Shown: in pieces, positions 1 through 64,000 of the stretch | How positions within the stretch are numbered: the first letter of the stretch is position 1 | Layout: each line of letters begins with the position of its first letter | From: a bacterium | GTDB taxonomy: Bacteria > Orphanbacterota > Orphanbacteria > Orphanbacterales > Orphanbacteraceae | Assembly (NCBI GenBank): GCA_025782575.1 | Contig: JALGYY010000009.1 | Coordinates: 99,512-163,511, forward strand | DNA: 64,000 nucleotides | Reading direction: 5' to 3' | Position numbers and translations under genes: made by a program | The notes under the pieces: generated by a model | The model's input: only the letters and a program-made list of their open reading frames with translations | Database searches by the model: none | What the model was told of the DNA's origin: nothing

Positions 1-738
1 GGCCATCATCTTCATGAAATCCAATCAGGGAACTATCCGCTGAGCGAGAAGGACATAGCGCAGCTTCAGTCGTACTACGACGGTCTCATTCGATTTGTCG
101 ACGGCGAGCTCGGCAAGCTCTTTGATGAAATGAAGCGTCTCGGGATCTATGAAAACACGATGATCGTGTTTACGTCGGATCATGGCGACGGGTTTATGGA
201 GCATGGATTCATTTCGCATAGCAAGAAACCATACGAAGAGCTGGTTCGGGTTCCCCTTCTCATTCGGATCCCTGGTGGGGAAAAGGGGGGAGGCTTGTTT
301 GAGGGCCAGGTGAGGCTGATCGATGTGCCCCCCACGCTTGTGGAGTTTGCCGGTGGGGAGCCGCCCGGATCATGGGAAGGGGTGAGTCTGTTCGGCCGTC
401 TCGAAGATGGGGGCGAAGGGAGCGAACTGCCCGATCGGATTGCCTATGCGATCAGCGAGAAGTTTGTCGGCTCTCGGGAGAATCGGATGATCCAGGTTTC
501 CGTTCGCAGGGAAGACTATAAGTATCTGATTTTCGAAGATGGTAGTGAGGAGTTTTATAGTCTGGTAAGTGATCCGGGAGAGATGAACAATCTGATCGAT
601 GAGCGAAGTGAGCTTGCAGAACCGTTTCGCAGGATCGCCGAGAAGATGGCAGCGGAGAGAACGAAACTGCAGGTCGACTCGGCGGTCCTTGATGACGGTG
701 CGATCGAGGAATTGAAGGCGCTCGGCTACGTCAAGTAG
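1..738 (+). CDS. Sulfatase (arylsulfatase family), C-terminal fragment; 5' end lies outside the window
   Basis: Frame 1 is open from nt 1 and reads ...GHHLHEIQSGNYPLSEKD...MIVFTSDHGDGFMEHGF...; this is the conserved sulfatase C-terminal region. The ORF-track Met at 130 is internal. Confidence 0.75.
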   Translation, partial: GHHLHEIQSGNYPLSEKDIAQLQSYYDGLIRFVDGELGKLFDEMKRLGIYENTMIVFTSDHGDGFMEHGFISHSKKPYEELVRVPLLIRIPGGEKGGGLFEGQVRLIDVPPTLVEFAGGEPPGSWEGVSLFGRLEDGGEGSELPDRIAYAISEKFVGSRENRMIQVSVRREDYKYLIFEDGSEEFYSLVSDPGEMNNLIDERSELAEPFRRIAEKMAAERTKLQVDSAVLDDGAIEELKALGYVK

Positions 739-792
739 GAGCGCCCCCGCAGCAGCCCCTGACGGTGCCGTGACCTTCTTCGTCAATCTCCA

Positions 793-1563
793 CTACGATG
801 CCGAATCCCTGTCTCTCATGATCGCTTTCGCCCAGCCGCCGAGCAGTTCAACCGGTACCGGAAAAAGAATGGTCGAGTTCTTTTCGACGGCGACTTCGGT
901 CAATGTCTGCAGATAGCGGAGCTGAATGGCTACCGGCTCTTCGGCAATCTTCTTGGCCGCTTCCGTCAGCTTGCCCGAGGCCTGATACTCCCCTTCGGCG
1001 TGAATGATCTTCGCTCTCCGCTCCCGTTCCGCTTCCGCCTGTTTCGCAATCGCCCGCTTCATCTCCTGGGGTAGATCAACGTCCTTTACCTCCACCGCGC
1101 TCACTTTGATCCCCCAGGCATCCGTTCTCTCGTCGATAACCGACTGCAGTTTCTGGTTAATAATCTCACGATTGGAGAGCAGATCGTCCAGTTCGTGCTC
1201 ACCCACCACGCTCCGGAGAGTTGTCTGCGCGGTCTGAATCGTGGCGAACAGGAAATTCTCCACTGCAACAATCGCCTTTTCGGCGTTCATGACCTGCGAG
1301 TAGAGGACTGCGTTTACCCTTACGGTTACGTTGTCTCTCGTGATCATCTCCTGCGGAGGTACATCGGTTGCGACTACACGGAGCGAAACTTTGACCATGC
1401 GGTCGATGATCGGAATGAGAAGAATGAGACCCGGCCCTTTCGCTCCGATGAGGCGGCCGAGTCGAAACACGACACCACGCTCATACTCGCGAAGAATCCG
1501 AATGGCGCTGGCCAGAAGAAAGACCAGCAGAATAGTGAGCACCAGAATCGGGGCGGGATACAT
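793..1563 (-). CDS. SPFH/band-7 family protein (stomatin/HflC-like)
   Basis: N-terminal TM helix, then a typical SPFH domain ([13 protein letters not shown]...[12 protein letters not shown]..) and a C-terminal coiled-coil region rich in E/A/K/R. Lies immediately downstream of an NfeD gene. Confidence 0.85.
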
Positions 1564-1575
1564 CGATCAACCCCC

Positions 1576-2895
1576 TTATGGGTGGTCCGCCTTGCGGACG
1601 TGAAGTACCAGGCCGTCGACACGTTCGACGATGATTCGCTCTCCGGCTTCGATCGTGCTGTCCGCGCGGGCGGTCCAATGGGCGCCGTCCACGAAGACCG
1701 TTCCTTCCTTGTCAATACGGGATCGAACGTCCCCCGTCCGGCCATGAAGGCCGCGGCGCCCGGTGACCGGCGGTTTCCGCTTCGCCCGAACCGCCATCCA
1801 GGCGGCGAAGAAGAAGAAGGCGCCCGAGAATCCGACGGTCGGGATAATCACACTATAGGAAACGCGAAGGATGGGATCGGCCGACCGGAATAGAAGGACC
1901 GAACCGACAGCCAGAGCGACTACCCCTCCTGTGGCGAAAACCCCGAAACTGGGGGTAAAAAGTTCGAGTATGAAGAGACTGACGCCGAGGATCATGAGGA
2001 GGAGCCCCGCATATCCAATAGAGAGTGACTGCATGGCGTAGAGTCCGAGAACGAGACAGATGACGCCCGCAATACCGGGAATGAATGTGCCTGGCGACGA
2101 AAGCTCAAAAAAGATACCGTAGAATCCGAACATGATGAGCATGTAAGCAACGGTCGGATCGTTCAAGAGTCCCAGAATCCTGTAACGCCTGCTCATGGGA
2201 AACTCCTCGATTCGGACATCCGCCAGATCGAGGGTGACGTCTTCCGATCCGACTTCAACGACCGATCCGTTCAGCGCTTCGAACAGTTCGTCCCGGCTGG
2301 AAACGACTACATCGGTAATTCCCATTTCCAATGCTTCTTCTGCAGAGAGGGAGACGCTCATCCGGACGGCATCTTCCACCCACTGCTGATCACGGCCCCG
2401 CCTGTTCGCCAGGCTGCGTATGTAAGCGACGGCGTCGTTCGTCACTTTTTCGGACATGAGAGAATCGGTCTGGCCGGATACGTTCACCGGGTGGGCGGCG
2501 CCCAGGTTCGTGCCGGGTGCCATGGCGACTTTATGGGCTGCCATCGCCAGAAATGTTCCTGCCGAAGCGGCACGTGATCCACTGGGTGAAACATAAACGA
2601 TTGTCGGGATATCGCTCGCCAGCATCGCCTTGATGATCTTTCGCATGGAGGTGTCGAGACCGCCTGGCGTATCCAGCTCGATCACGACGCATACAGCCTC
2701 GATCTCCTGTGCGTAGTCGAGGGCGTCCACGAAGTAGTTGGCGGTTACGCTCCCGATGACCCCCTGATAGGGAATCCAGAGAACGGTCGATCGTTCGTCA
2801 TCATCGCTCGATGACTGGGCGAGAATCGTGACGGCTGTAGCGAGCGCAAGAAGAGCGAGAAGAACAAGGGGTGATGATCGCAATCGGGCGAACAT
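1576..2895 (-). CDS. NfeD-like membrane-bound ClpP-class serine protease
   Basis: Signal peptide, ClpP/S49-like protease fold (GGLDTSMRKI...SRAASAGTFLAMAAH), multiple TM helices and a C-terminal OB-fold. Forms the classic NfeD-stomatin operon with the downstream SPFH gene. Confidence 0.8.
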   Translation of the reverse strand: MFARLRSSPLVLLALLALATAVTILAQSSSDDDERSTVLWIPYQGVIGSVTANYFVDALDYAQEIEAVCVVIELDTPGGLDTSMRKIIKAMLASDIPTIVYVSPSGSRAASAGTFLAMAAHKVAMAPGTNLGAAHPVNVSGQTDSLMSEKVTNDAVAYIRSLANRRGRDQQWVEDAVRMSVSLSAEEALEMGITDVVVSSRDELFEALNGSVVEVGSEDVTLDLADVRIEEFPMSRRYRILGLLNDPTVAYMLIMFGFYGIFFELSSPGTFIPGIAGVICLVLGLYAMQSLSIGYAGLLLMILGVSLFILELFTPSFGVFATGGVVALAVGSVLLFRSADPILRVSYSVIIPTVGFSGAFFFFAAWMAVRAKRKPPVTGRRGLHGRTGDVRSRIDKEGTVFVDGAHWTARADSTIEAGERIIVERVDGLVLHVRKADHP

Positions 2896-2987
2896 AGCTT
2901 GACCTCCCGCGGGGGTGAGGACTTCTTATACATAGTACGCTTATTCTGAGGGTCGGGCAATGGGGGAGAGGTCGGGTAGTTACGTTC

Positions 2988-3749
2988 TCAGTCCATATGG
3001 AAGTTGAAGATCGGGAGATAGCGGAAGGGGTGGGGGTTGTTGCCGGCGTAATTCAGAAGGCCGACCTGCAGGCCGTGGAGCTCGGGAGTTCGGTTCAGAA
3101 GGGCGATGCTGATCCCTTTCTGGTCTCTTATACCTTCACAGTATATCGCAGCGGATAAACCGGAAATGCGCTCAGCGCGGACTATGAGTCCTGCAGCTCC
3201 GATGCCGGTGATCTCTTTGGCCCCGACCGCAAGGCCTCCAATAGCGATCCCCCGTATTTTACGGCCGCCGACGCCGATTCCGCCGAGGGCGAGGCCGTTG
3301 ATTTCGCTCGCGCCGACACCGATTCCACCGATCATGACGCCGGAAGCACCGCCGAAGCCGCCCCCCAATGGCGCGATCGCGACCCCGCGCATTTCGTTCA
3401 CGCCGATCCCGAGCAGGCCGAAAGCCAACCCGTCGACTCGATCAGCAGAGACACCGATCCCTCCGCCCATCAATCCGCGCAGATGCTCACCGTCCGGGCC
3501 GACGATGCCGAGCCCGATCCCGTCAACACGGAGCACAGGGTTTTCTCCTGGACGCCAGAGAGTCAAATTCAATCCGCGGAGCCGTTCGACATTCCGGTCG
3601 ATTCCGTTCAGCCGAATCCCGGTAAACCGTTTCGAGTTTCCCATGCTGATTCCAACGTCACGAAGAGCAAGGTCAAGCGATGAGGCGACTGACTGACCTA
3701 CCAAAGCGAGCAGCATCATTGTGACGAGCAGCGATCGGTGCATGCGATT
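2988..3749 (-). CDS. Secreted glycine-rich repeat protein (hypothetical)
   Basis: Probable start at MHRSLLVTMMLLALVGQSVA (signal peptide); the longer ORF-track N-terminus is unlikely. Contains degenerate 15-residue repeats of the form G(I/L)xVGxxxIxG(I/L)xxG. Start coordinate is approximate. Confidence 0.5.
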   Translation of the reverse strand, partial: NRMHRSLLVTMMLLALVGQSVASSLDLALRDVGISMGNSKRFTGIRLNGIDRNVERLRGLNLTLWRPGENPVLRVDGIGLGIVGPDGEHLRGLMGGGIGVSADRVDGLAFGLLGIGVNEMRGVAIAPLGGGFGGASGVMIGGIGVGASEINGLALGGIGVGGRKIRGIAIGGLAVGAKEITGIGAAGLIVRAERISGLSAAIYCEGIRDQKGISIALLNRTPELHGLQVGLLNYAGNNPHPFRYLPIFNFHMD

Positions 3750-4993
3750 CACCCCCCTCTGCGGCGTGCCGAAACATGAATGAGCGAGAGACCGACGAGA
3801 AGCAACGCGGCGATCATGTAGAGAGTGGCGCTCAGCCCGTAGCTGTCCGCGACCCATCCGAAGAGGGGCGATAGTAGCGCCACACTCCATGTACGGGACT
3901 GACTTTCGATGGAAAGTGTGGTCGCCCGTTGCGGTTTGTCCATCACCTGATTGAACAGGGAGACGAAAATAGGACGGCGCATGTTCTGCAGTATTGCGAG
4001 CAGAATAAACCCGGCAATACCGGCTCCGAGCCAACCGGCGGAGAGAGTGGAGGCGACAGCGATCAGAACGGCTCCGCCGAGCAGCAGAATCATGCCGTTC
4101 GCCCGCCTGCCTCCACCGGCGAGACGCTCTGCCCTGCTTGCTCCCCAGGACGCCATGCCGGCGAGAAAATCCTGGGCGGCATAATACGCACCGATTACCA
4201 GCGCGCCGCCGCCGCCGGCGATCATGAGATTGCGAGCCGTCAACATTTCATAGAGAAAGGGCTGGAGATAGTGCTGCGCCAGCTTGATCTGGCTCTCGAA
4301 GACGACCGACTGGACGAGGAGCAGGTACATGCCGGGCGTCGCCCCAAGCGCGCGAACCCTCTCGCGGATTGGCGGGACACCTGATTTCGCCGCGTTTCGG
4401 CGCATCTCTCCTTCGAGTGACCTGGGGTAACTGAGGAGGAGCATGACGCCCGCTGCAGCGGGAACTGTGGCAGCCCAGAAAAGCGGCACGAAAGTCCCGA
4501 GCCTGTAGACCATGAAGGCGCCTGCGAGCGCGCTCACGCTGGCGCTGATCTTGGAGAAGAGCCGCGTAAAGCCGATCAGTCGGGTGGCTTCGTCCGACCG
4601 GCCTGTTCTGTCGGCCCAATCAAGAATGATCGCTTTATGGCTTCCCGTTCGAAGCGCTTCCCCGATTCCGAAGAATGTCTGTGCTCCGTAGAGCACGGCG
4701 AGCTGGGCGCCAGATTCAAGGCCTGCGCCGATCGCATAGAGTGGGAACGCAATGCAGTAACATGCAAAACAGGCTGCCAGTGCGCTTCGACGGCCGAACC
4801 GATCGGTAAGAAGACCGCTTGGGATTTCGAGAAGGCCGGTGATGAGCTTCTGGTAGCCTACCAGCGTGCCGATTCGGAAATAGCTGAGCCCCGCCCCGCC
4901 CGTCTCAGGAGACGCGAGAAGAAACAGTATGAAGAACGGCTCAAAAAAACGGAGGTTCTTCAGAATCGAATAGAGGCAGAATCGAAGGAGCAT
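3749..4993 (-). CDS. MFS transporter
   Basis: About 12 predicted TM segments and an MFS signature region (GLLTDRFGRRSAL). 414 aa. Confidence 0.75.
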   Translation of the reverse strand: MLLRFCLYSILKNLRFFEPFFILFLLASPETGGAGLSYFRIGTLVGYQKLITGLLEIPSGLLTDRFGRRSALAACFACYCIAFPLYAIGAGLESGAQLAVLYGAQTFFGIGEALRTGSHKAIILDWADRTGRSDEATRLIGFTRLFSKISASVSALAGAFMVYRLGTFVPLFWAATVPAAAGVMLLLSYPRSLEGEMRRNAAKSGVPPIRERVRALGATPGMYLLLVQSVVFESQIKLAQHYLQPFLYEMLTARNLMIAGGGGALVIGAYYAAQDFLAGMASWGASRAERLAGGGRRANGMILLLGGAVLIAVASTLSAGWLGAGIAGFILLAILQNMRRPIFVSLFNQVMDKPQRATTLSIESQSRTWSVALLSPLFGWVADSYGLSATLYMIAALLLVGLSLIHVSARRRGG

Positions 4994-5036
4994 GGACTCA
5001 GTGTAACCGAAGAGGCCCGTAGGCGGTCGATTCGGA

Positions 5037-6353
5037 TCAGGTGCGTTTCGGCGTCTCCAGTCGGTGGCACCAGAGCATCAGCATCACGGCATGGGCGAGA
5101 AGTACCGCCCCGATCATCTGATGAAATGTGGCGATCATCACTTCCCCGCCGGAGGGCGGGCCCGGCTTCGGCTCGAACCCGACCGCCAGAAGTGTGGCGA
5201 AGCCGAGAATGAACTGGACGGTGGTAATACCGACTATGGCGATCCCCGTCTTCTTGATAGCAGCAAGATCCCCCTCGATCTGAGAGACGCGCATACCGAC
5301 ATACACGGCAAAGCCGAGCACGATCACCGCTACCCCGATATGGATCAGGAGTCCCGAGTCGAGGTGACGCTGCATGGCGCCGATCGTGATCTGAGTCAGA
5401 ACGATCAGGACGAGTATGATCGAGTTTATCCGATCGCCGCCGGCGGAATCAGTCGGCACCGGATCGCCGCTCTTCTTCCATCGGCTGGAGAGAAAGACCA
5501 TGATCGAAACCATGACGCCGAAAAAGATCTGCCCGAGAACGCCGTGATAGGCGGCCAATAATGTGCTGGGAGACATATCTTCGGCGGAAGTGCTGAGTGT
5601 GGGGGTGCCCGTTACCCGCATACCGCCGAGCAGCCCCTGAGCGATCACAAGAAGCACGGCAAGAACGAGAACTCCGCGGAGCCACTTGCGTCGGTCGGTG
5701 CGAAATACATGGATTGCCAGAACCAGAGTCGTAATGCCGACTAGCGAGCCGAGCAACCGGTGGGAATGTTCGTAATAAATGCCGCCACTCATCTTGGCGA
5801 GCGGGTAGAGAAACATGTTGTAGCCGAAAGAGTTGGGCCAATCAACGACTGCCAGCCCCGCTCCGGCGCTCGTGACGACTCCCCCGGCGATCAGAAGCAG
5901 GAAGGTGGCGCCCGCACCGATCAGGCCGAACGCACCGGTCCAGTTTCGGGCTTCGCCGCTCCCATCCGTGACGGGGCGCTTCGCCCCTCCGATTGCGCCG
6001 CCCACTGCTCCCAGCAGCGCGCTCAGCACGAACCAGCCCGGTATCCAGAAGAGGGCAGATGGCGCCACATCGTTCGGCTCCCCGCTCCCCCCCCCGAGAA
6101 CGCTCCCCAGTATCAGAAGGTTCAGCGCGGCTACCAGCAGTCCGGTCTTCAGGCCCGCTTTCCAGGCTCCTTCTCGAAGGCGTCCGGACATATATCCCCC
6201 CCCCAGAACGAGGAGTAGGAGCAGAACTGCCAACAGAGCGGGAGGAGCTGAAACGCCCGGGATACGGAGAAGATAGCCCAGTGTCCACATGACAACGGTA
6301 GTGCCGAACCCGAGGGCGAGGAGCGCCCCCCTGCTGTCGTTTTCCTGAGACAT
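5037..6353 (-). CDS. ctaA: Heme A synthase (CtaA/COX15 family) with an extra N-terminal membrane extension
   Basis: COX15/CtaA signature region VTSAGAGLAVVDWPNSFGYNMFLYP, the YYEHSHRLLG His motif and a second half with HQMIGAVLLAHAVMLM. About 130 extra N-terminal residues carry additional TM helices. Confidence 0.8.
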   Translation of the reverse strand: MSQENDSRGALLALGFGTTVVMWTLGYLLRIPGVSAPPALLAVLLLLLVLGGGYMSGRLREGAWKAGLKTGLLVAALNLLILGSVLGGGSGEPNDVAPSALFWIPGWFVLSALLGAVGGAIGGAKRPVTDGSGEARNWTGAFGLIGAGATFLLLIAGGVVTSAGAGLAVVDWPNSFGYNMFLYPLAKMSGGIYYEHSHRLLGSLVGITTLVLAIHVFRTDRRKWLRGVLVLAVLLVIAQGLLGGMRVTGTPTLSTSAEDMSPSTLLAAYHGVLGQIFFGVMVSIMVFLSSRWKKSGDPVPTDSAGGDRINSIILVLIVLTQITIGAMQRHLDSGLLIHIGVAVIVLGFAVYVGMRVSQIEGDLAAIKKTGIAIVGITTVQFILGFATLLAVGFEPKPGPPSGGEVMIATFHQMIGAVLLAHAVMLMLWCHRLETPKRT

Positions 6354-6462
6354 CCGGCCGGTTCTCTCCTTTCACGAGGTATTTCGCCGATCCGTCCTTG
6401 CTTCGAATCGGGAGCGTAGTTTACCATAGACGGATTATCTTCCAAGTCATTCAGGAGTTTCC

Positions 6463-7446
6463 GTGGAAGCCATTGCGAGACAAGAAAATATAGGGGCCGT
6501 TCGTCAGACCGCCCTTCCTTCGCTCTATCTGGAACTGACGAAAATGAGGTTGTCGGCGCTCGTCGTGATCACCACCATCGTCGGATTCCTGATGGGGGGA
6601 CTTGGGGCCGTCGACTGGGCCCGTCTCCTCTGGACCTCGATCGGAGTGGCGCTCACCGCGGGCGGCGCGAACACGTTTAATCAGTGGATGGAAGTCGACC
6701 GCGACCGGCTGATGAAACGGACCCGGATCCGGCCGATTCCCTCGAAGGCGCTGACCCGGAGACATGCATTTCTGTTCGGCCTGGTGATCTCGATCGCCGG
6801 CCCCGCCATCCTGCTTGCCCGAGTCAATCTGCTTGCCGCGCTTCTCGCCATCCTGACCTGGCTCATCTATGTGGGGATCTACACACCGCTAAAGCCGGTT
6901 AACTCTCTCTGCACGCTTTTCGGCGCCGTTGTCGGAGCGATCCCGCCTGTCATCGGCTGGGTGGCAGCCTCGGGGAGCATCGGATTCGGTGCGCTGATTC
7001 TCGCGGCCGTGCTTTTTGTCTGGCAGATTCCGCACTTTCTCGCTCTCGCGTGGATCTACCGCGATGAGTACGCTCGCGGCGGTTTTCGTGTACTCCCGGT
7101 AATAGACCCGACCGGGCACTCGACGTTTCGGATGGCCATGCTTTACAGTCTCTGTCTTATACCGGTCGGATTCTCCGGTCTGATTGTCGGCATGTCCGGA
7201 TGGCTGTACGGTATCGGAGCACTCCTTCTCGGCGGGGTCATGTTGCTGCTCAGTATCGATCTCTACAGACGAAAAGGGGCATTGCAGGCGCGCCGCCTCT
7301 TCTATGCGAGCCTGATCTATCTCCCCGCGCTTCTCGGACTGATGGTGATCGACAAGGGCCCGGCACTCGAACTCGGGCCGCAGTACGGTAACGTCGCTAC
7401 CCGTCATCTCTCCTCCCCCCCCGAGGGACCGGCCTCTTCGCGATGA
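6463..7446 (+). CDS. ctaB: Protoheme IX farnesyltransferase (heme O synthase, UbiA family)
   Basis: UbiA-family polyprenyltransferase topology and motifs (NQWMEVDRDRLMKRTRIRPIPS; YRDEYARGGFRVLPV). GTG start at 6463 preceded by CAGGAG. Transcribed divergently from ctaA. Confidence 0.85.
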   Translation: MEAIARQENIGAVRQTALPSLYLELTKMRLSALVVITTIVGFLMGGLGAVDWARLLWTSIGVALTAGGANTFNQWMEVDRDRLMKRTRIRPIPSKALTRRHAFLFGLVISIAGPAILLARVNLLAALLAILTWLIYVGIYTPLKPVNSLCTLFGAVVGAIPPVIGWVAASGSIGFGALILAAVLFVWQIPHFLALAWIYRDEYARGGFRVLPVIDPTGHSTFRMAMLYSLCLIPVGFSGLIVGMSGWLYGIGALLLGGVMLLLSIDLYRRKGALQARRLFYASLIYLPALLGLMVIDKGPALELGPQYGNVATRHLSSPPEGPASSR

Positions 7447-8510
7447 CCAGAGATACGTCGGACCCCGCCCGCCCGAAACTCTACTTCGGCCGATTCGGCT
7501 GGCTTCTGACAGCGGCGTTCGTTCTTGTGATGGGGGGCGTCTTCCTTCAACTCGCTCCGCAGATCAGCAAGTCGAGAGCAACCCCTCCACCCCCTTTCGA
7601 TCTTACCGGCGCGCTCATTCCCGTTGACCAGATCGTAAACGCCGGCTTTTCGCGGGACGGAATCCGCGCTCTCGATCATCCCCTTCTTCTCACCGCCTCG
7701 CAGATCGATTCTCTTGCACAGATAAGAAGGAAGAAGTACCTGGTATCAGGGGAACGGGTAATCGGCGTAGCTGTTGGTAATGCCGCCCGCGCCTATCCGA
7801 TCAGCGTTCTCAACTGGCACGAAGTGGTAAACGATACATTGGGCGGGGTGCCGATTGCCGTATGCTTTCATCCCCTTTGTGATGCGGTTACCGTTTTCGA
7901 TCGCAGATTCGGGGGAGAGGCACTGACATTCGGCCTGAGCGGGCTTCTTTATAACTCTCACCATCTCCTCTATGACCGGAGGCCGGGCGAGAACGGCGAA
8001 AGTCTCTGGAGTCCGGTACAGCGCCGGGCGGTGGCCGGGCCTGCCGCGAAGAGGGGAGAGTCGATCGACCTTCGGGGGCCGCTTCTCTGCAGCTGGGGGG
8101 AATGGCGGACCAGATACCCTGAAACGACGGTGATCCGGCGTGACCCGATAAGAATGAAACTATACAAACGGAAGCCCTATAACAGTTACTACGGCTCCGA
8201 ACTCTTGAAGTTCCCGGTACGGCCACTCCCTCCGCCCGACAGGCTGCCACTGAAGAGCAGGGTGATCGTCCTCTTCCCCGAAGGCGAGCCTGCCCCGTTC
8301 AGCGTGCCAGCAATCGTGCGAAAAATGGGGGACGCCGGCTTCTGGGAGACGACAGTAGATGGCCGTCCGATCCGTTTTGAAAGCGCCGGATGCGATGATT
8401 GTATCGCAGCGCGATTTACCGATTCCGATCGCCCGGTCCCCGCTCTCTATTCATTCTGGTTTGCCTGGTATTCCCTGAACCCGGACGACGACCTTATCTC
8501 GATCGACTGA
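7443..8510 (+). CDS. DUF3179-like protein with N-terminal membrane anchor
   Basis: Start ATG overlaps the ctaB stop (ATGA). Conserved region NDTLGGVPIAVCFHPLCDAVTVFDRRFGGEALTFGLSGLLYNSHHLLYDRR...SLWSPVQ resembles DUF3179. Family assignment made from memory. Confidence 0.5.
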   Translation: MTRDTSDPARPKLYFGRFGWLLTAAFVLVMGGVFLQLAPQISKSRATPPPPFDLTGALIPVDQIVNAGFSRDGIRALDHPLLLTASQIDSLAQIRRKKYLVSGERVIGVAVGNAARAYPISVLNWHEVVNDTLGGVPIAVCFHPLCDAVTVFDRRFGGEALTFGLSGLLYNSHHLLYDRRPGENGESLWSPVQRRAVAGPAAKRGESIDLRGPLLCSWGEWRTRYPETTVIRRDPIRMKLYKRKPYNSYYGSELLKFPVRPLPPPDRLPLKSRVIVLFPEGEPAPFSVPAIVRKMGDAGFWETTVDGRPIRFESAGCDDCIAARFTDSDRPVPALYSFWFAWYSLNPDDDLISID

Positions 8511-8649
8511 CGGGGGGAGCCCGGCATAGCGGTCCAGCCTTCAGCCCCCAAGTGTTCCAGTGCCTTCCTACGCATCGGTCGACCTTCCTCTCAAGGAGCT
8601 ACTGCGGGACTCCGAACGGCGTCTCTCGCTGGCTCGTTCGGCCGGCCCA

Positions 8650-8722
8650 TTTAGTTCCGGGGACACAATACGTAACTCCCCCCTCTCGATTTGAGTGAGT
8701 TACGTATTGTGTCCCCGGAACC
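8650..8722. repeat. Palindromic repeat element, copy A (25-bp stem, 18-nt loop)
   Basis: AGTTCCGGGGACACAATACGTAACTC (8653-8678) pairs with its reverse complement at 8697-8722 (25/26 matches). The core matches the element at 47204-47289 at about 27 of 30 positions. Confidence 0.7.
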
Positions 8723-9004
8723 TTGCCTCATTATTTGTTCCTGCGCCATCTGGATTTATTCTCTGATAGATCAAATTAGCTATTGACACGTTTTTGAGTC
8801 ATAAATCGCTTAGAGCACATGCGCCTTGCGAGAATGACTGAAAAACGCTCTCCCGAGATCGTTAAATGAAAACATTTCATTTCTGATCTTTCGATCATAC
8901 CTCGAGCATAGTTCGTGCGTCAGAGAGGCTCTCTCGAACCCCCAAAAGCAGGGTGTATACTCTGTTCATGACCCCATGATCATCACGTTTAGCGATAAGG
9001 GGGC

Positions 9005-10210
9005 ATGCCCATGAACGAGCCGGAATTCTCCTGTCTGACCAACCAACAACTGATCAATTCAATCGAGAACTCAGCACGCGTGGAACGATCGATCTCAATT
9101 GAGATACTCGATCAGCTCGCCGAGATGGACCGTAGAAAAATTCATTTGGAACTCGGCTTCCGATCACTTCACAGCTACTGCGTCTCAAGGCTCCTCTACT
9201 CTGAATCGGCAGCAGGCAGGCGAATCTGCGCGGCACGGGCAATGGCGAAGTGTCCGGAGATTCGCGAGATGATTTCCAATGGCCGTCTGAACCTCAGCAC
9301 GGTATGTGTTCTTTCAAGCGTCTTGAATCAGGCGAACAGGTTCGATCTGCTGAAGCTATCATCAGGCAAGTCGTGGCGGGAAGTAGAGGCGATTGTCGGG
9401 CGACTGAAGCCTCGAAAGAAACTGCGTGAGCGGATCACTCCGGTGACGATCAAAGAACGTCCGGCGGAACAACCGAACCAGACAGAACCGGCTCGTCTTT
9501 TGATCCTGGATGATCATTCCGATCCGACCGAAGAGCGTACCAATTCGAACGGGTGCAAGAAAATTCACCTCCGCCGCGGAGGTAAAAAACCGACCACCTC
9601 GGCCCCACAAGAAAGCCCGGCCGAAGCTCGGCACGATCGATTCGAACTGCGATTCTCTGCGAATCAGGATGTGATGATGATGCTTGAGAAGGCAAGGAAG
9701 ATTGCGCCGGGAAGTTCGACTCTCGAATCCGTCTTCGGCAGAATGGTCCGCGAGTACCTCGAACGACACGATCCGGCGAAGAAACAGAAAAGAAGAGAGA
9801 AACGAAAAGAACTGGAAGCGAGGAAGGCGGAGAGCAAGAGGGCATCGACCGCGGTGTGCGAGCCGGTCAAGGCGGGTGTGGGGGAGAGCGGACCGCTGTT
9901 CGACGATCCGGGCCGTGTCGAAGAGCGTCGATCACGCCACATTCCGTCATATCTGCGTGATGAAATCGCTCTCCGTGACGGCTACCAATGCACTTTCATC
10001 GGACTTGACGGCACACGATGCGATGCCACCCGCCATCTTCAGATCGATCACATCACCCCGTTCGCCTTTGGCGGTGCCCACGAATCAGCTAACCTGCGTC
10101 TCCTCTGCGGACCCCACAACCAGCTGGAAGCAGAGAGGATGGGGCTCAGTCCATCGGATCGAACGGTCGAACAGTCGCTGCAGGTCATGAATGGTCCCCC
10201 TGGGTCATGA
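9005..10210 (+). CDS. HNH endonuclease with DUF222-like N-terminal domain
   Basis: C-terminal HNH nuclease motif (CTFIGLDGTRC...HLQIDHITPFAFGGAHESANLRLLCGPHN). The N-terminal region resembles the DUF222 domain commonly fused to HNH. GC content visibly lower than flanking genes. Confidence 0.8.
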   Translation: MPMNEPEFSCLTNQQLINSIENSARVERSISIEILDQLAEMDRRKIHLELGFRSLHSYCVSRLLYSESAAGRRICAARAMAKCPEIREMISNGRLNLSTVCVLSSVLNQANRFDLLKLSSGKSWREVEAIVGRLKPRKKLRERITPVTIKERPAEQPNQTEPARLLILDDHSDPTEERTNSNGCKKIHLRRGGKKPTTSAPQESPAEARHDRFELRFSANQDVMMMLEKARKIAPGSSTLESVFGRMVREYLERHDPAKKQKRREKRKELEARKAESKRASTAVCEPVKAGVGESGPLFDDPGRVEERRSRHIPSYLRDEIALRDGYQCTFIGLDGTRCDATRHLQIDHITPFAFGGAHESANLRLLCGPHNQLEAERMGLSPSDRTVEQSLQVMNGPPGS

Positions 10211-10339
10211 ACGGTCGTCACAAATCATGATTGGTAGCCCGGGGGCACAAGCTGTCACCTACTAGTCGTTGAATGAAAATGCTTACATGACAGAACAAGG
10301 CCATGTTCTGACAGCCAACAGAACCACAGGACAAAACGA

Positions 10340-10369
10340 AACGCCGGCCAACGAGCGCCGGCCGGCGTT
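10340..10369 (-). terminator. Rho-independent terminator candidate for the thioredoxin-TPR gene
   Basis: GC-rich perfect inverted repeat AACGCCGGCC...GGCCGGCGTT (10-bp stem). On the minus-strand transcript it is followed by CGUUUCGUUUUGU. Lies 24 nt downstream of the stop at 10393. Confidence 0.55.
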
Positions 10370-10392
10370 ACTTCACTCTCTTAACGTAGAGT

Positions 10393-11589
10393 CTATTTGG
10401 CGCTTGCGAGGAGCTCCTCGAAGCGTTCGAGCTGACTCTTGTAGTAGTCGCTTTCGGGATCCTCGGCGAGGGCGGCTCGAACGAGTTCGACCGCATCCTC
10501 ACAGGCTCCACGGGTGTTGCAGATTTCGGCGACAGTATCGAGAATCATCGCCTTTTCCTTGCCCGGTTCGGCAAGCTCCACACCCTTACGCGCCAACTGC
10601 TCCGCCTCTTCCAGATTGATGTTCTGCTCGAAACAGAACCAGGCGAAATTGTTCAGCTGACCCGGCTCATCCATCCAGCCTTCGGGCAGGTTGGCCCGCT
10701 TAATCTTCAGCGCCTTGTCTTTATCTTCTTCGATGTAGAGCGCCTGCTCGATCTCGAGATCGGCGCGCCACTTTCGGACATCCTCATCCTTCGTGTCTGC
10801 TGTTGCCGAAAGAGCCGCGTCGAGAAACCGTTCCTGAAGCTTCGGGTTCTCAGCGCGATGGGCGACACGTGACACGGTATAGGCTGTGAAAAGCAGCTCA
10901 ACCGGCCGCGTATTTTCAGAAGCGATCACAGCATCGGCGCTCGCCAGAAACTCATCGAACGAGTACTTGCCGGCACCGTAGGCGTCGGAAGCCGCATTGA
11001 AAATCTCATAGGCAAAGTCGACGCCGTTGTCATCATTCAATTTTTCAGCATTGCGGTAGTAATTCAGCGCCTCTTCATACTCTCCGGTCGCACCGGCCAC
11101 CCGGCCCAGAACAGCGGCATCCAGAGATGTGGCGTCAGCTTTGTAGCGCTCCGAACGGTTCTCGAGGGTGATGGGATCGGACAAACCCTGGCTCGCCGTT
11201 TCCATGAATGAGAAGGCATCGTTATAACCGACCCACCTGTCGATCAGGTCTCCCTCGGGGGTGACCATGACGAAGTTGGGATAGCTGTGTACATCGTATG
11301 TTTTTGCTACTTCCGGCCCTTCACCCTTCTCCGCATCGACTTTGAAGAAGACAGGCTGGGCAAGAAAACTTTTCAGTGAGGCATTTTCTTCCGCTACACG
11401 AGCGAAACGTTTACAGGATCCTCACCACTCTGTGTAGAAGTCGATCAGTACAGGGGCGTTTCGTTCAGCGGCCAACCGCTTGGCATCCTCGAATGATGCA
11501 GGGTTTTCCGCGAGGGCTCCTGTAGCGACGAAAAAGCAGGCGAATCCTGCCATTCCGGCTGCCAGGAGCTGTCTCGGCATTCCGATCAT
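10393..11589 (-). CDS. Candidate selenoprotein: secreted thioredoxin-fold / TPR-like (CnoX/YbbN-like) protein with in-frame TGA (Sec) in a UxxC redox motif
   Basis: ATG at 11589 preceded by AAGGAG at 7-nt spacing. Signal peptide MIGMPRQLLAAGMAGFACFFVATGALA. Thioredoxin motif VLIDFYTEW-[TGA]-GSCK, where the TGA (11422-11424) sits exactly at the first Cys of WCGxC. The frame continues unbroken into the 291-aa alpha-helical TPR-like domain that the ORF track lists from 11268. Confidence 0.6.
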
Positions 11590-11805
11590 CTTATTCTCCT
11601 TCCGGGAACGCTATCAATTTGACTCCGATATGTATGATAGCCGATTTCTGGCTCAGGGGCGAGCCTCACACTCTCTCACGCATTATACTGTAAAGAAGTC
11701 CACCTATGGTTCACTCACCAATGCGGCCATGATGCTCCCCATTTGAGTCGCTCCCCGACAATTCGAAGGTCCCGGAAGTCCTTTCTCGAATCCCAGGAGG
11801 GTCAA

Positions 11806-12243
11806 ATGCCATCGAATATGCTACGAGCGCTCCTGTTCGTTGCCGTTACACTTCCAGTTCTTACGCCAGACCCGGTCTCTGCCGCCGATACGACCGTGGT
11901 CAATCAGGTCGGCTTCACATTCCAGCCGTCCGTCGTGACGATTCAGGTGGGGGATGCCGTCCGATGGGTGCGAGCGTCAGGAATCCACACCATTACGAGC
12001 GGAACCGGATTCGCTGATCCCAACGTCGCGTTCTTCTTCGATGAGCCGTTTGACTTCGTTGATCCAGAATTCATCTACACCTTTGAGGATACGGCCGGAA
12101 CCTATCCCTATTTCTGCCGCCCTCACGAGGTTCTGGGCATGAAGGGAACGGTGATCGTCGAAAAGACGGATGTGGGTGTGCCGCTCAGCAGCCGATTCGA
12201 GAGAATCGAATGGGGTGCGCTGAAAAAGATCTTTGCAGAGTAG
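11806..12243 (+). CDS. Cupredoxin (plastocyanin/pseudoazurin-like blue copper protein)
   Basis: Start MPSNM preceded by CAGGAGGG, followed by a signal peptide. Type-1 copper ligand pattern near the C-terminus: H (GIHTITSG) ... YPYFCRPHEVLGMKG (Cys, His, Met). Confidence 0.75.
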   Translation: MPSNMLRALLFVAVTLPVLTPDPVSAADTTVVNQVGFTFQPSVVTIQVGDAVRWVRASGIHTITSGTGFADPNVAFFFDEPFDFVDPEFIYTFEDTAGTYPYFCRPHEVLGMKGTVIVEKTDVGVPLSSRFERIEWGALKKIFAE

Positions 12244-12354
12244 CGAAGGTCGAGGAGGGCCATCTTCCCCCTGTCTTCATATTCCATGACTGGAATCGTG
12301 TATTTTCCTGAGCAGAATCTCATACTTCTCTATCATCGGAGTCCTGTGCTCCGC

Positions 12355-12392
12355 ATCTCTTGCCGACCTGTGCGATCGATATAATCTCAGTG
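12355..12392 (+). promoter_or_regulatory. Possible sigma70-type promoter for the repeat lipoprotein gene
   Basis: Perfect TATAAT at 12380-12385. The upstream TTGCCG sits at suboptimal 14-nt spacing. AAGGAG RBS lies 8 nt before the ATG at 12432. Confidence 0.3.
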
Positions 12393-12431
12393 ATTGGATG
12401 TACCATTGACCAGACCCGAAAGGAGTGCTTG

Positions 12432-14276
12432 ATGTACCGACCCGGATGGCTAGGCAAGACCCCGTTTCCAATGGTTCTCGTTCTCGCGTCCCTCTTCGTC
12501 GTGGGATGTGGGGACGACGATCCGACCGGACCGGGGGACGGGGGGGGCGATGGGAATGGCGAAATCGCCACCCGTGATCTTTCGTTCACCATGGGTGGGA
12601 TGGATCCCCATGTGGGGCAACTCCTCGAGATTCGTATCGTAGGCACGGAAGATGGAAAAGTGACCCACGGAAACGAGATGGAAGCCCGCTTCATTCTCGA
12701 CCCCCTTCCTTCGGCCGAATATGTGATCGAGGTTCCCGACGGAGTTTCGGAAGGTCGTCACAATCTAGATTTCACGGCTGACCTGAATGGAAACGGAAGC
12801 TACGATCCGCCCCCGGCCGATCACGCCTGGCGGATCTCTCTCGCCGAGAGCGGGGACCTGACTCCGGAGTTCGCCCATAACGTCGACTTCGTGGACATCG
12901 AAAGTCCGTTACCCGGACAGGCGGGTGATTTCATCATGAATCTGACCGGCATGGATCCGCATGTGGGTCAGCTCTTTGAACTCCGCGTGATGAACACCGG
13001 AACAGGACAGACAGTCGGCCAGTATCGGCTCGGCGCGATCCCCCAGGCCGGCTTCTCTATCATGATCCCGGGGATCATCGAGGACGGGGAAAGTTACCAG
13101 GTCGATTACTACGCCGATCTGAACGGCAGTGGAGGCTACAGTGCGCCGCCGAGCGACCATGCCTGGCGTGATGAGTCCACGGGAGATGCCGGAGGGCTCA
13201 CCATCGACTTTGCTCACAACGTAGACTTCACCGATATCGGTTTTGCAAGCAGTGGCGGCGAGATCGCCCCTGAACCGCTGGTGCTCAGGGATCTCTCGTT
13301 TACACTCATGGGGATGGACCCACATGTGGGGCAGCACCTCGATATCCGGATCGTGGGAGCAGAGGACGGACTCCGAAGCCGCATCATCCTCTATCCACTC
13401 CCCTCGGCCGGGTTTGTCGTAAACGTGCCGAATGGTGTTGCCGAAGGCGCTCACAATCTCGACTTCACGGCTGATCTGAATGGAAACGGAACCTACGATC
13501 CGCCCCCGGTTGATCATGCCTGGCGGATTGCTCTCGCCGAAAACGGCGACCTGACTCCGGAGTTCGCCCATAACGTCAACTTCGTCGATATCGAGAATCC
13601 ACTGCCCATGCAGGCGGGTGACTTCACCATGAATCTGACCGGCATGGATCCTCATGTCGGCCAGCTCTTCGAGCTTCGTGTGATGAACACCGGTACCGGC
13701 CAGACTGTCGGACAGTATCGGCACGAAGCGATCGTGCAGGCGAACTTTTCCTTTGTGATTCCGGGAATCATTGAGAACGGGGAAAACTATCGCGTCGACT
13801 ACTACGCCGATCTGAATGGCAGCGGAGGCTACGATGCGCCGCCGAGCGATCATGCCTGGCGGGAAGACCTTACGGGAGGGTCGGACGGACTCACCATCGA
13901 TTTCGCCCATAACGTGAATTTCACCGATATCGATTTTGTGAGTAGCGGTGGGGTAATCGAAGAAGATCCGGGGGTTACATTCACTCAGATCCAGAATGAG
14001 ATCCTGACGCCGAGCTGTGTGAACGCGTTCTGCCATCCCGGTGGAGGGGCGCCGATGTCCCTCGCTCCAGGTGCTGCCTGGGGGAACCTCGTCGACGTGG
14101 CCTCCGGCTGGGGAATGGATCGTGTGGAGCCGGGCGATGCCGACAACAGTGCCCTCTATCTCAAGGTGATCGGGACGAGCATCGGATCGAGGATGCCCCT
14201 CGGTCGACCGGCTATCTCATCGGACCAGGCGGAGATGATCCGGGCCTGGATCGAAGCGGGAGCTCTCGACAACTGA
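12432..14276 (+). CDS. Lipoprotein with four about 115-aa repeat modules (two about 230-aa tandem units) and a C-terminal Planctomycete-type cytochrome-c-like (PSCyt1-like) domain
   Basis: Lipobox LFVVGC after MYRPGWLGKTPFPMVLVLAS. Repeated MDPHVGQ...DFTADLNGNGSYDPPP.DHAWR modules. C-terminal SCVNAFCHPGG...SALYLKV...MPLGRPAISSDQAEMIRAWIEAGA matches the PSCyt1 domain outline but carries CX4CH rather than CxxCH. Confidence 0.7.
   Translation: MYRPGWLGKTPFPMVLVLASLFVVGCGDDDPTGPGDGGGDGNGEIATRDLSFTMGGMDPHVGQLLEIRIVGTEDGKVTHGNEMEARFILDPLPSAEYVIEVPDGVSEGRHNLDFTADLNGNGSYDPPPADHAWRISLAESGDLTPEFAHNVDFVDIESPLPGQAGDFIMNLTGMDPHVGQLFELRVMNTGTGQTVGQYRLGAIPQAGFSIMIPGIIEDGESYQVDYYADLNGSGGYSAPPSDHAWRDESTGDAGGLTIDFAHNVDFTDIGFASSGGEIAPEPLVLRDLSFTLMGMDPHVGQHLDIRIVGAEDGLRSRIILYPLPSAGFVVNVPNGVAEGAHNLDFTADLNGNGTYDPPPVDHAWRIALAENGDLTPEFAHNVNFVDIENPLPMQAGDFTMNLTGMDPHVGQLFELRVMNTGTGQTVGQYRHEAIVQANFSFVIPGIIENGENYRVDYYADLNGSGGYDAPPSDHAWREDLTGGSDGLTIDFAHNVNFTDIDFVSSGGVIEEDPGVTFTQIQNEILTPSCVNAFCHPGGGAPMSLAPGAAWGNLVDVASGWGMDRVEPGDADNSALYLKVIGTSIGSRMPLGRPAISSDQAEMIRAWIEAGALDN
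12560..13965. repeat. Intragenic tandem duplication (two units of about 700 bp, about 85-90% nt identity)
   Basis: For example 12770-13030 versus 13470-13730 are near-identical at the DNA level (gacttcacggctga[c/t]ctgaatggaaacggaa...). Boundaries are approximate. Confidence 0.75.
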
Positions 14277-14302
14277 TTCGACCCAGGATCAAGGGAACAA
14301 AG

Positions 14303-14339
14303 CAGGAAGCCCGGGGAAATGACTTCTCCGGGCTTCCTG
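14303..14339 (-). terminator. Hairpin terminator between convergent genes
   Basis: Perfect 12-bp inverted repeat CAGGAAGCCCGG / CCGGGCTTCCTG with a 13-nt loop. On the minus strand it is followed by a T-rich tract (CTTTGTTCCCTT). Probably terminates the 14374..15306 gene; no U-tract on the plus side. Confidence 0.5.
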
Positions 14340-14373
14340 GTGAACCGCTGTTCGTCCCCCTGGAACAAAGCCT

Positions 14374-15306
14374 TCAGTCGACCAGGCCAAGCTCCTCCAG
14401 GTAACTCTCCTCACCGTTCTGATGGAGCTTCCAGTAAGGGAGGCGGGTCGTTCCGGTCAACTCACCTGAAACGTCAGGATCGAGCTCCCAGCGGATGATG
14501 CGATGGGGGTAAGGCTCTTCGATCCAGAACTTTCCTTCCCGGCCACCGGCGATCTTCAGCTCGTACACGATCGTCTCATACGAGCCGGCCGGCACGCTGA
14601 TATTCTCAGTCTTCTTCTTTCGAGTTATCTCAGCTGTGGTCCAGTCAGGAGGAACATGGCGAAGCCTGCTGAAAAACGTTCCGGGGAGATAGGCCGATTT
14701 TTTCATTTCTCCCGGCTTCAGAAAGTCGCCCTTCAGCCCTCGAAGCAGCGTGAACAGGTTGTCCTCCACTATTCCGCCGGATGGCGACTTCAATTTTCGG
14801 TTTCCCGATTCCCCCTGGAAATAACTGTGCAGTCTGTTTTCGATTACGTTGCCGCGAAAAATGAACTCATTGTAGACATGGCCGCACCACTCGGCGCTTG
14901 TAAACGTCACTTTGACAGGTGAGAAGTCATCGGTCCGGGCGAATACGGATACCATTGTGTTGTAGTCGTAAATACCGGTCTGGAAATCACGAATCATGTT
15001 CAGTTTGAAGGCTTCAAAAACATCGCCCCCCCAGCCGTCCACTTGGTCTACTTTGACCCGATTCTTTTCGCTGAACGGTTCGGTGACGAAAATCATGACG
15101 CAACTCCCATCCCGATTCTCCCCGTAACGGGAAACGGTCAGATCATAGCCGTTCAGCTCGGCTTTGCCGTCGTGCCAGTAAGATTCGAACGTGCTGCCCA
15201 CAGCTTCCGGGACGGTCATGAGCAGGATCGCAAGTGCGACACCGGGTAGAATGCGGGGCCATCGACAGGTCCGATTCATAGTGATTCTCCAGGGGATCTG
15301 ATTCAT
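14374..15306 (-). CDS. Hypothetical secreted protein, last gene of the oxidase cluster
   Basis: 310-aa ORF with N-terminal signal peptide; no family recognised. Co-directional with and 4 bp downstream of the cox3-like gene. Confidence 0.5.
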   Translation of the reverse strand: MNQIPWRITMNRTCRWPRILPGVALAILLMTVPEAVGSTFESYWHDGKAELNGYDLTVSRYGENRDGSCVMIFVTEPFSEKNRVKVDQVDGWGGDVFEAFKLNMIRDFQTGIYDYNTMVSVFARTDDFSPVKVTFTSAEWCGHVYNEFIFRGNVIENRLHSYFQGESGNRKLKSPSGGIVEDNLFTLLRGLKGDFLKPGEMKKSAYLPGTFFSRLRHVPPDWTTAEITRKKKTENISVPAGSYETIVYELKIAGGREGKFWIEEPYPHRIIRWELDPDVSGELTGTTRLPYWKLHQNGEESYLEELGLVD

Positions 15307-15310
15307 TGAC

Positions 15311-15970
15311 TCAGAAGTAAGGGATCGATTGGATACTGTTCATTACTATGCCCGGATCGAGCGGCGCGCCAGTCCCCCCGCGGCTCCCGAGTACCAGCAT
15401 CGTAAAGATGACGATCCACATTCCTGTCAGGAAATGCCAGTACATCGAGCAGTAGACCACCCCCGGGTGATATTCGCTGTCATAGCGTCCGGCATAAGCC
15501 CGGCGCGTCACGAAGGCGAGAGGAAGGATGCCGCCGATCACATGAAGGGCGTGAAGGCCGGTCAGCATGTAGAAGGTGAAACCGAAGAGCTGGTCGCTGG
15601 TGGCGATACTGGTGCCGATAAGATCGTACCAGTTCCAGGTCTGAGCGGCGAGGAAGAGCGTGCCCAATATGGTCGTCAACAGCATGCCGACTCTAAGCTG
15701 TCTCTGATTGTCCGTTTTCGCTCCGATGTATGCCATGTGCATGGCGATACTGCTTACGACGATCAATGCCGTACTGAACCAGAGGCCGTTCGAGTAGAGC
15801 CTGAGGCCGGCCGGGGGCCACTCGGGCGCCCGTGAACGGATGATCAGATAGCCGATGATGCTCGCACCGAAGAGCATGGTGAGCGCCGCAAGAAAGATGA
15901 ACATGCCGAACTTGCCGGCGTTCGGCACGGACTGGTACCGCGAGTCGTACTCTAGTGCCCGGTCAGGCAT
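15311..15970 (-). CDS. Cytochrome c oxidase subunit III-like paralogue (heme-copper oxidase subunit III family)
   Basis: Five TM helices with the subunit-III signature FYMLTGLHALHVIGGI. Probable start MPDRALEY; the ORF-track N-terminal extension overlaps coxIV. Confidence 0.7.
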   Translation of the reverse strand: MPDRALEYDSRYQSVPNAGKFGMFIFLAALTMLFGASIIGYLIIRSRAPEWPPAGLRLYSNGLWFSTALIVVSSIAMHMAYIGAKTDNQRQLRVGMLLTTILGTLFLAAQTWNWYDLIGTSIATSDQLFGFTFYMLTGLHALHVIGGILPLAFVTRRAYAGRYDSEYHPGVVYCSMYWHFLTGMWIVIFTMLVLGSRGGTGAPLDPGIVMNSIQSIPYF

Positions 15971-15980
15971 GAAGGACCGC

Positions 15981-16331
15981 CTATCTCTGGACAGCCGGGG
16001 CAGGTCCAGGAATGATATCCGACTGGTAGGAGCCGGAATCCATGAGCGCGATGCCGAGGAAGAGCAGGACAAAAAGGAGCGAGCCGAACAGCACGAGGGC
16101 GTTGAACGGCCGGTCCCAGAGTAAATGCATGAAAACAGCGGCGACGAGAGTTGCTTTGGTTCCCGCTATGATGAGAGCGAGCCAGATGTTAAACGGTCCG
16201 AGATCGACCCTTGCCGAGAGTACGGTAAGTATGGTCAACGCAATCAGGGCGACGAAGACCCCCACCAGCAGCCAGATAGGGAGGATGTGGCCGACTCCGT
16301 GGTGTTTCTCCGAGCTATGAGCGGATGCCAT
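15981..16331 (-). CDS. Cytochrome c oxidase subunit IV (prokaryotic caa3-type, CtaF-like)
   Basis: 116 aa, three TM helices. Position and size are typical of COX4_pro immediately after subunit III. Confidence 0.65.
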   Translation of the reverse strand: MASAHSSEKHHGVGHILPIWLLVGVFVALIALTILTVLSARVDLGPFNIWLALIIAGTKATLVAAVFMHLLWDRPFNALVLFGSLLFVLLFLGIALMDSGSYQSDIIPGPAPAVQR

Positions 16332-16340
16332 GATTATCTC

Positions 16341-17252
16341 CTACGAGATCAAATATAAGAGAGGGAACAGGAAAATCCAAATGAGGTCGACCAGATGCCA
16401 GTAAAGGGCGCCGAGATCGATCGGTGTAAAATACTCGGGAGAAAAGTGACCCCGGGCGGTGCGTATGAGGAGCCAGGTCAACATGATCATGCCGGCCAGG
16501 ACGTGAATCCCATGGAGTCCGGTCATGCCGAAGTAGATGCCGAAGAAGATATGCACGTTGTCGGGCGCCACTTCCGCGTGCTCGCCCGCTACCTCGTCCT
16601 TCGATACTTCCGGTGCCAGGCCGAGCGGCCCGATCGCGGCGGTTGCCAGCTTCGTTCGTTCATCTTCCGGAATGATGATCTGTCCGGGTGTCAGATTAGC
16701 TTCTTCATGCACGACAACAGCCGTTCCGTCGATTCCGTGTTCGACTTCTCCCGCATCCTGGTGCACCACCTCGATCTCCGGCGGCTCACCGTGTCCGCCC
16801 GTCTCAACATGCTGCTCCGGGACGTACCTGGTCCCCCAGAGGAGGCCATGCTTCCACTTATGGGAATACTCGATGTACTTGATGCTCATGAACCCGAACC
16901 CGCAGAGAATCGTAATCGCGAGAAGCGCCATGGTGAGGCGCTGCTGTCCGAGCTGGGATGCCCGAACCGCCCACGCCACTGTCAAAGAGCTGAAGAGAAG
17001 GACGCAGGTATTCAACGCACCCATGTTGGGATCGAGAAACTGATGGGCGTAAACGAATATCTCAGGATGGTTGGAACGGTAGACCGTGTATGCACAGAAG
17101 AGCCCGGCAAAGAGCAGGACTTCGGTGGCGAGGAACAGCCACATCCCCATCTTGCCCGCGGCAAACTGCTGTTCTGCCGTGTCGAAGTGGTGCTGGAGCC
17201 ACGAAGGATGCTCGGCGTGGCCCGACGTGCCCTGAGAGTATTTTCTCGCCAT
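16341..17252 (-). CDS. ctaE: Cytochrome c oxidase subunit III
   Basis: Subunit-III family motifs ([15 protein letters not shown]...; [18 protein letters not shown]). Carries an inserted acidic hydrophilic loop of about 90 aa. Confidence 0.8.
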
Positions 17253-18944
17253 CTAGCTCGCCCCCCGGCCCGACTTCGAAACATACCCGCCAGTCTTCTC
17301 ATCCCACTCTAGATCACTGAAGTCATACGGGTCACCCACGTGCGGCGCCTCTTTGAAATTGTAGTACGGGGGAGGGGATGTCATGTGCCATTCCAGTGTG
17401 TTTCCCCCCCACGGGTTGGCGGGAGCCGGCTTACCGCTGACCAGGGATTTGACCAGGTAGTAAAGCATCAGGAAAAACGCGATCGCCATGAGATAAGATC
17501 CGGCCGTTGATATCTGATGGTAGATCGTAAACTCGTCCAGGTAGTGGTAGTACCGCCGGGGCATACCCTGGGAGCCCATGATGAACTGCGTGAAGAAGGT
17601 GGTGTTGAAGCCGATGAAGACGAGCCCGGCGGCGATCCGCCCGAGTTTTTCGTCGTACATCTTGCCGAACATCTTAGGCCACCAGTAGTGCAGGGCGGCG
17701 AGGAATGCGATCACTGTCCCGCCGAACATGGTGTAGTGGAAGTGAGCGACAATGAAGTAGGTGTCGTGCAGGTGAATATCCGTGGCGAGCGCTCCGAGAA
17801 AGAGGCCTGTCAACCCGCCGATCCCGAATGTGAACATGAATGTCAGCGCATAGATCATCGGCGTATCCAGATGAATGTTCCCTTTGTACATCGTGGCCAG
17901 CCAGTTGAACATTTTGATGGCTGTCGGAATCGAGACGCTGAACGTCAGCGCGCTGAATACGAAGTTGGCGAGCGCCGACTGGCCGCTCGTGAACATGTGA
18001 TGGCCCCACACAAGAAAGCTTAATATAGCGAGGGCGATCGAACTGAAAGCGATGAACTTGTAGCCGAAGATGTGTTTCCGGCTGAAGACCGAAAAGATCT
18101 CACTCATGATCGCCATGGCAGGAAGCACCATGATGTAGACCGCGGGATGGGAATAGAACCAGAAGAAGTGCTGAAAAAGTACGGGATCGCCGCCGAGTGC
18201 GGGATCGAAGATGCCGAAACCGAGCGTCCTCTCTACGATAAGAAGCAGAAGCGTGATTCCGAGTACCGGCGTTGCAAGCACCTGCATCACAGCCGTGCCG
18301 TAAATCCCCCACAGAAAAAGGGGCATCTTGAACCAGGTCATGCCCGGCGGGCGAAGCCTGTGAATCGTGACGAGGAAGTTGAGCCCCGTGAAGATCGAAC
18401 TGAAACCGAGAATGAAAGCGCCGGTCACCATCGATATGACCGCCGTATCGGTGCTCGTGCTGTAGGGCGTGTAGAAAGTCCAGCCAGTATCGGCGCCTCC
18501 CATGACGATCGAAGCGACGGCGAAGATGGCTCCGATCACCCAGAGGTACCAGCTCATGAGATTCAGCCGGGGAAAAGCGACATCTTTGGCGCCCAGCATG
18601 AGCGGAAGAGCGAAGTTGCCGAGAGCGGCGGGAATCCCCGGGATAAGAAACAGAAAGATCATGACGGCGCCGTGGAGCGTGAAGAGTTGATTGTATTGAT
18701 CGGCGTCGACGATCGTCTTCCCCGGCGTCAGTAGTTCGGTCCGGATAAGGAGCGCGAATATTCCACCGAGAAAGAATGAAAACAGAATACAGCCCAGATA
18801 CATGACGCCGATCCGTTTGTGATCGAGCGTCCCGAGCCAGGACATGATCCCTTTGCCGTGAGTCAGATAGTTGTCGCTCGATGCCTGGGCCGAAGAGTAG
18901 CCGGCGGCGGAATCGGCGGTAGTGGTGCTGTCAGAACCGTTCAT
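17253..18944 (-). CDS. ctaD: Cytochrome c oxidase subunit I
   Basis: Twelve-TM heme-copper oxidase catalytic subunit ([15 protein letters not shown]...; His ligands in GHHMFTSG and [12 protein letters not shown]). Confidence 0.92.
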
Positions 18945-18957
18945 GGTTTACTCCAGC

Positions 18958-20031
18958 CTAATCCAGATCGTCCGTCGCCGAATCCGTCTCCGGCTGAGCC
19001 TCGGACTCGGTCGGAGTCTCGGTCTCAGCTTCTACGGCGCCGTAGGGCGACAATGACTTGATGAATGCGATGATCGCGGTGACTTCCTTGTCTTTCAAGC
19101 GGCCCTTGTATGTGGGCATGACCGGATCGAATCCGGCGACGATCTGCGACTGCGGATCGAGCATCGACTGGCGATAGTAGTTTTCCTCTGCCAGAACCGT
19201 GCTGCCATCTGTAAGTACGTGATCGATCCCGTAGGAATCCTTGAAGCTCGGCCCGATCTTGATCGTGCCGTCCAACGTGTGACACTGCTTGCAGCCCCGC
19301 TGTTTGTACAGGAGCTCTCCTGCTTCCGCAGGGGCCAGCTTGTCGAGAAATCCGGATGATTCCTCGAGCCAGCGATCGAATTCGCCCGTGTCGTGGACGA
19401 TCACCTGTGCCAGCATATCCGAATGGCCGGTGCCGCAATACTCGGCGCAGAAGATCTGATAGCTACCCGGCTTGGTCGCTTCGAACCAGGTCACGTTGTA
19501 ACGTCCGGGCACGATATCCCTCTTCACACGGAAAGCCGGGACAAAAAACGAATGAATGACATCTTCCGATGTCATGACGAGGCGAATCGGCCTGTCGACC
19601 GGGACGTGGAGATTTTCGGAAACATAGCCGTCAGGATAGGTGAAGTTCCAGGACCATCGCTGGGCCGTGACGCCGATCTCATAGGAGTTCGACGGAGGAA
19701 CCACGAGGTCCATGAAACCCTTATATCCATAGTAAAAAATGAAGAACAGAAGAATAGAGGGAATCACGCTCCAGGTAACCTCGAGAAGCGTGCTGTGGCT
19801 CGGTGAAGGCTGTTCCTTGTGGCCCGGTCTCGCCCGGTATCGGATAACGAACAGGATGGTCAACCCGACGATCAGCACAAAGAAGAACGTCGAGAGCCAG
19901 TAGATGAACATGAAGATCCAGTCGACGTTTTTCGCAGCCGTCGAGGCCTGTTCCGGCAACCAGAAAGTTTTCTCACCGTTCAGCAATGCCATGCCGAACA
20001 GGCTCGCCAGAAGATCAGTAAGCATACTCAA
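18958..20031 (-). CDS. ctaC: Cytochrome c oxidase subunit II with C-terminal cytochrome c domain (caa3-type)
   Basis: CuA site FCAEYCGTGHSDM; C-terminal heme-c motif CKQCH...M. Confidence 0.9.
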   Translation of the reverse strand: MSMLTDLLASLFGMALLNGEKTFWLPEQASTAAKNVDWIFMFIYWLSTFFFVLIVGLTILFVIRYRARPGHKEQPSPSHSTLLEVTWSVIPSILLFFIFYYGYKGFMDLVVPPSNSYEIGVTAQRWSWNFTYPDGYVSENLHVPVDRPIRLVMTSEDVIHSFFVPAFRVKRDIVPGRYNVTWFEATKPGSYQIFCAEYCGTGHSDMLAQVIVHDTGEFDRWLEESSGFLDKLAPAEAGELLYKQRGCKQCHTLDGTIKIGPSFKDSYGIDHVLTDGSTVLAEENYYRQSMLDPQSQIVAGFDPVMPTYKGRLKDKEVTAIIAFIKSLSPYGAVEAETETPTESEAQPETDSATDDLD

Positions 20032-20852
20032 GTCAAATCGCCTCTATGAGATGGCTTCTTCCGTTTTGCCTCGCGGCGCCAATACACGAAGAGCATCGTG
20101 CCGAGGCCGAGAACGGCCAAGTAGCCACCCCCCATCATGATCTTACGTGCCGCCGGAGTATAAATTCCCTTTGCAGAGTCGTAGTAATAGCAATACATCA
20201 GTATTTTGTCGAAAGCCGAGCCGTATTTCCCTTCCGATGCCTCCAGAAGGGCGAGACGCAGGTCTTTCGGGCTGTGCTCGATGCCGTACAGGTATCGGGA
20301 GATCCGGCCGTCGGGTGTGCAGACGAACAGACATGCCGCGTGAGCGTACTCTTTGCGCTCGTCATTCCAGGCGAATCCGAATCCCACCGCGTCGGTAAGC
20401 TCGGTGATTTCCTTCTCGCGGCCCGTAAGAAAATGCCAGCCCTTAACGGCGCTCGGCCGGCCGAATTCCTTGATGTAGTTCTGCTGTTTCAACTTTGCCA
20501 GTGTGTGCGATTCGAGTGGATCGATGCTCAGTGTAACGACCTCGTATTCCTCGCCGGGCGTCCAGTTCAGGCCGCGCATGCCGTCCATCATTCCATTGAT
20601 CACGAGCCCGCAGAGCATGGGGCACCCGTAGTAGCCGAGGTTCAGGATTACCGGTCTGTTTTCCCGGTTGAAATAGTCCCCCAGCCTGATCATCTTGCCC
20701 AGCTGGTCCTCGAACTCGAGGTCGAGAGGGATAGAAGCATTCAGGTACTCTGTAATTCCCACGCCTTCCAGGTCGGCGGGAAGAGGTTCCTGCCGCTGGG
20801 ACCACGCGCTCGATGTCACTGTGAGAAGCAGGAGTGCAAGTATGCGAAACAT
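20028..20852 (-). CDS. SCO1/SenC family copper chaperone
   Basis: Thioredoxin-like fold with the Sco motif CPMLC plus a conserved His. Signal peptide and a C-terminal TM. The 3' end overlaps the ctaC start by 4 bp. Confidence 0.8.
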   Translation of the reverse strand: MFRILALLLLTVTSSAWSQRQEPLPADLEGVGITEYLNASIPLDLEFEDQLGKMIRLGDYFNRENRPVILNLGYYGCPMLCGLVINGMMDGMRGLNWTPGEEYEVVTLSIDPLESHTLAKLKQQNYIKEFGRPSAVKGWHFLTGREKEITELTDAVGFGFAWNDERKEYAHAACLFVCTPDGRISRYLYGIEHSPKDLRLALLEASEGKYGSAFDKILMYCYYYDSAKGIYTPAARKIMMGGGYLAVLGLGTMLFVYWRREAKRKKPSHRGDLT

Positions 20853-21154
20853 CAGCGGGAATCTCCTCCGGCAGCCAGGTCACGCACGACAAGTTCCATG
20901 GCACGATCAATCGGAATACCGGCCCGGCCATCCGCTTCGCTGACCCATCGATAACGGTTCTGATCGGCCTGCTGCTTGGTACGCAGAATGGCAATCTCCT
21001 CCGGGGCCACGGTTTTCCGTACGATCTCCGCGTCTTCAATCCTGTAGAACATCGCCTGGAGCGCGATTACGCTGGCGACCGTCACGATCGCACCGACCGA
21101 AATCCAGATCCCCGTCCAGATCGGATTCGGATCGTTTCCCGTTAGCAGAGCCAC
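20852..21154 (-). CDS. Small single-TM membrane protein between actF and SCO (possibly ActG-like)
   Basis: 100 aa with one hydrophobic helix. Position matches the small accessory subunit found in some ACIII clusters. Confidence 0.4.
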   Translation of the reverse strand: MALLTGNDPNPIWTGIWISVGAIVTVASVIALQAMFYRIEDAEIVRKTVAPEEIAILRTKQQADQNRYRWVSEADGRAGIPIDRAMELVVRDLAAGGDSR

Positions 21155-21165
21155 GTCGAAATCTC

Positions 21166-22368
21166 CTAACTGTTCTCGAATGCGAGCGAATCCGATAGTC
21201 GTGGATCCTTACTCGGAACGAGTGAAGCCCGGCCCAGGCGGCGTGCCGCAACCGAAATCCACAGCCCGCCGATCGCGAGGAACAGTGTTAAGTCAAGCAG
21301 ATGGAACGACACGCCGTTGTTGAACCACTCGGGCATGGCGATCCAGTAAATATCAATCCAGTGAACGGCCAGGACATACAGCGCAATAAAGCGAAGCAGT
21401 GCGGAACGCCGCTTGGGGATCCGCGAAAGGAGTCCGAGAAACGGAACGACGAAATGGCCGAACAGAATAAACCAGGTGACGGGCGTCCAGGAACCGGTCT
21501 GTCGATGGAGGAACCAGACCGTCTCTTCCGGGATATTGCCGTACCAGTAGAGCATGTATTGCGAGAATCCGATGTACGCCCAGAATACTGTAAACGCGAA
21601 CATCAGCTTTCCGATGTCGTGGAAATGCTCCAGGGTGACCGACTGCAGTAGCCGCCCCTTCTTGTGGAGATAGTGAAAAATAAGCGCGAACATGGCGAAA
21701 CTGCCGAGTACGCTTCCTGCGAAGTAGTAAACCCCGAAGATCGTGCTGTACCAGTGCGGGTTGATCGACATGAGCAGATCAAACGACGCGAATGTGAGTG
21801 AGAACGCGAACAGGATCACCGACAGAGGGCTGAACTTCTCCATACGAAGGGTCAACTTGATGTCGCCTGTTTCATCCTGCTTGACTGAATTGGTGTAGAA
21901 GAACCGGGCGAGGCCGGCCCAAATCCCGAAGTAGAGGACCCAGCGGAGAATGAAGAACGTGCGATTCAGATAACCGAGTTTGCCTGCGAGGATTTCGTCA
22001 TCCACCGCATGGGGATCGAGCCAGTGAAACAGATGATCCATGCCGGCAATGACCGGAAGAAAGAGGATCGCCATGAGAAGGAAATTCGACGAAAGTACTT
22101 CGGCTACTCTTCTTACGACGACGCTCCAGCTTGCCCGAACGACATGCTGAATGATGACGAAGAAGAGCGCTCCCAGTGTGAGGCTCAAGAAATACCCGAA
22201 ATTAACTAGATAGGACTGGAAGAATCTCTCCAGTCCGCCGCCCAGCATGAAAGTGAGTATCAGGCTCGCGAGAATCCCGAAAACGCTCACGAAGAGGGCG
22301 TTCCGAGCGACATTCGGCGCGAGATCGCTGAACGATCGGTTCTCCTGACTTGTATCGATTATGCGCAT
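21166..22368 (-). CDS. actF: Alternative complex III subunit ActF (NrfD-like polytopic membrane protein)
   Basis: About 10 TM helices, paralogous to ActC. Probable start at MRIIDTSQ, which removes the overlap with actE. Confidence 0.7.
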   Translation of the reverse strand: MRIIDTSQENRSFSDLAPNVARNALFVSVFGILASLILTFMLGGGLERFFQSYLVNFGYFLSLTLGALFFVIIQHVVRASWSVVVRRVAEVLSSNFLLMAILFLPVIAGMDHLFHWLDPHAVDDEILAGKLGYLNRTFFILRWVLYFGIWAGLARFFYTNSVKQDETGDIKLTLRMEKFSPLSVILFAFSLTFASFDLLMSINPHWYSTIFGVYYFAGSVLGSFAMFALIFHYLHKKGRLLQSVTLEHFHDIGKLMFAFTVFWAYIGFSQYMLYWYGNIPEETVWFLHRQTGSWTPVTWFILFGHFVVPFLGLLSRIPKRRSALLRFIALYVLAVHWIDIYWIAMPEWFNNGVSFHLLDLTLFLAIGGLWISVAARRLGRASLVPSKDPRLSDSLAFENS

Positions 22369-22379
22369 CTTCTCTCGCT

Positions 22380-23024
22380 CTATCGAAGCTTGCTCTGCTT
22401 GGCCGCAGGCACATCGTCGATTGTGGCGTTCTGACTTCTCTGTAGGGCACGAATATAGGCAACAATCGCCCATCGATCTTCGGTTCCGATCTGTGTGCCG
22501 TACGCGGGCATACTTCGAATTCCGTTGCTGATCGTATTGAACAGATTCCCGACCGGTTTACTCCGGATGACATCGGAGTGATAGCTGAGCGGCGGGATCC
22601 ATATCCCTTCCCGCAGACTCTCGGCACGCTGCGAAACGATGCCGTTGCCGTCACCGGTGTAGCCGTGGCAGGGGAGACAGAAAATGTCGTAGCGCTCCCG
22701 CCCTCTCTGCATCATCCGGGAGGTCACTTCCATCGGGAAGTCCGTTGCCCACTCGCCGCCTGTCTTGCCACGGTAGAGGTGATCGTCCTCCTGAAGTTCC
22801 CCGCGAGGAATCGTCCCCGGCACGCGGGGTCGCATGGCCCGGCCGTCGGCGAAGAGGCCGTTCACCGCCTGGGCTTTGAATTTCGGCTGCTGATCCATGT
22901 CGAAGATAATCTGGGGCCGCGTTTCGGTTGACTTGGTCGAGCGAATCTTCGCCACGATCGCGAATGGAACGAGCGCCAGACAGAGCGTGATGATACCGAC
23001 AGGAAGAAACCAGCGGGGGATCAT
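22380..23024 (-). CDS. actE: Alternative complex III subunit ActE (monoheme cytochrome c)
   Basis: N-terminal TM/lipid anchor and a single CLPCH heme motif. Confidence 0.75.
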   Translation of the reverse strand: MIPRWFLPVGIITLCLALVPFAIVAKIRSTKSTETRPQIIFDMDQQPKFKAQAVNGLFADGRAMRPRVPGTIPRGELQEDDHLYRGKTGGEWATDFPMEVTSRMMQRGRERYDIFCLPCHGYTGDGNGIVSQRAESLREGIWIPPLSYHSDVIRSKPVGNLFNTISNGIRSMPAYGTQIGTEDRWAIVAYIRALQRSQNATIDDVPAAKQSKLR

Positions 23025-23563
23025 TCGTCCTCCTCCACTGTTTCGATCGCCGTGCCGCCGAGTGTTTCCAGAAATGCCCTGGTTTTCTCCAGATCAAATC
23101 GGGGGTCCTTCGCCTCGATGGAGATGAAGAACCGGTCGCTCGTCGCCCGGCGGAAGCGTTCGCTAGTGAAGAGCGCGTGATAAAGCTCGGGGAGCTGGTT
23201 CAGTGCGAGCATGCCGAAAAACGCCCCGAACGCGCTGAAAAGAATAGTCAATTCGAATGTCACCGGAATGAACGCCGGAATACTCCAGAGCGGCTTTCCG
23301 GAAACGAGATAGGGGTAGTCGTACGCGTTCATCCACCACTGGAGAAGCATAGCCAGAGTACATCCCATGAAACCGCCGCCGAAGACAAGCCAGGGAAGAA
23401 TACTCATCTTCATACCCATGGCGCCGTCCATACCGTGGATGGGGAAGGGGGTGTGGGTATCCCACTTTGTATAGCCCTCATCACGGACTTCTCTGGCTGC
23501 GTTAAGAATCGTCGTAACGTCCTCGAACTCGACGAGATATCCGAAGAGGCTCGGTTTACTCAT
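23021..23563 (-). CDS. actD: Alternative complex III subunit ActD (membrane subunit)
   Basis: 180 aa with 2 TM helices, located between actC and actE with 4-bp overlaps. Confidence 0.65.
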   Translation of the reverse strand: MSKPSLFGYLVEFEDVTTILNAAREVRDEGYTKWDTHTPFPIHGMDGAMGMKMSILPWLVFGGGFMGCTLAMLLQWWMNAYDYPYLVSGKPLWSIPAFIPVTFELTILFSAFGAFFGMLALNQLPELYHALFTSERFRRATSDRFFISIEAKDPRFDLEKTRAFLETLGGTAIETVEEDE

Positions 23564-24972
23564 CAGTGCCCCTCCTTTTCACCGCTGAGGTGGTGCACCG
23601 GATGGGCGGCGGGCATCACGTTCTTCAGTTCCGCCATGGCCACCATCGGCAGGAACCGGAGGAAGAGCAGGAAGAGCGTGAAGAAGAGGCCGAACGTTCC
23701 TGCGAATGTGAGGATGTCGACCCACGTCGGCCAATAGAAGCCCCAGCTCGACGGCAGGAAGTCACGACTGAGCGAGGTGACCACAATCACGAACCGCTCG
23801 AACCACATACCCACATTGATCAGGAAGGCGACAATCATCGTGACCACCAGACTTCGCCGCGCTTTCTTGAACCAGTAAATCTGCGGCACGATCACGTTAC
23901 ACGATGCCATTGTCCAATAGGCCCACCAGTACTCGCCGAAGGCGCGATTCTGGAATGTGAACTGTTCGTAAATATTTCCCGAGTACCAGGCCATGAAGAA
24001 CTCAATTGCGTAGGCGTAGCCGACCATCGACCCGGTGGCGAGCATGATCTTGTTCATGCTTTCGATGTGGCGCATGGTGATTATGCTCTTGAGACCGTAT
24101 AGCTGGCGAGCCGGAACGGCGAGAAAGACTACCATGGCGAATCCGCTGAAGATGGCGCCTGCCACGAAGTACGGCGGTAGAATCGTTGTGTGCCAGCCCG
24201 GTACCTGTGAGACGGCGAAGTCGAAAGAAACGACGGAGTGTACGGAAAGAACGAGCGGCGTCGCGAGGGCGGCGAGAAGAAGATAAGCACGCTCGTATCG
24301 ATGCCATTGTCTGTTGGAGCCACGCCATCCGAGTGAGAGCAGGCCGTAAACGAAACGCCTGGTCGTACCGGTCGCCCGGTCACGAATGGTGGCGAGATCG
24401 GGGATCATCCCCATGTACCAGAAGATACTCGAAACCATGAAGTAGGTGCCGACGGCAAAGACGTCCCACAGAAGGGGGCTTCGGAACTGCGGCCAGACTC
24501 CCTGCTGGTATGGGATGGGGAACATCCACCAGGCGAACCAGACACGGCCGACGTGGATGCCGGGAAATACGAGTGCGCAGATGACGGCGAAAATCGTCAT
24601 CGCCTCGGCAAACCGGTTGATCGCCGTGCGCCACTGCTGTCGGAACAGGAACAGAATCGCCGAAATCAGCGTCCCCGCATGGCCGATCCCGACCCAGAAG
24701 ACGAAGTTGACGATCGCAAAGCCCCAACCTACCGGAACGTTAACGCCCCAGACGCCGATCCCAGTCCAGAACAGGTACACGATCATGGCGAATAGAACGA
24801 GCGTCATTATCGACGAGATGGCGATCGATATGAACCAGATCAATGGAGGCCGTTTGGCCTCGATTACGCCGCAGACCGCATCGGTTACCGATGCGAAATC
24901 ATGACCGCCCTGGACGAGCGGCTCACCTCTGATCGGGTCGGGCTCGACCTGGCTAGCTGTGGCTATGCCCAT
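23563..24972 (-). CDS. actC: Alternative complex III subunit ActC (NrfD/PsrC family quinol-interacting membrane subunit)
   Basis: 469 aa, about 10 TM helices, NrfD-family architecture, directly downstream of actB. Confidence 0.8.
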
Positions 24973-27900
24973 TCGTTGACTCCGTGCCGAGTGCCGAGTT
25001 CGGGTTCTTGATACGCGCCAGGAAGGCGTTTCTTGGCCGCACGTTCAGTTCCTCGAGCATGTAGTAGGACCGTACGTTCGCATGGCTTTTGGCCACCCGG
25101 CTCCCCTTGTCGGTAAGATCGCCGAATTCGATCGCCCGGGAGGGGCATGCCTGAGCGCACGCCGATGTGATATCGCCATCCTGAATCGCCTGCTTGTTGT
25201 TCTTCTTCACAATCTTGACGGCCTGGATCCTCTGCACGCAGAACGTACACTTCTCCATCACTCCACGCGCGCGCGGTGTCACGTCGGGGTTGTATACCAT
25301 CTTTTCCGTCTCGCTGAGATGCTTTTGATTATTGAAGAAGTTGAATCGTCTGACTTTGTAAGGACAGTTGTTCGAACAGTATCGTGTGCCGATGCAGCGG
25401 TTGTAAGTCATGTCGTTCAGCCCTTCGGTGCTGTGCTGAGTGGCGCCCACCGGACATACCTGCTCGCAGGGAGCGTTCTCGCACTGCTGGCAGGTGACGG
25501 GCTGATTCAGCACCTCAGGCTCGTTCGCATCGCCGCTGAAATAACGATCGATCCTGAGCCAGGCCATTTCCCGCCCCCTCCGGACCTCGTCCTTTCCGAC
25601 AACGCTGATGTTGTTTTCCGACTGGCACGCGACGACGCACGCGTTGCAGCCGTTACACTTGGCCAGATCAATCGACATGCCCCACGCATGGCCGTCGTAT
25701 GAGAGCTCCTTGAAGAGCTGTGTCAACGGCGGGATGTGCTGCTTGTGCACGGCGTGCCGCGGATCGTGCTCGTATTCGGCCAGGGTCGCTTCGCGAACGA
25801 GTGAGGAGAGCCGGTCGGCCCGGCCTTTACGTCCGATGTCGTCGATCAGATAGTGAGACTGTGTGGTGGCCAGTTTGTAGCGACCGCCCATCTTGCTGAT
25901 GTCGGCAGCGGCTACCCAGAGATGGTCGCTCGTCCGGAGGGTGTATGTGTTCGATCCGACTCCGTCTCCCACATGGCCGGCGGCCGTCCGGCCGTAGCCG
26001 AGCCAGACGCCGATCGAACCCTTCGGCTGGCCGGGCATGACGTAAACGGGAAGCTCGATCTCCTTGCCCTGGTGCTTCAGTTTGACGAGGTCTTCAGTGG
26101 TGACCCCCAGCTCTTCCGCCGTGGCGGGAGCGATAAGGGCCGCATTGTCCCAGGTCAGCTTGGTCAGATGATCGGGCGTCTCCTGAAGCCAGCCGTTATT
26201 GGCATAACGGCCATCGTAGACAGTTGAATCGGCGCAAAAGACGAGGTCGAGCCCGTCGTGTGAATCGACGACCTTTCTCGATACCGCGGCGACAACAGCC
26301 GGGGTGATCAGATCGGCCTGGATCGATGGAAATTCTGACCCTCCCACAACGCCGTCATGGATCGCTTTCCGCCACTTTTTTTCGAAGTCGAGGCTGTTTC
26401 CGAACGAATCCGCCAGAGTACGCCGAACGATAGAGTGACCATCGGCAGGCTCTTCACCGATCACGAGGGCGAGTACTTCAATCGCCGATTTTCCGCCGTA
26501 GAGAGGTGCGATCAGCGGCTGAGCGGTCGACCACGTTCCATCCCAAGAGCGGGCGTCCCCCCAGGACTCCAGGTAGTGGGCTCGCGGCAGATGCCAGGAG
26601 CAGATCCTGGAAGTTTCATTCCGGTGAAGGCTGAGATGAATGGTCTCGCCGACCTTTTCCAGTTTTGCTTTGAAATCGAGGTCCGCCGGGGCGTCGTATG
26701 CCGGGTTGCCTCCCAGAATCACGAGCGTGCTGACGCGACCGGCTCCCATATCGGTGGCCAGGGCGGAGATTGAATCGCCATGGCTCTCGCGGTCGCGATC
26801 GACGTCCTGGACGAGCCGAATGGTCTTCCCGTTATTTCCAAGGGCATTGTTTATGAGGTGGACGAGCGCATGAAGCGCAGCCGGCTGGCGCGGACCGGTC
26901 GTCACGATCGAGCGGCCCTTATGATGGGCGAGGTCAGCTGCGAGAGCCTTTACGAGGTCTTGGGGATAGTGTCCCCCGTCCGGGCGAATTCCCTCGGGAA
27001 TCGCGATGCCGTTCGTTCGAAGGGCGGCTGCGAGAGCGAGGGTGAATTGCCAGATATCGCTCTGCCGGAGGGGGGTCCGATGATCCGCTACAGAGCCTGT
27101 ACCTGTAATCCCGTTCTCCACCACAAAGAGCCGGTTCATCTCCCCATTGTCTGGATCGCGGCGACCGAAGAAATCGCGGGCATTCTTGAGGGCGGTCGGG
27201 CCTGATCCCAGGAAATCATCATCAATGGCGGCGACCACGTCGGCCTTGTCATAATCGGGTATCACGCGGTGAGGTGTGCCGTAGGCGATGCGGGCACCGT
27301 CCCTGGCGTTATCGCCTGAAAGCGGCTCGTATTCATACCATCCGGCGTTCGGGTAGGTCCGGGTAAACCGGGACCTCATATCCGCCAGGCTGGGTGAGCT
27401 GCTCGCCTCGGTAAGAATGGCGAGGCCTTCTCCGCCCTCCTCCCAGAGATCGGCGGTCCTGGTACGTATGAAGCTTCGAAACTCGTCCCAATCGGGGAGC
27501 ACTTCCTGGCCGGCAGTCCGGCGGACGAGGGAGCGGCTCCGATCGGGGTCATACAGATCAAGAAGGCTCGCCTGCGCGAAAAGACCGGTTGCTCCCAGGC
27601 TGGCGGGATGGAGCGGGTTTCCCTCGATCTTAACCGGGCGTCCGTCGTAACTCTTTACCAGTATTCCGTTTGCGACCCCTCCGAGTTCGAATGTCGACGC
27701 GAATTCCTCAGGAACGCCCGGCACCATCCCCTCGGGCCTGTTGGCGTAAGGGACGATCGTCTCCTTCGGCCATTTGCAGCCGGAGAGGCCGGTCATCGCG
27801 ATGGACGCGCCCATAAGCTGGAGAAACCGGCGTCTGCTGAAATCCTGTGGCGGGCTATCCGCCCCTTCAGGAAACTCGCGCTTCATGATTTCCCGGCACT

Positions 27901-27973
27901 CGGGCGTATTGGCCAGCTCGTCGAGAGTGCGCCAGTAATCCCGCTCTTGTCTGGAATCGGCTATCGATGACAT
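24953..27973 (-). CDS. actB: Alternative complex III subunit ActB (molybdopterin-oxidoreductase-like domain fused to a 4Fe-4S ferredoxin domain, Tat signal)
   Basis: Twin-arginine signal [20 protein letters not shown]. Large MopB-like domain, then a C-terminal 4x[4Fe-4S] region ([11 protein letters not shown]..., [37 protein letters not shown]). Confidence 0.85.
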
Positions 27974-28629
27974 GTCGAACAGTCCAGCGAAGGGTTAATT
28001 TGATTCTCCAGACGGAGTCGGCTCCCAAGGGCGATCTGATCTTCGGCGGGCGCATAGCCCATGGTGGTCACCACGTCTACCGGTCGCAGGTGATTCTCCG
28101 GTTCGCGGTGACAGTCGAGGCACCAGCGCATCGAGAGCCGCTGCTCCTGCGCCACCTGATCCATGTGGTCGATACGGCCGTGGCATGACTCACAACCGAT
28201 GCCCCGTGTGACATGGGCACTGTGATTGAAATAGACGAAATCGGGAAGGTCGTGAACCCGGACCCACTTGATCGGCATACCTGAATTGTGGCTCTCCCTT
28301 ACGGGGAGGAGCTTGGTCGACTCGGTCAGGATCGATGCGTGGCAGTTCATGCACACCTCTGTAGGCGGGATTGCCGCCGTCGCCGCATTTTCAACGGTAA
28401 AATGGCAGTACCGGCAGTCGATGCCGAGCTCACCGGCATGGAGCGTATGGCTATATTCCACCGGTTGCGGCGGCTGATATCCGCTCATCGTGGTGGTGGG
28501 ATTGAATGCATAGTAGATGAGAGCGATCAGATAGAGCGGCGCCACGGTCAAGCCCAGTCCCAGATGGGGTCTGATCGTGTTAGTCCACCGGGGGAAGCGG
28601 AACTGCTCTTTATGGGGACGCTCGTTCAT
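27961..28629 (-). CDS. actA: Alternative complex III subunit ActA (pentaheme cytochrome c)
   Basis: TM anchor plus five CxxCH motifs (CRYCH, CMNCH, CESCH, CLDCH, CSTCH). Probable start MNERPHKEQ; the upstream ORF-track extension is probably not coding. Confidence 0.8.
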   Translation of the reverse strand: MNERPHKEQFRFPRWTNTIRPHLGLGLTVAPLYLIALIYYAFNPTTTMSGYQPPQPVEYSHTLHAGELGIDCRYCHFTVENAATAAIPPTEVCMNCHASILTESTKLLPVRESHNSGMPIKWVRVHDLPDFVYFNHSAHVTRGIGCESCHGRIDHMDQVAQEQRLSMRWCLDCHREPENHLRPVDVVTTMGYAPAEDQIALGSRLRLENQINPSLDCSTCHR

Positions 28630-29037
28630 ACTATTCAGGGAATCTCTATCCGGCCGGGCTATGCGCACACGGCGCCACCGGAGATACCTGCGATGCAGAC
28701 CACAGTCCTCCGCTATCAGCGGTGACTGCGGTTCACCGGCAGTAGGATCCCACCCGTGCCAGTAGGGGCACAGGCTTAGCCTAAGACTGAGATTCCGGGT
28801 CTCTGCTCCCAAGTGCCTCCGGGAAGTGGCACGTGAAAATGTAGTCAGACACTCTGCTTATGATTCAGTTCCAGAAAGCTGATTCTATCGGCGGGTTTCT
28901 CAATGTTCAAGAAATTCTCTCAGAAAAATTCCATAAAGCGGACAGGGCGGGGGATCATCACTTTTGGAGAAGACTTGGAAACGTGGGCGGAGTCGACGTA
29001 GAGTTTGGGAGAGAGGCGAAAAGGGGCAAGAACCAGT

Positions 29038-29760
29038 ATGAAACACTACATCATTGATGGCCACAATCTGATACTGACCAATCGCCATCTCTCTGAGGTC
29101 CTGGACTACAGAGGGCCGAAAGCACCGAGAGAACTGTTGGAAGCGCGGCTGATCGAGTGGGGTGCGGGTGAAGAAAGAGTACGGATCGTTCTCTATTACG
29201 ACGGGCGGGATTTTGAGGGAAGCCATCCGGGGAACCGTGACGAAGGGGTACTTTCCGTCAGGTTTACCGATCCCCCGGCGGAAGCTGATGACCGGATCGT
29301 GTACGAGGCGAGTCGGTTGCTCGGGATGGGAGAGGTGGTGATCGTGGTCACAGGGGATCGGGGGATCGCGCAGCGCCTCGGTGGATCGGGGGTCCGGTCC
29401 GCCGATCCGTCGGCATTCTGGAGACGAATCCGGCCGCGGCCGGCAGCCCTGAAAAAAGAGGAACATTTCTCCGCTGAGGAGATCGCCACGTTGGGCGCCG
29501 AAATGCTGGCCCGAAGCGCCGACTCGGTGGAGGATCCGATTCCGGCCCCCGATTCACCTGGGGAGGTTCATGGAAGATCGAGCGGGCCGACCAGATTGGC
29601 GACTCCCCCCGTGATAAAAGAGAAGAGGTCGGCCGATGCCACCCGAAGACGATCAGCCGACAGGGAGGCTCGAAGAGAGGCGTTCCGGGAGAAGCAGAAA
29701 CGACGCGACGAGCGTAGGGAAGCAAAGAAGAAGCCCAGCAAGAAGCGGCGCGGCTGGTAG
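29038..29760 (+). CDS. NYN/YacP-like domain protein with a highly basic C-terminal tail
   Basis: MKHYIIDGHNLIL... is a typical YacP-like NYN nuclease domain. The C-terminal 60 aa are K/R/E-rich. ATG at 29038 is preferred over the TTG at 29005. Confidence 0.6.
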   Translation: MKHYIIDGHNLILTNRHLSEVLDYRGPKAPRELLEARLIEWGAGEERVRIVLYYDGRDFEGSHPGNRDEGVLSVRFTDPPAEADDRIVYEASRLLGMGEVVIVVTGDRGIAQRLGGSGVRSADPSAFWRRIRPRPAALKKEEHFSAEEIATLGAEMLARSADSVEDPIPAPDSPGEVHGRSSGPTRLATPPVIKEKRSADATRRRSADREARREAFREKQKRRDERREAKKKPSKKRRGW

Positions 29761-29767
29761 GTTCGTT

Positions 29768-31336
29768 TTACCCCGACGATTCAGTCCCGGTGAGATTGGG
29801 GTCGACCTGCTTCTGCAGTATCATCCGCCGGCCCTCGGGCGGATCGATGGTGCCCAGCTCTCTCACGTCGTCCATGATGGCGCCGCTCAGGACCTTTCCG
29901 AGCCCCTGAATTTCAGCCGGCCGATAGCCCAGATATTTCTCGGGCTGACTTCTTGCGACGAAATCCACCGTGGCAATCGTGTAAGTCTCTGTCGGGTCGA
30001 TCTTTGCGCCGCCCCTTGACGTAAGTGTCGCATTCACTACCCATACATCCTCGCCGGATCGTCCCCAGAGAACTTGCAGGCCGGAACTCTGCAATATGCC
30101 GTGCTCCTCAAGGGCGCCTGCGGCCAGATTCGATTCCAGAATGGCGATCAGGTCCTCACCGGTGCATTCGAAAGTACAAAGGGAATTACTGAACGGAAGC
30201 ATCTCCTGAATGGTCAGCAGTGTCACCTCACCCGGCTGGAGGTCTTTCCGGATCCCACCACTGTTCAGGAACGCGACGTCCGCTCCCGTGATGGCACGCA
30301 CCCGGTCCGTCAGCCAGTCGCCGAGAGGGCTTTCAGCATAGTAGTCTCTTCCCAGTTTAGCGGTCGAAGTCGCGATTACCTCGCCATACTCTTCTTCGAT
30401 ATCGCCGCCGAACCGTCCCACGAGATCACTTACGTGCTCGGATGCGACCGCGTCGGCCGCCCAGAGGGGGACCAGGCTCGCCTTGACGTCAATCGCCCTG
30501 TCATTCTCGACGATGAGATCAATACGCCCCAGATTTTGCAGATTAGCGCCCGCCTGGGCGATCAGCACGTCGTTTACCCACTCGCCCCGTGCCAGCCGCG
30601 TGTGGCTGTGGCCACCGATAATGATATCGATCCCTTCGATCTGCTGCGCGATTTCGCGGTCCTTCTCCACTCCCTCGTGGGTCAGCAGGACAAGCAGATC
30701 GCTCTTTTCGTCAACCAGAGGGACGAGTTCGCGAAGCACCTCGACAGCGGGCGTTACGCTAAGCCCCTCCATCACGGTCGAGCCGATCAGCCCACCGAGA
30801 TCATCAGGAGTAAAGCCGATGATTCCGACGCGAATGCCTCCCACTTCCTTGATCACGTAGTCCTTTCCCGTGAAGAGCTCGCCGTCCGGTCCCTTCAGGT
30901 TGGCTGCCAGAATCGGGAAGCGGGCTAACCGGACCAGCGCAAGTGTATTCTCCCGGGGATGATCGAACTCGTGGTTCCCGAGCGCCATCGCATCCAGTCC
31001 GATCTCATTGAAGAGCTCAACAAGAGCCCCCCCTTTGACCCCCTGGTACGCAACGTTGGAAATCGGGTTCCCGGTCATGAAGTCGCCGGCGTCGAGCCAG
31101 AGTGAATGTGCCGCTGTATCCTTTTGGTTCCGGAGGTGATATTCGAGCGCCTCGAAACCGCCGACCAGCGCTTGATCATCCCGCCAGGTCGCTTTCGAAG
31201 CCTGGAATGACGCGTGAGTGTCATTCGTGTGAAAAAGGGTGATTCGGACCGGTTCGGACACCTGGGGACGATGAGCTCCGCATGAAGCGAGCAGGCAGAG
31301 GAAAAACGGGGCGGCGATGGCAAACGATCGATTCAT
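29768..31336 (-). CDS. 5'-nucleotidase / metallophosphoesterase (UshA-like) lipoprotein
   Basis: Signal and lipobox LLASCG. Calcineurin-like phosphoesterase motifs (HTNDTH, GNHEFDH, GGHSH) plus a 5'-nucleotidase C-terminal domain. Confidence 0.8.
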   Translation of the reverse strand: MNRSFAIAAPFFLCLLASCGAHRPQVSEPVRITLFHTNDTHASFQASKATWRDDQALVGGFEALEYHLRNQKDTAAHSLWLDAGDFMTGNPISNVAYQGVKGGALVELFNEIGLDAMALGNHEFDHPRENTLALVRLARFPILAANLKGPDGELFTGKDYVIKEVGGIRVGIIGFTPDDLGGLIGSTVMEGLSVTPAVEVLRELVPLVDEKSDLLVLLTHEGVEKDREIAQQIEGIDIIIGGHSHTRLARGEWVNDVLIAQAGANLQNLGRIDLIVENDRAIDVKASLVPLWAADAVASEHVSDLVGRFGGDIEEEYGEVIATSTAKLGRDYYAESPLGDWLTDRVRAITGADVAFLNSGGIRKDLQPGEVTLLTIQEMLPFSNSLCTFECTGEDLIAILESNLAAGALEEHGILQSSGLQVLWGRSGEDVWVVNATLTSRGGAKIDPTETYTIATVDFVARSQPEKYLGYRPAEIQGLGKVLSGAIMDDVRELGTIDPPEGRRMILQKQVDPNLTGTESSG

Positions 31337-31432
31337 GCCGGAAACTCCTCCATGTCGGGTCGGGTGTCGGGACAGGATCAGCCAGGACTCGAGTGGAGCC
31401 TGCCGCGCCCGGTCAATCTTCCAATACCCGGA

Positions 31433-32203
31433 TTATAGCCCGGAAGGGGTTCTTCTGGCGACAATGAGTACGTCGGTCGACTCATCGGGGTCGAACGGTG
31501 CTCCATCGTACGATCCGAACAGGATGGTGGAATCGAACCCGGCCTCTTTGAGAAACCGGGTCAGCTCTGAGTGTTGAAGGGGGCGAAGCAGGGTACTCGT
31601 CGTTCGAACCAATTCCGTCTCCCTGCCATTCTTCCGCTCCAGTGTGACCAGTTCGAACCGGAGCTGATCCGGGGCGATCGGATCCATGATGCGCAGGAAG
31701 ATGATCTCCCCGTCCTCGGTGGGTCTGAAGTTGAGAGGGAGGTGGCGGATCCCTTTCGACAGGATCCTGGCGTAATTCAGCACCTGGATTACGAAAGGGG
31801 CGCCCGGTTCAAGAAGCTCGCATACCGTCCGGAAGCACTCCCGATATCGATCGTCCTGCTCCAGAGCGACCAGGGTGTTCCCGAGGCAGACAGCTCCGCC
31901 CGATATGCCTTTCCCACGGAGGGGGAGGCAGGCCATGTCCCCCCGCAGAAATCGGACGCCGGCCGGTTCCAAGCTCCGTTTCTCGAGCATGGATTCTGAG
32001 ATGTCGATGCCGATCGCCCGGTAACCTGCCTGGGCGAGGGCCTCCGTGTGCCGCCCCGGGCCGCATCCGAGGTCGAACACGGGCCTGTCTGCCCGCGGTT
32101 TGCCCAGACGGTCACACAGGAACGGCATTTCCCGGGCCAGACGGCCTTCCCAGGCGACCATACGGACGTAGTCCACCCGACTGTAGGGATCATCGGTACT
32201 CAT
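31433..32203 (-). CDS. Class I SAM-dependent methyltransferase
   Basis: Motif I VFDLGCGPGRHTEALAQAGYRAIGIDIS. Start placed at MSTDDP; the longer ORF-track N-terminus overlaps the upstream gene out of frame. Confidence 0.7.
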   Translation of the reverse strand: MSTDDPYSRVDYVRMVAWEGRLAREMPFLCDRLGKPRADRPVFDLGCGPGRHTEALAQAGYRAIGIDISESMLEKRSLEPAGVRFLRGDMACLPLRGKGISGGAVCLGNTLVALEQDDRYRECFRTVCELLEPGAPFVIQVLNYARILSKGIRHLPLNFRPTEDGEIIFLRIMDPIAPDQLRFELVTLERKNGRETELVRTTSTLLRPLQHSELTRFLKEAGFDSTILFGSYDGAPFDPDESTDVLIVARRTPSGL

Positions 32204-32378
32204 GGAGAACAGGATAGGTGGGACCGGGAGCGTCGTCAATCGGGGGAGAGAGAAAGGTTTCGAGAGTGGCCGGATGCCGACGGGATCTTCGACAAGGGGG
32301 ACGATATGGTACTCCCGACGGCGTGCCCGGCCAGTCTCGATCCTTATTATCGGAGCGTGCGGTTTTTTCCTTGACTGG

Positions 32379-34061
32379 CTATCGTGTATAGGCCATCGAG
32401 CGGAGCCGCTCTTCCAGTTCCCGCAGTTCCTTCGCTGTGTATGTCGCTCCCGGGCCGGTCTCCTGAAGCTCCGCCGGCTCCACTTCGACGCGCACCTTTC
32501 GGCGGACTGAAAGAAGCTCTGTGAGCACATGACCATCCATCTCGTCGTACACGGGAAGATCGCTGATATGAAGAAGGGTCGGGCATAGATCGAGGATCGA
32601 CGCATGCCGTCTGTCCGCGATTTCCAGAAATGACGGCCCGGCGGCTACGAAGATGCCGTTCAACTCATGATCAGCCGCGGGTGATCGGATCGACTGCACG
32701 GCAGGCACTACCGTAAACGGCCTGACAAGAAAGTCATGATCCACTTCGAACAGAATCTCGGGAAGGCTCTCGAGATACGGTCCGGGGTAGACCTCTGCGG
32801 TTCTCATGACTCGCCTGACGAGCGGCCCGTCGGAGAACGGATTTTTTGTAGCCATAAGAGAATCTTCGATTGCCTGCAAGAGTGTCTCGTACTGTTCAGA
32901 CGTTGCGGCTCCCCTTGGTTCACGCCCCTGCAAGTTGACACGGATCGATCCGAAACTTCCTTCAGCCGGTCCGGTAATCGCCACCGTTCGGTACAGGTTC
33001 AGTTTGGCCATATGGAAGTTGTGAGAGGCTGCGCGGGCGATCGCGATAGGGGTTGTCTTGTCCGGTTCAGATGGGATGCCATCGAGGGCCGGCACGGCAA
33101 ATCCCTTTTCCAGAAGCCATCCATTTATATTAAAAGCTTTGGTGAACGATTGAAATCCGTGATCGGACAGAACGATGATATCCGTATTCGGCCCGGCCAC
33201 GCGAATCAGAAGTCCCAGTGTCTTGTCCAGGTAGTCGTATAGCTCGAGCACGTTCGAGAGATTGGGCTCCGTCACTCCGCGGTGCTTCAGGACATCAAGC
33301 GATTTGAATACGATGAAAGCGAGATCCCAGTCGTTCCCGGTCAGGAGCGTAGTGAGAGCATGCTTCTTGATCTCAAGCTGGCCGTAGAGAATGTTGCGGG
33401 ACAATGTTCGCTTTTCCCGCCAGATCCCGAGGTCCGGAATGAACTGAACGCTCCGGAGGGCGTCAGCCAGGCCGGGAGGCCAGGCGTAATCGGCCTGTTC
33501 CGGGGAAAGCATGCCGGAGACCATGATCGTTTTGACCGGTTCGGGGGGATAGGTGACCGGCATGCCGAACACAACTGCGTTTTTTCCGTGATGATTCAGG
33601 ATACGCCAGAGAGGGCTCGCCTTTCTGTCGAGCGAGCTGATGACACGGACGCCGTAGCTACCGGGCACACGCTCGAAGAACGAGAAGATCCCTGTCTTGG
33701 ACGGCGACTTCCCTGTGACAGCGGAGGTCCAGGCCGCAGAGGAGATCGGAAGAAGCGTCGATTCAAGAGTAGCCTGAACGCCCCGGTCCATGAGCCCGTG
33801 CAGATTGGGAAGCCGCCCTTCCTCTATCAGAGGATCAATGTATCGATACGAAGCGCCGTCCCATCCGATTACGAGGGTGCGACGCTTCCGGCGATCGGGT
33901 TTCTCGGTCGCAAACGGTGCGAGCGCGGTCCGCACTCCCGGATCGATGAAGATTGCCGGTTCACTACGATCCTCTCTCGAACAACCCGGCTCGATAACAA
34001 GGAGCGAGGCGGTGAGTCCGATCAGGAAGATGGAAATCGACAGTTGCCGGAACGACGTCAT
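32379..34061 (-). CDS. Alkaline-phosphatase superfamily protein (type I phosphodiesterase / nucleotide pyrophosphatase-like)
   Basis: Signal peptide, IGWDGASY metal-binding start and a DHG-containing core typical of PF01663-type enzymes. Start overlaps the upstream gene stop by 4 bp. Confidence 0.65.
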   Translation of the reverse strand: MTSFRQLSISIFLIGLTASLLVIEPGCSREDRSEPAIFIDPGVRTALAPFATEKPDRRKRRTLVIGWDGASYRYIDPLIEEGRLPNLHGLMDRGVQATLESTLLPISSAAWTSAVTGKSPSKTGIFSFFERVPGSYGVRVISSLDRKASPLWRILNHHGKNAVVFGMPVTYPPEPVKTIMVSGMLSPEQADYAWPPGLADALRSVQFIPDLGIWREKRTLSRNILYGQLEIKKHALTTLLTGNDWDLAFIVFKSLDVLKHRGVTEPNLSNVLELYDYLDKTLGLLIRVAGPNTDIIVLSDHGFQSFTKAFNINGWLLEKGFAVPALDGIPSEPDKTTPIAIARAASHNFHMAKLNLYRTVAITGPAEGSFGSIRVNLQGREPRGAATSEQYETLLQAIEDSLMATKNPFSDGPLVRRVMRTAEVYPGPYLESLPEILFEVDHDFLVRPFTVVPAVQSIRSPAADHELNGIFVAAGPSFLEIADRRHASILDLCPTLLHISDLPVYDEMDGHVLTELLSVRRKVRVEVEPAELQETGPGATYTAKELRELEERLRSMAYTR

Positions 34062-35569
34062 CGAGGACCTCTTTCAACACGAACCGTGACGAGAATCTCA
34101 TCCGGTTCGGGAGGGGGAACGTCCCGTTCCGGAAACGACACACGAATTTTCTTTCCGGGGCGCGTCAGTTCGCACCACGCCTTCACAGTATACGTCGTCA
34201 TTCCCGCGGCGATGTGAATAGGCGAACCGGGTCTGGGGCGGACGCCGAAGGGAAGGCCGTAAACGACGATCGTTTCGCCCGGGTCGGCGTTATCGATCTC
34301 CCTGCTCAGGTCGGCAGTGAATTGTTCGGTCAGTCTGGTGAGGTCACCCCATTCGGAGCGGAACTGAAAGAGAGGCGAACCCTTTCCGTTCAGCCAGAAC
34401 GATCCCGCCAGAAGCAGGACCAGCACCGATGCGACCCCCTTTCTGATCACCGAAGCGCCCTGGAAGGCGACGACCGATTCCAGTATCAGAACGCCAGCCA
34501 GTAACGAGTACGGCGCGACAGTGTGAAGGGTATACCAGGGGGAAATCGATCCCGAGAATCCATGAATCGACCACCCGCAGATCATCCAGAAGAACGCGAG
34601 CATGGCGAGGCGTCCGGATCTCCTGCCCCACAGGAGTTGAATCGAGCCAAGGGACAGTATCGCGAGAATCGCCCACCGGACGATCGGGCCCGGCACGAGG
34701 GGCGCAAAAATCGGATAGGGGTAAAACGTGGCACGCTGAAACTCCCGCAGAATGCGCATGGCGAATGCCGCCGCGGCAAATGGCGTCACCCCATGATCTT
34801 CCATCGGTCCGCTCACGCCCATATGGCCGCCGAGCCCGCCGATCACTGCCTGACGGGCGGCCAGAAACGGAAGAAGCATCAGAAACGAGGGAAGAGAAGC
34901 GCGGAACGCCCGTGTGATCCGCTTGCCCGGAGTGTCTGGCTCAACGATCAGCAAAGAGAAAAACAGAAGGAACGGAGCGATGGCGCCCGTCTCCTTTGAG
35001 CCGACGGCGAGGAGTGTGAAGATCGGCGGCGCGATTCGTCTCCATGCTGCCGAGTTCGATCGAGCGGCCAGCAGTACGGCGATGGTGAAGAAGAGCGCCA
35101 GCATATCGGCCCGCCTCGGGGGTACGGGGGCGATATTCAGATGAACGGGGTGGACCAGGAAGAATAGCCCGACAAAGAGTGCGGTCAAGAGCGTGAGCAT
35201 GTGCCTGCCGCTGACCGACGCGGCCGATCGGAACAACATGGCCATGCCGATGGCGCAGCCGGCGAGGAGAAGCAGGTCAGTGAGGTGGTATCCGAATGGG
35301 CGCAAATCCCAGAGAGCGTAGTCGATCGCGATCGAGAGATTGAGTACGGGGCGATAAAAGTGGCCGCTCGGGTACCGGCCGTCCATCAGTTCCTCGGTAA
35401 AAGTACCGGCGAAGTCAGCCACGCTCTCGATCCGACTGGCGATGATGATCGGATAGGAATCGTGGCCCAGTTGAGAATAGTCCAGGAATTCATGATAGAG
35501 GAGGAAGACCGCAGAGAGAAGGAGCGCGGCGAGAATGACCTTGCCGGACCGATCTCCTGCAACTCTCAT
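34058..35569 (-). CDS. GT-C fold membrane glycosyltransferase-like protein (PMT/TMTC-like N-terminal domain, no TPR tail)
   Basis: About 11 TM helices. Conserved first-loop motifs (HDSYPIIIASR...; RPFGYHLTDLLLL) resemble PMT/TMTC-type GT-C enzymes. Confidence 0.5.
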   Translation of the reverse strand: MRVAGDRSGKVILAALLLSAVFLLYHEFLDYSQLGHDSYPIIIASRIESVADFAGTFTEELMDGRYPSGHFYRPVLNLSIAIDYALWDLRPFGYHLTDLLLLAGCAIGMAMLFRSAASVSGRHMLTLLTALFVGLFFLVHPVHLNIAPVPPRRADMLALFFTIAVLLAARSNSAAWRRIAPPIFTLLAVGSKETGAIAPFLLFFSLLIVEPDTPGKRITRAFRASLPSFLMLLPFLAARQAVIGGLGGHMGVSGPMEDHGVTPFAAAAFAMRILREFQRATFYPYPIFAPLVPGPIVRWAILAILSLGSIQLLWGRRSGRLAMLAFFWMICGWSIHGFSGSISPWYTLHTVAPYSLLAGVLILESVVAFQGASVIRKGVASVLVLLLAGSFWLNGKGSPLFQFRSEWGDLTRLTEQFTADLSREIDNADPGETIVVYGLPFGVRPRPGSPIHIAAGMTTYTVKAWCELTRPGKKIRVSFPERDVPPPEPDEILVTVRVERGPR

Positions 35570-37440
35570 GGACAGCGCTGGATCAGTAGAACCGTGACGT
35601 CATCGCCGGGATCGCCATCGGCGCAGAACGACTGGACTTCGTCGATCAGTTTCTCCGCGAATTCGGTCGGCGGAAGGCAATGATGGGCTCTGTAAAAATC
35701 AGCGAGACGCTCCTCGCCGAATTCCTCATCATCGTGGTTCCGTCCCTCCGTGATCCCGTCGCTATAGAGCAGGAGCGACTCCCGCGGTTCGAGCATCGTC
35801 TCTCCAACCTCGTATTCAGCGTCCATGAACACGCCGAGAAACAGCCCCCCCTTTTCGAGGAGCTCGATCTCACCGCTCGTCCGAAGAAGCATCGGTGGGT
35901 TATGCCCCGCGTTCACGTAGCGCAGTCTGTTTGTTTTACCCTCAATTGAAAGGACAAAAAATGTAATGAATCGCTCCCCTTTTGCCGCTCGATTGACGGA
36001 TCGATTCAACCGGGGGGCGAGAAGCTCGAGATCGAGACCCGCTTCGATCTGCGCATGGAACGACGCGTGCAGGTTCGACATGACCAGAGCGGCCGGCATC
36101 CCCTTACCGGAAACGTCGCCGAGGGCAGCCCATGTCTTTCCTGCGTCACCGCAAAAGTAGTCAAAATAATCACCTCCCACGTCGAGCGAAGGGATGTTGT
36201 GACCGCCGAAGCGATAAGGCCCGCTTGTGAGAACGTCTTCCGGAAGCAGATTCTGTTGAAGCCGGGCCGCGTGCTTCAGCTCTTCTTCACGCTGCTTCTG
36301 TAGATGAACCTCCTCCAGCGCTTCCGTCTCGGCGATTTTCACTGCGGCCCAATGGCCGATGAGCGTGAGGAGATGAAGGTCGTCCTCCGAGAAAAGAGTG
36401 GGCGCACGCCGGTTATCAGCGTAAAGAATGCCGACCACTTCGGAATCGTTCCAGAGAGGGGCGCACATGGCGGATTGGATCTGGAGGTTGGCGATACTCT
36501 CCTTCCCTTGAAAGCGATCGTCCGACATGGCGTCGGTCGAAAGAATCGCCTGCTTCTCCTCGATCGCCTGTTGCGCGATCGAACGGCTGATCACGATCTC
36601 GTCGTTCGGGTTTCCCCGCTTACGGCGGACTGCTTTCAGATTCAGTTCTCCCCCTTCTTTGTCTCGGATGAGGAGGGCGACACGATCGGGAGTGAGAAGG
36701 TCATCGGAGACTTCCACAATCTTGTCGTATAGCTCCTGCATTGGCCGGTGGGAGAGAAAGGCTTTTCCGATCGTGTCCACGTTCCGCATGAATCGGCTCA
36801 CCCGGGAGGATGACCCTGAGGGGGGGGCTATGGGTTGGGGCGTACCGGCCGGATGAGCGCCGGTCCGCGTCGGCGTCCTGCTGTCCGTGAAATCTTCGAG
36901 GGAGATCGCATGGATTGTCAGATGTCCCACGCTTTCATCGAATCGGGCCCTGCTTGCAATCGGCTTCTGGCCGAAGTCGAGAACGAACGGGCCGACTCCG
37001 ATGGAGTCACCCTGCTCCAGCAGCACGCGCTCAGACACCGGAACACCGTTTCGTTCCGTGCCGTTCATGCTGCCGAGGTCCTCGATATACCAGGTATCGC
37101 CGTCCAGTTCGAGCCTGGCATGCCGTCTGGAAATGGCGCGGTCGGTCAGCACGACCTGACAATCGGAACTCCTGCCGACGATGATCTCCATGTGTTGCGA
37201 GAGATCGAGAGTTCGGAGAGTCTCACCATCTTTGCTGATCACCAGTTTATGCATAGTCTGAGTCATTGTGGGACTTCCTGAGTTTCCGTGAGCCGACAAA
37301 GTCAATTTCTCCAAAACCGTATCACGGCTGCAGCAACGATCCAAGCTCTCTCGGGCGTGGTCTTGGGGAGAGGGAACGATCCGAGCGGTTCCGGCAACGG
37401 GGGCGACAGATTCCCCCCCCTGACATATTGGGGAATTCAC
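35566..37440 (-). CDS. FHA-GAF-PP2C (SpoIIE-type) serine/threonine phosphatase
   Basis: FHA domain (IVGRSSDCQVVLTDRAISRRHARLE...GSMNGT), central GAF domain and a C-terminal PP2C/SpoIIE domain (DVGGDYFDY...GDVSGKGMPAAL). Precise start uncertain. Confidence 0.8.
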   Translation of the reverse strand: MNSPICQGGESVAPVAGTARIVPSPQDHARESLDRCCSRDTVLEKLTLSAHGNSGSPTMTQTMHKLVISKDGETLRTLDLSQHMEIIVGRSSDCQVVLTDRAISRRHARLELDGDTWYIEDLGSMNGTERNGVPVSERVLLEQGDSIGVGPFVLDFGQKPIASRARFDESVGHLTIHAISLEDFTDSRTPTRTGAHPAGTPQPIAPPSGSSSRVSRFMRNVDTIGKAFLSHRPMQELYDKIVEVSDDLLTPDRVALLIRDKEGGELNLKAVRRKRGNPNDEIVISRSIAQQAIEEKQAILSTDAMSDDRFQGKESIANLQIQSAMCAPLWNDSEVVGILYADNRRAPTLFSEDDLHLLTLIGHWAAVKIAETEALEEVHLQKQREEELKHAARLQQNLLPEDVLTSGPYRFGGHNIPSLDVGGDYFDYFCGDAGKTWAALGDVSGKGMPAALVMSNLHASFHAQIEAGLDLELLAPRLNRSVNRAAKGERFITFFVLSIEGKTNRLRYVNAGHNPPMLLRTSGEIELLEKGGLFLGVFMDAEYEVGETMLEPRESLLLYSDGITEGRNHDDEEFGEERLADFYRAHHCLPPTEFAEKLIDEVQSFCADGDPGDDVTVLLIQRCP

Positions 37441-37476
37441 CTATGGGGCCGAAACTTCGAGTAGTGGCCATATCAC

Positions 37477-39798
37477 GTGAACCGGTATCCGGTATGGGGG
37501 GAAATGGTGCTGAGAAGGGCTCCGAAAACAGATGTCAACATCGATCTCGATCCCGACGTAGCCGCTGAGGGGAAGCGAAAACGTGAATTCCGATTGAATG
37601 TTGTTCAGATACCGATCTTCCGCTTGTGCGGCATATCACTGATGGTGGCGCTGGCAGCTCTCCATAACAGGATGCTTGACGACGCTTTGAAATGGGAGAG
37701 CCTCATCCCCTTCGCCGCGGTCTTCTACAGTTACGGTCTTCTTTCATGGGGCGTGCTGAAAAGGACGTACGGTCGGACCGGAGCTCTCGATATCGCCGTC
37801 CTGTTTTTATCTCTCGACATTCTGTTCCTGGTGGGAACGATTTACTACACAGGTGGGGATCGAAGCTGGCTCTTCTTTCTCGTCATGCTTCGAGTGGCTG
37901 ATCAGGCAAATACGACATTCGCTCGAGTCGTTCTCTTCTCTCACATCGCCGTTCTCTCCTATGCGGGTATGCTCCTCTACATCGTTCATGTGGACGGCCG
38001 TGAGATCATCTGGTCGATCGAGCTCGGTAAATTGGCCGGGATCTATGCGACCAACATGTACGTGGCGTTTACCGCGAAGACGGCCGAAGGGCTTCGGGCG
38101 CGAACGAGGGCGGCTATCCACATGGCTCGTGATCTCATCCTGAGGCTTCAGGACCAGTCGAAACAGCTCGCCGAATCTAAGGAGATTGCGGAAGAGGCGT
38201 CTCTGGCAAAGAGCGAATTCCTGGCCAATATGAGCCATGAGATCCGTACACCGATGAACGGAATCATCGGCATGACTGAAATGGCAATTGACACGGATCT
38301 CACGAGCGAACAGCGGGAGTACCTCACCACCGTTCGTCGTTCAGCGGATTCCATGCTCCGGGTGATTAATGACATTCTTGACTTCTCAAAAATCGAGGCG
38401 GGTCATCTCGAGATCGAGGAGATGGAATTCAACCTGGCGGATGATGTCTACGATGCAATCCGAAGCATCGCACCGAGGGCTCAGGAGAAGGGCCTGGAAG
38501 TGATCTGCCGGGTGGACCCCGATCTCCCGGAACGTGTGGTCGGCGACTCCGGCCGGTTGAGGCAGGTGCTGCTGAACCTTGTCGGGAATGCGATCAAATT
38601 CACTTCCTCGGGCGAGGTGATCGTAAACGTATCGACAGGAGTACGCACCGAAAAGAGTGTGGAACTCCATATCACGGTGAGCGACACGGGAATCGGGATC
38701 GACAGGGAGAAGATTGACCAGATCTTCGACGCGTTTACGCAGGCCGACGGCTCGATTACGCGAGAATACGGCGGGACCGGGCTGGGGCTCACGATCACGA
38801 ACAACCTGGTTCGCATGATGGGAGGGGAGATCTGGGTTGATAGCGAAGCCGGAGCGGGGACTGTGTTTCATTTGACGCCTCGGTTTCGGCTGCCGGCCGG
38901 AGTTGAATCAGTGCGGAAGGAGTCCGCCGCGAGCAGAATCGCAGGAAGAAAAATCCTGATTATCGAATCGCACGGGTATTGCCGGGAAATTCTGAGCGAG
39001 ATGTCCGAGAGTCATCTCATGAACCCGGTTACCGCGGCGCGTATCGAAGAAGCGATCGGTTATCTCGATGGTGCCGAAAGAAGCGGGTTACTTTTCGATT
39101 CTACAATTGTCAGAGGAGATATGATCGATGCCGGGAATCAGGCACTTATAGGACGGCTGAAAGCGGGAACCAAGCCTGGAGGGATCATTGTGACGGCGCC
39201 GGCGCCCCTGATCGCCGAGGCAAGAAAACTGGGCGATTGCCTCGGCGCAAAGATGGTGCTCATCAGGCCCGTGGGGCATCGGGATCTGCAGCAGGCGCTC
39301 CTGGAGTCACTGAATACTGATGACGTCGAAGCGGGGGGACCTTCACGTGGTATCCAGCGCGAGGGAGACCCGACCCTGGCTCCATTCTCCCAGGTGTTCC
39401 GTGTACTGATCGCCGAGGACAACAAGGTCAATCAGATTGTAGCCAGGAAGATCCTCTCGAACTGGGGACATCTCGTAACGGTAGTATCCAACGGCCTGGA
39501 AGCGGTTGAAGCCTGGAGTAAACTCCCCTTCGATCTCATTCTCATGGATGTTCAAATGCCGGAAATGGATGGGATCCGGGCCACCGAAGAAATCCGTGCG
39601 CAAGAGGAAAAATCAGGCGATCATATCCCGATCATTGCGCTTACCGCTCACGCCATGAAAGGGGACCGGGAGCGCTGCATCAATGCCGGAATGGACGGCT
39701 ACGTAACCAAGCCTCTCGATCGAGACAAGCTCGCGGACAGGATTCGGGACCTCACCGCGGGTACAGCGCCTCATTCTCCGGACTCTTCCCCCGCTTAA
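37477..39798 (+). CDS. Hybrid sensor histidine kinase / response regulator
   Basis: N-terminal multi-TM sensor. HisKA H-box [18 protein letters not shown], HATPase_c G-boxes and a C-terminal REC domain ([11 protein letters not shown]...[14 protein letters not shown]). Confidence 0.85.
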
Positions 39799-41716
39799 GC
39801 CGTTCCAGAATGACTCTCACATCATTCTGGCGGGGATCCAGAGCGAGAGCCTGCTCATAGTCCGCAATCGCTTCCATGCGCTTTCCCATTAGAGTTCTCA
39901 CGTGGCCTCGATTAATCCATGCCGCCAGATATTGTCCCTGTATCGCGATTACTTCCGTGAATAGCGATTCCGCCTCCGCCGTGCGGCCAAGTTCCATTTT
40001 GGCGTAGGCCAAGTTGTGGAGCGCGAACGGATGGCGAGGATAAATGGAGAGTATGATCTCCGCACATTCGATCCCCCCTTCAGGATCATTGGTGGATGTA
40101 CGTGCCGCACCGAGATTGAGGAGTGAATTGATGTGCCATGGTCGATGGCGGAGGACGCGTTCGAGCGCTCCCTTCGCTTCGTCATATCGGCCCAGTCGGA
40201 CGGCTGCCGCCCCGGCGACGGCGAGCCCGTCCAGGCGACCCGGCGATAGCATGGCAGACCGCATTCCATGCTCCCATGCGCTCCTGTGATCACCGGTCGA
40301 CTCGGCCAGCCTCGCTGCCCGGTAAGCTCGGTCACTTTCAATATGCGTTACAAGCACGCTTCCTAGGATCAGCGCGACAAGAAGTGCAGTGGCGGGGAAA
40401 ACAAGGCGGAGTCCCTTGGGGATCGCCAGATTGAGGGTCGGGGGTGACTCGCTTTCTGACCGTCTCGATGAAACGACAATGCCGGCAGCAATGGCGAGTA
40501 GAAGAGGGGGTATCGGGCGGTGAAGTGGAAAACTGAAGAACGAAACGGTCATATATGCCGCAAGAAAGCCGAGGGCGGCAAGGGAAACGGGATAATGATC
40601 GGGGTGCGATCTCTTTCGGAAGAGATCGGCCGCGAAGATCAGAATGGCGAAAAGCCAGGAGAGATAGAGCAGGAGTCCGGGGATGCCGAGGTCGGCGGCA
40701 GCCTGAAGAAAGTCGTTATGAAGCCACCGGGCCTGTATTTCGAAACCGAAAATACGGTCGACAACGGAGGCCCTTCTGTACAGAGGGTAGTAGACATCGA
40801 AGTTGCGGGCGCCGGCTCCGAGAAGAGGCTTGTCCAAGATGAAGGGGACGACGTTTCGCCACATGTCGAGCCGTACCTGAGCGGAGGTGGGCCTCTCCCC
40901 CTGTCTGGCGATCTCCTCCTGAATACCCATCAAAGGTCCTGCACCGGGAGCGATCAGTATCGGGAGAAGACCGGAGAAGAGAACCAGAAAAATGAGGCTG
41001 CACCGAAGCCGGCGGGATCGATCGGGGGGCAGTCGATTGGATGCGATCAAGATACCCGGTATCAGGATCAGAAGGACGGCTCCTGCAGCAAGCCAGGCCG
41101 CCCTCGTTTCGGTGTAGCGCAGGAAGAGATGGGCGAAGGCTCCCGCCGGGAGCGCTGTCCACCGGAAGAGTCGTGAACGCGCGAAAACCGAGGCGATCAG
41201 GATGAGCGGGAAGATCATCACGACATAATGGGCGGCGAAATTTTTGTTCCCGAAGACGGAAGCGGGGGGGACGGTCTGCAGAAAGATGTCCCGGCCGAGG
41301 AGGTGCTGGGCGATGCCGATCGCCGATACGGCACATGCCGAGGCAACGAGACAGGTGGCGAAGCGGCCCCGCCATGTGGCACCGATCCGTGTAGTGAGCA
41401 CCAGGTAGATCAGAAAGCAGAGGGCGAGCCAGATCGCTTCGATGGCAGCGACATGGCGATCAAGAGCCCAGGTGATCGAGAGCCCGGTCCAGATGACGAA
41501 TGCGGCGCCGGCTAGAGTGGCCCAATCCGTCGGGAGCGAGAGGGCTCCCCTCCATACTGCCCGGGATGCGGCGAGAATGCCTGTGACGAGGATGATTACC
41601 GTGGCCGCCGCTTGATGAGACAGCAGGGCATATTCCGAAAGCCCGCCCAGCCGGACGAACGGAGGGATCACGATCAGGGCACTAAGACAGATACCGAGGA
41701 GGTTCATGAGTGACAT
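39752..41716 (-). CDS. O-antigen ligase/polymerase-like (Wzy_C) membrane protein with C-terminal TPR repeats
   Basis: About 12 TM helices with a Wzy_C-like periplasmic loop, then C-terminal TPR repeats. 3' end convergently overlaps the hybrid kinase. Confidence 0.6.
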
Positions 41717-41797
41717 GCACTCTGACAGGATTAGCGGTTCGGAGCAAGTGAGGTGGGGGAAAGGAGCGAGCCCTCTGCCGGGGACTCGAATGTCGCG

Positions 41798-42964
41798 CTA
41801 AGGGGCGACCGTTTCCCTCACCGGAGTGGGGGCGGGAGAGCTTACGGGGGTAGACTCCCCAGGTGCGGTCGGGACTTCCGTTACCGGCTGACTTCCATTT
41901 TTCAATACTTCGAACATAAAGAAGAAGGTACTCCCCTCGGCAGGCTGACTCTCCACCCCGATCGTACCGCCCATATGTTCGACAATATCCTTTGTGATGG
42001 CGAGGCCGAGGCCTGTCCCCTTTGCTCGCACCCCCATGGGCGTAGCCGCCCGATGGAATCGTTCGAAAATCCGGCCGATCTGATCGTGCGGAATGCCGAC
42101 GCCCGTATCGCTGATTGTCACTCTCAAGGCTCTCTCACCCGACCTGGTCTTGCTCTTGACCAGAGTGGCTGAGACGACGACCGACCCTCCGTCGGGAGTG
42201 AATTTGTAGGCGTTGCCCACAAGATTCGTCATGACCTGCACCATACGATCGCGGTCGAGATAGAGTTCGGGCAAGCCGGCTTCGATCTCCTTCCTCACCT
42301 TTATTTTTCTCGTTTCGCCAAGGGCCTCCGTGATCGCGAGCCCGCGATCGATGATTTCCTCAATGTCGCAACTCTGCAGGTCCCAGTTCATCGTGCCCGA
42401 TTCGATCTTGGCAAGGTCGAGTAGATTGCGAACGAGATCGGATAGCCGTCGCGATTCCTCGCTGATCAGACGGTAGAATTTCTGAGTAGTCGCTTTATCC
42501 GCTTCTTCATAGCTTAATAGAGTCTGAGAAATGGTGAAGATCGACGCCAGCGGTGTCTGGAGTTCGTGGGACACGGTGGAAATGAGCATATCCTTCAGGC
42601 TGCCGACCTTCTGAAGTTCCTCGAGAGTCGACTCCTGGTCGCGCGATCGCTCGGCGAGTCTTCGGAGAAGAAACTGCTGGCTGAACAGAGTGGATTTCAG
42701 GAAGCGGATTTCCCGCCGCTTGGCCGTCGTGTACAGACAGAACAGAATGACCAGACCTGGGAGGCCGACGGAGAGAGTTGTCCTGTAGTGGTTCTCGACG
42801 CTCAGGTTGGCCGGGATGAAACCGTTTGCGGCCAGGTACTGCACGATTACCGTTACCGAAAGAGTAATCATCAGGACCATCGACATGAACCAGTAGGTTC
42901 GCTCGCTCCGGTTGAGACGGGCGAGTACCTGCTGGTCATCCATCGGCTTTTTTTCGTGATCCAT
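41798..42964 (-). CDS. Sensor histidine kinase
   Basis: Two N-terminal TM helices, HisKA (STVSHELQTPLASI) and HATPase_c (GGTIGVESQPAEGSTFFF). Confidence 0.8.
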   Translation of the reverse strand: MDHEKKPMDDQQVLARLNRSERTYWFMSMVLMITLSVTVIVQYLAANGFIPANLSVENHYRTTLSVGLPGLVILFCLYTTAKRREIRFLKSTLFSQQFLLRRLAERSRDQESTLEELQKVGSLKDMLISTVSHELQTPLASIFTISQTLLSYEEADKATTQKFYRLISEESRRLSDLVRNLLDLAKIESGTMNWDLQSCDIEEIIDRGLAITEALGETRKIKVRKEIEAGLPELYLDRDRMVQVMTNLVGNAYKFTPDGGSVVVSATLVKSKTRSGERALRVTISDTGVGIPHDQIGRIFERFHRAATPMGVRAKGTGLGLAITKDIVEHMGGTIGVESQPAEGSTFFFMFEVLKNGSQPVTEVPTAPGESTPVSSPAPTPVRETVAP

Positions 42965-43100
42965 ATTGTCCAGACCGCGTGAAAAGGTGAATGTCCTGCT
43001 CCCTGTTCCTGCTTGAACTATCGGCTCCTGGAGTGGATTTCTTGATGAAAGGACAAACTGCGCGGTAGGGGGACAAATCGGACAAATCAGGCCGGGAACT

Positions 43101-44597
43101 TTAGGATATCGACGATGTTTCCGCGGTTGCCGCCTTGCAGGCGATCAGATCTTCCGCCGCGGCTCTGAGGATTTTCCCCACCGCCTGAAAAGCCTGTTCC
43201 GTACGGCCCTCATAGCGGATGCGGGCAGTTCCGTCCTCCCTGCCCAGATAGAAGACACCCCAACCGTCATCCAGAGTGATGCGTACGGCGTGCGTGTGAT
43301 CCTCTCGAATCGAGCGAATCGGTAAACCGAGGTCCTTTTGCTCCCGAAGCCGGTCGGCCACAGCATTCAGAATCGGACCGTCACTATCGAGCGGGATCAC
43401 CTTTTCGGGTGAAACATACCGGTCGGCTTGAGGAAGCAGGCTACGGATGCTCACCATTTCAGAACGATCTTTCCGAGCCCGTGCGAGGAGTTCAACGAGC
43501 CGGAGGGAAGCGTAGGTCCCATCGTCAAATCCGAGATACCGGTCGGCGAAGTGATAGTGCCCCTCAGCGTCACCGGCAAATAGAACCTGGCCAGTCCGGA
43601 TCGCTTCCATCATTGACCGGTGGCCGGGCGGGAGATGGACCAGAGTACCGCCTCGTCTTGCGAGAGCTTCTTCGAGTCTGTCAGTCGTTCGGAGATCACA
43701 GGCAACCCGAACACCGGGATGGTGATCGGCCATCGATTGGGCAAAGAGAAGCATCAAGTGGTCCGGTCTCACGGCCTCCCCTTGATTATCGACGATGCGC
43801 AGGCGATCCCCATCGCCATCGAAGATCACACCGAAATCGGCCCTCGCCGCCCGGACCGTCTGCCCGAGTTCACGGAGCGCCGCCGGATCTGACGGATCGT
43901 AGAGACTGGCTCGATCGGCCGCTTCCAGAGAGCAACGGAGTCGAAGTACGCGACATCCGATTCGCGTAAGTGCCTGCGGCGCTGTGAGTGCCGCCACACC
44001 GTTACCGCCGGCCACTACCACATGAATCGGTTTAGATCCCATCCACTTCTGCGCGGGTTCGAATTCGCGTTGCATCGATCGTAGATAGTCGGGCACCATG
44101 TTCAGATAGGTCACTTCGCCTATCATGGGGAGCAGGTCACGCCTGCCGATATGCCTGCTGTTCGCCAGGATTTCGTCCAGGAGATTTTTCTCGAGAGGCT
44201 GCCGGCCTATGTACAGCCTTGCCCCGTTCCAACCGGCCGGCCTGTGACTCCCGGTGAGGGAGATAGCCCCTTCCGTCTTCAAATGAAAAGCTGAAAAATT
44301 GACGAGCGGCGATGGCGCCATGCCGAGATTTAAAACGTTGATCCCTTCGGCGCAGAGGCCGCGTACAAGAGCGTTCTGCAGATCCCACGAACTGGGCCGC
44401 GCGTCAAAACCCAGAACGACCCGCCGCTTGGTGCCGCTCTTCCCGTCGAATATCCTGTTCACGAGGATGCCGTATGCACGGCCCAGGCGAACGAGGTAGT
44501 CCGGCGTGAAAGCCACTTCGTACAATCCGCGCACTTCGTGGCCGTCCGTAATGAGTTTGTATGGTTCCTGCATGATCGAACCTCGCCTGCCCGGCAT
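43101..44597 (-). CDS. Phosphohexomutase family protein (phosphomannomutase/phosphoglucomutase-like)
   Basis: Active-site region LTGSHRPAGWNG (a variant of TASHNP) and the metal-binding loop GVIFDGDGDRLRIVD characteristic of alpha-D-phosphohexomutases. Confidence 0.65.
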   Translation of the reverse strand: MPGRRGSIMQEPYKLITDGHEVRGLYEVAFTPDYLVRLGRAYGILVNRIFDGKSGTKRRVVLGFDARPSSWDLQNALVRGLCAEGINVLNLGMAPSPLVNFSAFHLKTEGAISLTGSHRPAGWNGARLYIGRQPLEKNLLDEILANSRHIGRRDLLPMIGEVTYLNMVPDYLRSMQREFEPAQKWMGSKPIHVVVAGGNGVAALTAPQALTRIGCRVLRLRCSLEAADRASLYDPSDPAALRELGQTVRAARADFGVIFDGDGDRLRIVDNQGEAVRPDHLMLLFAQSMADHHPGVRVACDLRTTDRLEEALARRGGTLVHLPPGHRSMMEAIRTGQVLFAGDAEGHYHFADRYLGFDDGTYASLRLVELLARARKDRSEMVSIRSLLPQADRYVSPEKVIPLDSDGPILNAVADRLREQKDLGLPIRSIREDHTHAVRITLDDGWGVFYLGREDGTARIRYEGRTEQAFQAVGKILRAAAEDLIACKAATAETSSIS

Positions 44598-44756
44598 CGG
44601 GCTTCGTTGGTCCGAGGTTCGGCTTTGTCAGTATGAGGCTTGAATCAAAAGCGGGGCGGCCGGCAGGGCGCCGCTCTTTCGGGGGCCCGGCTCCGCAAGT
44701 CACCGGCCCGTTGCGGTTCAGTCGCTCTCCGGTTACCTTCCTACGAGAGGATCACC

Positions 44757-45140
44757 ATGGAAGAGAGTGAGAATACCAAACGAATCGTCATTCGATTCCT
44801 GCCATCCGATCGGGAAGTCGAAATCGAAAAGGGGACGGATCTGCTCACTGCCGCCCTCGAAAACGATGTTCCCATCGCCACGCAGTGTAAGGGAAACGCT
44901 CGCTGCGGATGTTGTCTGATCGAGATTATTGAGGGCTCGAATAATCTCAACAAGATCGGTATTGACGAGCGGGATTACCTGCCGCGGAAGGAAATGCGTC
45001 TCGCCTGCCGCGCCCGCGCGTATGGCCCGGTCACCGTTCGTTGCGTGCAGGACCCGGAAGCCATCACCAAAAACCGATCGACCCGCCTACGGAAAGATTC
45101 CGAGTTCGAGGTAGGTGGTCCCGACCTTCTTGATTGCTGA
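44757..45140 (+). CDS. 2Fe-2S ferredoxin-like protein
   Basis: Start at MEESENTK, immediately after AGGA. Cys cluster QCKGNARCGCC...LAC consistent with a 2Fe-2S ferredoxin fold. The ORF-track start at 44640 is unlikely. Confidence 0.55.
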   Translation: MEESENTKRIVIRFLPSDREVEIEKGTDLLTAALENDVPIATQCKGNARCGCCLIEIIEGSNNLNKIGIDERDYLPRKEMRLACRARAYGPVTVRCVQDPEAITKNRSTRLRKDSEFEVGGPDLLDC

Positions 45141-46520
45141 TACATAGGCTGCTGTCCGCAGATCTTTGATAGCCTTGTTTCGGTTTCGGATATGGCGAAT
45201 CTCGTTGTACGCGTCGACCATTGTCTGTTCGAGGCCGGAGTAGACAAGATCGTGCTCCCCCACTCCGCGCATTAACGTTTCCTTCGTTTTGCTCGGGTAT
45301 TTGTGTCCTGTCAACGCCTCGGTGGCGTTCAGCAGATTGCTGCGCTGAAACTCGCCTACCCGCTTTTCGAGTCTACCGAACCGCATGTGAGAGAGGTTCT
45401 TGCTCCATTCGAAATAGGAAACGGTCACCCCCCCCGCGTTCAGGAAGATGTCGGGAACAATGAGAGCACCCTTCTTGTTGAGGTAATCCTCGGCCTCAGA
45501 GGTGGTCGGGCCGTTCGCCGCCTCCGCTATGATCTTTGCGCGGATCCTCTTCATGTTGCTTCGGTTGATCTGGGCCTCGAGCGCGGAAGGGATCAGTATG
45601 TCGCAATTCACCTGGAGGCAGTCCGTTCCTTTGGGAGTGCTCTTGCAGCCGGGAAACGCCTGAATCGATTTGTGCCGTTTCTTCCACTTCATCAGTTTGT
45701 TGATATCGATACCATTGGGATTGTGGATCGTACCGTCCCACTCGCCGATCGCGACGATTCTGGCGCCGTCTTCCTCGAAGAGAGTGCAGGCTGCATGATA
45801 GCCCACATTGCCGAGACCCTGGATCGAGATAGTCTTCCCTTCCAGTGATCCTGATAGACCCAGTTTCTGCATGTCCTTCTGATGACGGAACACCTCGCGG
45901 AGCGCATACACAACGCCGAGACCGGTCGCTTCACGGCGACCGCGGATTCCTCCCTGGCTGAGTGGCTTCCCGGTGGTGCAGGCGAGGTTATCGAGACCGC
46001 CCGGATGAAACGTATCGTAGGTATCCGCAATCCAGCTCATTTCCCGCTCACCCGTTCCGTAGTCGGGAGCGGGGACATTCGTACCGGGCCCGATGAAGTC
46101 TTTCTTGATGAGTTCGGTGGTGTAGCGCCGGGTGATCCTCTCGAGCTGTTCCGCATTGTAGTCACGGGGACGGAGCTTGATGCCCCCCTTGGAGCCTCCG
46201 AACGGAACGTTCACGATCGCGCACTTGTAAGTCATGAGGGCGGCAAGCGCCATTACCTCATCCTGCGTTACCATGGAGCTGTAACGGATACCGCCTTTCA
46301 GCGGCTTTTTGTGATGAGAGTGTTCCGCTCGCCATGCTTCAAAAATCTTGTAGTTCCTCCCGATTTTTACGGGAAACTGAACGTAGTAAACGTTGCTGCA
46401 GACTTTGATCTGCTCCAGCAGACCTGATGGTAACTTGACGTGTCGCGCCGCCTTATCGAACTGGCGTTGCACAGTGTGATTCAGATTGAGATCTTCTTTG
46501 GCTCGGGTTCTGGAGGCCAA
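45087..46520 (-). CDS. gdhA: Glutamate dehydrogenase (Glu/Leu/Phe/Val dehydrogenase family)
   Basis: Catalytic region KGGIRYSSMVTQDEVMALAALMTYKCAIVNVPFGGSKGGI and a C-terminal NAD(P)-binding domain. Probable TTG start at 46520 preceded by GAGGAGG at 8-nt spacing; the ORF-track N-terminal extension is unlikely. Confidence 0.85.
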   Translation of the reverse strand: MASRTRAKEDLNLNHTVQRQFDKAARHVKLPSGLLEQIKVCSNVYYVQFPVKIGRNYKIFEAWRAEHSHHKKPLKGGIRYSSMVTQDEVMALAALMTYKCAIVNVPFGGSKGGIKLRPRDYNAEQLERITRRYTTELIKKDFIGPGTNVPAPDYGTGEREMSWIADTYDTFHPGGLDNLACTTGKPLSQGGIRGRREATGLGVVYALREVFRHQKDMQKLGLSGSLEGKTISIQGLGNVGYHAACTLFEEDGARIVAIGEWDGTIHNPNGIDINKLMKWKKRHKSIQAFPGCKSTPKGTDCLQVNCDILIPSALEAQINRSNMKRIRAKIIAEAANGPTTSEAEDYLNKKGALIVPDIFLNAGGVTVSYFEWSKNLSHMRFGRLEKRVGEFQRSNLLNATEALTGHKYPSKTKETLMRGVGEHDLVYSGLEQTMVDAYNEIRHIRNRNKAIKDLRTAAYVSAIKKVGTTYLELGIFP

Positions 46521-46692
46521 GGGTGTTTCCTCCTCACTAAGCTGGCGCGAGAAGGCGCCGGGTTTGATTCGCTGCAGCGATGGAGACCCGCCCACGTTAC
46601 GGAAGAACAGGCGGGGCACCGTGCCTGGGGAATCGAGTGTAGGCGGGAGGGGGTGGGGAGTCAATAGTATGGCCCGGGCAAGGGAATGAGCT

Positions 46693-47199
46693 ATGATAGG
46701 TGCTATGAGCGGCGAATCTCCGGATGATCTCCACGAAATCCTGACTGAGCTTGGCACGCGTCTCCGCGCGACCAGGATGCGACTGGTGCTGGCCGAGTCC
46801 TGCACCGGCGGCGGCATCGCCCATGCAGTCACCTGCATGGCGGGATGCTCCGACTGGTTCGATCGGGCGTATGTTACCTATTCCGACAAAGCGAAATCTG
46901 ACATGTTGGGGGTCGAGAGCAAGACGATTGTCAGGTTCGGCGCGGTGAGCGAGGAGACGGTGATCGAGATGGCAAGGAAAGCGCTCGACCGGAGCGGGAC
47001 AGATCTGGCGATCGCTGTCAGCGGGATCGCCGGGCCGGGAGGGGGGGCGCCGGATAAGCCGGTCGGTACCGTCTGTTTCGCATGGGCAGGAAGAGAAGGT
47101 GAAAGTCGTGCGGAGACTGTGCACTTCGATGGGAACCGGGCTGAAGTTCGGGCCGCTTCCGTGAAGCACGCCCTTCGCGGATTGCTGGCCATGCTCTAG
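46693..47199 (+). CDS. CinA C-terminal domain protein (PncC-type nicotinamide-nucleotide amidohydrolase)
   Basis: LVLAESCTGGGIAHAVT...AIAVSGIAGPGGG, typical of the CinA_C/PncC domain. 168 aa. Confidence 0.75.
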   Translation: MIGAMSGESPDDLHEILTELGTRLRATRMRLVLAESCTGGGIAHAVTCMAGCSDWFDRAYVTYSDKAKSDMLGVESKTIVRFGAVSEETVIEMARKALDRSGTDLAIAVSGIAGPGGGAPDKPVGTVCFAWAGREGESRAETVHFDGNRAEVRAASVKHALRGLLAML

Positions 47200-47203
47200 C
47201 CAC

Positions 47204-47289
47204 CCCCTTTAGTTCTGGGGACACAATACTTAATTCCCCCCAACCATTTTGGCGGGAATTAAGTATTGTGTCCCCAGAACTAAAGGGGG
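47204..47289. repeat. Palindromic repeat element, copy B (perfect 36-bp stem, 14-nt loop)
   Basis: CCCCCTTTAGTTCTGGGGACACAATACTTAATTCCC (47204-47239) is the exact reverse complement of 47254-47289. Lies between convergent genes. Same family as 8650-8722. Confidence 0.8.
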
Positions 47290-47342
47290 ACCTCCCGCCG
47301 GAGATCCCCCTGTCAGCATTCATCAAAATTCGAAGGTTCTCT

Positions 47343-48746
47343 TTACGAGTCCTTTATCGCCGCCACAAGATCGAGCATGTTCTTCTTCGCATCGCCGAAG
47401 AACATGAGAGTATTGTCCGCGGCAAAGAGCGGGTTCGGGATGCCTGCAAAACCCGGGCTCAGGCTTCGCTTGACGATCACGACTGTCCGCGCCTTGTCAG
47501 CATCGAGAATCGGCATGCCGGCGATCGGACTGTTGGGGTCATCCCGCGCCACGGGATTGACGACATCATTGGCGCCGAGCACGATAGCCACGTCGCACTG
47601 CTGGAATGCCGGGTTGACAACGTCCATCTCCACAAGTTCGTCATAGGGGATGTCCGCTTCGGCGAGAAGTACATTCATGTGACCGGGCATCCGACCTGCG
47701 ACCGGATGGATCGCGTACTTTACATCAGTACCGTTCGCCTTGAGCAGGTTCGATAGATCCCGCACCGTATGCTGTGCCTGGGCGACGGCGAGGCCGTAAC
47801 CGGGGACGATGATCACGGAGCTTGCGCCGTCGAGCATCATCGCGACCTCCTCGGCCGACGTCGTCTTGATCCGACCTTCGTAGATCTCGTCCGCTCCCGG
47901 CATGGACGACTGGGCGCTGTCTCCCCACGTACCGAAGAGGACGTTGGCGAGTGATCGGTTCATCGCCTTGCACATGATCATCGTGAGTATGATTCCGGAT
48001 GCACCGACGAGCGAACCGGCGATGATGAGCACCGTGTTATTGAGAACGAAGCCGGTCGCTGCCGCTGCGATTCCGGAGTATGAGTTCAGCAGCGCGACGA
48101 CTACCGGCATGTCCGCTCCGCCGATCGGAATCACCGCGAGAACGCCGAGGATGGCGGCGGCCGCCATCAGGATCCAGTAGTTCTGGATGTTGCCGGGATC
48201 CATGACGATCATGACGATGAGTGCCAGACAGGCAAGCGCGAACAGGATCTTCACGATTTGAGCGCCCGGATAAGTAACGACGCCGGTGGAAACCAGGCCG
48301 CGTAGCTTGCCGAATGCGATCATCGATCCGGTGAATGTCACCATACCGATCAGGCCCGATGTGCCGGCGGCGATCGTGAACTGCGCGACGGGGATAGCTC
48401 CGATCGATCCCCCGCCGGCAAACTTGACGAGCTCCGCGCCGGCGACGAGTGATGAAGCGATCCCGCCGAAGCCATTGAACATGGCGACAAGCTCAGGCAT
48501 GGCGGTCATCTCGATCTTGGCGGCGAGAATGGCACCAACCAACGCCCCGACAGCAAGTCCGGCGATGATCCATTCAAAGGTGAGAACGTGCTGGTCGAAC
48601 AGCGTCACCACGAGTGCGATCAGCATACCTGTAGCGCCGAGGCGATTGCCCCGCACTGCCGTTTTCGGGTGAGTCAGTCCCTTCAGACCCATGATGAAGA
48701 GGACCGAAGCGACCAGATAAGCAAGAGGAATCAGTATCTCGTTCAC
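47343..48746 (-). CDS. pntB: NAD(P) transhydrogenase subunit beta
   Basis: N-terminal TM domain plus C-terminal NADP(H)-binding domain III (GYGLAVAQAQH...). 467 aa. Confidence 0.9.
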   Translation of the reverse strand: MNEILIPLAYLVASVLFIMGLKGLTHPKTAVRGNRLGATGMLIALVVTLFDQHVLTFEWIIAGLAVGALVGAILAAKIEMTAMPELVAMFNGFGGIASSLVAGAELVKFAGGGSIGAIPVAQFTIAAGTSGLIGMVTFTGSMIAFGKLRGLVSTGVVTYPGAQIVKILFALACLALIVMIVMDPGNIQNYWILMAAAAILGVLAVIPIGGADMPVVVALLNSYSGIAAAATGFVLNNTVLIIAGSLVGASGIILTMIMCKAMNRSLANVLFGTWGDSAQSSMPGADEIYEGRIKTTSAEEVAMMLDGASSVIIVPGYGLAVAQAQHTVRDLSNLLKANGTDVKYAIHPVAGRMPGHMNVLLAEADIPYDELVEMDVVNPAFQQCDVAIVLGANDVVNPVARDDPNSPIAGMPILDADKARTVVIVKRSLSPGFAGIPNPLFAADNTLMFFGDAKKNMLDLVAAIKDS

Positions 48747-48750
48747 TGGA

Positions 48751-49029
48751 TTAGTCCTTCTTCTTGAACATCTCGAGCATACGGTTGGTCACCATGAATC
48801 CACCCACCACATTGAGGGTGGCGAAAAGCACGGCAAGGAACCCGAGTATGGTTGTGATCTGATTGTGATCTGATCCGGCTGAAAGCAGAGCGCCGATAAT
48901 CGTAATGCCCGAGATCGCATTTGATCCCGACATGAGCGGCGTGTGTAAGGTCGGAGGCACCTTTGTAATAATCTCGAAGCCGACAAAGATCGCGAGAACG
49001 AAGACGGTAAGTAACAAGAGAAGTTCCAT
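48751..49029 (-). CDS. pntA: NAD(P) transhydrogenase subunit alpha, part 2 (membrane segment)
   Basis: 92-aa protein with three TM helices, between alpha part 1 and pntB. This is the three-gene split arrangement. Confidence 0.8.
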   Translation of the reverse strand: MELLLLLTVFVLAIFVGFEIITKVPPTLHTPLMSGSNAISGITIIGALLSAGSDHNQITTILGFLAVLFATLNVVGGFMVTNRMLEMFKKKD

Positions 49030-49031
49030 GC

Positions 49032-50198
49032 TCAGGCACCCCCTCCCGATTCCTTCGCCATCGCGTCGAGCACCATGGGATTAACCACTTCACCGTCTTT
49101 CGCGACCAGCGAGCCGGCGGTGATCTCATCTTCCATGTCGAGGGTGATCTCCCCCTCTTTGACGAGATGCAGAAGAAACGTCTGAATGTTTTTCGAATAC
49201 ATCTGGCTGGCGTGATAAGGCAGATCGGACGGCAGGTTTACGGCGCCTACGATCTGTACCCCGTATTTGACAACAGTCTCGCCCGCCACCGTGAGAGCGC
49301 AGTTCCCCCCCTTTTCGGCGGCGAGATCGACAATGACCGAACCCGGACGCATCCCCTTGACCACGTCTTCCTGGATGAGAACCGGCGACTTCTTGCCTGG
49401 TACGGCGGCGGTCGTAATCACAACGTCAGCAGCGCGAATATGATCCGCCATGAGATCCGCCTGCATCTTCTTCTGCTCTTCGGTAAGTTCTCTGGCGTAT
49501 CCTCCTGCGTCTTCCGAGTCGTCCGTTCCGAGATCGAGCTCGACAAACCGGCCGCCGAGTGACTGTACCTGCTCCTTGACTGCCGGTCGGACATCGAAGG
49601 CCTCCACAACGGCTCCGAGTCTCTTCGAGGTGGCGATCGCCTGAAGCCCCGCCACCCCCGCTCCCAGGACGAATACCTTGGCCGGTGACACCGTTCCTGC
49701 GGCGGTCATGAACATGGGAAAGAACTTCGGCAGTTTGGTAGCGCCGATCAGTACGGAGAGATATCCGGCAACAGTCGCCATCGAGGAGAGCACATCCATG
49801 CTCTGGGCGCGCGTAATTCGGGGCATCAGTTCCATTGCGAACACATTCGCCTTCGTCTCGGCGAGTTGTTTCATGATGGCTGTCTGAGCGAGCGGGTCAA
49901 GTGTGGCGATCAGGTACTGTCCGGCCCGGAGCATCCTCACATCGGCCTGGCCCGCCTCCGGATTCGCGCCGGGGCCGCGCACCTGCACGATAATATCTGA
50001 CTCGGCGAAGATCGCCTGGCGATCGAGGATCTTCGCGCCTTTCTCTTTGTACTCTTCGTCGGAAAAGCCGGCGGCGGTTCCTGCACCCGCTTCGATGGCA
50101 ACTTCGAGTCCCGCTTTCTGAAGCGGGCCGAGGGTCGAAGGGATCAGGCCTACACGTCGCTCCCCCGGAAACGTCTCTTTGGGAACTCCGATTTTCAC
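49032..50198 (-). CDS. pntA: NAD(P) transhydrogenase subunit alpha, part 1 (alanine dehydrogenase/PNT domain I)
   Basis: MKIGVPKETFPGERRV... with a Rossmann GAGVAG motif. 388 aa. Confidence 0.9.
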   Translation of the reverse strand: MKIGVPKETFPGERRVGLIPSTLGPLQKAGLEVAIEAGAGTAAGFSDEEYKEKGAKILDRQAIFAESDIIVQVRGPGANPEAGQADVRMLRAGQYLIATLDPLAQTAIMKQLAETKANVFAMELMPRITRAQSMDVLSSMATVAGYLSVLIGATKLPKFFPMFMTAAGTVSPAKVFVLGAGVAGLQAIATSKRLGAVVEAFDVRPAVKEQVQSLGGRFVELDLGTDDSEDAGGYARELTEEQKKMQADLMADHIRAADVVITTAAVPGKKSPVLIQEDVVKGMRPGSVIVDLAAEKGGNCALTVAGETVVKYGVQIVGAVNLPSDLPYHASQMYSKNIQTFLLHLVKEGEITLDMEDEITAGSLVAKDGEVVNPMVLDAMAKESGGGA

Positions 50199-50312
50199 AG
50201 CGGTCCTTCCTAGTTGAGGCCGAATGGATGGATCATGGTCACGGAGAATATCGAAGGGAGTGTGGTCCCCGTCAACCCCGAAACGACTACTTGTGAATGA
50301 CCCGGCGCTCTC

Positions 50313-50966
50313 CTAGGAAGCGACGGCGGACTTCAGCATATCCATGAACGGCTCACGAATGTCGAGAATGACCTTTTCGGGCCCCACACCTTTGAAGAAC
50401 CAGGGACCGCCGGGACCTTCGATGATTCCCCCCAGAAGCCGCCAGTCGGACTCGTTATAACTTCGTGCGCCGCCGGGCATGGAGCTTACATAACGGCCTT
50501 TCACCTCGATTGTGTGGATCTTCAGTTGACCGGCCTCAAACGAATCGCGATCGGCCTGATCCCACGAATCCGAGCCGTCTGCCATCTGGAACTGGCCCGC
50601 CCAGCGTCGCAGGTTGGCCTCGATTCCACCCCCTCCGCCAGTGCCGAAGTGGAACAGAATGACTTCCCCTTCCTCATTACCGGGCAGGCCGTATTCGGCG
50701 ATCCGCATGCGGGATGACGGGGTCTTGGACGTCCAGCCGTCGGGAAGCGCGTAGGCGAGACCCACGTGAGACTCCATTCCTTCCGGGACGGGTGTCGCTA
50801 CCGGCGCCGTCTTCTTGGCCGTCGGATGATCTGAAGCTGGTGGAGTATCCGTCTTCGATTGATCCCCGGTGCTCTCCTCTTTGCTGCCGCAACCGGCAGT
50901 CAATAAGGCGATGGCAAAGCAGCCGACTACAAGAAAGGACAGGGGGAATCTCTTGGTATGTTTCAT
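50313..50966 (-). CDS. Hypothetical lipoprotein
   Basis: Start MKHTKRFPLSFLVVGCFAIALLTAGCGS (lipobox). The ORF-track upstream extension overlaps the neighbouring M20 gene. No family recognised. Confidence 0.55.
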   Translation of the reverse strand: MKHTKRFPLSFLVVGCFAIALLTAGCGSKEESTGDQSKTDTPPASDHPTAKKTAPVATPVPEGMESHVGLAYALPDGWTSKTPSSRMRIAEYGLPGNEEGEVILFHFGTGGGGGIEANLRRWAGQFQMADGSDSWDQADRDSFEAGQLKIHTIEVKGRYVSSMPGGARSYNESDWRLLGGIIEGPGGPWFFKGVGPEKVILDIREPFMDMLKSAVAS

Positions 50967-50991
50967 TTCGGTCTCCTCTATTCGAAAGGGC

Positions 50992-52161
50992 TTACGCGTA
51001 TTGGACCAGATATCTACGAGCGATTTCCGCGAGCAATTGTACACCGAGAGGGAGGGCGGCTTCATCCAAATCGAATCGTGGCGAGTGGTGGGGATGAACG
51101 TGGCCCTGCCGTTCGTTCCGGGCGCCGACGAAGAAAAAACAACCCGGCACGTGAACAAGGTACTCTCCAAAGTCTTCTGCCGCCATATTCCTGAATTCAA
51201 CGACATTCTCCGCCCCTACGGCCTCAGTCGCCACCTCGCGGACAAGGGCGGTCATCTCGGGATCGTTAATCAGAGGCCGGGCGCTCCGATCGAAAGTCGC
51301 CTTGGCGTTGCAGCCGAACGCGGCGGCTGTCTGCTCGGCAATGCGGGAGACCTGCTCGGGTAACTCGTCCCACACCTCCTCGCTGAAGCTTCTCGCCGTA
51401 CCTTTCAGCATGACCTCGCCCGGAATCACGTTGAACGCGTCACCTCCGTGAATACTGCCGACGGTGATCACGACGGAATCGAGAGGGTCCACGAGGCGCG
51501 CCGCGATCTGCTGAAGAGCGGTCACGATATGGGCCGCCGCCAGTACCGGGTCTCTCCCTTCCTGCGGTCTCGCGCCGTGACATCCCTTGCCTGTAACAAG
51601 AATTTCGAATTCGTCAGCCGCCGCCATGAATGGCCCGGGAGCGACGCCGATTTTGCCGGTATCGAGCACGCTCCAGAGATGCAGCCCGAACGCGGCATCG
51701 ACAACCGGATCCCGGAGTACACCCTCGGCGATCATCTTCTTCGCACCGTCCGCAATCTCTTCCGCCGGCTGAAAGAGAAAGAGGATCGAGCCTTTTTCAG
51801 GGGGCTCGAGGCGTTTCAGAACACGGGCCGTGGTGAGCGCGATCGCCGTATGTCCGTCATGACCGCAGGCGTGCATCTTCCCGTCCACAGTACTCCTGTA
51901 GGGAACATCGTTCAGTTCATGCACGGGAAGAGCATCCATGTCCGCTCTTAGAAGGACTCTCTTGCCCGGCTTCCTGCCGTCGAGCAGAGCAGTTACTCCC
52001 GTCCCGCCGATTCCGGTTCGGGGGGTGAGTCCGATCGAGCGGAGTCGGTCGGCCACCAGGCCGGAAGTGCGCACCTCTTCGAACGCGATCTCCGGATGTC
52101 GGTGAAGATCCCGCCTGGTCGCTATCAGTTCTTCCTGTTCGTCGTCACTCAGTCGGATCAT
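50992..52161 (-). CDS. M20 family amidohydrolase (M20D, hippurate hydrolase / N-acyl-amino-acid amidohydrolase-like)
   Basis: LHRHPEIAFEE...HACGHDGHTA... metal-binding motifs of the M20D subfamily. Start placed at MIRLSDDEQ. Confidence 0.8.
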   Translation of the reverse strand: MIRLSDDEQEELIATRRDLHRHPEIAFEEVRTSGLVADRLRSIGLTPRTGIGGTGVTALLDGRKPGKRVLLRADMDALPVHELNDVPYRSTVDGKMHACGHDGHTAIALTTARVLKRLEPPEKGSILFLFQPAEEIADGAKKMIAEGVLRDPVVDAAFGLHLWSVLDTGKIGVAPGPFMAAADEFEILVTGKGCHGARPQEGRDPVLAAAHIVTALQQIAARLVDPLDSVVITVGSIHGGDAFNVIPGEVMLKGTARSFSEEVWDELPEQVSRIAEQTAAAFGCNAKATFDRSARPLINDPEMTALVREVATEAVGAENVVEFRNMAAEDFGEYLVHVPGCFFFVGARNERQGHVHPHHSPRFDLDEAALPLGVQLLAEIARRYLVQYA

Positions 52162-52183
52162 GTCAAGATCGCTTTCCCGGGTC

Positions 52184-52846
52184 TCAGATGATCGTTGGAT
52201 GAACCTCGGACGCCCCGGCGTATTGCTCGAGAAGCCGCGAAAAAAGTCCATTCGCTTCTTGCATTTCTGTTTCTGTAACTGTCGTACGGGATCCATAAAT
52301 TACTGCCAGAACAGCAGCCGTTGTCTCGTCGGTTTTGGAGAGCATGGAATCTTTTACCGGATTGGCAAGCGCCTCTCCCGAGACCCGGGCGAGGCAGACG
52401 AGACCGGTCAGGTCGATCTCCTGGCCGGAGGGATTGAAGACGTACGATTCCTTTTCTCCACCCAGCCGGATGGTCAGCCCGTCCGTTTCCATGAGTGCGC
52501 GGTCGAGATCGACAATCGAAATAGGGAGGCCGGTTTCAAGTGAGACCAAATTATTGATTTCCACAATGTTGTTGATAATCGGGAATCCCCCCTTGGCGGC
52601 ACATGCGGCCAGGTATTCGTTGGCCGGTTTATTCCTGCCGCTCGGTTTGAAGCCGCCGACCCGGAGCATGTCGCGGATCGCTTTTCGGAATTCCGGTGAG
52701 AGGGGATCTGTGCGCCGGCGATCGATCGATCGGTTCAGCTCGTCCAGAAGGCCCTGGGGAGACGGGCCCACTTGAATCCCGTTCGCTTCGATGATGCCGG
52801 CGAAGAAATCGGTGTTATCGATATGGCGCTGGACTACGGTATTCAC
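52184..52846 (-). CDS. B3/4 domain protein (PheT-like tRNA-binding B3/4 fold)
   Basis: 220 aa; layout and the conserved central region (PINNIVEINNLVSLETGLPI) resemble stand-alone B3/4 domain proteins. Assignment from memory. Confidence 0.45.
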   Translation of the reverse strand: MNTVVQRHIDNTDFFAGIIEANGIQVGPSPQGLLDELNRSIDRRRTDPLSPEFRKAIRDMLRVGGFKPSGRNKPANEYLAACAAKGGFPIINNIVEINNLVSLETGLPISIVDLDRALMETDGLTIRLGGEKESYVFNPSGQEIDLTGLVCLARVSGEALANPVKDSMLSKTDETTAAVLAVIYGSRTTVTETEMQEANGLFSRLLEQYAGASEVHPTII

Positions 52847-52859
52847 AGACTCTCCGTCG

Positions 52860-53858
52860 CTACCGTGTCTGCTCGAGGATCTGTTCGATCAGAGCGGTTC
52901 CCTCATCATCGTTTGGAATGATTTCGGGTTTCTGCAGACGCCGGAGCGTTTCCCGCCATGTAGAATCAACGGCAAACAGTTCGGCGAAGATGGGAATCGA
53001 CTCTTTCGCGCCGCCGCTGGTCGCCAGCGTTACCGCATGCCAGAACATCACCTCCGGGTTTCCCGGAATCAGGCGGGTCGCTTCTTTATAATGATCGCGG
53101 GCCTTTTTGAAGTCCCCGGTCTCGAGCGCCAAATCTCCCCGATTCATCTCTTCGTAACCTCTGTGAATGGTGAGAAGTCGACGGAGTTCGACGATCGGTG
53201 TGGGATGATCCTCGATCCGGAGTTCGAGTACGCGATCGACCCACGGCTTCCCCGTATTCCGGGGGGCCACGATCAGCATGGCGGCGGATTGTTTGCCACG
53301 AATGTCGCCCCCTTCACGCTGGGCGGCTTCGAGAGCGGCCATCATTCTTTCAGCCAGATCCCCGTCGGATTCTTCAAATGCCGCGGCCATTGCCGGAACG
53401 ATCCGGTCATTGGCCATCAGATTGGCCTGCACGCTATATCCGTCGCCCGTAATGTGGCTGGCTGATTCGATACACTTTGCCCCGGTGTGGGCGGCGACAT
53501 TCCCATTGTTATCGATGAAGGCGACCTGGCGAACGGCTGCCCCTTCGTCCGCTGTGAGAAGCGCATGGAGAGCCTCGCCTGCATCGAGGCCGGAACGCAT
53601 AAGATCGAGGCCCCGCGGGCCATAGGCTGGATTGGCCAGGGATTGTGTGGCGACGGCGCCTACACCCGGCTCGGCCCAGGTGACGACGGATCCGACGCTG
53701 AACCAGTGGGATTGAACGGCCACACCGAGGAGGCCGGTCTCCGGATCCCGCGAGACGATCGAGTAGGTGTGGATCGGCCTGATGGAGTGCTGCGGAGGAG
53801 CGCCGGCGCGAGCCGGGATCGCACTCAGAAGGATCGCCGTCAATATGAGGTAGCGCAT
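52860..53858 (-). CDS. DUF1028 family protein (Ntn-hydrolase-like) with C-terminal helical repeats
   Basis: Signal peptide then TYSIVSRDPETGLLGVAVQSHWFSVGS, characteristic of DUF1028. TPR-like C-terminus. Confidence 0.65.
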   Translation of the reverse strand: MRYLILTAILLSAIPARAGAPPQHSIRPIHTYSIVSRDPETGLLGVAVQSHWFSVGSVVTWAEPGVGAVATQSLANPAYGPRGLDLMRSGLDAGEALHALLTADEGAAVRQVAFIDNNGNVAAHTGAKCIESASHITGDGYSVQANLMANDRIVPAMAAAFEESDGDLAERMMAALEAAQREGGDIRGKQSAAMLIVAPRNTGKPWVDRVLELRIEDHPTPIVELRRLLTIHRGYEEMNRGDLALETGDFKKARDHYKEATRLIPGNPEVMFWHAVTLATSGGAKESIPIFAELFAVDSTWRETLRRLQKPEIIPNDDEGTALIEQILEQTR

Positions 53859-53988
53859 AATGGACTCCGGAAGTGGATCGCCGAGGGTTCCGAAGCCCCG
53901 ATCTTAGACCCCGCGCGGGGCGGGATCAAGAAAAGCTCGAGCGGGCGGCCAGGCGGGCCACCCGCTCGAATGGATCAGTTTTTCCACG

Positions 53989-56900
53989 TCACCGAATGAG
54001 CATCATCTTCTTCGTTGCGGCGAATCCGCTCGCCTGCATGCGCACGAAGTAAAGTCCTGATGCGACACTCCGCCCCTGGCTGTCGTGCCCCTGCCAGTTC
54101 ACATCCAGGTATCCGGCATCTCGTTCGTCATCGATGAGAGTTTTGACAAGGCGGCCGGCCAGATCGTAGATCGAAATATTGATATGTGACCGTTCGGGTA
54201 GACCGAATCGGATCGATGTGGTCGGGTTGAACGGGTTCGGCACGTTGCCGTAAAGCAGGAACGCAGCGGGAACCGCCTCTGCTTCATCCACTCCGGTCGG
54301 GTCGCCCGACTCCAGGAACTGATAGAAAGCATCAGCCACAAAGCCGGTCAGTTCCTGCACAGTTCCGCTCGGCCACGAAATCCGGATCGAATCAACCACT
54401 GTCGCCGATCCGAGCCCGAATTCGGCTGTAAGCGAGTTCTGCGACCCATAGCCTGAGCCGCCGGTGATTTCACGGATCTGGGCGAGGCCGCCTGCAACGA
54501 TACGAACCCGGGCGCCGATAGCCGAACGGTTGGACGGCGATCCCACCAGATTGACGTGAACCCAGTGATTGCCTGTTACGGCCTCGTTACGGAAGAGCCT
54601 TTTCGTAGCCGCGCTCGTCGCGATGTAGAGATCGAGATCGCCGTCGCTGTCGATGTCCGCCCAGGCCGCGCCGAGTCCGTTTCCTGCGTTAACGAGCGAG
54701 TCATCGGTCGCATCAGAAAAGAGACCGCCTCCTTCATTTCGGAAGAGTTTGTTCGATCCCGACTGATTGAGATAGAGATCGAGGTCCCCGTCATTGTCGT
54801 AGTCGGCCCAGGCGATTCCCCGGCCGCCCCCAATATCGGCGAGTAGGAGGGGAGTCACGTCGGCGAACACTCCGCCGCCGTCATTCCGGAACAACTTATT
54901 GGCGGCGCTCTCGTTCGAAACGTAGAGATCGAGATCGCCATCGTTATCGTAGTCAGCCCAAGCGACGCCATATGCCGAGCCGGCGTCTCCGAGAGGACCA
55001 GCCGTTATGTCGGTGAACGTTCCGCCGCCTTGATTCTCCAGCAGTTGATTGGGGCTGAACGCGTTCCCCACGTAGAGATCGAGATCACCGTCGTTATCGT
55101 GGTCGCCCCACGCACCTGAGAAGGAGAAACCAAGGCTGCTGAGCGGCCCGCTCGTGATGTCTGTGAATCCGCCGGCGCCGTCATTGTCGAGCAGTTTGTT
55201 GAACGATCCCGCGTTCGTAATATAGAGATCGAGATCACCGTCGTTGTCATGGTCCCCCCAGGCGCCCGAAAAACCGAAGCCGGCGTCGTTAAGGACCGCA
55301 GAGACTATATCAGCGAATACTCCTCCCCCGTCATTCCGGAAGAGTTTGTTCGCGGTCCCCGAGTTGACGAGATAGAGATCGAGGTCGCCGTCATTGTCGT
55401 AGTCACCCCACGCGCTCTGTACGCCATCGCCGGCATCGTTGAGAGGCGGCGCCGATACATCCGCGAATGTCGCCCCGTCGTCATTCCGAAACAGCTTGTT
55501 GGCCCCGAACGAGAGGCTGACGTAGAGGTCCTCGTCGCCATCGCCGTCATAGTCGCCCCAGGAAACGCCCTGAACGGTTCCCGCGTGAATGAGTCCGCTG
55601 GCGGTCACATCCGCCCAGTCAGGCACAGGCTCCGTGATCGTGAGCGCCGTATCGACAGTGATCGCGGTCAGGAGCGACAGTTGCCCCGAAGGCCAGAAGA
55701 CCTGGAGCGTGTCGATCAGAGTCGACGCCCCGAGCCCGAAGTCGGCCGGGAGGGAGTTCTGGGAGAGGTAACCGGAACCGCCGGAAATGTCTCGAATCTG
55801 TGCGATCCCGCCGGCCACGGCTCTCACACGCGCGCCGATTCCTGCTTTGTTCGAGATGACTCCGGCCGTCTTCACGCGAAGCCAGTGATTCCCCGAAGTC
55901 TGGTCGTTTCGGAAGAGTTTGTTGGCACCGAGATTGGCGACGAATAGATCGAGATCACCGTCACCGTCGCTGTCGCCCCAGATCACGCTCTGGCTGTTAC
56001 CGGCGTCACTCGTTTCGAAGTTTGCCGCGTCAACAAAAATCCCGCCGTCATTGCGGAAAAGGCGGTTAAAGTATTTGCCGGCCACGTAGAGATCGAGGTC
56101 ACCATCCAGATCGTAATCGCCCCATGCCGCTCCGTAGCTTTCACCATCCACGTCGACCGGCGACGCTGATACTTCGGTGAATGATCCTCCGCTGTTCCGG
56201 AAGAGCTGGTTCGGCCCGATGTTGGTGACGTAGGCGTCGAGGTCGCCGTCATTGTCGTAATCACCCCATGCGACGCCTCTCCCCGTGCCGTTGTCCGAAG
56301 CACCAAGCCCGCCTCCGAGTTCCGTGAAGGTGCCGTTCGAATTGTTGCGGAATATCTTGTTGCTCCCCTCGTTCACCAGATAAATGTCCTGGTCACCGTC
56401 GTTGTCGTAGTCGACCCATACGGTCGCCCAACTGGGGCCACTGTTGGCGACCGTGCCCGGTGTGATATCGATCAGCGTTCCCGAGTCGTTTCTGAGGAGA
56501 CGATTCGACTCGTTGTAATTCGTGATGTAGAGGTCGACATCGCCGTCGTTGTCGTAGTCGCCGAATGCGGCCGCGCGGCCGGCGCCCGGATGACCCGCAC
56601 CGCCGGAGGTCCCGTCGATAAATGTGCCTCCCCCTTGATTTTCAAAGAGTTTATTGGCTCCGTCATTGGCGAGGTAGAGGTCGAGATCGCCGTCGTTGTC
56701 TACATCGGCCCACGCCGTCCCGTAACTGATCGAAGCGTCGTCCAGGGGGGCGGCCGTAACATCGGAATAGCCGGCCGGACTGTTTTGGAGCAGCTGATTC
56801 GCTCCATCGCTGTTCGTGATATAGAGATCGGCATCGCCGTCTCCGTCGAAATCGGCCCAGGCGGCTCCCCGTGCCATACCCGTATGACCGACCGCCGCAC

Positions 56901-59900
56901 TTGTGGCGTCGTGAATCAATGTGGACGGCGCGAACGGGGGAGCGATATCGAAGAACGCATCACTCTGATCGATCACAGCGCCTGCGGAATTGAAAAGCGT
57001 CACACGCACGAGTGCTTCCCGGCTTGGAAGGTTGGGGACGACCCAGGCCAGGCTTCCTCCACCGCCGCCGGCGAGGCTGTCGGCGAGCAATGTCCACGTC
57101 ATTCCGCTGTCACCGCTCGACTCCACCGTATGGGCGACAGCCGAGCCTCCGCCGTTGGTCCATGTGATATTCACATTGCTGCCGATCTCGAGTGATTCGC
57201 CTCCGTTCGGCGATGTCACCGCCGTGATCGGGGCGGCTGTGATCGCGAAAGTCGCATCGCTCGTATCCCGGTCACTTCCCGCTGCGTTGGAGAGGAGGAC
57301 GCGAACCCGGCCCTGGGTGGTCTCATCGTTCGGTACCGTCCAGTCAAATCCGCCCAGCTGCCCGCTTGATCCGGAGGCGACCGGATTCCACGAAGAGCCG
57401 TTGTCGGTGGAATACTCGAGTGTGTAGTCAGAACCCACAGCGGATGTGCTCGTCCAGGTGATTTCTCTTACCGTTCCGACTCCCCAGTCTTCACCGCCGT
57501 CAGGAGAGAGGATGAGGGCGACCGGCGCAATGAACGACTCCGTAATCGTTACGAGTGTGTCCGCCGCGAGCGCGGTTACGATCTGATCGATTCCTGATGG
57601 CCAGCTCACGATCAGCGTGTCCACGGTCGTCGTCTGGCCGATCCCGATCTCCGCTCGAAGCGAGCCCTGGCTTCGGCCGTTGCCAGCCGTTATCTCACGG
57701 ATAAAGGATTTGCCCCCGGCCACGGCTCGAATGCGGGCGCCCACACCATGGGAGTTCGACACCGTTCCCGCCAGATCGACCTGGATATAGTGATCGCACT
57801 CCGCAGAGAGAGGGGTTGTCCGAAGCAGCACATTGCCACTCCCGTCATTGCCGAGATAGAGATCCATGAGGCCGTCACCGTCATAATCGGCCCAGGCCGC
57901 CGCGGCATGGTCGTTTCCGGCGTCCGTCTGGAGAGTGTCGGTCAGTTCGTGAAATTTCGCTTTGTAGTTGAAGAAAAACAGATTATCGTCAGGCGAGGCA
58001 TTCCCCACGAAGAGGTCGATGTGGCCGTCGTTGTTATAGTCCGCCCATGAAACGGTAACCGCGTCGGATGCATCTCCGAGCAATCCGCCCGTTACATCCG
58101 CGAACGTCCCCCCGCCGTCATTCCGGAAGAGTTTGTTCGCGCCGTTGTTCCCTACATAAAGATCGAGGTCGCCGTCGTTGTCGATATCCGCCCAGGCGGC
58201 CGACCGGCTCACTACGGACGCTTCCCCGATCGAAGCGGGGGTAACGTCGGTGAACGATCCGGCACCGTTGTTTTCGAAGAGCTTATTTCCCGCCGCGACA
58301 GAACGGGCGAGGTAGAGATCCATGTCGCCGTCGTCGTCGAAATCACCCCAGGCGATGCCGGCGCCGTCAGTTGTGGTGGCGAACGCACCGCTCGCGACAT
58401 CGGTGAACGATCCGGTCCCGTCATTCTCGAACAGGCTGCTTCCCGAAGAGGTCACGATATGGAGATCGAGATCGCCGTCATTGTCCTTGTCGAGCCATTC
58501 CACGGCCACGCCGTCACCGGCGTTGCCGATCCCGGCCGGTGTGATGTCGGCGAACACGCCGCCGCCGTCGTTCCGGAGAAGAAGATTGGCCGAGCCTGTA
58601 TTTGTGATTACGAGATCGAGATCACCATCGTCGTCGAAATCTCCCCAGGCGGCTCCTGATCCGGCACCCGCGTTCCCGAGATCACCGGAAGTCACATCGA
58701 CGAACGTTCCGGCCTGATTCTCGAGGAGTGCGTTGGCGCCGTTATTCAGCAGGAAGAGATCGGCATCGCCGTCGCCGTCGTAGTCGCCCCAGGCGACACC
58801 CGTCGCGCTGCCCGCATCAGCAAGCGGACCGCTGGTCGAATCGGCGATCCCGGTAATACCGAATGCGTTTCGAATATTCAGGAAACCATAGCCGTATTTC
58901 GGATCGAACCCCGCAACGCCGCGGTCACGGGCGGAGCATTGGAGTCGCGCTTCCACTTCGGCGGCAGAGAGAGTCGGGTCGAGCGAGAAAAGTAGAGCCG
59001 CCACGCCGGCGGAGTAGGGCGAAGAAAAGCTCGTTCCACTCACGGACGCATAGTCTCCCGGTGCGACGCCGGCGGATCCGACACGGTCCGTCGTATAGAC
59101 GGAGACACCAGGTGCGGCAAAGGCGAGGCTGTCACCCCAGCTGCTGAACGAAGCCAGATTTCCGTCCCGGCCGACGGCCGAAATCGAGTTCACCTTGCTA
59201 TGGGAAGAGGGGTATCCGAGAACGGCGACAGCATTGTTTCCCGCGCTTGCGAAACTGACGATGCCGTTCGCATAGGCATTGTCGTATGCATCGTCGATCG
59301 TGCTGTTCGGGCTTCCGAGCGACCAGCTCAGATTTGTCACTTTTGCGCCCTGCTGCCGGGCCCAGTTGAGTGCGTTGGCCACCCAGATTGACTGGCATTG
59401 CCCGGTTCCGTCACAAGGGACCGTGGATACACAGATCCGACCTCCGGCGACTCGGCAGCCCGGGGCGATTCCGACCGTACCGAGGGAGTTGTTGATCGTC
59501 GCCGACACGCAGCCCGCTACGGTCGTTCCATGTGTGTCACACATGTTGAAAGGGTTGCCGCCTCCTCCTTCACCCGTAAAGTCCTCTCCGGCGATCTGAT
59601 GGAGGTCGGGATGAACCTGATCGACGCCGTCGTCGAATACGGCGACGATGATAGTGGAGTCTCCCGTGGTGAGATCCCACGCCCGGACACCACCCATATC
59701 CATGCCCGGCGTACCGCCGGACTGACCTGTGTTATGGATGCCCCACACCAGATTGAATCCAGTGTCGTTCGGAATGAGCGATCTCCTCGATTCCATCTGG
59801 AAGTCCGGTTCGGCCCAGGAAATACGGGAGTCCGCGGCGAGCCGGTTCGCAAGTGCGAGTACATCGAAACCGTTCTGTGAGGCAATGCTGGAACGAAGCC

Positions 59901-60432
59901 GATAAGCTCCGTCCAGTCCGGCAAAATCGGTTTCCAGAATCTGGATGGTGGGTTCGAGTTCGAACAGGATCTCTTCGGCGCGATATCGAGAAGCGGGATC
60001 GAACCTTACGAGAATTTCGGGGGTCACGGCGAGCCATCCGAAGAAGTGGCCGCGAAAGACCGGAGAGACGAACTCGAACTGGTCCGATGCGACGAGGATA
60101 TTGATCATCCGGTCTGCATCACTTGCATCTACAGCTTCTGATTCCAGAAAGAGAAACTGGGAACTGGGCATAGGAGCGCTCTTCATTGACATGGCGGGGA
60201 TACCCGCAATATTCAGACTACCGAGCAGGCGCTTCCGGCCGACTTCTTCCGTAATCGCTTCTTTCGGCGTCACGGCGAATCGGGAGCCGTCTAGCTCGAG
60301 CTGCAGTGCTTCCCCTTTGTAGTAATAGAATGTTGGCGGTGATTCCGCGTGAACCAGGGCCGGTCCGGACGGGAGTGCTGAAAGAGTAATAGAGAATGCG
60401 AGCGTGCAGACAATCGAGCGCAATCGGATCAT
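53989..60432 (-). CDS. Giant secreted multidomain protein: subtilisin-like S8 peptidase + about 25-30 FG-GAP/VCBS beta-propeller repeats + three UnbV/ASPIC domains + T9SS C-terminal sorting domain
   Basis: Start MIRLRSIVCTLAFSITLSALPSGPALVHA (signal peptide) preceded by CAGGAGG. S8 catalytic triad motifs (DDGVDQVHPDL; HGTTVAGC; GTSFSSPY). Repeats of the form WGDYDNDGDLDLY..N.G.NKLFRN. UnbV_ASPIC blocks such as HWLRVKTAGVISNKAGIGARVRAVAGG..IRDISGGSGY. C-terminal Por_Secre_tail-like 90 aa (NVPNPFNPTTSIRFGL...IYDLAGRLVKTL...GLYFVRMQASGF...KMMLIR). Confidence 0.85.
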   Translation of the reverse strand: MIRLRSIVCTLAFSITLSALPSGPALVHAESPPTFYYYKGEALQLELDGSRFAVTPKEAITEEVGRKRLLGSLNIAGIPAMSMKSAPMPSSQFLFLESEAVDASDADRMINILVASDQFEFVSPVFRGHFFGWLAVTPEILVRFDPASRYRAEEILFELEPTIQILETDFAGLDGAYRLRSSIASQNGFDVLALANRLAADSRISWAEPDFQMESRRSLIPNDTGFNLVWGIHNTGQSGGTPGMDMGGVRAWDLTTGDSTIIVAVFDDGVDQVHPDLHQIAGEDFTGEGGGGNPFNMCDTHGTTVAGCVSATINNSLGTVGIAPGCRVAGGRICVSTVPCDGTGQCQSIWVANALNWARQQGAKVTNLSWSLGSPNSTIDDAYDNAYANGIVSFASAGNNAVAVLGYPSSHSKVNSISAVGRDGNLASFSSWGDSLAFAAPGVSVYTTDRVGSAGVAPGDYASVSGTSFSSPYSAGVAALLFSLDPTLSAAEVEARLQCSARDRGVAGFDPKYGYGFLNIRNAFGITGIADSTSGPLADAGSATGVAWGDYDGDGDADLFLLNNGANALLENQAGTFVDVTSGDLGNAGAGSGAAWGDFDDDGDLDLVITNTGSANLLLRNDGGGVFADITPAGIGNAGDGVAVEWLDKDNDGDLDLHIVTSSGSSLFENDGTGSFTDVASGAFATTTDGAGIAWGDFDDDGDMDLYLARSVAAGNKLFENNGAGSFTDVTPASIGEASVVSRSAAWADIDNDGDLDLYVGNNGANKLFRNDGGGTFADVTGGLLGDASDAVTVSWADYNNDGHIDLFVGNASPDDNLFFFNYKAKFHELTDTLQTDAGNDHAAAAWADYDGDGLMDLYLGNDGSGNVLLRTTPLSAECDHYIQVDLAGTVSNSHGVGARIRAVAGGKSFIREITAGNGRSQGSLRAEIGIGQTTTVDTLIVSWPSGIDQIVTALAADTLVTITESFIAPVALILSPDGGEDWGVGTVREITWTSTSAVGSDYTLEYSTDNGSSWNPVASGSSGQLGGFDWTVPNDETTQGRVRVLLSNAAGSDRDTSDATFAITAAPITAVTSPNGGESLEIGSNVNITWTNGGGSAVAHTVESSGDSGMTWTLLADSLAGGGGGSLAWVVPNLPSREALVRVTLFNSAGAVIDQSDAFFDIAPPFAPSTLIHDATSAAVGHTGMARGAAWADFDGDGDADLYITNSDGANQLLQNSPAGYSDVTAAPLDDASISYGTAWADVDNDGDLDLYLANDGANKLFENQGGGTFIDGTSGGAGHPGAGRAAAFGDYDNDGDVDLYITNYNESNRLLRNDSGTLIDITPGTVANSGPSWATVWVDYDNDGDQDIYLVNEGSNKIFRNNSNGTFTELGGGLGASDNGTGRGVAWGDYDNDGDLDAYVTNIGPNQLFRNSGGSFTEVSASPVDVDGESYGAAWGDYDLDGDLDLYVAGKYFNRLFRNDGGIFVDAANFETSDAGNSQSVIWGDSDGDGDLDLFVANLGANKLFRNDQTSGNHWLRVKTAGVISNKAGIGARVRAVAGGIAQIRDISGGSGYLSQNSLPADFGLGASTLIDTLQVFWPSGQLSLLTAITVDTALTITEPVPDWADVTASGLIHAGTVQGVSWGDYDGDGDEDLYVSLSFGANKLFRNDDGATFADVSAPPLNDAGDGVQSAWGDYDNDGDLDLYLVNSGTANKLFRNDGGGVFADIVSAVLNDAGFGFSGAWGDHDNDGDLDLYITNAGSFNKLLDNDGAGGFTDITSGPLSSLGFSFSGAWGDHDNDGDLDLYVGNAFSPNQLLENQGGGTFTDITAGPLGDAGSAYGVAWADYDNDGDLDLYVSNESAANKLFRNDGGGVFADVTPLLLADIGGGRGIAWADYDNDGDLDLYLNQSGSNKLFRNEGGGLFSDATDDSLVNAGNGLGAAWADIDSDGDLDLYIATSAATKRLFRNEAVTGNHWVHVNLVGSPSNRSAIGARVRIVAGGLAQIREITGGSGYGSQNSLTAEFGLGSATVVDSIRISWPSGTVQELTGFVADAFYQFLESGDPTGVDEAEAVPAAFLLYGNVPNPFNPTTSIRFGLPERSHINISIYDLAGRLVKTLIDDERDAGYLDVNWQGHDSQGRSVASGLYFVRMQASGFAATKKMMLIR

Positions 60433-60659
60433 CGAGAGCCTCCTGATAGAAATACGACACAGCCGGAGCTGATCCGGCCTATCCGGTTCAAACTTGTTGA
60501 GAGGGGAACAAGGGAGATCCAAGTCGTTAACTTGATGAGAATTATAACATTCCAACCCGGCCGGAATCAAGTCGGATCGTCAGAGGGGTACTCGCGGTGG
60601 CCAGAATAGCGAGCTTGGAACAAAATTCGACATTTTCCACTATCTGACGAGGGGATCCG

Positions 60660-62195
60660 TCAATAGACGGGCATCTCCTGATCGACATCCTCTGCCCATG
60701 CCAGCAGACCGCCTTCCAGGTTTTTGACCTTCTTGAACCCCTGGTGAGCGAGATACATGGCCACCTGGGCGCTCCGGGCTCCGATTCGACACTGGCAGAC
60801 AATTTCCTTGTTGTGATCGATCTCGGCCAGTCGCGCGGGAATTTCGTTCATCGGAATGAGAACGGCTCCGGGTAACGAGCAGATCTGTACTTCATGGGGC
60901 TCTCGTACATCCAGAATGACAAATGAGTCGTCGCCGGCGTCCATTCGCTCTTTGAGCTGAACCGCTGTAATGTCTCCGGGCATGATGAACTCGCTGGTTT
61001 CATCGGCCTCCACCGATTCCTCCTGCTGTGCGAACCGCTTGCCCAGTTGCTCTTCCACCATCTTGTAGACTTCCCGGTTGGTATCCTCATCGGTTTGCGC
61101 ACCCGGAAGACCGCAGAACTCTTCATAGTCAATGAGTTCCCGTATGCTCGGATTGTCTCCGCAGATCGGGCAGTCCTTGTTGCGCCTCAGTTTGAGCTCT
61201 CGAAACTTCATACTGAGAGCATCGTAGAGCATGAGCCGACCCGAAAGAGTCTCTCCGATCCCCATCAGGATCTTGACAACCTCGGTCGCCTGGATCACTC
61301 CGATCAAGCCGGGCAGGATTCCCAGGACCCCCCCTTCCGCACAGGAAGGGACGAGTCCGGGGGGAGGCGGCTCCGGATAAAGGCACCGGTAGCACGGGCC
61401 GCCTTCATAGTGAAAGACAGAAGCCTGGCCTTCGAATCGAAAGATGCTCCCGTATACGTTCGGCTTGTTCAGCAGAACGCAGGCGTCGTTCACGAGATAG
61501 CGAGTGGGGAAGTTGTCCGTTCCATCGGCGACAACGTCATAGTCCCTGAAGATTTCGAGCGCATTGCCTGAATCGAGCCTGACTTCGTATGTCTTGATTT
61601 CCACATGAGGGTTTAGGTCGTTCAAACGATTTCTTGCCGACTCCAGCTTGGGCCGGTCCACGGTGCTCGTGCCATGCAGAATCTGACGCTGCAGATTCGA
61701 ATAGTCCACCACATCAAAATCGACGAGACCGATGCGCCCCACACCAGCGGCCGCCAGGTAGAGCGCCATCGGCGAGCCGAGTCCTCCCGCCCCGATGAGA
61801 AGCACACTCGCCCCCTTCAGCTTCTTCTGCCCCTCCATGGTCACTTCAGGCATGATGAGATGTCGGCTGTACCGTTGGATCTCCTCGTTGGAGAGCGTGA
61901 TTTCCGCTCCGCTGCCTCCGGCGATCGATGGAATGATGCTGATCTCATCACCATCTTTGACCGGGGTCTCCTCGTTATCGAGGTGCCGGATATCGTCGTC
62001 ATTGACGTAGACGTTCACAAAGTTCCGGAGGGTCCCCTCGCCCGAGTAGAGGTGCCGCTTCAGATCGGGGTGGGCGCTCGTAAGACCGGCGAGCAGTTCC
62101 CCTACCGTTCGGCCGTCGAGCAAGACTCGGGGCTCGCCTCCGGTATAATTCCTGAGCGGTGTGGGAATGTGGATGATTATGGGCACGGGGGTCAC
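60660..62195 (-). CDS. moeZ: Sulfur-carrier (ThiS/MoaD/CysO-like ubiquitin-fold, ending GG) fused to MoeZ-type E1 adenylyltransferase with C-terminal rhodanese domain
   Basis: N-terminal beta-grasp domain of about 95 aa ending ...GDEISIIPSIAGG, then directly LSNEEIQRYSRHLIMPEVTMEGQKKLKGASVLLIGAGGLGSP (ThiF/MoeB Rossmann). CxxC...CPIC zinc motif. C-terminal rhodanese with active Cys (CQCRIGARS). GTG start overlaps the JAMM stop (GTGA). Confidence 0.8.
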   Translation of the reverse strand: MTPVPIIIHIPTPLRNYTGGEPRVLLDGRTVGELLAGLTSAHPDLKRHLYSGEGTLRNFVNVYVNDDDIRHLDNEETPVKDGDEISIIPSIAGGSGAEITLSNEEIQRYSRHLIMPEVTMEGQKKLKGASVLLIGAGGLGSPMALYLAAAGVGRIGLVDFDVVDYSNLQRQILHGTSTVDRPKLESARNRLNDLNPHVEIKTYEVRLDSGNALEIFRDYDVVADGTDNFPTRYLVNDACVLLNKPNVYGSIFRFEGQASVFHYEGGPCYRCLYPEPPPPGLVPSCAEGGVLGILPGLIGVIQATEVVKILMGIGETLSGRLMLYDALSMKFRELKLRRNKDCPICGDNPSIRELIDYEEFCGLPGAQTDEDTNREVYKMVEEQLGKRFAQQEESVEADETSEFIMPGDITAVQLKERMDAGDDSFVILDVREPHEVQICSLPGAVLIPMNEIPARLAEIDHNKEIVCQCRIGARSAQVAMYLAHQGFKKVKNLEGGLLAWAEDVDQEMPVY

Positions 62196-62626
62196 TCCTC
62201 TCTTTCTCGTATCTGAATCAATTCACTGTCGAAGCCGGTTCGATCTTCACGCAGGAGCCAGGAGAGGGGGGTGGCCGGCTCGCCGCTCCGCACCTCAACA
62301 ATAATATAGGAATAAAAAGGCCAGGCATGTTCCCTGTCGAACTCGGACGGCTCTCCCGGGTGGTCGGGATGGGAATGGTATACGCCGACGATCTCCTTTG
62401 ATTCACGACGAGCACGCTTTTCGCTCTCGAGAACGGCCTCGGGGGCGATGAGATACCGGCGCCTCTGAGCCTGCCCTTCGCGCTCGTTCTCGACAGGCCA
62501 GAGATCCGTAATCCACTTGCTCTCTTCGTCGGCTCTCCCCACGAGGAATCCGCAGCATTCATGGGGATAGGTCTTTCGCCCATGCTCCCGAATCGACTCG
62601 AGCTGCTCCCTTGAAAGTCTGATCAT
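62192..62626 (-). CDS. JAMM/MPN+ metalloprotease (Mec+-like)
   Basis: E...HSHPDHPGEPSEFD: the JAMM motif ExnHxHx7Sx2D. 144 aa, tightly packed between cysM and moeZ. Confidence 0.8.
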   Translation of the reverse strand: MIRLSREQLESIREHGRKTYPHECCGFLVGRADEESKWITDLWPVENEREGQAQRRRYLIAPEAVLESEKRARRESKEIVGVYHSHPDHPGEPSEFDREHAWPFYSYIIVEVRSGEPATPLSWLLREDRTGFDSELIQIREREE

Positions 62627-63562
62627 CTAGCTCTCATCCCAGAATGACTCACTCAGGTAACGCTCTCCCCCATCACAAAGTATGGTGACTACCGTCCCCT
62701 CCGTGATTCTTCGTGCCACCTGAATTGCCGCCACGATATTCGCTCCGGATGATACGCCGACAAGGACGCCCGCCTCCCGCGCAAATCGCCTTACCATGGC
62801 CTGGGCCTCTTCCGTTTCGATTTCGATATTTTCGTCGGCAAAAGACGGGTCGTAGATGGGCGGTACTAGAACGGACTCCATATGCTTGAGGCCTTCGAGG
62901 CCATGCCAGGGAGAATCAGGCTGGACGCTGGAGAGGCGGATATCCGGGACGAGCTCTCGAAGCCTCCGGCCTGTTCCCATGAACGTTCCGGTTGTCCCGA
63001 GGCCGGCAACAAAATGAGTGACGGCGCCGTTCGTCTGCTCATGAATCTCGGGAGCGGTCGTCTTGTAATGGGCGCCCCAGTTGTCCGGGTTGCTGTACTG
63101 ATCAGGGTAGAACCATTGTCCCGGTGCTTCCTCATAGAGGGCGCGTGCTTTGTAGATGGCGCCGTCGATCCCCTCGCCCGGATCGGTAAGAATGAGATGG
63201 GCGCCATAAGCGAGCAGTGTTGACCGGCGCTCCCTGTTGGCGTTCGCGGGCAGGCAGAGAGTGACATCATATCCGCGGGATGAGCCGATCATCGCCAGCG
63301 CAATACCCGTGTTTCCGGACGTTGCTTCCAGAATCTTTCCCCCCGGTTTCAAACGCCCCCCGTTCTCCGCTGTCAGGATCATGTTGAGAGCGGCGCGATC
63401 CTTGACGGAACCGCCGGGGTTGGCAAACTCCGCTTTTCCGAACAGACTGACCCCTGGGGGGATTTCGTCGGCCACAGCTTCGAGTGAAAGGAGGGGGGTG
63501 TTTCCGATCAGGTCGATCAGACCCTGATTGTATCTGTCCATCGCCGGCTCAGAAGTTGACAC
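62627..63562 (-). CDS. cysM: Cysteine synthase (CysM/CysK family; probably carrier-thiocarboxylate-dependent CysM type)
   Basis: PLP-fold motifs (GNTPLL...NPGGSVKDRAA...ATSGNTGIALA). Start may instead be the downstream ATG at 63541. Confidence 0.85.
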   Translation of the reverse strand: MSTSEPAMDRYNQGLIDLIGNTPLLSLEAVADEIPPGVSLFGKAEFANPGGSVKDRAALNMILTAENGGRLKPGGKILEATSGNTGIALAMIGSSRGYDVTLCLPANANRERRSTLLAYGAHLILTDPGEGIDGAIYKARALYEEAPGQWFYPDQYSNPDNWGAHYKTTAPEIHEQTNGAVTHFVAGLGTTGTFMGTGRRLRELVPDIRLSSVQPDSPWHGLEGLKHMESVLVPPIYDPSFADENIEIETEEAQAMVRRFAREAGVLVGVSSGANIVAAIQVARRITEGTVVTILCDGGERYLSESFWDES

Positions 63563-63838
63563 GGACTACTCCAATCAAAAACGCAGAAAGCGCTTCCGTC
63601 TCAGATGCATCAACTCAGGGGTGAAGGGAGCGGGCGGCTCAGTTGCGAAATGTTATGTAGAATGTTACATCACCGAGAGCAAGAAAGCAAACTGATCGGT
63701 TTTGCCGGTCTACGCACCAGGAAAGGGGATCATGCCTGACATCACGCTGATCGGGACCAATACATGCGGGACGACGGGAAGGGCGCGGACATGATGGGCA
63801 AGCTCTTCGGCGGAAAGTAGTTCCGCTGTAATCCAACG

Positions 63839-63868
63839 AGGATGAGAGAGTATGGAGTCTCTCATCCT
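63839..63868. other. Stable hairpin (11-bp stem, 8-nt loop) in the terminal non-coding region
   Basis: AGGATGAGAGA / TCTCTCATCCT perfect inverted repeat followed by TTTCGTGTG. No adjacent gene can be assigned within the window. Confidence 0.3.
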
Positions 63869-64000
63869 TTCGTGTGCCCTGTTCGGAACGGCGCATTACG
63901 TACCGAGCGCCCGAGGGGGATGAGCATGAGAAATGAGACGAATACCAGAACGGCCGAGATGCCGAAGGGGGCCGGTGCCCCCGACCAATCATAGAGCCAC

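What the first reader, a model, noticed from the sequence alone, without database searches (positions are those of the whole stretch)
10393..11589. Candidate selenocysteine-containing periplasmic thioredoxin-TPR (CnoX/YbbN-like) protein: TGA at the catalytic CxxC position
The frame reads M-I-G-M-P-R-Q-L-L-A-A-G-M-A-G-F-A-C-F-F-V-A-T-G-A-L-A (signal peptide) ... VLIDFYTEW-TGA-GSCKRF... and then runs without interruption through about 340 further codons into a TPR-like helical domain. The TGA (11422-11424, codon 56) replaces exactly the first Cys of the WCGxC thioredoxin motif. That is the position where known selenoproteins of this fold carry Sec in a UxxC motif. The start codon has a near-consensus RBS (AAGGAG, 7 nt). 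A possible 7-bp stem-loop (UUUCGCU-CGUGU-AGCGGAA) begins 14 nt 3' of the UGA, in the window where bacterial SECIS elements sit. A secreted Trx+TPR chaperedoxin architecture with Sec would be unusual. The gene also sits next to a cupredoxin and close to the respiratory cluster.
Basis: partly seen in the sequence, partly recalled or inferred. Interest (0 to 1): 0.75.

Follow-up and report, generated by a model that had tools for sequence, protein, structure and literature searches.

The report
Exported thioredoxin–TPR selenoprotein gene
This gene almost certainly encodes a real selenocysteine-containing, exported thioredoxin–TPR protein whose in-frame TGA and recoding hairpin are conserved in about 50 other genomes, revealing a selenoprotein family that public annotation routinely truncates.

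Summary
Window 11589..10393 (- strand) is one 398-codon frame with TGA at codon 56 (11424..11422), the first position of the thioredoxin W-C-x-x-C motif.

- **Conservation of the TGA:** 51 of 80 orthologous loci carry TGA at that column and 25 carry TGC/TGT. The loci come from Eisenbacteria, Zixibacteria, Krumholzibacteria, Gemmatimonadota and Acidobacteriota MAGs.
- **Recoding hairpin:** All 276 pair cells are paired, compensatory changes occur, and the loop is C-G-(U/G)-G-N. It meets the published bacterial SECIS model.
- **Contrast with Cys forms:** these pair at only 47% in the same columns. Synonymous variation is suppressed only over the hairpin and only in TGA forms.
- **Not an assembly error:** an independent assembly reproduces the TGA.
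- **Not a reassigned codon:** TGA is the commonest ordinary stop in the window.
- **Protein:** all members have signal peptides. The Trx domain resembles periplasmic reductases and is followed by about 8 TPR repeats.

The YbbN/CnoX likeness holds only at the level of domain architecture. The cupredoxin/oxidase neighbourhood is not conserved. The Sec machinery could not be checked. This is a new member (arguably a new family) of the well-known Trx-fold UxxC selenoproteins.

The parts
10393..11589 (-). Complete selenoprotein gene: 398 sense codons (Sec at codon 56) plus the TAG stop at 10393-10395
   Evidence: Searches give the single frame; the Thioredoxin domain spans the TGA; full-length Cys orthologues and TGA orthologues are colinear over the whole length.
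11596..11603 (-). Ribosome-binding site GGAAGGAG, 6 nt upstream of the ATG at 11589
   Evidence: Read directly from the sequence.
11509..11589 (-). Signal peptide (codons 1-27, MIGMPRQLLAAGMAGFACFFVATGALA|ENP)
   Evidence: a hydrophobic N-terminus with a basic n-region and an AxA site is present in 75 of 75 evaluable family members, several with lipoboxes; this segment has low pLDDT in the model. The cleavage site is inferred.
11422..11424 (-). UGA codon 56, read as selenocysteine (first position of the W-U-G-S-C redox motif)
   Evidence: TGA at this column in 51 of 80 loci and TGC/TGT in 25; all 38 homologues that cover the column have Cys.
11413..11415 (-). Codon 59 (TGT), the resolving cysteine of the UxxC motif
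   Evidence: T10 and G11 of the alignment are invariant in all 47 Sec sequences.
11389..11407 (-). Bacterial SECIS hairpin: 7-bp stem UUUCGCU/AGCGGAA with apical loop CGUGU (11396-11400). The loop starts 21 nt after the UGA.
   Evidence: 100% of 276 cells paired, 3 pairs with compensatory change, slid controls 35-58%; 47% paired in Cys forms. RNAalifold finds the same helix plus pair 18-36 (GC 25, UA 7, CG 5); loop positions G26 and G28 are invariant; suppressed third-position variation; fits the published bSECIS constraints.
11209..11469 (-). Thioredoxin-fold domain (residues 41-127), of the Thioredoxin_7/DsbD-gamma type
10396..11172 (-). All-helical TPR-like domain (about residues 140-398, some 8 helix pairs) with a highly conserved C-terminal block (LNxFAW(W/F)CFE...ILDT(L/V)AEIC) and three conserved cysteines
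   Evidence: the AF2 model of orthologue P0002 has pLDDT 93.6, with helices 128-398; 8-repeat consensus TPR proteins match at TM 0.55-0.60; invariant columns.
10330..10369 (-). Intrinsic terminator (13-bp GC-rich stem, then a T-run) 24 nt after the stop codon, which points to a monocistronic gene

Best explanation
The gene encodes an exported (periplasmic or envelope) selenoprotein. It consists of a signal peptide, a thioredoxin-fold domain with redox motif W-U-G-S-C, and a superhelix of about 8 TPR repeats.

During translation the UGA at codon 56 is decoded as selenocysteine. The 7-bp hairpin that begins 14 nt downstream, with loop C-G-U-G-U, acts as a bacterial SECIS. It recruits SelB carrying Sec-tRNA(Sec) to the ribosome.

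What is shown: the in-frame TGA, its conservation, Cys at the same column in homologues, the hairpin and its covariation, the signal peptides, and the fold.

What is inferred: after Sec-translocon export the protein works as a thiol-disulfide reductase or isomerase.
- The selenolate of U56 attacks a substrate disulfide or sulfenate.
- C59 resolves the mixed Se-S intermediate.
- The TPR domain holds unfolded or extended client polypeptides.
- A DsbD/CcdA-type membrane electron donor recycles the protein.

Sec rather than Cys would give higher nucleophilicity and resistance to irreversible over-oxidation in an oxidising compartment.
For: 1. The TGA aligns with the catalytic Cys. All 38 homologues that cover the column have C..C, and 81 others are gene-caller truncations starting at 18 different positions just after it.
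2. At the DNA level, 51 of 80 orthologous loci from at least five phylum-level lineages have TGA at that column, in frame with both flanks. 25 have TGC/TGT.
3. Hairpin in TGA forms: 100% pairing in 46 distinct sequences, compensatory changes at 3-4 pairs (CG/UA, GC/AU, GC/UA/CG), and invariant loop G26 and G28. Cys forms pair at 47%.
4. Third-codon-position entropy over the hairpin is 0.84 bits in Sec forms against 1.38 in Cys forms. It is equal downstream, 1.59 against 1.52.
5. The hairpin fits the published bSECIS model: 5-nt loop, 7-bp stem, G then U/G at loop positions 2-3, 21 nt of spacing, MFE -10.2 kcal/mol over UGA..+48.
6. L034 has TGC but retains the hairpin, and it is sister to a TGA locus. 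This looks like a caught Sec-to-Cys switch.
7. The TGA is not an error: an independent assembly is identical.
8. The TGA is not a reassigned codon: it ends 17 of 40 long ORFs in the window.
9. No usable restart exists. The first in-frame start after the TGA is codon 108, inside the Trx fold.
10. Export: signal peptides in 75 of 75 members.
11. Reductase-like Trx domain: the nearest structures are periplasmic reductases, and Cys forms carry WCGPC or DsbD-gamma-like WCVYC/WCSAC motifs.
Against: - No Sec machinery (selA, selB, selD, tRNA-Sec) lies in the 64-kb window or in any fetched flank. The rest of the genome could not be read.
- The minimal hairpin in this particular gene is weak on its own (-5.5 kcal/mol).
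- The 66-nt fold is not significantly more stable than shuffles (z = -1.35).
- Single-sequence MFE recovers the hairpin in only 24 of 47 Sec sequences.
- The covariance-model separation partly reflects coding similarity.
- There are no experimental data of any kind. The redox direction, the client-binding role of the TPR domain and the electron donor are all inferred from homology.
- No conserved gene neighbour supports any specific pathway.
Confidence: 0.85

Rival explanations
1. The TGA is a genuine stop. The locus is then a pseudogene, an assembly or sequencing error, or two separate products: a 55-aa peptide plus an independently initiated TPR protein, as gene callers annotate it.
For: Public gene calls split the locus exactly this way. 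The window gives 55 aa + 291 aa, and about 60-68% of family members in the databases are 'truncated' TPR or hypothetical proteins. TGA is the commonest stop codon in the window.
Against: - The same TGA, in frame with conserved coding sequence on both sides, occurs in 51 loci from several phyla.
- The Trx domain spans it.
- Predicted restart positions are scattered over 18 sites. In the window the first possible start is codon 108, which would remove the signal peptide and half the Trx fold.
- A covarying hairpin accompanies TGA but not TGC/TGT.
- An independent assembly is identical.
Confidence: 0.03
2. The UGA is read through as a standard amino acid, without selenium. Possible routes are a genome-wide code change (table 4 or 25), a suppressor tRNA, or Cys/Trp near-cognate read-through stimulated by the hairpin.
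For: The Sec machinery was not observed. Downstream hairpins can stimulate read-through in other systems (general knowledge).
Against: - TGA terminates 17 of 40 long ORFs in the window, and no other gene needs read-through.
- The codon replaces a catalytic Cys, the signature of Sec. The element fits the SelB-type bSECIS model, including G followed by U/G in a small apical loop at the right distance.
- The same pattern holds in many unrelated lineages.
Confidence: 0.04
3. Functional rival, with Sec decoding accepted. The protein is a dedicated assembly factor for the neighbouring respiratory machinery: a TlpA/CcmG-like reductase that keeps the Cu(A)/Sco/cupredoxin cysteines or the apocytochrome c CxxCH motif reduced. 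It would not be a general envelope reductase or chaperone.
For: In the window the gene sits between ctaA/ctaB/DUF3179 and cupredoxin/cox3-cox1-cox2(cyt c)/Sco/ACIII. L016 has it directly beside the cox3 genes. The nearest Trx structures include the CcmG-like HP0377 and an exported cytochrome-c-biogenesis protein.
Against: Only 1 of 80 related loci shares this neighbourhood, and no neighbour is conserved family-wide. There is no match to TlpA/Redoxin/AhpC-TSA-type models. The gene has its own terminator and is divergent from the cupredoxin gene.
Confidence: 0.15

Closest known systems
Thioredoxin-fold UxxC bacterial selenoproteins: 'Thioredoxin (Trx)' PF00085, 'Thiol:disulfide interchange protein' PF13098, and GOS 'Trx-like 2' cd02953/DsbD-gamma (PMC13188914 Table 1; PMC2398784 Table 2)
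   Same: Sec replaces the N-terminal Cys of the CxxC motif in a Trx fold. Cys-form homologues are common. The SECIS hairpin lies in the coding region just 3' of the UGA. The same Pfam domains score above threshold.
   Different: This family adds a C-terminal TPR domain of about 260 residues and a signal peptide or lipobox. TGA is the majority state (about 60%). It is found in Eisenbacteria, Zixibacteria, Krumholzibacteria, Gemmatimonadota and Acidobacteriota MAGs. No TPR-containing entry exists among the 119 listed families, and no NCBIfam model reaches its cut-off.
E. coli YbbN / CnoX 'chaperedoxin' (PDB 3qou)
   Same: An N-terminal Trx domain is followed by a helical TPR domain. YbbN is the best Foldseek hit over both domains (E 3.3e-6). 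Some paralogues of this family have lost the redox cysteines (SxxC, SxxS), as E. coli YbbN has.
Periplasmic Trx-fold reductases: H. pylori HP0377 (4fyb), the Bacteroides 'putative disulphide isomerase' 2kuc, DsbD-gamma (1vrs), DsbH (2ju5)
   Different: They are single-domain, or part of the DsbD membrane protein. They contain no Sec and have no TPR extension.
Trx7/PDZ domain-containing selenoprotein (NF041199; PMC13188914 Table 1)
   Same: A Thioredoxin_7-type domain is fused to a protein-binding module in a predicted selenoprotein.
   Different: Its motif is CxxU rather than UxxC, and its partner is PDZ rather than TPR. It does not match our protein at E <= 0.01 in NCBIfam.
Consensus bacterial SECIS (bSECISearch model) and the E. 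coli fdhF SECIS
   Same: A stem-loop lies immediately 3' of the UGA. The small apical loop has G followed by U/G. The spacing is within 16-37 nt.
   Different: This is a compact 7-bp helix with no conserved bulge or conserved lower stem. The loop G-U sits at +26/+27 from the U of UGA, against +23/+24 in fdhF (my recollection of the fdhF numbering). No Rfam family matches it.

Membership tests
Bacterial selenoprotein gene (Sec-UGA + bSECIS) | In-frame UGA aligned with Cys in homologues (Cys/Sec pair) | tested here: met
   all 38 homologues that cover the column have Cys; 25 loci have TGC/TGT and 51 have TGA at the same codon.
Bacterial selenoprotein gene (Sec-UGA + bSECIS) | In-frame UGA conserved in at least two different sequences (criterion of PMC1088965) | tested here: met
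   51 distinct loci from several phyla.
Bacterial selenoprotein gene (Sec-UGA + bSECIS) | Stem-loop fitting the bSECIS model: loop of 3-9 nt, stem of 4-16 bp, G in the first two loop positions followed by G/U, 16-37 nt from the UGA to the loop | tested here: met
   Loop C-G-U-G-U (5 nt), 7-bp stem, G26 then U27, 21 nt of spacing. The loop is C/G-G-U/G-G-N in all 47 sequences.
Bacterial selenoprotein gene (Sec-UGA + bSECIS) | SECIS MFE <= -7.5 kcal/mol | tested here: inconclusive
   For the window, the hairpin alone is -5.5 kcal/mol and UGA..+48 is -10.2. For the family, 30 of 47 pass on the hairpin alone and 45 of 47 pass over UGA..+48. The result depends on which span the criterion is applied to.
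Bacterial selenoprotein gene (Sec-UGA + bSECIS) | Evolutionary support for the RNA structure (covariation, and absence from Cys forms) | tested here: met
   100% against 47% pairing, compensatory changes at 3-4 pairs, and third-position entropy of 0.84 against 1.38 bits.
Bacterial selenoprotein gene (Sec-UGA + bSECIS) | selA, selB, selC (tRNA-Sec) and selD present in the same genome | not testable with these tools
   None lies in the 64-kb window or in the locus flanks.
Bacterial selenoprotein gene (Sec-UGA + bSECIS) | Selenium incorporation shown experimentally | not testable with these tools
   This needs 75Se labelling or mass spectrometry.
Thioredoxin fold (Pfam Thioredoxin / Thioredoxin_7 / Thioredoxin_2) | Profile match above the curated cut-off, and a Trx fold | tested here: met
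CnoX / YbbN chaperedoxin | Trx domain followed by a TPR domain | tested here: met
CnoX / YbbN chaperedoxin | Cytoplasmic protein working with GroEL/DnaK | tested here: not met
   Signal peptide or lipobox in 75 of 75 members.
CnoX / YbbN chaperedoxin | Detectable homology or superposable two-domain structure with YbbN | tested here: inconclusive
TlpA / ResA / CcmG-type reductases (cd02966, Redoxin/AhpC-TSA) | Match to Redoxin/AhpC-TSA-type models, and linkage to cytochrome c or Cu(A) maturation genes | tested here: not met
   No such Pfam or NCBIfam match. Linkage to cox genes appears in only 2 of 81 loci.

The most novel reading that the evidence does not exclude
This is the founding example of an unrecognised, widely distributed family of exported Trx-TPR selenoproteins: an extracytoplasmic 'seleno-chaperedoxin'. 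On this reading, selenocysteine is the majority and probably ancestral state across several poorly studied phyla (Eisenbacteria, Zixibacteria, Krumholzibacteria and relatives). The TPR domain would deliver unfolded envelope clients to a selenium-based redox centre. It would be the first TPR-fused selenoprotein and the first periplasmic analogue of CnoX.
Probability: 0.3. Interest if true: 0.65.

Novelty: new member of a known kind. Interest (0 to 1): 0.5.

Why it matters
- **Annotation:** about 60% of this family's members in public databases are wrongly annotated as N-terminally truncated 'TPR repeat' or 'hypothetical' proteins, because the Sec-UGA is read as a stop. Recognising the family corrects that.
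- **Distribution of the Sec trait:** it shows that the Sec-decoding trait is used in candidate phyla of the FCB group, where it is hardly documented. Only three papers in the searchable library mention both selenocysteine and Zixibacteria.
- **A test set for SECIS prediction:** the family provides a clean, covariation-supported compact SECIS, which is useful for training SECIS and selenoprotein predictors.
- **Biology:** an exported Trx domain with a long TPR client-binding arm and a selenium active site suggests a specialised envelope redox-repair or folding activity. The natural Sec, Cys, SxxC and SxxS variants form a ready-made series for testing what Sec contributes.

It does not change how Sec insertion or Trx chemistry is understood. 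Most of the 119 known prokaryotic selenoprotein families are Trx-like.

Tried and rejected
- **Second selenoprotein in the window.** A six-frame scan for TGA flanked by long open stretches found only the target. The DUF3179 gene at 7443-8510 belongs to a known selenoprotein family, but here it is a complete Cys-form ORF.
- **Sec machinery.** ARAGORN found no tRNA in the window and no tRNA-Sec in the 80 locus flanks. Pfam annotation of about 40 window ORFs found no SelA/SelB/SelD.
- **Source organism.** It was not named. P0001 has no accession or name and is not on record by exact look-up. Only an unnamed Logan contig from SRR32233994 was found. The source genome was not among the GTDB representatives scanned. 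The nearest relatives are Eisenbacteria-like MAGs at about 52% identity.
- **Conserved neighbourhood.** tblastn of 18 window neighbours against the loci, plus all-against-all clustering of flank ORFs, found only lineage-specific neighbours. I therefore rejected the cupredoxin/oxidase link as a family property.
- **Conserved lower stem enclosing the UGA.** It is present in the window's MFE fold and in 20 of 47 single-sequence folds. RNAalifold does not support it, so I do not claim it.
- **Rfam.** No family matched at gathering threshold or at E <= 10.
- **Structure prediction.** The AFDB fold library was unavailable.
- **Literature.** No paper combines selenoprotein, tetratricopeptide, UxxC and thioredoxin. 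'TPR' does not occur in the reviews, in the BSepDB, deep-Sep or GOS papers.
Full report
**Observation**

On the minus strand, window 11589..10393 is one continuous reading frame of 398 sense codons. It is interrupted only by TGA at 11424..11422 (codon 56), in the context VLIDFYTEW-TGA-GSCKRF, and ends at TAG 10395..10393.
- A strong ribosome-binding site, GGAAGGAG, lies 6 nt upstream of the ATG.
- Mechanical ORF calling splits the frame into a 55-aa and a 291-aa ORF.
- With Cys substituted for the stop, Pfam Thioredoxin (E 2.7e-13), Thioredoxin_7 and Thioredoxin_2 all score above their cut-offs over residues 31-127. They therefore span the TGA. TPR-type matches follow.
- An intrinsic terminator (13-bp stem plus T-run) sits 24 nt after the stop.

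**Is the TGA real, and is TGA otherwise a stop here?**
- An independent Logan assembly of sequencing run SRR32233994 contains a 14,560-bp contig. It is identical to window 10045..24604 with 0 mismatches, including the TGA and the downstream hairpin. Its gene caller also produced the 55-aa + 291-aa split.
- TGA terminates 17 of the 40 longest stop-free stretches in the window, so the organism does not read TGA as sense in general.
- No other TGA in the window is flanked by convincing coding sequence on both sides.

**Comparative evidence for Sec: proteins**

A search of 5.8 billion proteins returned 120 close homologues in two classes.
- 38 cover the TGA column, and every one has Cys there and Cys three residues later (W-C-x-x-C).
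- 81 are shorter (mostly 315-340 aa) and begin after that column, at 18 different positions. This is what gene callers produce when they hit an in-frame stop and pick the next available start.

An exhaustive HMMER search of 1.84 billion cluster representatives gave 232 family members at E <= 1e-30. Among 138 newly retrieved ones, 83 are shorter than 350 aa and lack the CxxC, 38 are full-length with [W/F]CxxC, and the rest have variant motifs.

**Comparative evidence for Sec: DNA**

I fetched 80 genomic loci encoding relatives (37-53% identity). They come from MAGs labelled Eisenbacteria/Eiseniibacteriota, Zixibacteria, Krumholzibacteriota, Gemmatimonadota, Acidobacteriota and 'Ignavibacteria'. 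Reading the codon directly gave:
- 51 loci with TGA at exactly this column, always in frame with conserved coding sequence on both sides;
- 25 with TGC/TGT;
- one SxxC and two SxxS;
- one disrupted.

**The SECIS element**

I aligned 47 TGA-form sequences from the UGA to +60, without gaps. Positions 18-24 pair with 30-36 around a 5-nt loop.
- For the six core pairs, 100% of 276 cells form standard pairs. Three pairs show changes on both sides: CG/UA 14 times at the closing pair, GC/AU 4 times, CG/UA once. No shuffle reached the observed covariation score, and sliding the partner by 1-3 columns drops pairing to 35-58%.
- RNAalifold independently predicts the same helix and adds pair 18-36 (GC 25, UA 7, CG 5). 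Both of its positions are third codon positions.
- The loop is C/G-G-U/G-G-N, with G26 and G28 invariant.
- In 22 Cys-form orthologues the same columns pair in only 47% of cells, no better than shuffled or slid controls.
- Third-codon-position entropy over the hairpin is 0.84 bits in Sec forms against 1.38 in Cys forms. Downstream the two sets are equal, 1.59 against 1.52. There is therefore an RNA-level constraint that exists only where the codon is TGA.
- A covariance model scores all TGA loci at 38-76 bits and Cys loci at 30 bits or less. The exception is L034 (43 bits). This is a TGC gene that still carries the hairpin and is sister to TGA locus L027 in a neighbour-joining tree, so it looks like a recent Sec-to-Cys conversion. 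The model includes coding columns, so part of this separation is protein similarity.

**Comparison with the published bSECIS model**

The model (PMC13188914, Fig. 2 legend) requires a 3-9 nt loop, a 4-16 bp stem, G in the first two loop positions usually followed by G/U, 16-37 nt from the UGA to the loop, and MFE <= -7.5 kcal/mol.
- The window element has a 5-nt loop, a 7-bp stem, G then U at loop positions 2-3, and 21 nt of spacing.
- Its MFE is -10.2 kcal/mol over UGA..+48.
- The bare hairpin is only -5.5 kcal/mol, and the 66-nt fold is not significantly better than shuffles (z = -1.35).
- The thermodynamic criterion is the one soft spot. The evolutionary evidence is far stronger than the energy.
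- No Rfam family matches.

**The protein**
- All 75 family members with an evaluable N-terminus, both Sec and Cys forms, start with a signal peptide: a basic n-region, a hydrophobic core and an AxA site. Several have lipoboxes. The family is therefore extracytoplasmic.
- An AlphaFold2 model of the 47%-identical Cys orthologue P0002 is confident (pLDDT 93.6, pTM 0.86). It shows a Trx fold followed by about 16 helices.
- Cys forms carry the reducing-type WCGPC motif or DsbD-gamma-like WCVYC/WCSAC motifs.
- The helical domain superposes on 8-repeat consensus TPR proteins at TM 0.55-0.60.

**Context**

The window is a respiratory island. In order it contains ctaA, ctaB, DUF3179, an unknown ORF, this gene, a divergent cupredoxin, two unknown ORFs, cox3/cox4/cox3/cox1/cox2-cyt c/Sco, and Alternative Complex III.
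- Only L016 shares the cox3 neighbours.
- The cupredoxin is found beside none of the 80 relatives, and no neighbour is conserved family-wide.
- I therefore treat an oxidase-assembly role as a minority hypothesis.

**Most likely mechanism**

Shown: UGA-56, the conserved SECIS, the Cys/Sec pairing, the export signal, and the Trx + TPR fold.

Inferred:
- SelB with Sec-tRNA(Sec) binds the hairpin and inserts Sec.
- The exported protein acts as a thiol-disulfide reductase or isomerase, using U56 as the attacking nucleophile and C59 as the resolving residue.
- The TPR superhelix binds extended client polypeptides.
- A DsbD/CcdA-type system re-reduces the protein.

Paralogues with SxxC or SxxS show that the TPR scaffold retains a function without redox chemistry. 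That fits a client-binding role.

**Sec/Cys evolution**

In a rough NJ tree, Sec and Cys forms are interleaved.
- Sec forms occupy most of the main subfamily.
- A distinct Cys/Ser paralogue subfamily sits next to an ECF sigma-factor gene. It co-occurs with a Sec paralogue in the same MAGs.

**What could not be done**

The decisive check, selA/selB/selC/selD in the same genome, was impossible.
- The window holds none of these genes, nor do the flanks.
- The organism could not be named.

**Novelty**

Trx-fold UxxC selenoproteins with Cys homologues and a coding-region SECIS are the commonest kind of bacterial selenoprotein.
- The 2026 inventory of 119 families lists generic Trx, thiol:disulfide-interchange and a Trx7/PDZ fusion, but nothing with a TPR domain. 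'TPR' and 'tetratricopeptide' do not occur in that review or in the BSepDB, deep-Sep, GOS or 2022 review papers.
- No paper in the library combines the relevant terms.
- No NCBIfam model reaches its cut-off.
- NCBI and JGI records name the TGA forms 'hypothetical' or 'TPR repeat' proteins.

By the field's convention of one family per domain architecture, this would count as a new selenoprotein family. In kind it is a new member of a well-known class.

**Verdict**

This is a genuine, well-supported selenoprotein gene. Interest is moderate.

Noticed in passing
L034:2717-2776 (Zixibacteria MAG AS27yjCOA_100): This is a TGC (Cys) orthologue that still carries the SECIS hairpin (UUUGCC-CGUGA-GGCAAA). 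It scores 43 bits with the SECIS model and is sister to TGA locus L027, so it looks like a recent Sec-to-Cys conversion with a 'fossil' SECIS.
   Followed up: partly
L018, L036, L047, L050, L059, L060, L061, L065, L066, L075, L077: A paralogous subfamily has CxxC, SxxC or SxxS in place of UxxC. In 10 of these 11 loci (all but L075) it is followed by an ECF-type sigma-factor gene. It co-occurs with a Sec paralogue in the same MAG, for example L001 + L036 and L062 + L077.
   Followed up: partly
window 7443-8510 (+): This DUF3179 protein lies immediately downstream of ctaB. DUF3179 is a listed selenoprotein family (UxxC/T), but the gene here is a complete Cys-form ORF with no in-frame TGA.
   Followed up: yes
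window 10396-10650 (-), C-terminal TPR block: Three cysteines in the last TPR repeats (FCF, EIC, GAC in the window protein) are invariant or nearly so across the family. In an exported protein they could form a structural disulfide or a second redox site. I did not check the model geometry.
   Followed up: no
window 9005-10210 (+), 12360-14276 (+), 14374-15306 (-): Three sizeable ORFs (401, 638 and 310 aa) inside the respiratory island have no Pfam match. The 310-aa ORF is conserved next to the cox3 genes in L016 (59% identity).
   Followed up: partly
window 60660-62195 (-): A single ORF fuses ThiS, ThiF/MoeB and rhodanese domains, giving a sulfur-carrier/activating-enzyme fusion. MoeB and rhodanese are themselves known selenoprotein families elsewhere, but this ORF has no in-frame TGA.
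   Followed up: no
window 53989-60570 (-): A very large ORF of 2193 aa, not examined.
   Followed up: no
window 11375-11427 (-): In the window's own MFE fold, the UGA lies in a 7-bp lower stem (GGUGAGG with CCUCACU) that encloses the SECIS hairpin. An outer helix appears in 20 of 47 single-sequence folds, but the consensus fold does not support it.
   Followed up: partly

What the first reader, a model, noticed from the sequence alone, without database searches (positions are those of the whole stretch)
47204..47289. Family of long perfect palindromic repeat elements (MITE/REP-like), two copies in this window
At 47204-47289 a 36-bp arm is followed 14 nt later by its exact reverse complement. 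That is far longer than needed for an intrinsic terminator. A second copy at 8650-8722 (25-bp arms) shares the core AGTTC[C/T]GGGGACACAATAC[G/T]TAA[C/T]TCCCCCC at about 27 of 30 positions. Both copies sit in intergenic DNA, one between convergent genes and one at the edge of a low-GC HNH islet. This behaviour suggests a dispersed, possibly mobile, repetitive extragenic palindrome family specific to this lineage. Such elements can act as transcription terminators, mRNA stabilisers, recombination hotspots or non-autonomous transposable elements.
Basis: seen in the sequence. Interest (0 to 1): 0.5.

Follow-up and report, generated by a model that had tools for sequence, protein, structure and literature searches.

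The report
Gene-less tyrosine-transposase inverted-repeat pairs
The two long palindromes are gene-less pairs of the 25-base end repeats that, in many other bacteria, flank a small single-strand-DNA tyrosine transposase gene (the TIRYT/"TIRtron" class named in 2013), so they belong to a known, little-studied and very widespread mobile-repeat family, not to a lineage-specific novelty.

Summary
Window 47203-47289 is a 41-nt-arm palindrome with one mismatch and a 5-nt loop. Window 8654-8721 is a perfect 25-nt-arm palindrome with an 18-nt loop. Both share the core AGTTCYGGGGACACAATACKTAAYT.

The core is a discrete 25-nt unit, consensus AATTCCGGGGACACAATACTTAATT. It is not lineage-specific: it occurred in at least 119 genome stretches spanning well over a dozen phyla.

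- **Link to a transposase:** in about 20 of those loci the unit abuts a Y1/HUH transposase gene or a remnant of one. Complete genes are bracketed by two inward-facing copies.
- **Which transposase:** the proteins carry the NHVH, WQ and Y[IV]ELNP motifs of TnpAY1 subclass 2.1, also called TIRYT or RAYT Group 1. The repeat fits the published TIRYT end consensus GGGGWSAS.
- **How the window copies fit:** inward-facing pairs are spaced either 3-60 nt apart (53 pairs, including both window copies) or 707-924 nt apart (5 full elements). Some intermediates still hold transposase gene fragments.

The window copies are therefore gene-less "TIR dimers". No transposase gene lies in the window. The copy number in the source genome could not be measured. 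Mobilisation in trans on single-stranded DNA is inferred, not shown. Verdict: a new member of a known kind, of modest interest.

The parts
47203..47289 (.). TIR dimer A. The whole palindrome has arms 47203-47243 and 47249-47289 and loop 47244-47248. It starts 4 nt after the cinA stop codon and ends 54 nt from the pntB stop codon.
   Evidence: The outward palindrome extension of 14 nt beyond the GGGG core is the longest among 51 short dimers compared.
47211..47235 (+). Left 25-nt TIR unit of dimer A: AGTTCTGGGGACACAATACTTAATT.
   Evidence: It matches the family consensus AATTCCGGGGACACAATACTTAATT, whose boundaries are sharp at -6/-8 and +18 relative to the GGGG start. It contains GGGGACAC, which fits GGGGWSAS (PMC3733652).
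47257..47281 (-). Right 25-nt TIR unit of dimer A. It is identical to the left unit (0 differences in 25).
8653..8722 (.). TIR dimer B. The perfect arms are 8654-8678 and 8697-8721, with an 18-nt loop. It lies 143 nt after the stop codon of the DUF3179 gene and 283 nt before the start of the DUF222/HNH gene.
8653..8677 (+). Left 25-nt TIR unit of dimer B: AGTTCCGGGGACACAATACGTAACT.
8698..8722 (-). Right 25-nt TIR unit of dimer B: GGTTCCGGGGACACAATACGTAACT. It differs from the left unit at one position, the outermost.
47284..47311 (-). Context, not part of the family unit. This is a terminator-like hairpin downstream of pntB. Its 3' stem arm (CCCCC) and T-rich tail (TTTAGTT) overlap the outer end of dimer A.
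8628..8646 (+). Context. This is a terminator-like hairpin downstream of the DUF3179 gene. It is followed by CCATTTAGTT, which runs straight into dimer B.

Best explanation
Each palindrome is a "TIR dimer": two inward-facing copies of a 25-nt terminal inverted repeat (TIR) with only a short loop between them. In other bacteria the same repeat brackets a single gene of about 220-240 aa. That gene encodes a Y1 (HUH) tyrosine transposase of TnpAY1 subclass 2.1, also known as TIRYT or RAYT Group 1, and the whole unit is called a TIRtron.

The window copies are therefore gene-less, non-autonomous derivatives of that element class, with MITE- or REPIN-like anatomy.

**Most likely mechanism (inferred from the biology of Y1/HUH enzymes).**
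- On single-stranded DNA, for example the lagging-strand template, the two arms snap into a long hairpin.
- That hairpin, or the TIR strand itself, is the substrate that a TIRYT encoded elsewhere in the genome cuts and rejoins.
- This would allow excision and insertion without target-site duplication.

**Origin (partly shown).** The dimers arose either by internal deletion of full TIRtrons or by inverted duplication of a single TIR.

**Effect on the host.** Any effect is secondary. When transcribed, the elements form very stable 25-41-bp RNA hairpins at the 3' ends of cinA, pntB and the DUF3179 gene.

**Open point.** Whether the two copies are still mobile in this genome is unknown.
For: **Shown: the repeat is a discrete, widespread unit.**
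- Outside the 16 bases fixed by the search pattern, 164 instances share AATT(C/A)(C/T) upstream and TT downstream. Conservation falls to background beyond -8 and +18.
- Almost every genome hit shares these extra bases, against 1 of 7 hits in viral contigs. The genome hits are therefore not chance matches.

**Shown: the repeat is linked to a Y1 transposase.**
- About 20 of 119 loci carry a Y1_Tnp gene or remnant next to the unit. The Pfam Y1_Tnp E-value is 3.5e-13. The NCBIfam model REP_Tyr_transpos scores 63 bits, below its cut-off of 80.
- Complete genes are bracketed by inward-facing copies: L009 659+/1391-, L020 1960+/2714-, L068 125+/898-, L104 3774+/4647-, L108 3672+/4621-.
- The proteins carry NHVH, WQ and Y[IV]ELNP. 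These are the subclass 2.1 signatures in Table 1 of PMC6006769, which equates that subclass with TIRYT. The published TIRYT TIR consensus is GGGGWSAS (PMC3733652), and GGGGACAC fits it.

**Shown: an independent check not selected on the repeat.**
- Six TIRYT homologues were chosen by protein similarity alone (69-78% identity).
- Four are bracketed on both sides by closely related TIRs, such as GGGGACACCTTACTTAATT and GGGGACGTGATACTTAATT. A fifth has only a divergent left-hand copy, and one has none within 5 mismatches.
- Wherever a left copy was found, its core ends 36 nt before the ATG.

**Shown: the spacing forms a series.**
- 68 of 111 adjacent pairs face inward.
- Gaps are 3-60 nt (53 pairs, including both window copies at 20 and 21 nt), 86-203 nt (9 pairs) and 707-924 nt (5 full elements).
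- Intermediates L027, L091 and L072 still encode TIRYT fragments.

**Shown: other properties.**
- There are no target-site duplications beyond chance, as expected for Y1 enzymes.
- Copies are mostly extragenic.
- The single unit has no structure of its own; only the dimer folds.
Against: - No TIRYT gene lies in the 64-kb window (tblastn, best E = 0.025). The rest of the genome could not be searched, so an enzyme acting in trans is assumed.
- Only two copies are documented in this genome.
- No TIRYT has been tested biochemically. The only two distinct works in the searched library that mention TIRYT are computational. The ssDNA hairpin mechanism is extrapolated from IS608/ISDra2 TnpA and from E. 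coli TnpA-REP.
- Dimer A is palindromic for 8 nt beyond the family boundary (CCCCCTTT/AAAGGGGG). The right-hand part doubles as a pntB terminator stem. A simple insertion of a deletion derivative does not predict this.
- The two copies differ at three mirrored positions, so neither is a recent copy of the other.
- No Pfam helix-turn-helix (HTH) domain was detected in the C-terminal tail, although one is reported for subclass 2.1.
- The survey is biased by selection on the repeat.
Confidence: 0.75

Rival explanations
1. The elements are inactive relics. They are TIR dimers by descent, but this genome has no cognate TIRYT, so the two copies are immobile fossils that persist by chance or because they are harmless.
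For: - No TIRYT gene lies in the window.
- Only two copies occur in 64 kb, and they differ at 3 mirrored positions, so neither is a recent copy of the other.
Against: - Both copies are perfectly or almost perfectly symmetric: 0 and 1 differences in 25 nt, with arms up to 41 nt. The mean across 52 dimers elsewhere is 2.96.
- Neutral decay of old relics would have eroded that symmetry.
- The rest of the genome was not examined.
Confidence: 0.3
2. The elements are primarily host RNA structures. They act as bidirectional terminators or as 3' hairpins that stabilise mRNA for cinA/pntB and the DUF3179 gene, and are kept for that function.
For: - Both sit just downstream of coding regions. Dimer A starts 4 nt after the cinA stop codon and lies between convergent genes.
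- The RNA hairpins are very stable (-74 and -52 kcal/mol).
- REPs are known to do this (general knowledge; abstract of PMC3733652).
Against: - No U-tract follows either hairpin on either strand. The terminator scan flagged only smaller neighbouring hairpins, so each gene seems to have its own terminator already.
- A terminator need not keep a 25-nt sequence conserved across phyla.
- Perfect 25-41-bp duplex RNA is a typical RNase III substrate rather than a protective cap (general knowledge).
Confidence: 0.1
3. The elements are canonical REP/REPIN sequences mobilised by a RAYT of the REP-associated groups (Bertels groups 2 and 3; TnpAY1 subclasses 2.2 and 2.5).
For: - They are inverted doublets that form a hairpin, they are extragenic, and they are linked to a RAYT-like Y1 protein.
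- The NCBIfam model REP_Tyr_transpos is the best hit for the associated protein.
Against: - There is no GT[AG]G head.
- The single unit is not self-complementary (0 kcal/mol, z = +0.6).
- The NCBIfam score of 63 bits is below the cut-off of 80.
- The protein motifs NHVH and YIELNP belong to subclass 2.1, not 2.2 (DHLH/YIHYNP) or 2.5 (Table 1 of PMC6006769).
Confidence: 0.03
4. The elements are MITEs derived from a DDE-transposase insertion sequence whose ends happen to resemble these repeats.
For: They have terminal inverted repeats around a short core. L129 and L137 carry a 159-nt element with the same TIRs and an unrelated 121-nt core, present twice.
Against: - There are no target-site duplications beyond chance in 51 dimers.
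- Every full-length relative found encodes a Y1/HUH protein, never a DDE enzyme.
Confidence: 0.03

Closest known systems
[quoted passage not shown] Equated with TnpAY1 subclass 2.1 by Quentin et al. 2018 (PMC6006769), which maps it to RAYT Group 1 of Bertels et al. 2017 (PMC5581495).
   Same: - The TIR contains GGGGWSAS (here GGGGACAC).
- The TIRs bracket a Y1/HUH gene of about 220-240 aa with NHVH, WQ and Y[IV]ELNP motifs.
- The TIRs also occur without the gene as singles, dimers and groups in intergenic DNA.
- The taxonomic spread is wide and patchy.
   Different: - The papers describe an 8-nt shared motif and a few dozen genomes. Here one sub-family shares a 25-nt unit across more than a dozen phyla, although its transposases are only 42-67% identical.
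- A size series runs from full element to gene-less dimer, and some intermediates still hold transposase gene fragments.
- No Pfam HTH domain was detected in the C-terminal tail.
- No cognate gene is seen in the window.
REPINs/REPs and their RAYTs (Nunvar et al. 2010, PMC2817692; Bertels and Rainey 2011, PMC3337134)
   Same: - Both are inverted doublets that form a hairpin.
- Both are extragenic.
- Both are presumed to be mobilised in trans by a domesticated or semi-domesticated Y1 transposase whose gene is bracketed by the same repeats.
   Different: - There is no GT[AG]G tetranucleotide.
- Each unit is unstructured alone.
- The repeat sequence is shared across phyla rather than being specific to a species or clade.
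- The copy number appears modest.
IS200/IS605 family (IS608, ISDra2), TnpAY1 subclass 1.1
   Same: Both use the HUH/Y1 catalytic core. Both lack target-site duplications. The ssDNA mechanism of this family is the model for the inference made here.
   Different: - IS200/IS605 elements have subterminal hairpins and no TIRs.
- Their tyrosine motif is Y---Q, not Y---NP.
- They often carry tnpB.
"Double-foot" REPs of TnpAY1 subclass 2.4 (PMC6006769)
   Same: [quoted passage not shown] That is the origin proposed here.
   Different: They carry GT[AG]G/C[TC]AC feet, belong to a different transposase subclass, and are found mainly in Cyanobacteria and Bacteroidetes.

Membership tests
TIRtron / TIRYT terminal-repeat family | The repeat contains the GGGGWSAS motif. 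| tested here: met
   GGGGACAC is present in all four arms. The consensus is taken from PMC3733652.
TIRtron / TIRYT terminal-repeat family | The same repeat brackets a Y1/HUH transposase gene as inward-facing inverted repeats. | tested here: met
   Met in other genomes: L009, L020, L068, L104 and L108, plus remnants in L027 and L091. Four of 6 homologues picked by protein similarity alone are bracketed by closely related TIRs on both sides, and a fifth has one divergent copy. It was not seen in the window itself.
TIRtron / TIRYT terminal-repeat family | The bracketed protein has the subclass 2.1 signatures: HuH = NHVH, W[EQ], Y motif = Y[IV]ELNP, and a median length of about 238 aa. | tested here: met
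   The alignment shows MPNHVHLI, YLWQGRF and RY[IV]ELNPVRAG, with lengths of 217-236 aa. Pfam Y1_Tnp gives E = 3.5e-13.
TIRtron / TIRYT terminal-repeat family | The protein has a C-terminal HTH-like domain (Bac_DnaA_C, HTH_23 or HTH_28). | tested here: inconclusive
   A conserved C-terminal tail of about 85 aa (motif RTGRPLG) exists. No Pfam HTH family hit it, even at E <= 1.
TIRtron / TIRYT terminal-repeat family | A cognate TIRYT gene is present in the same genome. | not testable with these tools
   None lies in the 64-kb window. The source is an NCBI contig of 299,905 nt that could not be fetched.
TIRtron / TIRYT terminal-repeat family | The repeats also occur without the gene, as singles, dimers or groups in intergenic DNA. 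| tested here: met
   253 copies were found in 131 sequences, including 53 short dimers. 31% of copies lie inside long open frames, against an 84% background.
Canonical REP / REPIN | A 5' GT[AG]G tetranucleotide lies at the foot of the hairpin. | tested here: not met
   There is no GTAG or GTGG at either end of the unit.
Canonical REP / REPIN | Each unit is itself an imperfect palindrome. | tested here: not met
   The 27-nt consensus unit folds at 0 kcal/mol, z = +0.63. The window arms fold at -3.0 and -2.7 kcal/mol, which is no better than shuffles.
Canonical REP / REPIN | High copy number (tens to hundreds per genome). | not testable with these tools
   Only two copies occur in 64 kb. The lower bound in other assemblies is 4-5 loci each, for example JACZUY01, DASPSJ01 and JAAYZR01. 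The scan was truncated.
MITE of a DDE-type insertion sequence | Target-site duplication flanks the TIRs. | tested here: not met
   Among 51 dimers, direct repeats of 0 nt (30 dimers), 1 nt (19), 2 nt (1) and 4 nt (1) were found. This matches the shuffled control. Neither window copy has one.
MITE of a DDE-type insertion sequence | The full-length parent encodes a DDE transposase. | tested here: not met
   All full-length relatives encode Y1_Tnp.
Intrinsic (Rho-independent) terminator | A G+C-rich hairpin is followed directly by a U-tract. | tested here: not met
   The bases following the hairpins are ACCTCCCGCC (+) and TGGCTAGAGC (-) for dimer A, and CTTGCCTCAT (+) and TAAATGGGCC (-) for dimer B. 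The scan flags only the neighbouring small hairpins.
IS200/IS605 | Subterminal hairpins without TIRs, and a Y---Q tyrosine motif. | tested here: not met
   TIRs are present and the tyrosine motif is Y---NP.

The most novel reading that the evidence does not exclude
This TIR sub-family may be an unusually constrained recognition module. A 25-nt sequence stays almost unchanged in well over a dozen phyla, while its transposases drift to 42-67% identity.

The perfect dimers may not be simple deletion products. They could instead be made by a palindrome-generating process, either TIRYT-catalysed or template-switch inverted duplication at the replication fork, which copies one arm plus adjacent host sequence onto the other side.

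That would explain two observations.
- Dimer A is palindromic 8 nt beyond the family boundary, into the pntB terminator.
- The two window copies differ only at mirrored positions.
Probability: 0.12. Interest if true: 0.6.

Novelty: new member of a known kind. Interest (0 to 1): 0.3.

Why it matters
TIRYT/TIRtron elements form one of the largest groups of Y1/HUH proteins. The protein search here reached its ceiling of 8000 scored candidates, all at E <= 1e-20. Yet only two distinct works in the searched library mention them, and neither reports an experiment.

This case supplies three things an experimenter would need:
- a sharply defined 25-nt substrate sequence;
- natural minimal derivatives of 70-87 bp;
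- a size series linking full elements to gene-less dimers.

For annotating this genome, the practical message is that the two palindromes are repeat-element debris. They are neither regulatory inventions of the lineage nor terminators. Such perfect palindromes also break short-read assemblies: the Logan contig ends inside the left arm of dimer A.

Tried and rejected
- **Rfam.** The whole window at gathering thresholds and 8400-9200 at E <= 1 gave no RNA family.
- **Literature.** The exact strings GGGGACACAATAC and GTATTGTGTCCCC are in no paper.
- **Phages as carriers.** Seven pattern hits were found in 2.9 million viral contigs. Only one (L127) has the family's flanking bases.
- **Plasmids as carriers.** There is no close TIRYT homologue: the best is 39% identity over the full length, or 46% over a partial match. 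Those homologues carry other GGGGWSAS-type TIRs. The consensus dimer gives one weak hit.
- **More copies from the window's own lineage.** A metagenome scan with TTTAGTTCNGGGGACACAATAC found 10 loci, none related to the window.
- **Empty-site comparison.** The window's CinA has no relative above 63% identity among 5.8 billion protein clusters. Its only retrievable contig is a 9-kb Logan contig that ends inside the element. Presence or absence could therefore not be tested.
- **Target-site duplications.** None were found beyond chance.
- **Insertion next to hairpins as a general rule.** Both window copies abut a flank of about -20 kcal/mol. Across 50 dimers the flanks are no more structured than controls (means -12.56 and -12.46; Wilcoxon p = 1.0).
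- **TTTA as a target tetranucleotide.** It is not general. Positions -9 to -7 show only a weak G preference.
- **attC sites, CRISPR repeats and operator sites.** These were considered and dropped, because the unit brackets a transposase gene and shows none of their spacing or motifs.
- **The neighbouring HNH gene as IscB with a guide RNA.** Only the HNH segment matches the IscB model weakly (22.7 bits against a cut-off of 175).
- **Organism identity.** It could not be established.

Full report
**1. The observation**

The sequence at 47203-47289 is an inverted repeat with 41-nt arms. It has one mismatch (47239/47253) and a 5-nt loop.

The sequence at 8654-8721 has perfect 25-nt arms and an 18-nt loop.

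Both fold far better than shuffles.
- As RNA: -74.2 and -52.0 kcal/mol, z = -14.6 and -11.5.
- As DNA: z = -16.0 and -10.7.

They are the only strong inverted repeats in the 64-kb window. The core 13-mer with up to 2 mismatches gives 5 hits in the window, against 0.9 expected.

Both elements are intergenic.
- Dimer A lies between convergent cinA (46693-47199, +) and pntB (47343-48746, -).
- Dimer B lies between a DUF3179 gene (7443-8510, +) and a DUF222/HNH gene (9005-10210, +).

**2. What the shared core is**

A 16-base pattern is expected to occur a few hundred times by chance in about 600 Gb. That estimate is mine. The hits are nevertheless not chance. Across 164 instances the bases outside the pattern are conserved: AATT(C/A)(C/T) upstream and TT downstream. 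Information content falls to zero beyond -8 and +18.

The unit is therefore a discrete repeat of about 25 nt, consensus AATTCCGGGGACACAATACTTAATT.

As a control, 7 hits in 2.9 million viral contigs included only one with these flanking bases.

The record titles span many groups: Planctomycetota, Omnitrophota, Alpha-, Beta- and Gammaproteobacteria, Desulfobacterota, Acidobacteriota, Elusimicrobiota, Hydrogenedentota, Bacillota, Actinomycetota, Bacteroidota/Ignavibacteria, Spirochaetota, Nitrospirota and several candidate phyla. Most of these are MAGs, so some mis-binning is possible.

The family is not lineage-specific.

**3. The associated gene**

Clustering all ORFs within 1.2 kb of the motif gave one dominant family, present in 16 loci. 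With tblastn it was found in 20 loci.
- It matches Pfam Y1_Tnp (E = 3.5e-13).
- It weakly matches the NCBIfam REP-associated tyrosine transposase model: 63 bits against a cut-off of 80.

Complete genes are bracketed by two inward-facing copies of the unit: L009, L020, L068, L104 and L108.

The proteins carry MPNHVHLI, YLWQGRF and RY[IV]ELNPVRAG and are about 220-236 aa long. These are the signatures of TnpAY1 subclass 2.1 in Quentin et al. 2018 (PMC6006769).

That paper equates subclass 2.1 with the TIRYTs of Di Nocera et al. 2013. The flanking inverted repeats of TIRYTs share GGGGWSAS, and their TIRs also occur as single, dimeric or grouped repeats (PMC3733652). GGGGACAC fits that consensus.

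Table 1 of PMC6006769 maps subclass 2.1 to Bertels's Group 1, which Bertels et al. 2017 describe as the largest, most widely distributed and most IS-like RAYT group (PMC5581495).

**4. A check not selected on the repeat**

My loci were chosen by the repeat itself. I therefore picked six TIRYT homologues by protein similarity alone (69-78% identity to the L060 protein) and fetched their flanks.
- Four are bracketed on both sides by closely related inward-facing TIRs: GGGGACACCTTACTTAATT, GGGGACACCATACTTAA.. and GGGGACGTGATACTTAATT.
- A fifth has only a divergent left-hand copy (5 mismatches).
- One has none within 5 mismatches.
- Wherever a left copy was found, its core ends exactly 36 nt before the ATG.

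The exact variant in the window is therefore one of several. Variation is concentrated at core positions 8-10.

More distant plasmid-borne homologues (29-46% identity) carry other GGGGWSAS-type TIRs, for example ATAAAGGGGACAGATTTATTTTCCC in Pseudomonas aeruginosa. TIR and protein thus co-diversify at long range. Within this sub-family the TIR is much better conserved than the protein, which is 42-67% identical.

**5. How the window copies relate to full elements**

Allowing up to 3 mismatches in the 19-nt core gave 253 copies. Of 111 adjacent pairs within 1.5 kb, 68 face inward.

| Gap between inward-facing copies | Pairs | Note |
|---|---|---|
| 3-60 nt | 53 | includes both window copies (20 and 21 nt) |
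| 86-203 nt | 9 | intermediates |
| 707-924 nt | 5 | full elements |

- Three intermediates still encode pieces of the transposase: L027 residues about 94-152, L091 residues 1-32, and L072 residues 4-24.
- Others carry unrelated cores, such as the 159-nt element present twice in L129 and L137.

This size series supports an origin of the gene-less dimers by internal deletion.

- Copies avoid long open frames: 31% against an 84% background.
- No target-site duplication exceeds chance. That fits Y1/HUH transposition and argues against a DDE-type MITE.
- The single unit has no secondary structure; only the dimer folds. This separates the family from canonical REPs, which also carry a GT[AG]G head that is absent here.

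**6. Features peculiar to the window copies**

(a) Each dimer is internally symmetric, with 0 and 1 differences in 25 nt. The two dimers differ from each other at three positions, and each difference is mirrored in both arms.
- Elsewhere the opposite pattern is common. In L019 the left arms match left arms and the right arms match right arms, which shows that the dimer is copied as a unit.
- The window copies are therefore not recent copies of one another.
- Three explanations remain: they derive from different symmetric sources, their arms are homogenised, or perfect pairing is selected.

(b) Dimer A is palindromic for 14 nt outside the GGGG core. That is 8 nt beyond the family boundary and the longest extension among 51 dimers.
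- Its right-hand GGGGG is also the stem of a terminator-like hairpin after pntB.
- Dimer B is likewise preceded by a terminator-like hairpin and by CCCATTTA, which matches the CCCCTTTA of dimer A at 7 of 8 positions.
- Adjacency to stable hairpins is not general: 50 dimers elsewhere show p = 1.0.
- This remains an unexplained local feature. It leaves room for an origin by inverted duplication.

(c) Neither hairpin is followed by a U-tract on either strand, so neither is a canonical intrinsic terminator.

**7. Mechanism: what is shown and what is inferred**

Shown:
- sequence identity with the ends of TIRYT-encoding units;
- the orientation rule;
- the size series;
- the extragenic bias;
- the lack of target-site duplications.

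Inferred from established knowledge of HUH/Y1 enzymes (IS608 and ISDra2 TnpA, E. coli TnpA-REP):
- the enzyme acts on single-stranded DNA;
- the dimer would present as a long hairpin on the lagging-strand template;
- a TIRYT supplied in trans would mobilise it.

No TIRYT gene is in the window. The rest of the genome was out of reach. No experimental work on TIRYTs was found.

**8. Verdict**

The finding is real. The family is pan-bacterial, and it was named in 2013.

I rate it a new member of a known kind, with modest interest. Its value lies in a clean definition of the 25-nt substrate and of the minimal natural derivatives of an unstudied transposase class.

Noticed in passing
window 8722-10210: A 401-aa DUF222/HNH protein (9005-10210, +) is preceded by a 283-nt AT-rich untranslated stretch (GC 0.44 against 0.58 for the window). 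That stretch contains a TTGACA...CATAAAT promoter-like site near 8781. Only the HNH segment weakly matches the IscB model (22.7 bits against a cut-off of 175), and Rfam finds no RNA there. It may be a separate small mobile or selfish gene islet.
   Followed up: partly
window 47284-47311 (-) and 8628-8646 (+): Terminator-like hairpins directly abut the outer end of each TIR dimer. At dimer A the terminator stem and the element's extended arm share the same GGGGG. This is not a general property of the family (p = 1.0 over 50 dimers elsewhere).
   Followed up: yes
L120/L142 (Logan contig SRR32233994_291474): The only other retrievable contig carrying the window's cinA ends inside the left arm of dimer A. 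This is probably an assembly break caused by the perfect palindrome or by repetition.
   Followed up: partly
L129 3314-3472 and 3971-4129; also L137: A 159-nt MITE-like element has the same TIRs and an unrelated 121-nt core. It is present twice, about 90% identical and 657 nt apart, in one metagenome contig.
   Followed up: no
protein hits P0121-P0240: Many TIRYT homologues sit on contigs of only about 770-1300 nt, roughly the size of the TIRtron itself. Assemblies seem to break at both ends, as they do for multicopy repeats. All are annotated simply as "transposase".
   Followed up: no
L009, L061, L001, L013, L038, L057, L111 (just inside the left TIR): A TTGACA -35-like hexamer follows the TIR within 3-10 nt. 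In TIRYT-bearing units the TIR core ends 36 nt before the ATG. The left end therefore seems to contain the transposase promoter, and solo left ends could act as outward-free promoters.
   Followed up: no
L016, L017, L022, L045, L095, L101 and others (upstream of the TIR): Partial tandem duplications of the outer half of the TIR occur, for example GAATTCCGGGGA-GGAATTCCGGGGACACAATAC. This suggests slippage or abortive end-processing at the outer boundary.
   Followed up: no
window 53989-60570 (-): This ORF encodes a 2193-aa protein with a subtilase domain, 18 FG-GAP repeats, ASPIC/UnbV and a FlgD Ig-like domain. It is unrelated to the finding.
   Followed up: no
window 14303-14339: A 16-nt-arm hairpin (94% complementary, 5-nt loop) lies just after the ORF 12360-14276. 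It is probably an ordinary terminator.
   Followed up: no

What the first reader, a model, noticed from the sequence alone, without database searches (positions are those of the whole stretch)
53989..60432. 2148-aa S8 protease / FG-GAP propeller / triple ASPIC-UnbV fusion carrying a T9SS sorting tail
Single ORF with a strong RBS and signal peptide. A subtilisin-like catalytic domain (D, H, S motifs present) is followed by dozens of calcium-binding FG-GAP-like repeats (DxDxDGxxD loops) interrupted three times by UnbV/ASPIC modules. It ends in a canonical Por/T9SS C-terminal domain. ASPIC/CRTAC1-like proteins are poorly understood in bacteria. Fusion to an active-looking protease and export by T9SS suggests a large cell-surface degradative or adhesive enzyme. 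The T9SS tail also constrains the taxonomy of this high-GC organism to the FCB superphylum or relatives.
Basis: partly seen in the sequence, partly recalled or inferred. Interest (0 to 1): 0.5.

Follow-up and report, generated by a model that had tools for sequence, protein, structure and literature searches.

The report
Giant secreted protease with three propellers
This is one intact gene for a very large secreted protein-cutting enzyme carrying three calcium-binding, CRTAC1-like propeller modules and an export tag; the combination is rare, but every part is a common, known type, so it is a fairly ordinary find.

Summary
A single minus-strand ORF (53989-60432) encodes 2147 aa. It has an AGGAGG ribosome-binding site, its own promoter-like site and a strong terminator hairpin.

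The domain order is: signal peptide, a ~185-aa pro-region, a subtilisin (S8) domain, three CRTAC1-like units, then a C-terminal sorting domain. The S8 domain has all four catalytic residues aligned to subtilisin. Each unit is seven FG-GAP blades plus an UnbV_ASPIC sandwich, giving 21 of 21 DxDxDGxxD calcium loops. Two Ig-like domains follow unit 1. The C-terminal domain passes the curated T9SS type A cut-off.

Five full-length orthologs (48-58% identity, same architecture) come from Candidatus Eisenbacteria MAGs. A predicted unit matches the CRTAC1 crystal structure 9ETN (TM 0.71).

Each part is common. Thousands of single unit-plus-tail proteins exist, multi-unit arrays reach 7000 aa, and the pro-region+S8 cassette occurs across many phyla with other passengers. 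Only the S8/CRTAC1 fusion is rare.

The most likely function is a secreted zymogen protease tethered to, or aimed at, a substrate by calcium-dependent binding propellers. I could not check for T9SS machinery: none lies in the 64 kb, and the rest of the genome was unreachable. This is a new variant of a known kind, of low interest.

The parts
60541..60570 (-). Promoter-like site: TTGATT, 18-nt spacer, TG-extended TATAAT, about 110 nt upstream of the ATG
   Evidence: 10 of 12 consensus matches. This is a consensus match only, and FCB-type promoters may differ.
60439..60444 (-). Ribosome-binding site AGGAGG, 6 nt before the ATG at 60432
   Evidence: read directly from the sequence.
60346..60432 (-). 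Signal peptide, residues 1-29 (MIRLR, hydrophobic core, VHA|ES)
   Evidence: judged by eye from the sequence. No lipobox. No predictor was run.
59794..60345 (-). N-terminal pro-region, residues 30-213: a small alpha/beta domain followed by a beta-alpha-beta-beta-alpha-beta (I9-like) prodomain
   Evidence: AF2 secondary structure. The region is conserved end to end in more than 60 homologs. No Pfam family hit. A faint match to the PC1 prodomain, E 0.62.
59716..59793 (-). Flexible linker, residues 214-239; the presumed autoprocessing site. It ends in the conserved mature N-terminus motif IPNDxxF..WG..NTGQ
   Evidence: pLDDT below 50 at model residues 187-212. The motif aligns to the first residues of the deseasin MCP-01 (3VV3) and mirolase (8EHE) chains.
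58843..59715 (-). Subtilisin-like S8 catalytic domain, residues 240-530. Catalytic residues: D267 (nt 59632-59634), H301 (59530-59532), N399 (59236-59238), S468 (59029-59031)
   Evidence: Pfam 135.7 bits. Subtilisin NAT E 3e-34 with the tetrad aligned. Foldseek target-normalised TM 0.86-0.89, rmsd 2.0 A. The four residues are invariant in 21 of 21 and 6 of 6 aligned sequences.
57799..58842 (-). Propeller 1, residues 531-878: seven FG-GAP blades with calcium loops at 550, 598, 648, 697, 749, 798 and 849
57538..57798 (-). UnbV_ASPIC beta-sandwich 1, residues 879-965
   Evidence: (three ASPIC stretches).
56908..57537 (-). Two Ig-like spacer domains, residues 966-1175, weakly Kre9_KNH-like
   Evidence: Pfam 21 bits, below the 24.6 cut-off. 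Conserved in the orthologs.
55888..56907 (-). Propeller 2, residues 1176-1515: seven blades with calcium loops at 1194-1487
55627..55887 (-). UnbV_ASPIC beta-sandwich 2, residues 1516-1602
54571..55626 (-). Propeller 3, residues 1603-1954: seven blades with calcium loops at 1627-1926
   Evidence: The AF2 model shows seven four-stranded blades, pTM 0.84.
54310..54570 (-). UnbV_ASPIC beta-sandwich 3, residues 1955-2041
   Evidence: Pfam best stretch 1971-2037. Searches give the match to CRTAC1 9ETN.
53992..54246 (-). C-terminal sorting domain, residues 2063-2147 (T9SS type A / FlgD_ig-like Ig sandwich), preceded by a 21-aa linker
   Evidence: TIGR04183 30.3 bits against a cut-off of 23. FlgD_ig 38.8 against 27. 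PF18962 25.6 against 27. Orthologs score 33-40 bits. The model shows a beta-sandwich.
53936..53970 (-). Intrinsic-terminator-like hairpin (15 pairs, 11 of them G-C) followed by a T-rich tail, starting 19 nt after the stop codon

Best explanation
The gene is a stand-alone (monocistronic) gene for a secreted, calcium-dependent, multi-domain subtilase.

Proposed course of events:
1. Sec export via the N-terminal signal peptide. This is inferred from the sequence.
2. Folding as a zymogen. The ~185-aa N-terminal pro-region, which includes an I9-like beta-alpha-beta-beta-alpha-beta domain, chaperones and inhibits the S8 domain. It is then removed by autocleavage in the disordered linker at residues 214-239. 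This is inferred from the predicted structure and from what is established for subtilisins.
3. Translocation across the outer membrane, directed by the C-terminal type A sorting domain through a type IX secretion system. The protein would then be either anchored to the surface or released. Family membership of the tail is shown; the machinery is not.
4. Outside the cell, the S8 domain cleaves proteins. Its catalytic tetrad is intact and conserved. The three CRTAC1-like units (21 calcium-loaded FG-GAP blades plus three ASPIC sandwiches), spaced by two Ig-like domains, act as a long multivalent binding arm. This arm would hold the enzyme on a polymeric substrate such as glycoprotein, cell wall or detrital matrix. 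The binding role is inferred from integrin and fungal-lectin propellers of the same fold.

The likely physiological role is extracellular protein degradation for nutrition in a heterotrophic Eisenbacteria-like bacterium.
For: Gene structure:
- A single intact ORF with an RBS, a promoter-like site and a terminator.
- G+C content is the same as the surroundings.

Protease part:
- The S8 domain is well above the family cut-off.
- D267, H301, N399 and S468 align to subtilisin D32, H64, N155 and S221.
- These residues are invariant in 21 cassette homologs and all 6 orthologs.
- The modelled fold superposes on subtilisins at target-normalised TM 0.86-0.89, rmsd 2 A.
- The pro-region has a beta-alpha-beta-beta-alpha-beta topology followed by a disordered linker. 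Pro-subtilisin E (3WHI) aligns over 402 columns.

Binding part:
- 21 of 21 blades carry DxDxDGxxD, a recognised calcium-binding motif (PMC3123361).
- The unit model has seven blades plus a sandwich (pLDDT 82.8, pTM 0.84).
- Its best structural match is CRTAC1 9ETN (E 6e-31, TM 0.71), followed by integrin alpha and fungal GlcNAc lectins.

Sorting tail:
- It passes the TIGR04183 cut-off in this protein and in five orthologs.
- The type A CTD is defined as PF18962/TIGR04183 (PMC10202324).
- T9SS and its CTDs are reported as FCB-specific (PMC12398890).

Conservation:
- The whole architecture is kept at 45-66% identity, evenly across domains, in five orthologs.
- The triplication predates their divergence.
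Against: - No T9SS component is encoded in the 64-kb window. The rest of the genome could not be examined.
- The tail is below Pfam's own PF18962 cut-off (25.6 against 27).
- By sequence, the tail is closer to FlgD Ig domains (E 1e-3) than to the one T9SS CTD that the solved-structure search returned (PorU, E 1.1).
- No Pfam Inhibitor_I9 hit for the pro-region.
- No ligand is known for any bacterial CRTAC1-like module.
- The neighbourhood is not conserved among orthologs, so context gives no functional clue.
- The AF2 models rest on shallow alignments (15-21 sequences).
- Nothing here is experimental.
Confidence: 0.65

Rival explanations
1. It is primarily a surface adhesin or structural matrix protein. 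The propeller array is the functional part, and the S8 domain serves only for self-maturation, shedding or turnover of the protein itself.
For: About three quarters of the mass is binding-type repeats. Thousands of related proteins consist of the CRTAC1 unit plus tail with no enzyme at all, and arrays of 2-6 units are common. The vertebrate relative CRTAC1 is a non-enzymatic extracellular matrix protein (for the match; the matrix role is from my own knowledge).
Against: The pro-region+S8 cassette is a widespread module fused to many different passengers, as expected for a protease with targeting domains. Its active site is conserved as strictly as in free subtilisins.
Confidence: 0.15
2. The C-terminal domain is not a T9SS signal in this lineage. 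It is a FlgD-like Ig domain with another role, such as cell-surface attachment or a different export route. The protein would reach the outside by another pathway or stay periplasmic.
For: Pfam FlgD_ig scores higher (38.8) than Por_Secre_tail (25.6, below cut-off). The best PDB sequence matches are FlgD. No T9SS genes lie in the window. No paper found links Eisenbacteria to T9SS.
Against: TIGR04183 is passed over nearly its full length (model positions 3-70 of 72) in all six orthologs. The tails also hit the CTDs of curated T9SS proteins: PorU, PorZ, and the T9SS-dependent M6 and M36 peptidases. The domain sits at the extreme C-terminus. It ends with G-x-Y-F-V-R and a K-K-x-x-L-I-R tail, which I recall as typical of type A CTDs. 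The same tail is on 59 of 146 related representatives, as expected for a sorting tag.
Confidence: 0.15
3. It is an antagonistic or predatory effector. The lectin-like propellers dock on the envelope of other microbes and the protease damages their surface proteins.
For: The fold resembles GlcNAc-binding fungal lectins and a Burkholderia lectin. The size and multivalency would suit binding to cell surfaces.
Against: No immunity gene, toxin domain or conserved partner lies next to it in any of the loci I examined. Nothing distinguishes this reading from nutritional proteolysis.
Confidence: 0.05
4. It is an artefact: a chimeric gene created by misassembly, or a fused gene call across several genes.
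For: The source is probably a metagenome-assembled genome. Repeated units invite misassembly.
Against: One uninterrupted frame of 2147 codons. Five independent orthologs of 2124-2139 aa from different assemblies share the same domain order. The units are only 43-51% identical to each other, so they are not collapsible repeats.
Confidence: 0.01

Closest known systems
CRTAC1 / ASPIC (cartilage acidic protein 1; murine crystal structure PDB 9ETN)
   Same: Each of the three units has the same build: an FG-GAP calcium-binding beta-propeller followed by an UnbV_ASPIC beta-sandwich. Sequence E 3e-25. Foldseek E 6e-31, TM 0.71/0.69 over 503 columns, 25% identity.
   Different: The vertebrate protein has a single unit, no protease, and a C-terminal EGF-like domain (from my own knowledge). 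No EGF family was hit here. Here there are three units in tandem, every blade carries a canonical calcium loop, and the array is fused to S8 and a bacterial sorting tail.
Stand-alone bacterial 'CRTAC1 family' / VCBS / FG-GAP-like proteins with an FlgD_ig-type tail (~560-620 aa), and giant tandem arrays of them
   Same: The unit plus tail is 45-60% identical to unit 3 plus the CTD. At least 7920 such hits have E <= 1e-20. 65 of 146 top representatives have 2-6 ASPIC copies, and 59 carry the same tail.
   Different: Almost none carry a protease. Among the 146 new top representatives none has both S8 and ASPIC. Only this family's own representative, P0003, matches S8 plus a unit end to end. A few short or partial S8+ASPIC proteins exist (P0164, P0204, P0214, P0229, P0233), as does a 1060-aa one-unit paralog at L001 6335-9517.
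Multi-domain secreted subtilases sharing the same pro-region+S8 cassette (Zixibacteria, Planctomycetota/Phycisphaerae, Ignavibacteria, Bacteroidota, Verrucomicrobia)
   Same: The first ~515 residues are 40-53% identical and align end to end. There are 252 such loci among species-representative genomes.
   Different: Their C-terminal passengers are other modules (FN3, PKD, Chlam_PMP, beta-helix, cadherin-like and others). Some lack the sorting tail altogether.
Mirolase of Tannerella forsythia (PDB 8EHE) and deseasin MCP-01 (PDB 3VV3)
   Same: Both are S8 catalytic domains with significant similarity (E 1e-25 and 2e-26). Both share the motif at the mature N-terminus. From my own knowledge, mirolase is a T9SS-exported subtilase made with a prodomain, and deseasin uses a C-terminal PKD domain to bind collagen. 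These are the same 'protease plus targeting domain plus export tag' logic.
   Different: Both are small, single-passenger enzymes without FG-GAP or ASPIC modules.

Membership tests
Peptidase family S8 (subtilases) | Match to the family profile above the curated cut-off | tested here: met
   PF00082, 135.7 bits against 21.8, model positions 2-288 of 288.
Peptidase family S8 (subtilases) | Catalytic Asp-His-Ser in that order, plus the oxyanion-hole Asn, aligned with subtilisin D32/H64/S221/N155 | tested here: met
   D267, H301, S468 and N399. Invariant in 21 of 21 cassette homologs and 6 of 6 orthologs.
Peptidase family S8 (subtilases) | Subtilisin alpha/beta fold | tested here: met
   AF2 model against subtilisins: target-normalised TM 0.86-0.89, rmsd 2.0-2.4 A.
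Peptidase family S8 (subtilases) | Proteolytic activity | not testable with these tools
   Needs an enzyme assay.
Subtilisin propeptide (Inhibitor_I9-like) | Sequence match to the I9 family, or a beta-alpha-beta-beta-alpha-beta fold directly upstream of the catalytic domain | tested here: inconclusive
   No Pfam I9 hit. The predicted topology at residues 132-212 is beta-alpha-beta-beta-alpha-beta. A faint PC1 prodomain match, E 0.62. Pro-subtilisin E aligns over 402 columns but with a poor rmsd.
CRTAC1 / ASPIC-UnbV family | UnbV_ASPIC domain above the cut-off, directly after FG-GAP repeats | tested here: met
   PF07593, 166.3 bits against 23.4, three stretches, each following seven FG-GAP blades.
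CRTAC1 / ASPIC-UnbV family | Sequence and fold similarity to a solved CRTAC1 | tested here: met
   9ETN: phmmer E 3.4e-25. Foldseek E 6.2e-31, TM 0.71.
CRTAC1 / ASPIC-UnbV family | C-terminal EGF-like calcium-binding domain of the vertebrate protein | tested here: not met
   No EGF family among the Pfam hits. This protein is therefore a bacterial CRTAC1-like module array, not an ortholog of the vertebrate protein.
FG-GAP (integrin-alpha type) calcium-binding propeller | Seven four-stranded blades with Dx[DN]xDG calcium loops | tested here: met
   21 of 21 loops. Seven blades in the model. The motif is described as calcium-binding in PMC3123361. Actual calcium binding was not tested.
T9SS type A cargo | C-terminal domain matching the type A CTD model (TIGR04183 / PF18962) at the very C-terminus | tested here: met
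   TIGR04183 scores 30.3 here and 33-40 in five orthologs, against a cut-off of 23. Caveat: PF18962 scores 25.6, below its cut-off of 27, and FlgD_ig scores higher.
T9SS type A cargo | N-terminal Sec signal peptide | tested here: inconclusive
   The sequence has the n/h/c regions and an AxA-like site. No predictor was available.
T9SS type A cargo | T9SS machinery (GldK/L/M/N, SprA/Sov, PorV, PorU and others) encoded in the same genome | not testable with these tools
   None among ~50 window ORFs. The source contig is not in the look-up index and not among the representative genomes. No literature on Eisenbacteria T9SS was found.

The most novel reading that the evidence does not exclude
The S8/CRTAC1 fusion could be a natural 'Rosetta stone' for the function of CRTAC1-like modules. 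If the three propellers are the substrate-recognition arm of a protease, then bacterial, and perhaps vertebrate, CRTAC1 modules would be calcium-dependent receptors for a specific extracellular polymer such as a glycoprotein or matrix component. This enzyme would then give a tractable way to identify that ligand.
Probability: 0.12. Interest if true: 0.5.

Novelty: new variant of a known kind. Interest (0 to 1): 0.2.

Why it matters
The value is modest. It documents a conserved architecture, restricted to a few lineages, that joins an apparently active subtilase to three CRTAC1-like propellers. The biochemical role of the CRTAC1 family is still unknown in bacteria, although it is extremely abundant in environmental genomes. 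The fusion suggests that these modules act as targeting or binding arms, and it offers a concrete construct for ligand hunting. It also adds a candidate T9SS cargo in a candidate phylum where I found no published description of that secretion system. Neither point overturns current understanding.

Tried and rejected
1. T9SS machinery. I scanned about 50 window ORFs with Pfam or NCBIfam and found none. A CTD HMM built from 30+ homologs found no other cargo in the window. Look-up of the source contig failed. The genome is not a GTDB representative.

2. Literature. Searches for Eisenbacteria with T9SS, and for bacterial CRTAC1 or the CRTAC1 structure paper, returned nothing specific.

3. Conserved neighbourhood. 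The ortholog loci L001 and L002 share no neighbours with the window, so an operon-based inference was rejected.

4. Taxonomy from a housekeeping gene. CoxI is too conserved. Its best named hits are labelled Gemmatimonadetes or Acidobacteria, so this was uninformative and a poor use of the last search.

5. Recent tandem duplication or misassembly. Rejected: the units are 43-51% identical to each other, and each matches its positional counterpart in orthologs best.

6. The longer TTG start at 60570. Rejected for three reasons: no signal peptide would follow it, it overlaps the promoter-like -35 element, and orthologs start at the ATG position.

7. A lipoprotein. Rejected: there is no lipobox.

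8. An RNA element near the HNH ORF, or any RNA gene in the window. None found.

Full report

Yes. The window holds one long ORF on the minus strand, 53989..60570 from the first TTG. Its translation has no internal stop.

The ATG at 60432 is preceded by AGGAGG with a 6-nt spacer. Several points favour this start:
- It is followed by a typical signal sequence: MIRLRSIVCTLAFSITLSALPSGPALVHA|ESPP.
- The 46 extra residues from the upstream TTG have no such features.
- That TTG coincides with the -35 hexamer of a promoter-like site, TTGATT-18-TGnTATAAT.
- Orthologs start at the equivalent position.

The product is therefore 2147 aa. A 15-bp, GC-rich hairpin with a T-rich tail starts 19 nt after the stop. 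The gene thus looks monocistronic. Its G+C (about 0.60) is that of its surroundings.

**2. Domain content**

Pfam gives:
- Peptidase_S8, residues 259-516, 135.7 bits.
- FG-GAP_3, 19 stretches, 492.9 bits.
- UnbV_ASPIC, 3 stretches, 166.3 bits.
- FlgD_ig, residues 2072-2135, 38.8 bits against a cut-off of 27.
- Por_Secre_tail, 25.6 bits, just below its cut-off of 27.

NCBIfam's T9SS type A sorting-domain model TIGR04183 scores 30.3 against a cut-off of 23. The tail also hits the C-termini of PorU, PorZ and T9SS-dependent M6 and M36 peptidases.

A motif scan finds exactly 21 DxDxDGxxD loops spaced about 49 residues apart, in three blocks of seven: 550-849, 1194-1487 and 1627-1926. Each block is followed by an ASPIC module.

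- Residues 966-1175 between unit 1 and unit 2 form two Ig-like domains. The Kre9_KNH match is weak (21 bits, below cut-off).
- A ~185-aa N-terminal pro-region.

**3. The protease**

Against solved structures, the best matches are classical subtilisins (E 3e-34). D267, H301, N399 and S468 align to subtilisin D32, H64, N155 and S221.

In an alignment of 21 homologs of the first ~520 residues, these four positions are invariant. They are also conserved in all six orthologs.

The AF2 model of residues 28-545 has mean pLDDT 80. It shows a small N-terminal alpha/beta domain, then a beta-alpha-beta-beta-alpha-beta domain directly upstream. A disordered linker follows (model 187-212, protein 214-239), and then a catalytic domain. 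That catalytic domain superposes on subtilisins at target-normalised TM 0.86-0.89 and 2.0 A.

The conserved motif after the linker (IPNDxxF..WG..NTGQ.GG) aligns with the first residues of the deseasin MCP-01 and mirolase chains. I therefore read residues 30-213 as a pro-region and the linker as the autoprocessing site. This is an inference; no I9 family hit was obtained.

**4. The propeller units**

The three units are 43-51% identical to each other. Unit 3 matches unit 3 of the orthologs best. The triplication is therefore old and maintained, not a recent repeat or an assembly artefact.

The AF2 model of unit 3 plus the tail has pLDDT 82.8 and pTM 0.84. It shows seven four-stranded blades, a beta-sandwich (ASPIC), and a second sandwich (the tail).

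Structural and sequence matches:
- The best solved-structure match by far is murine CRTAC1, 9ETN: Foldseek E 6e-31, TM 0.71, 503 columns.
- The sequence-level match to 9ETN is E 3.4e-25.
- Next come integrin alpha subunits and the fungal GlcNAc-binding seven-bladed lectins.

**5. Relatives**

The identical protein is already in NCBI, on a 299,905-bp contig and unnamed. Five clusters of full-length orthologs (2124-2139 aa, 48-58% identity, 99-100% coverage) have the same Pfam architecture. The named ones are 'FG-GAP-like' or 'VCBS repeat-containing protein [Candidatus Eisenbacteria bacterium]'. Identity is even across all domains, 45-66%.

Their neighbourhoods differ from the window and from each other. 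Three ortholog loci (L001/L003, L006 and L012) have a neighbouring gene with ASPIC and the same tail. In L001 it is a 1060-aa paralog with S8, FG-GAP, one ASPIC and the tail.

**6. How unusual is it?**

Each part is common:
- A search with unit 3 alone returned at least 7920 proteins at E <= 1e-20.
- The typical hit is a ~560-620-aa protein with seven FG-GAP blades, ASPIC and the FlgD_ig-type tail.
- These hits are named CRTAC1 family, VCBS, FG-GAP-like or 'enediyne biosynthesis protein E4'.
- An exhaustive search of 1.84 billion representatives with S8 plus unit 1 gave 180,301 hits. The top ones are giant arrays up to 7066 aa.
- Of the 146 new top representatives, 65 have 2-6 ASPIC copies and 59 carry the same tail.
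- The pro-region+S8 cassette (40-53% identity, end to end) occurs in 252 loci of species-representative genomes. These span Zixibacteria, Planctomycetota/Phycisphaerae, Ignavibacteria, Bacteroidota, Verrucomicrobia and Eisenbacteria, with quite different C-terminal passengers.

Only the combination is rare:
- Among the 80 loci kept from that scan, only the three Eisenbacteria-type loci have ASPIC units behind the cassette.
- Among the top representatives, only this family's own representative spans S8 plus a unit.
- A handful of shorter or partial S8+ASPIC proteins also exist.

**7. Surroundings**

The window's other genes are housekeeping:
- Upstream: a ThiS-ThiF-rhodanese fusion, a JAB peptidase and a PLP-dependent enzyme.
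- Downstream: DUF1028-TPR, an M20 peptidase, PntA/PntB transhydrogenase and glutamate dehydrogenase.
- Further away: an alternative complex III plus cytochrome oxidase cluster, sensor kinases, phosphoesterases and an O-antigen-ligase-like protein.

No T9SS component was found, and no other protein in the window carries the tail. There are no tRNA or Rfam hits.

**8. The T9SS question**

Family membership of the tail is met by the curated NCBIfam cut-off in all six orthologs (33-40 bits in the other five). The type A CTD is defined by PF18962/TIGR04183 and is a seven-stranded Ig-like sandwich (PMC10202324). T9SS and CTD proteins are described as confined to the FCB superphylum (PMC12398890).

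Three caveats apply:
- The tail is closer in sequence to FlgD Ig domains than to the one T9SS CTD (PorU) that the solved-structure search returned.
- It is just below Pfam's PF18962 threshold.
- The presence of the machinery in this genome could not be tested.

The last caveat has several causes. The contig is not in the look-up index, the genome is not a representative, and no paper on Eisenbacteria T9SS was found.

NCBI taxonomy lists the phylum (Candidatus Eiseniibacteriota) only under 'Bacteria candidate phyla'. Labels of related MAGs are inconsistent. One ortholog contig is called Gemmatimonadetes, and the best named CoxI hit is too. Export by T9SS is therefore a reasonable inference, not a finding.

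**9. Most likely mechanism**

The protein is most likely a Sec-exported zymogen whose pro-region is removed autocatalytically. The C-terminal tag would direct transfer across the outer membrane. Outside the cell it would be a subtilase held on a polymeric substrate by a long arm. That arm has three calcium-stiffened CRTAC1-like propellers and two Ig spacers.

Basis for each element:
- Shown: intact gene, domain order, conserved catalytic residues, seven-blade units, CRTAC1 relationship, tail family membership, conservation in orthologs.
- Inferred: signal-peptide cleavage, prodomain function, T9SS use, calcium binding, ligand binding, nutritional role.

The rivals are an adhesin with a self-processing protease, a tail that is not a T9SS signal, an antagonistic effector, and an artefact. 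They are listed with their tests in the Rival explanations section.

**10. Verdict**

It is a rare domain combination built from very common modules. Orthologs are already in public databases under generic names, and nothing in it is mechanistically surprising. I rate it a new variant of a known kind, with interest about 0.2.

Noticed in passing
window 14374-28812 (minus strand): A respiratory gene cluster. It holds a multihaem cytochrome c (27961-28812) and a 1006-aa molybdopterin/4Fe-4S protein (24953-27973). It also holds an NrfD-like membrane subunit (23563-24972) and ActD (23021-23563), so it is an alternative complex III. Next come cytochrome oxidase subunits II (with a fused cytochrome c; 18958-20031), I (17253-18944) and III (15311-16072). 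Several interleaved ORFs have no family hit (21166-22473, 20046-20954, 16395-17312, 14374-15306).
   Followed up: partly
window 9005-10210 (+): A 401-aa ORF whose only hits are an HNH nuclease motif (Pfam E 8e-5) and a faint match to the HNH part of RNA-guided endonuclease IscB (22.7 bits against a cut-off of 175). A 495-bp gap lies upstream. The Rfam scan found no HEARO/omega-RNA or any other RNA there.
   Followed up: partly
window 60660-63562 (minus strand), directly upstream of the finding: A three-domain ThiS-ThiF-rhodanese fusion (511 aa), then a JAB/MPN peptidase (144 aa) and a PLP-dependent (CysM/CysK-like) enzyme (311 aa). This arrangement resembles a protein-thiocarboxylate sulfur-carrier pathway, with the carrier fused to its activating enzyme.
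   Followed up: no
window 52860-53858 (minus strand), directly downstream: A DUF1028 protein with a C-terminal TPR extension, followed by an M20 peptidase (50992-52296), PntA/PntB transhydrogenase and glutamate dehydrogenase. The theme is loosely peptide and amino-acid catabolism, but it is not conserved next to the orthologs.
   Followed up: partly
L001 6335-9517 (minus strand); also L006 ~6900-7472 and L012 ~9903-10475: In three ortholog loci a neighbouring gene carries ASPIC plus the same C-terminal tail. In L001 it is a 1060-aa paralog with S8, FG-GAP, one ASPIC and the tail. The fusion therefore exists in one-unit and three-unit forms that sit side by side.
   Followed up: partly
loci L003-L082: The ~515-aa 'pro-region+S8' cassette is a mobile module. 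It is found in 252 loci of representative genomes across FCB-type and PVC phyla, each time with a different C-terminal passenger. In Planctomycetota it occurs where no T9SS-type tail was detected.
   Followed up: partly
window 12360-14276 (+) and 34058-35569 (-): Two sizeable ORFs (638 and 503 aa) have no significant family. The first has only marginal hits (phage tail-fibre and TonB-receptor fragments). The second has a faint Agl23-like flippase-associated match.
   Followed up: no
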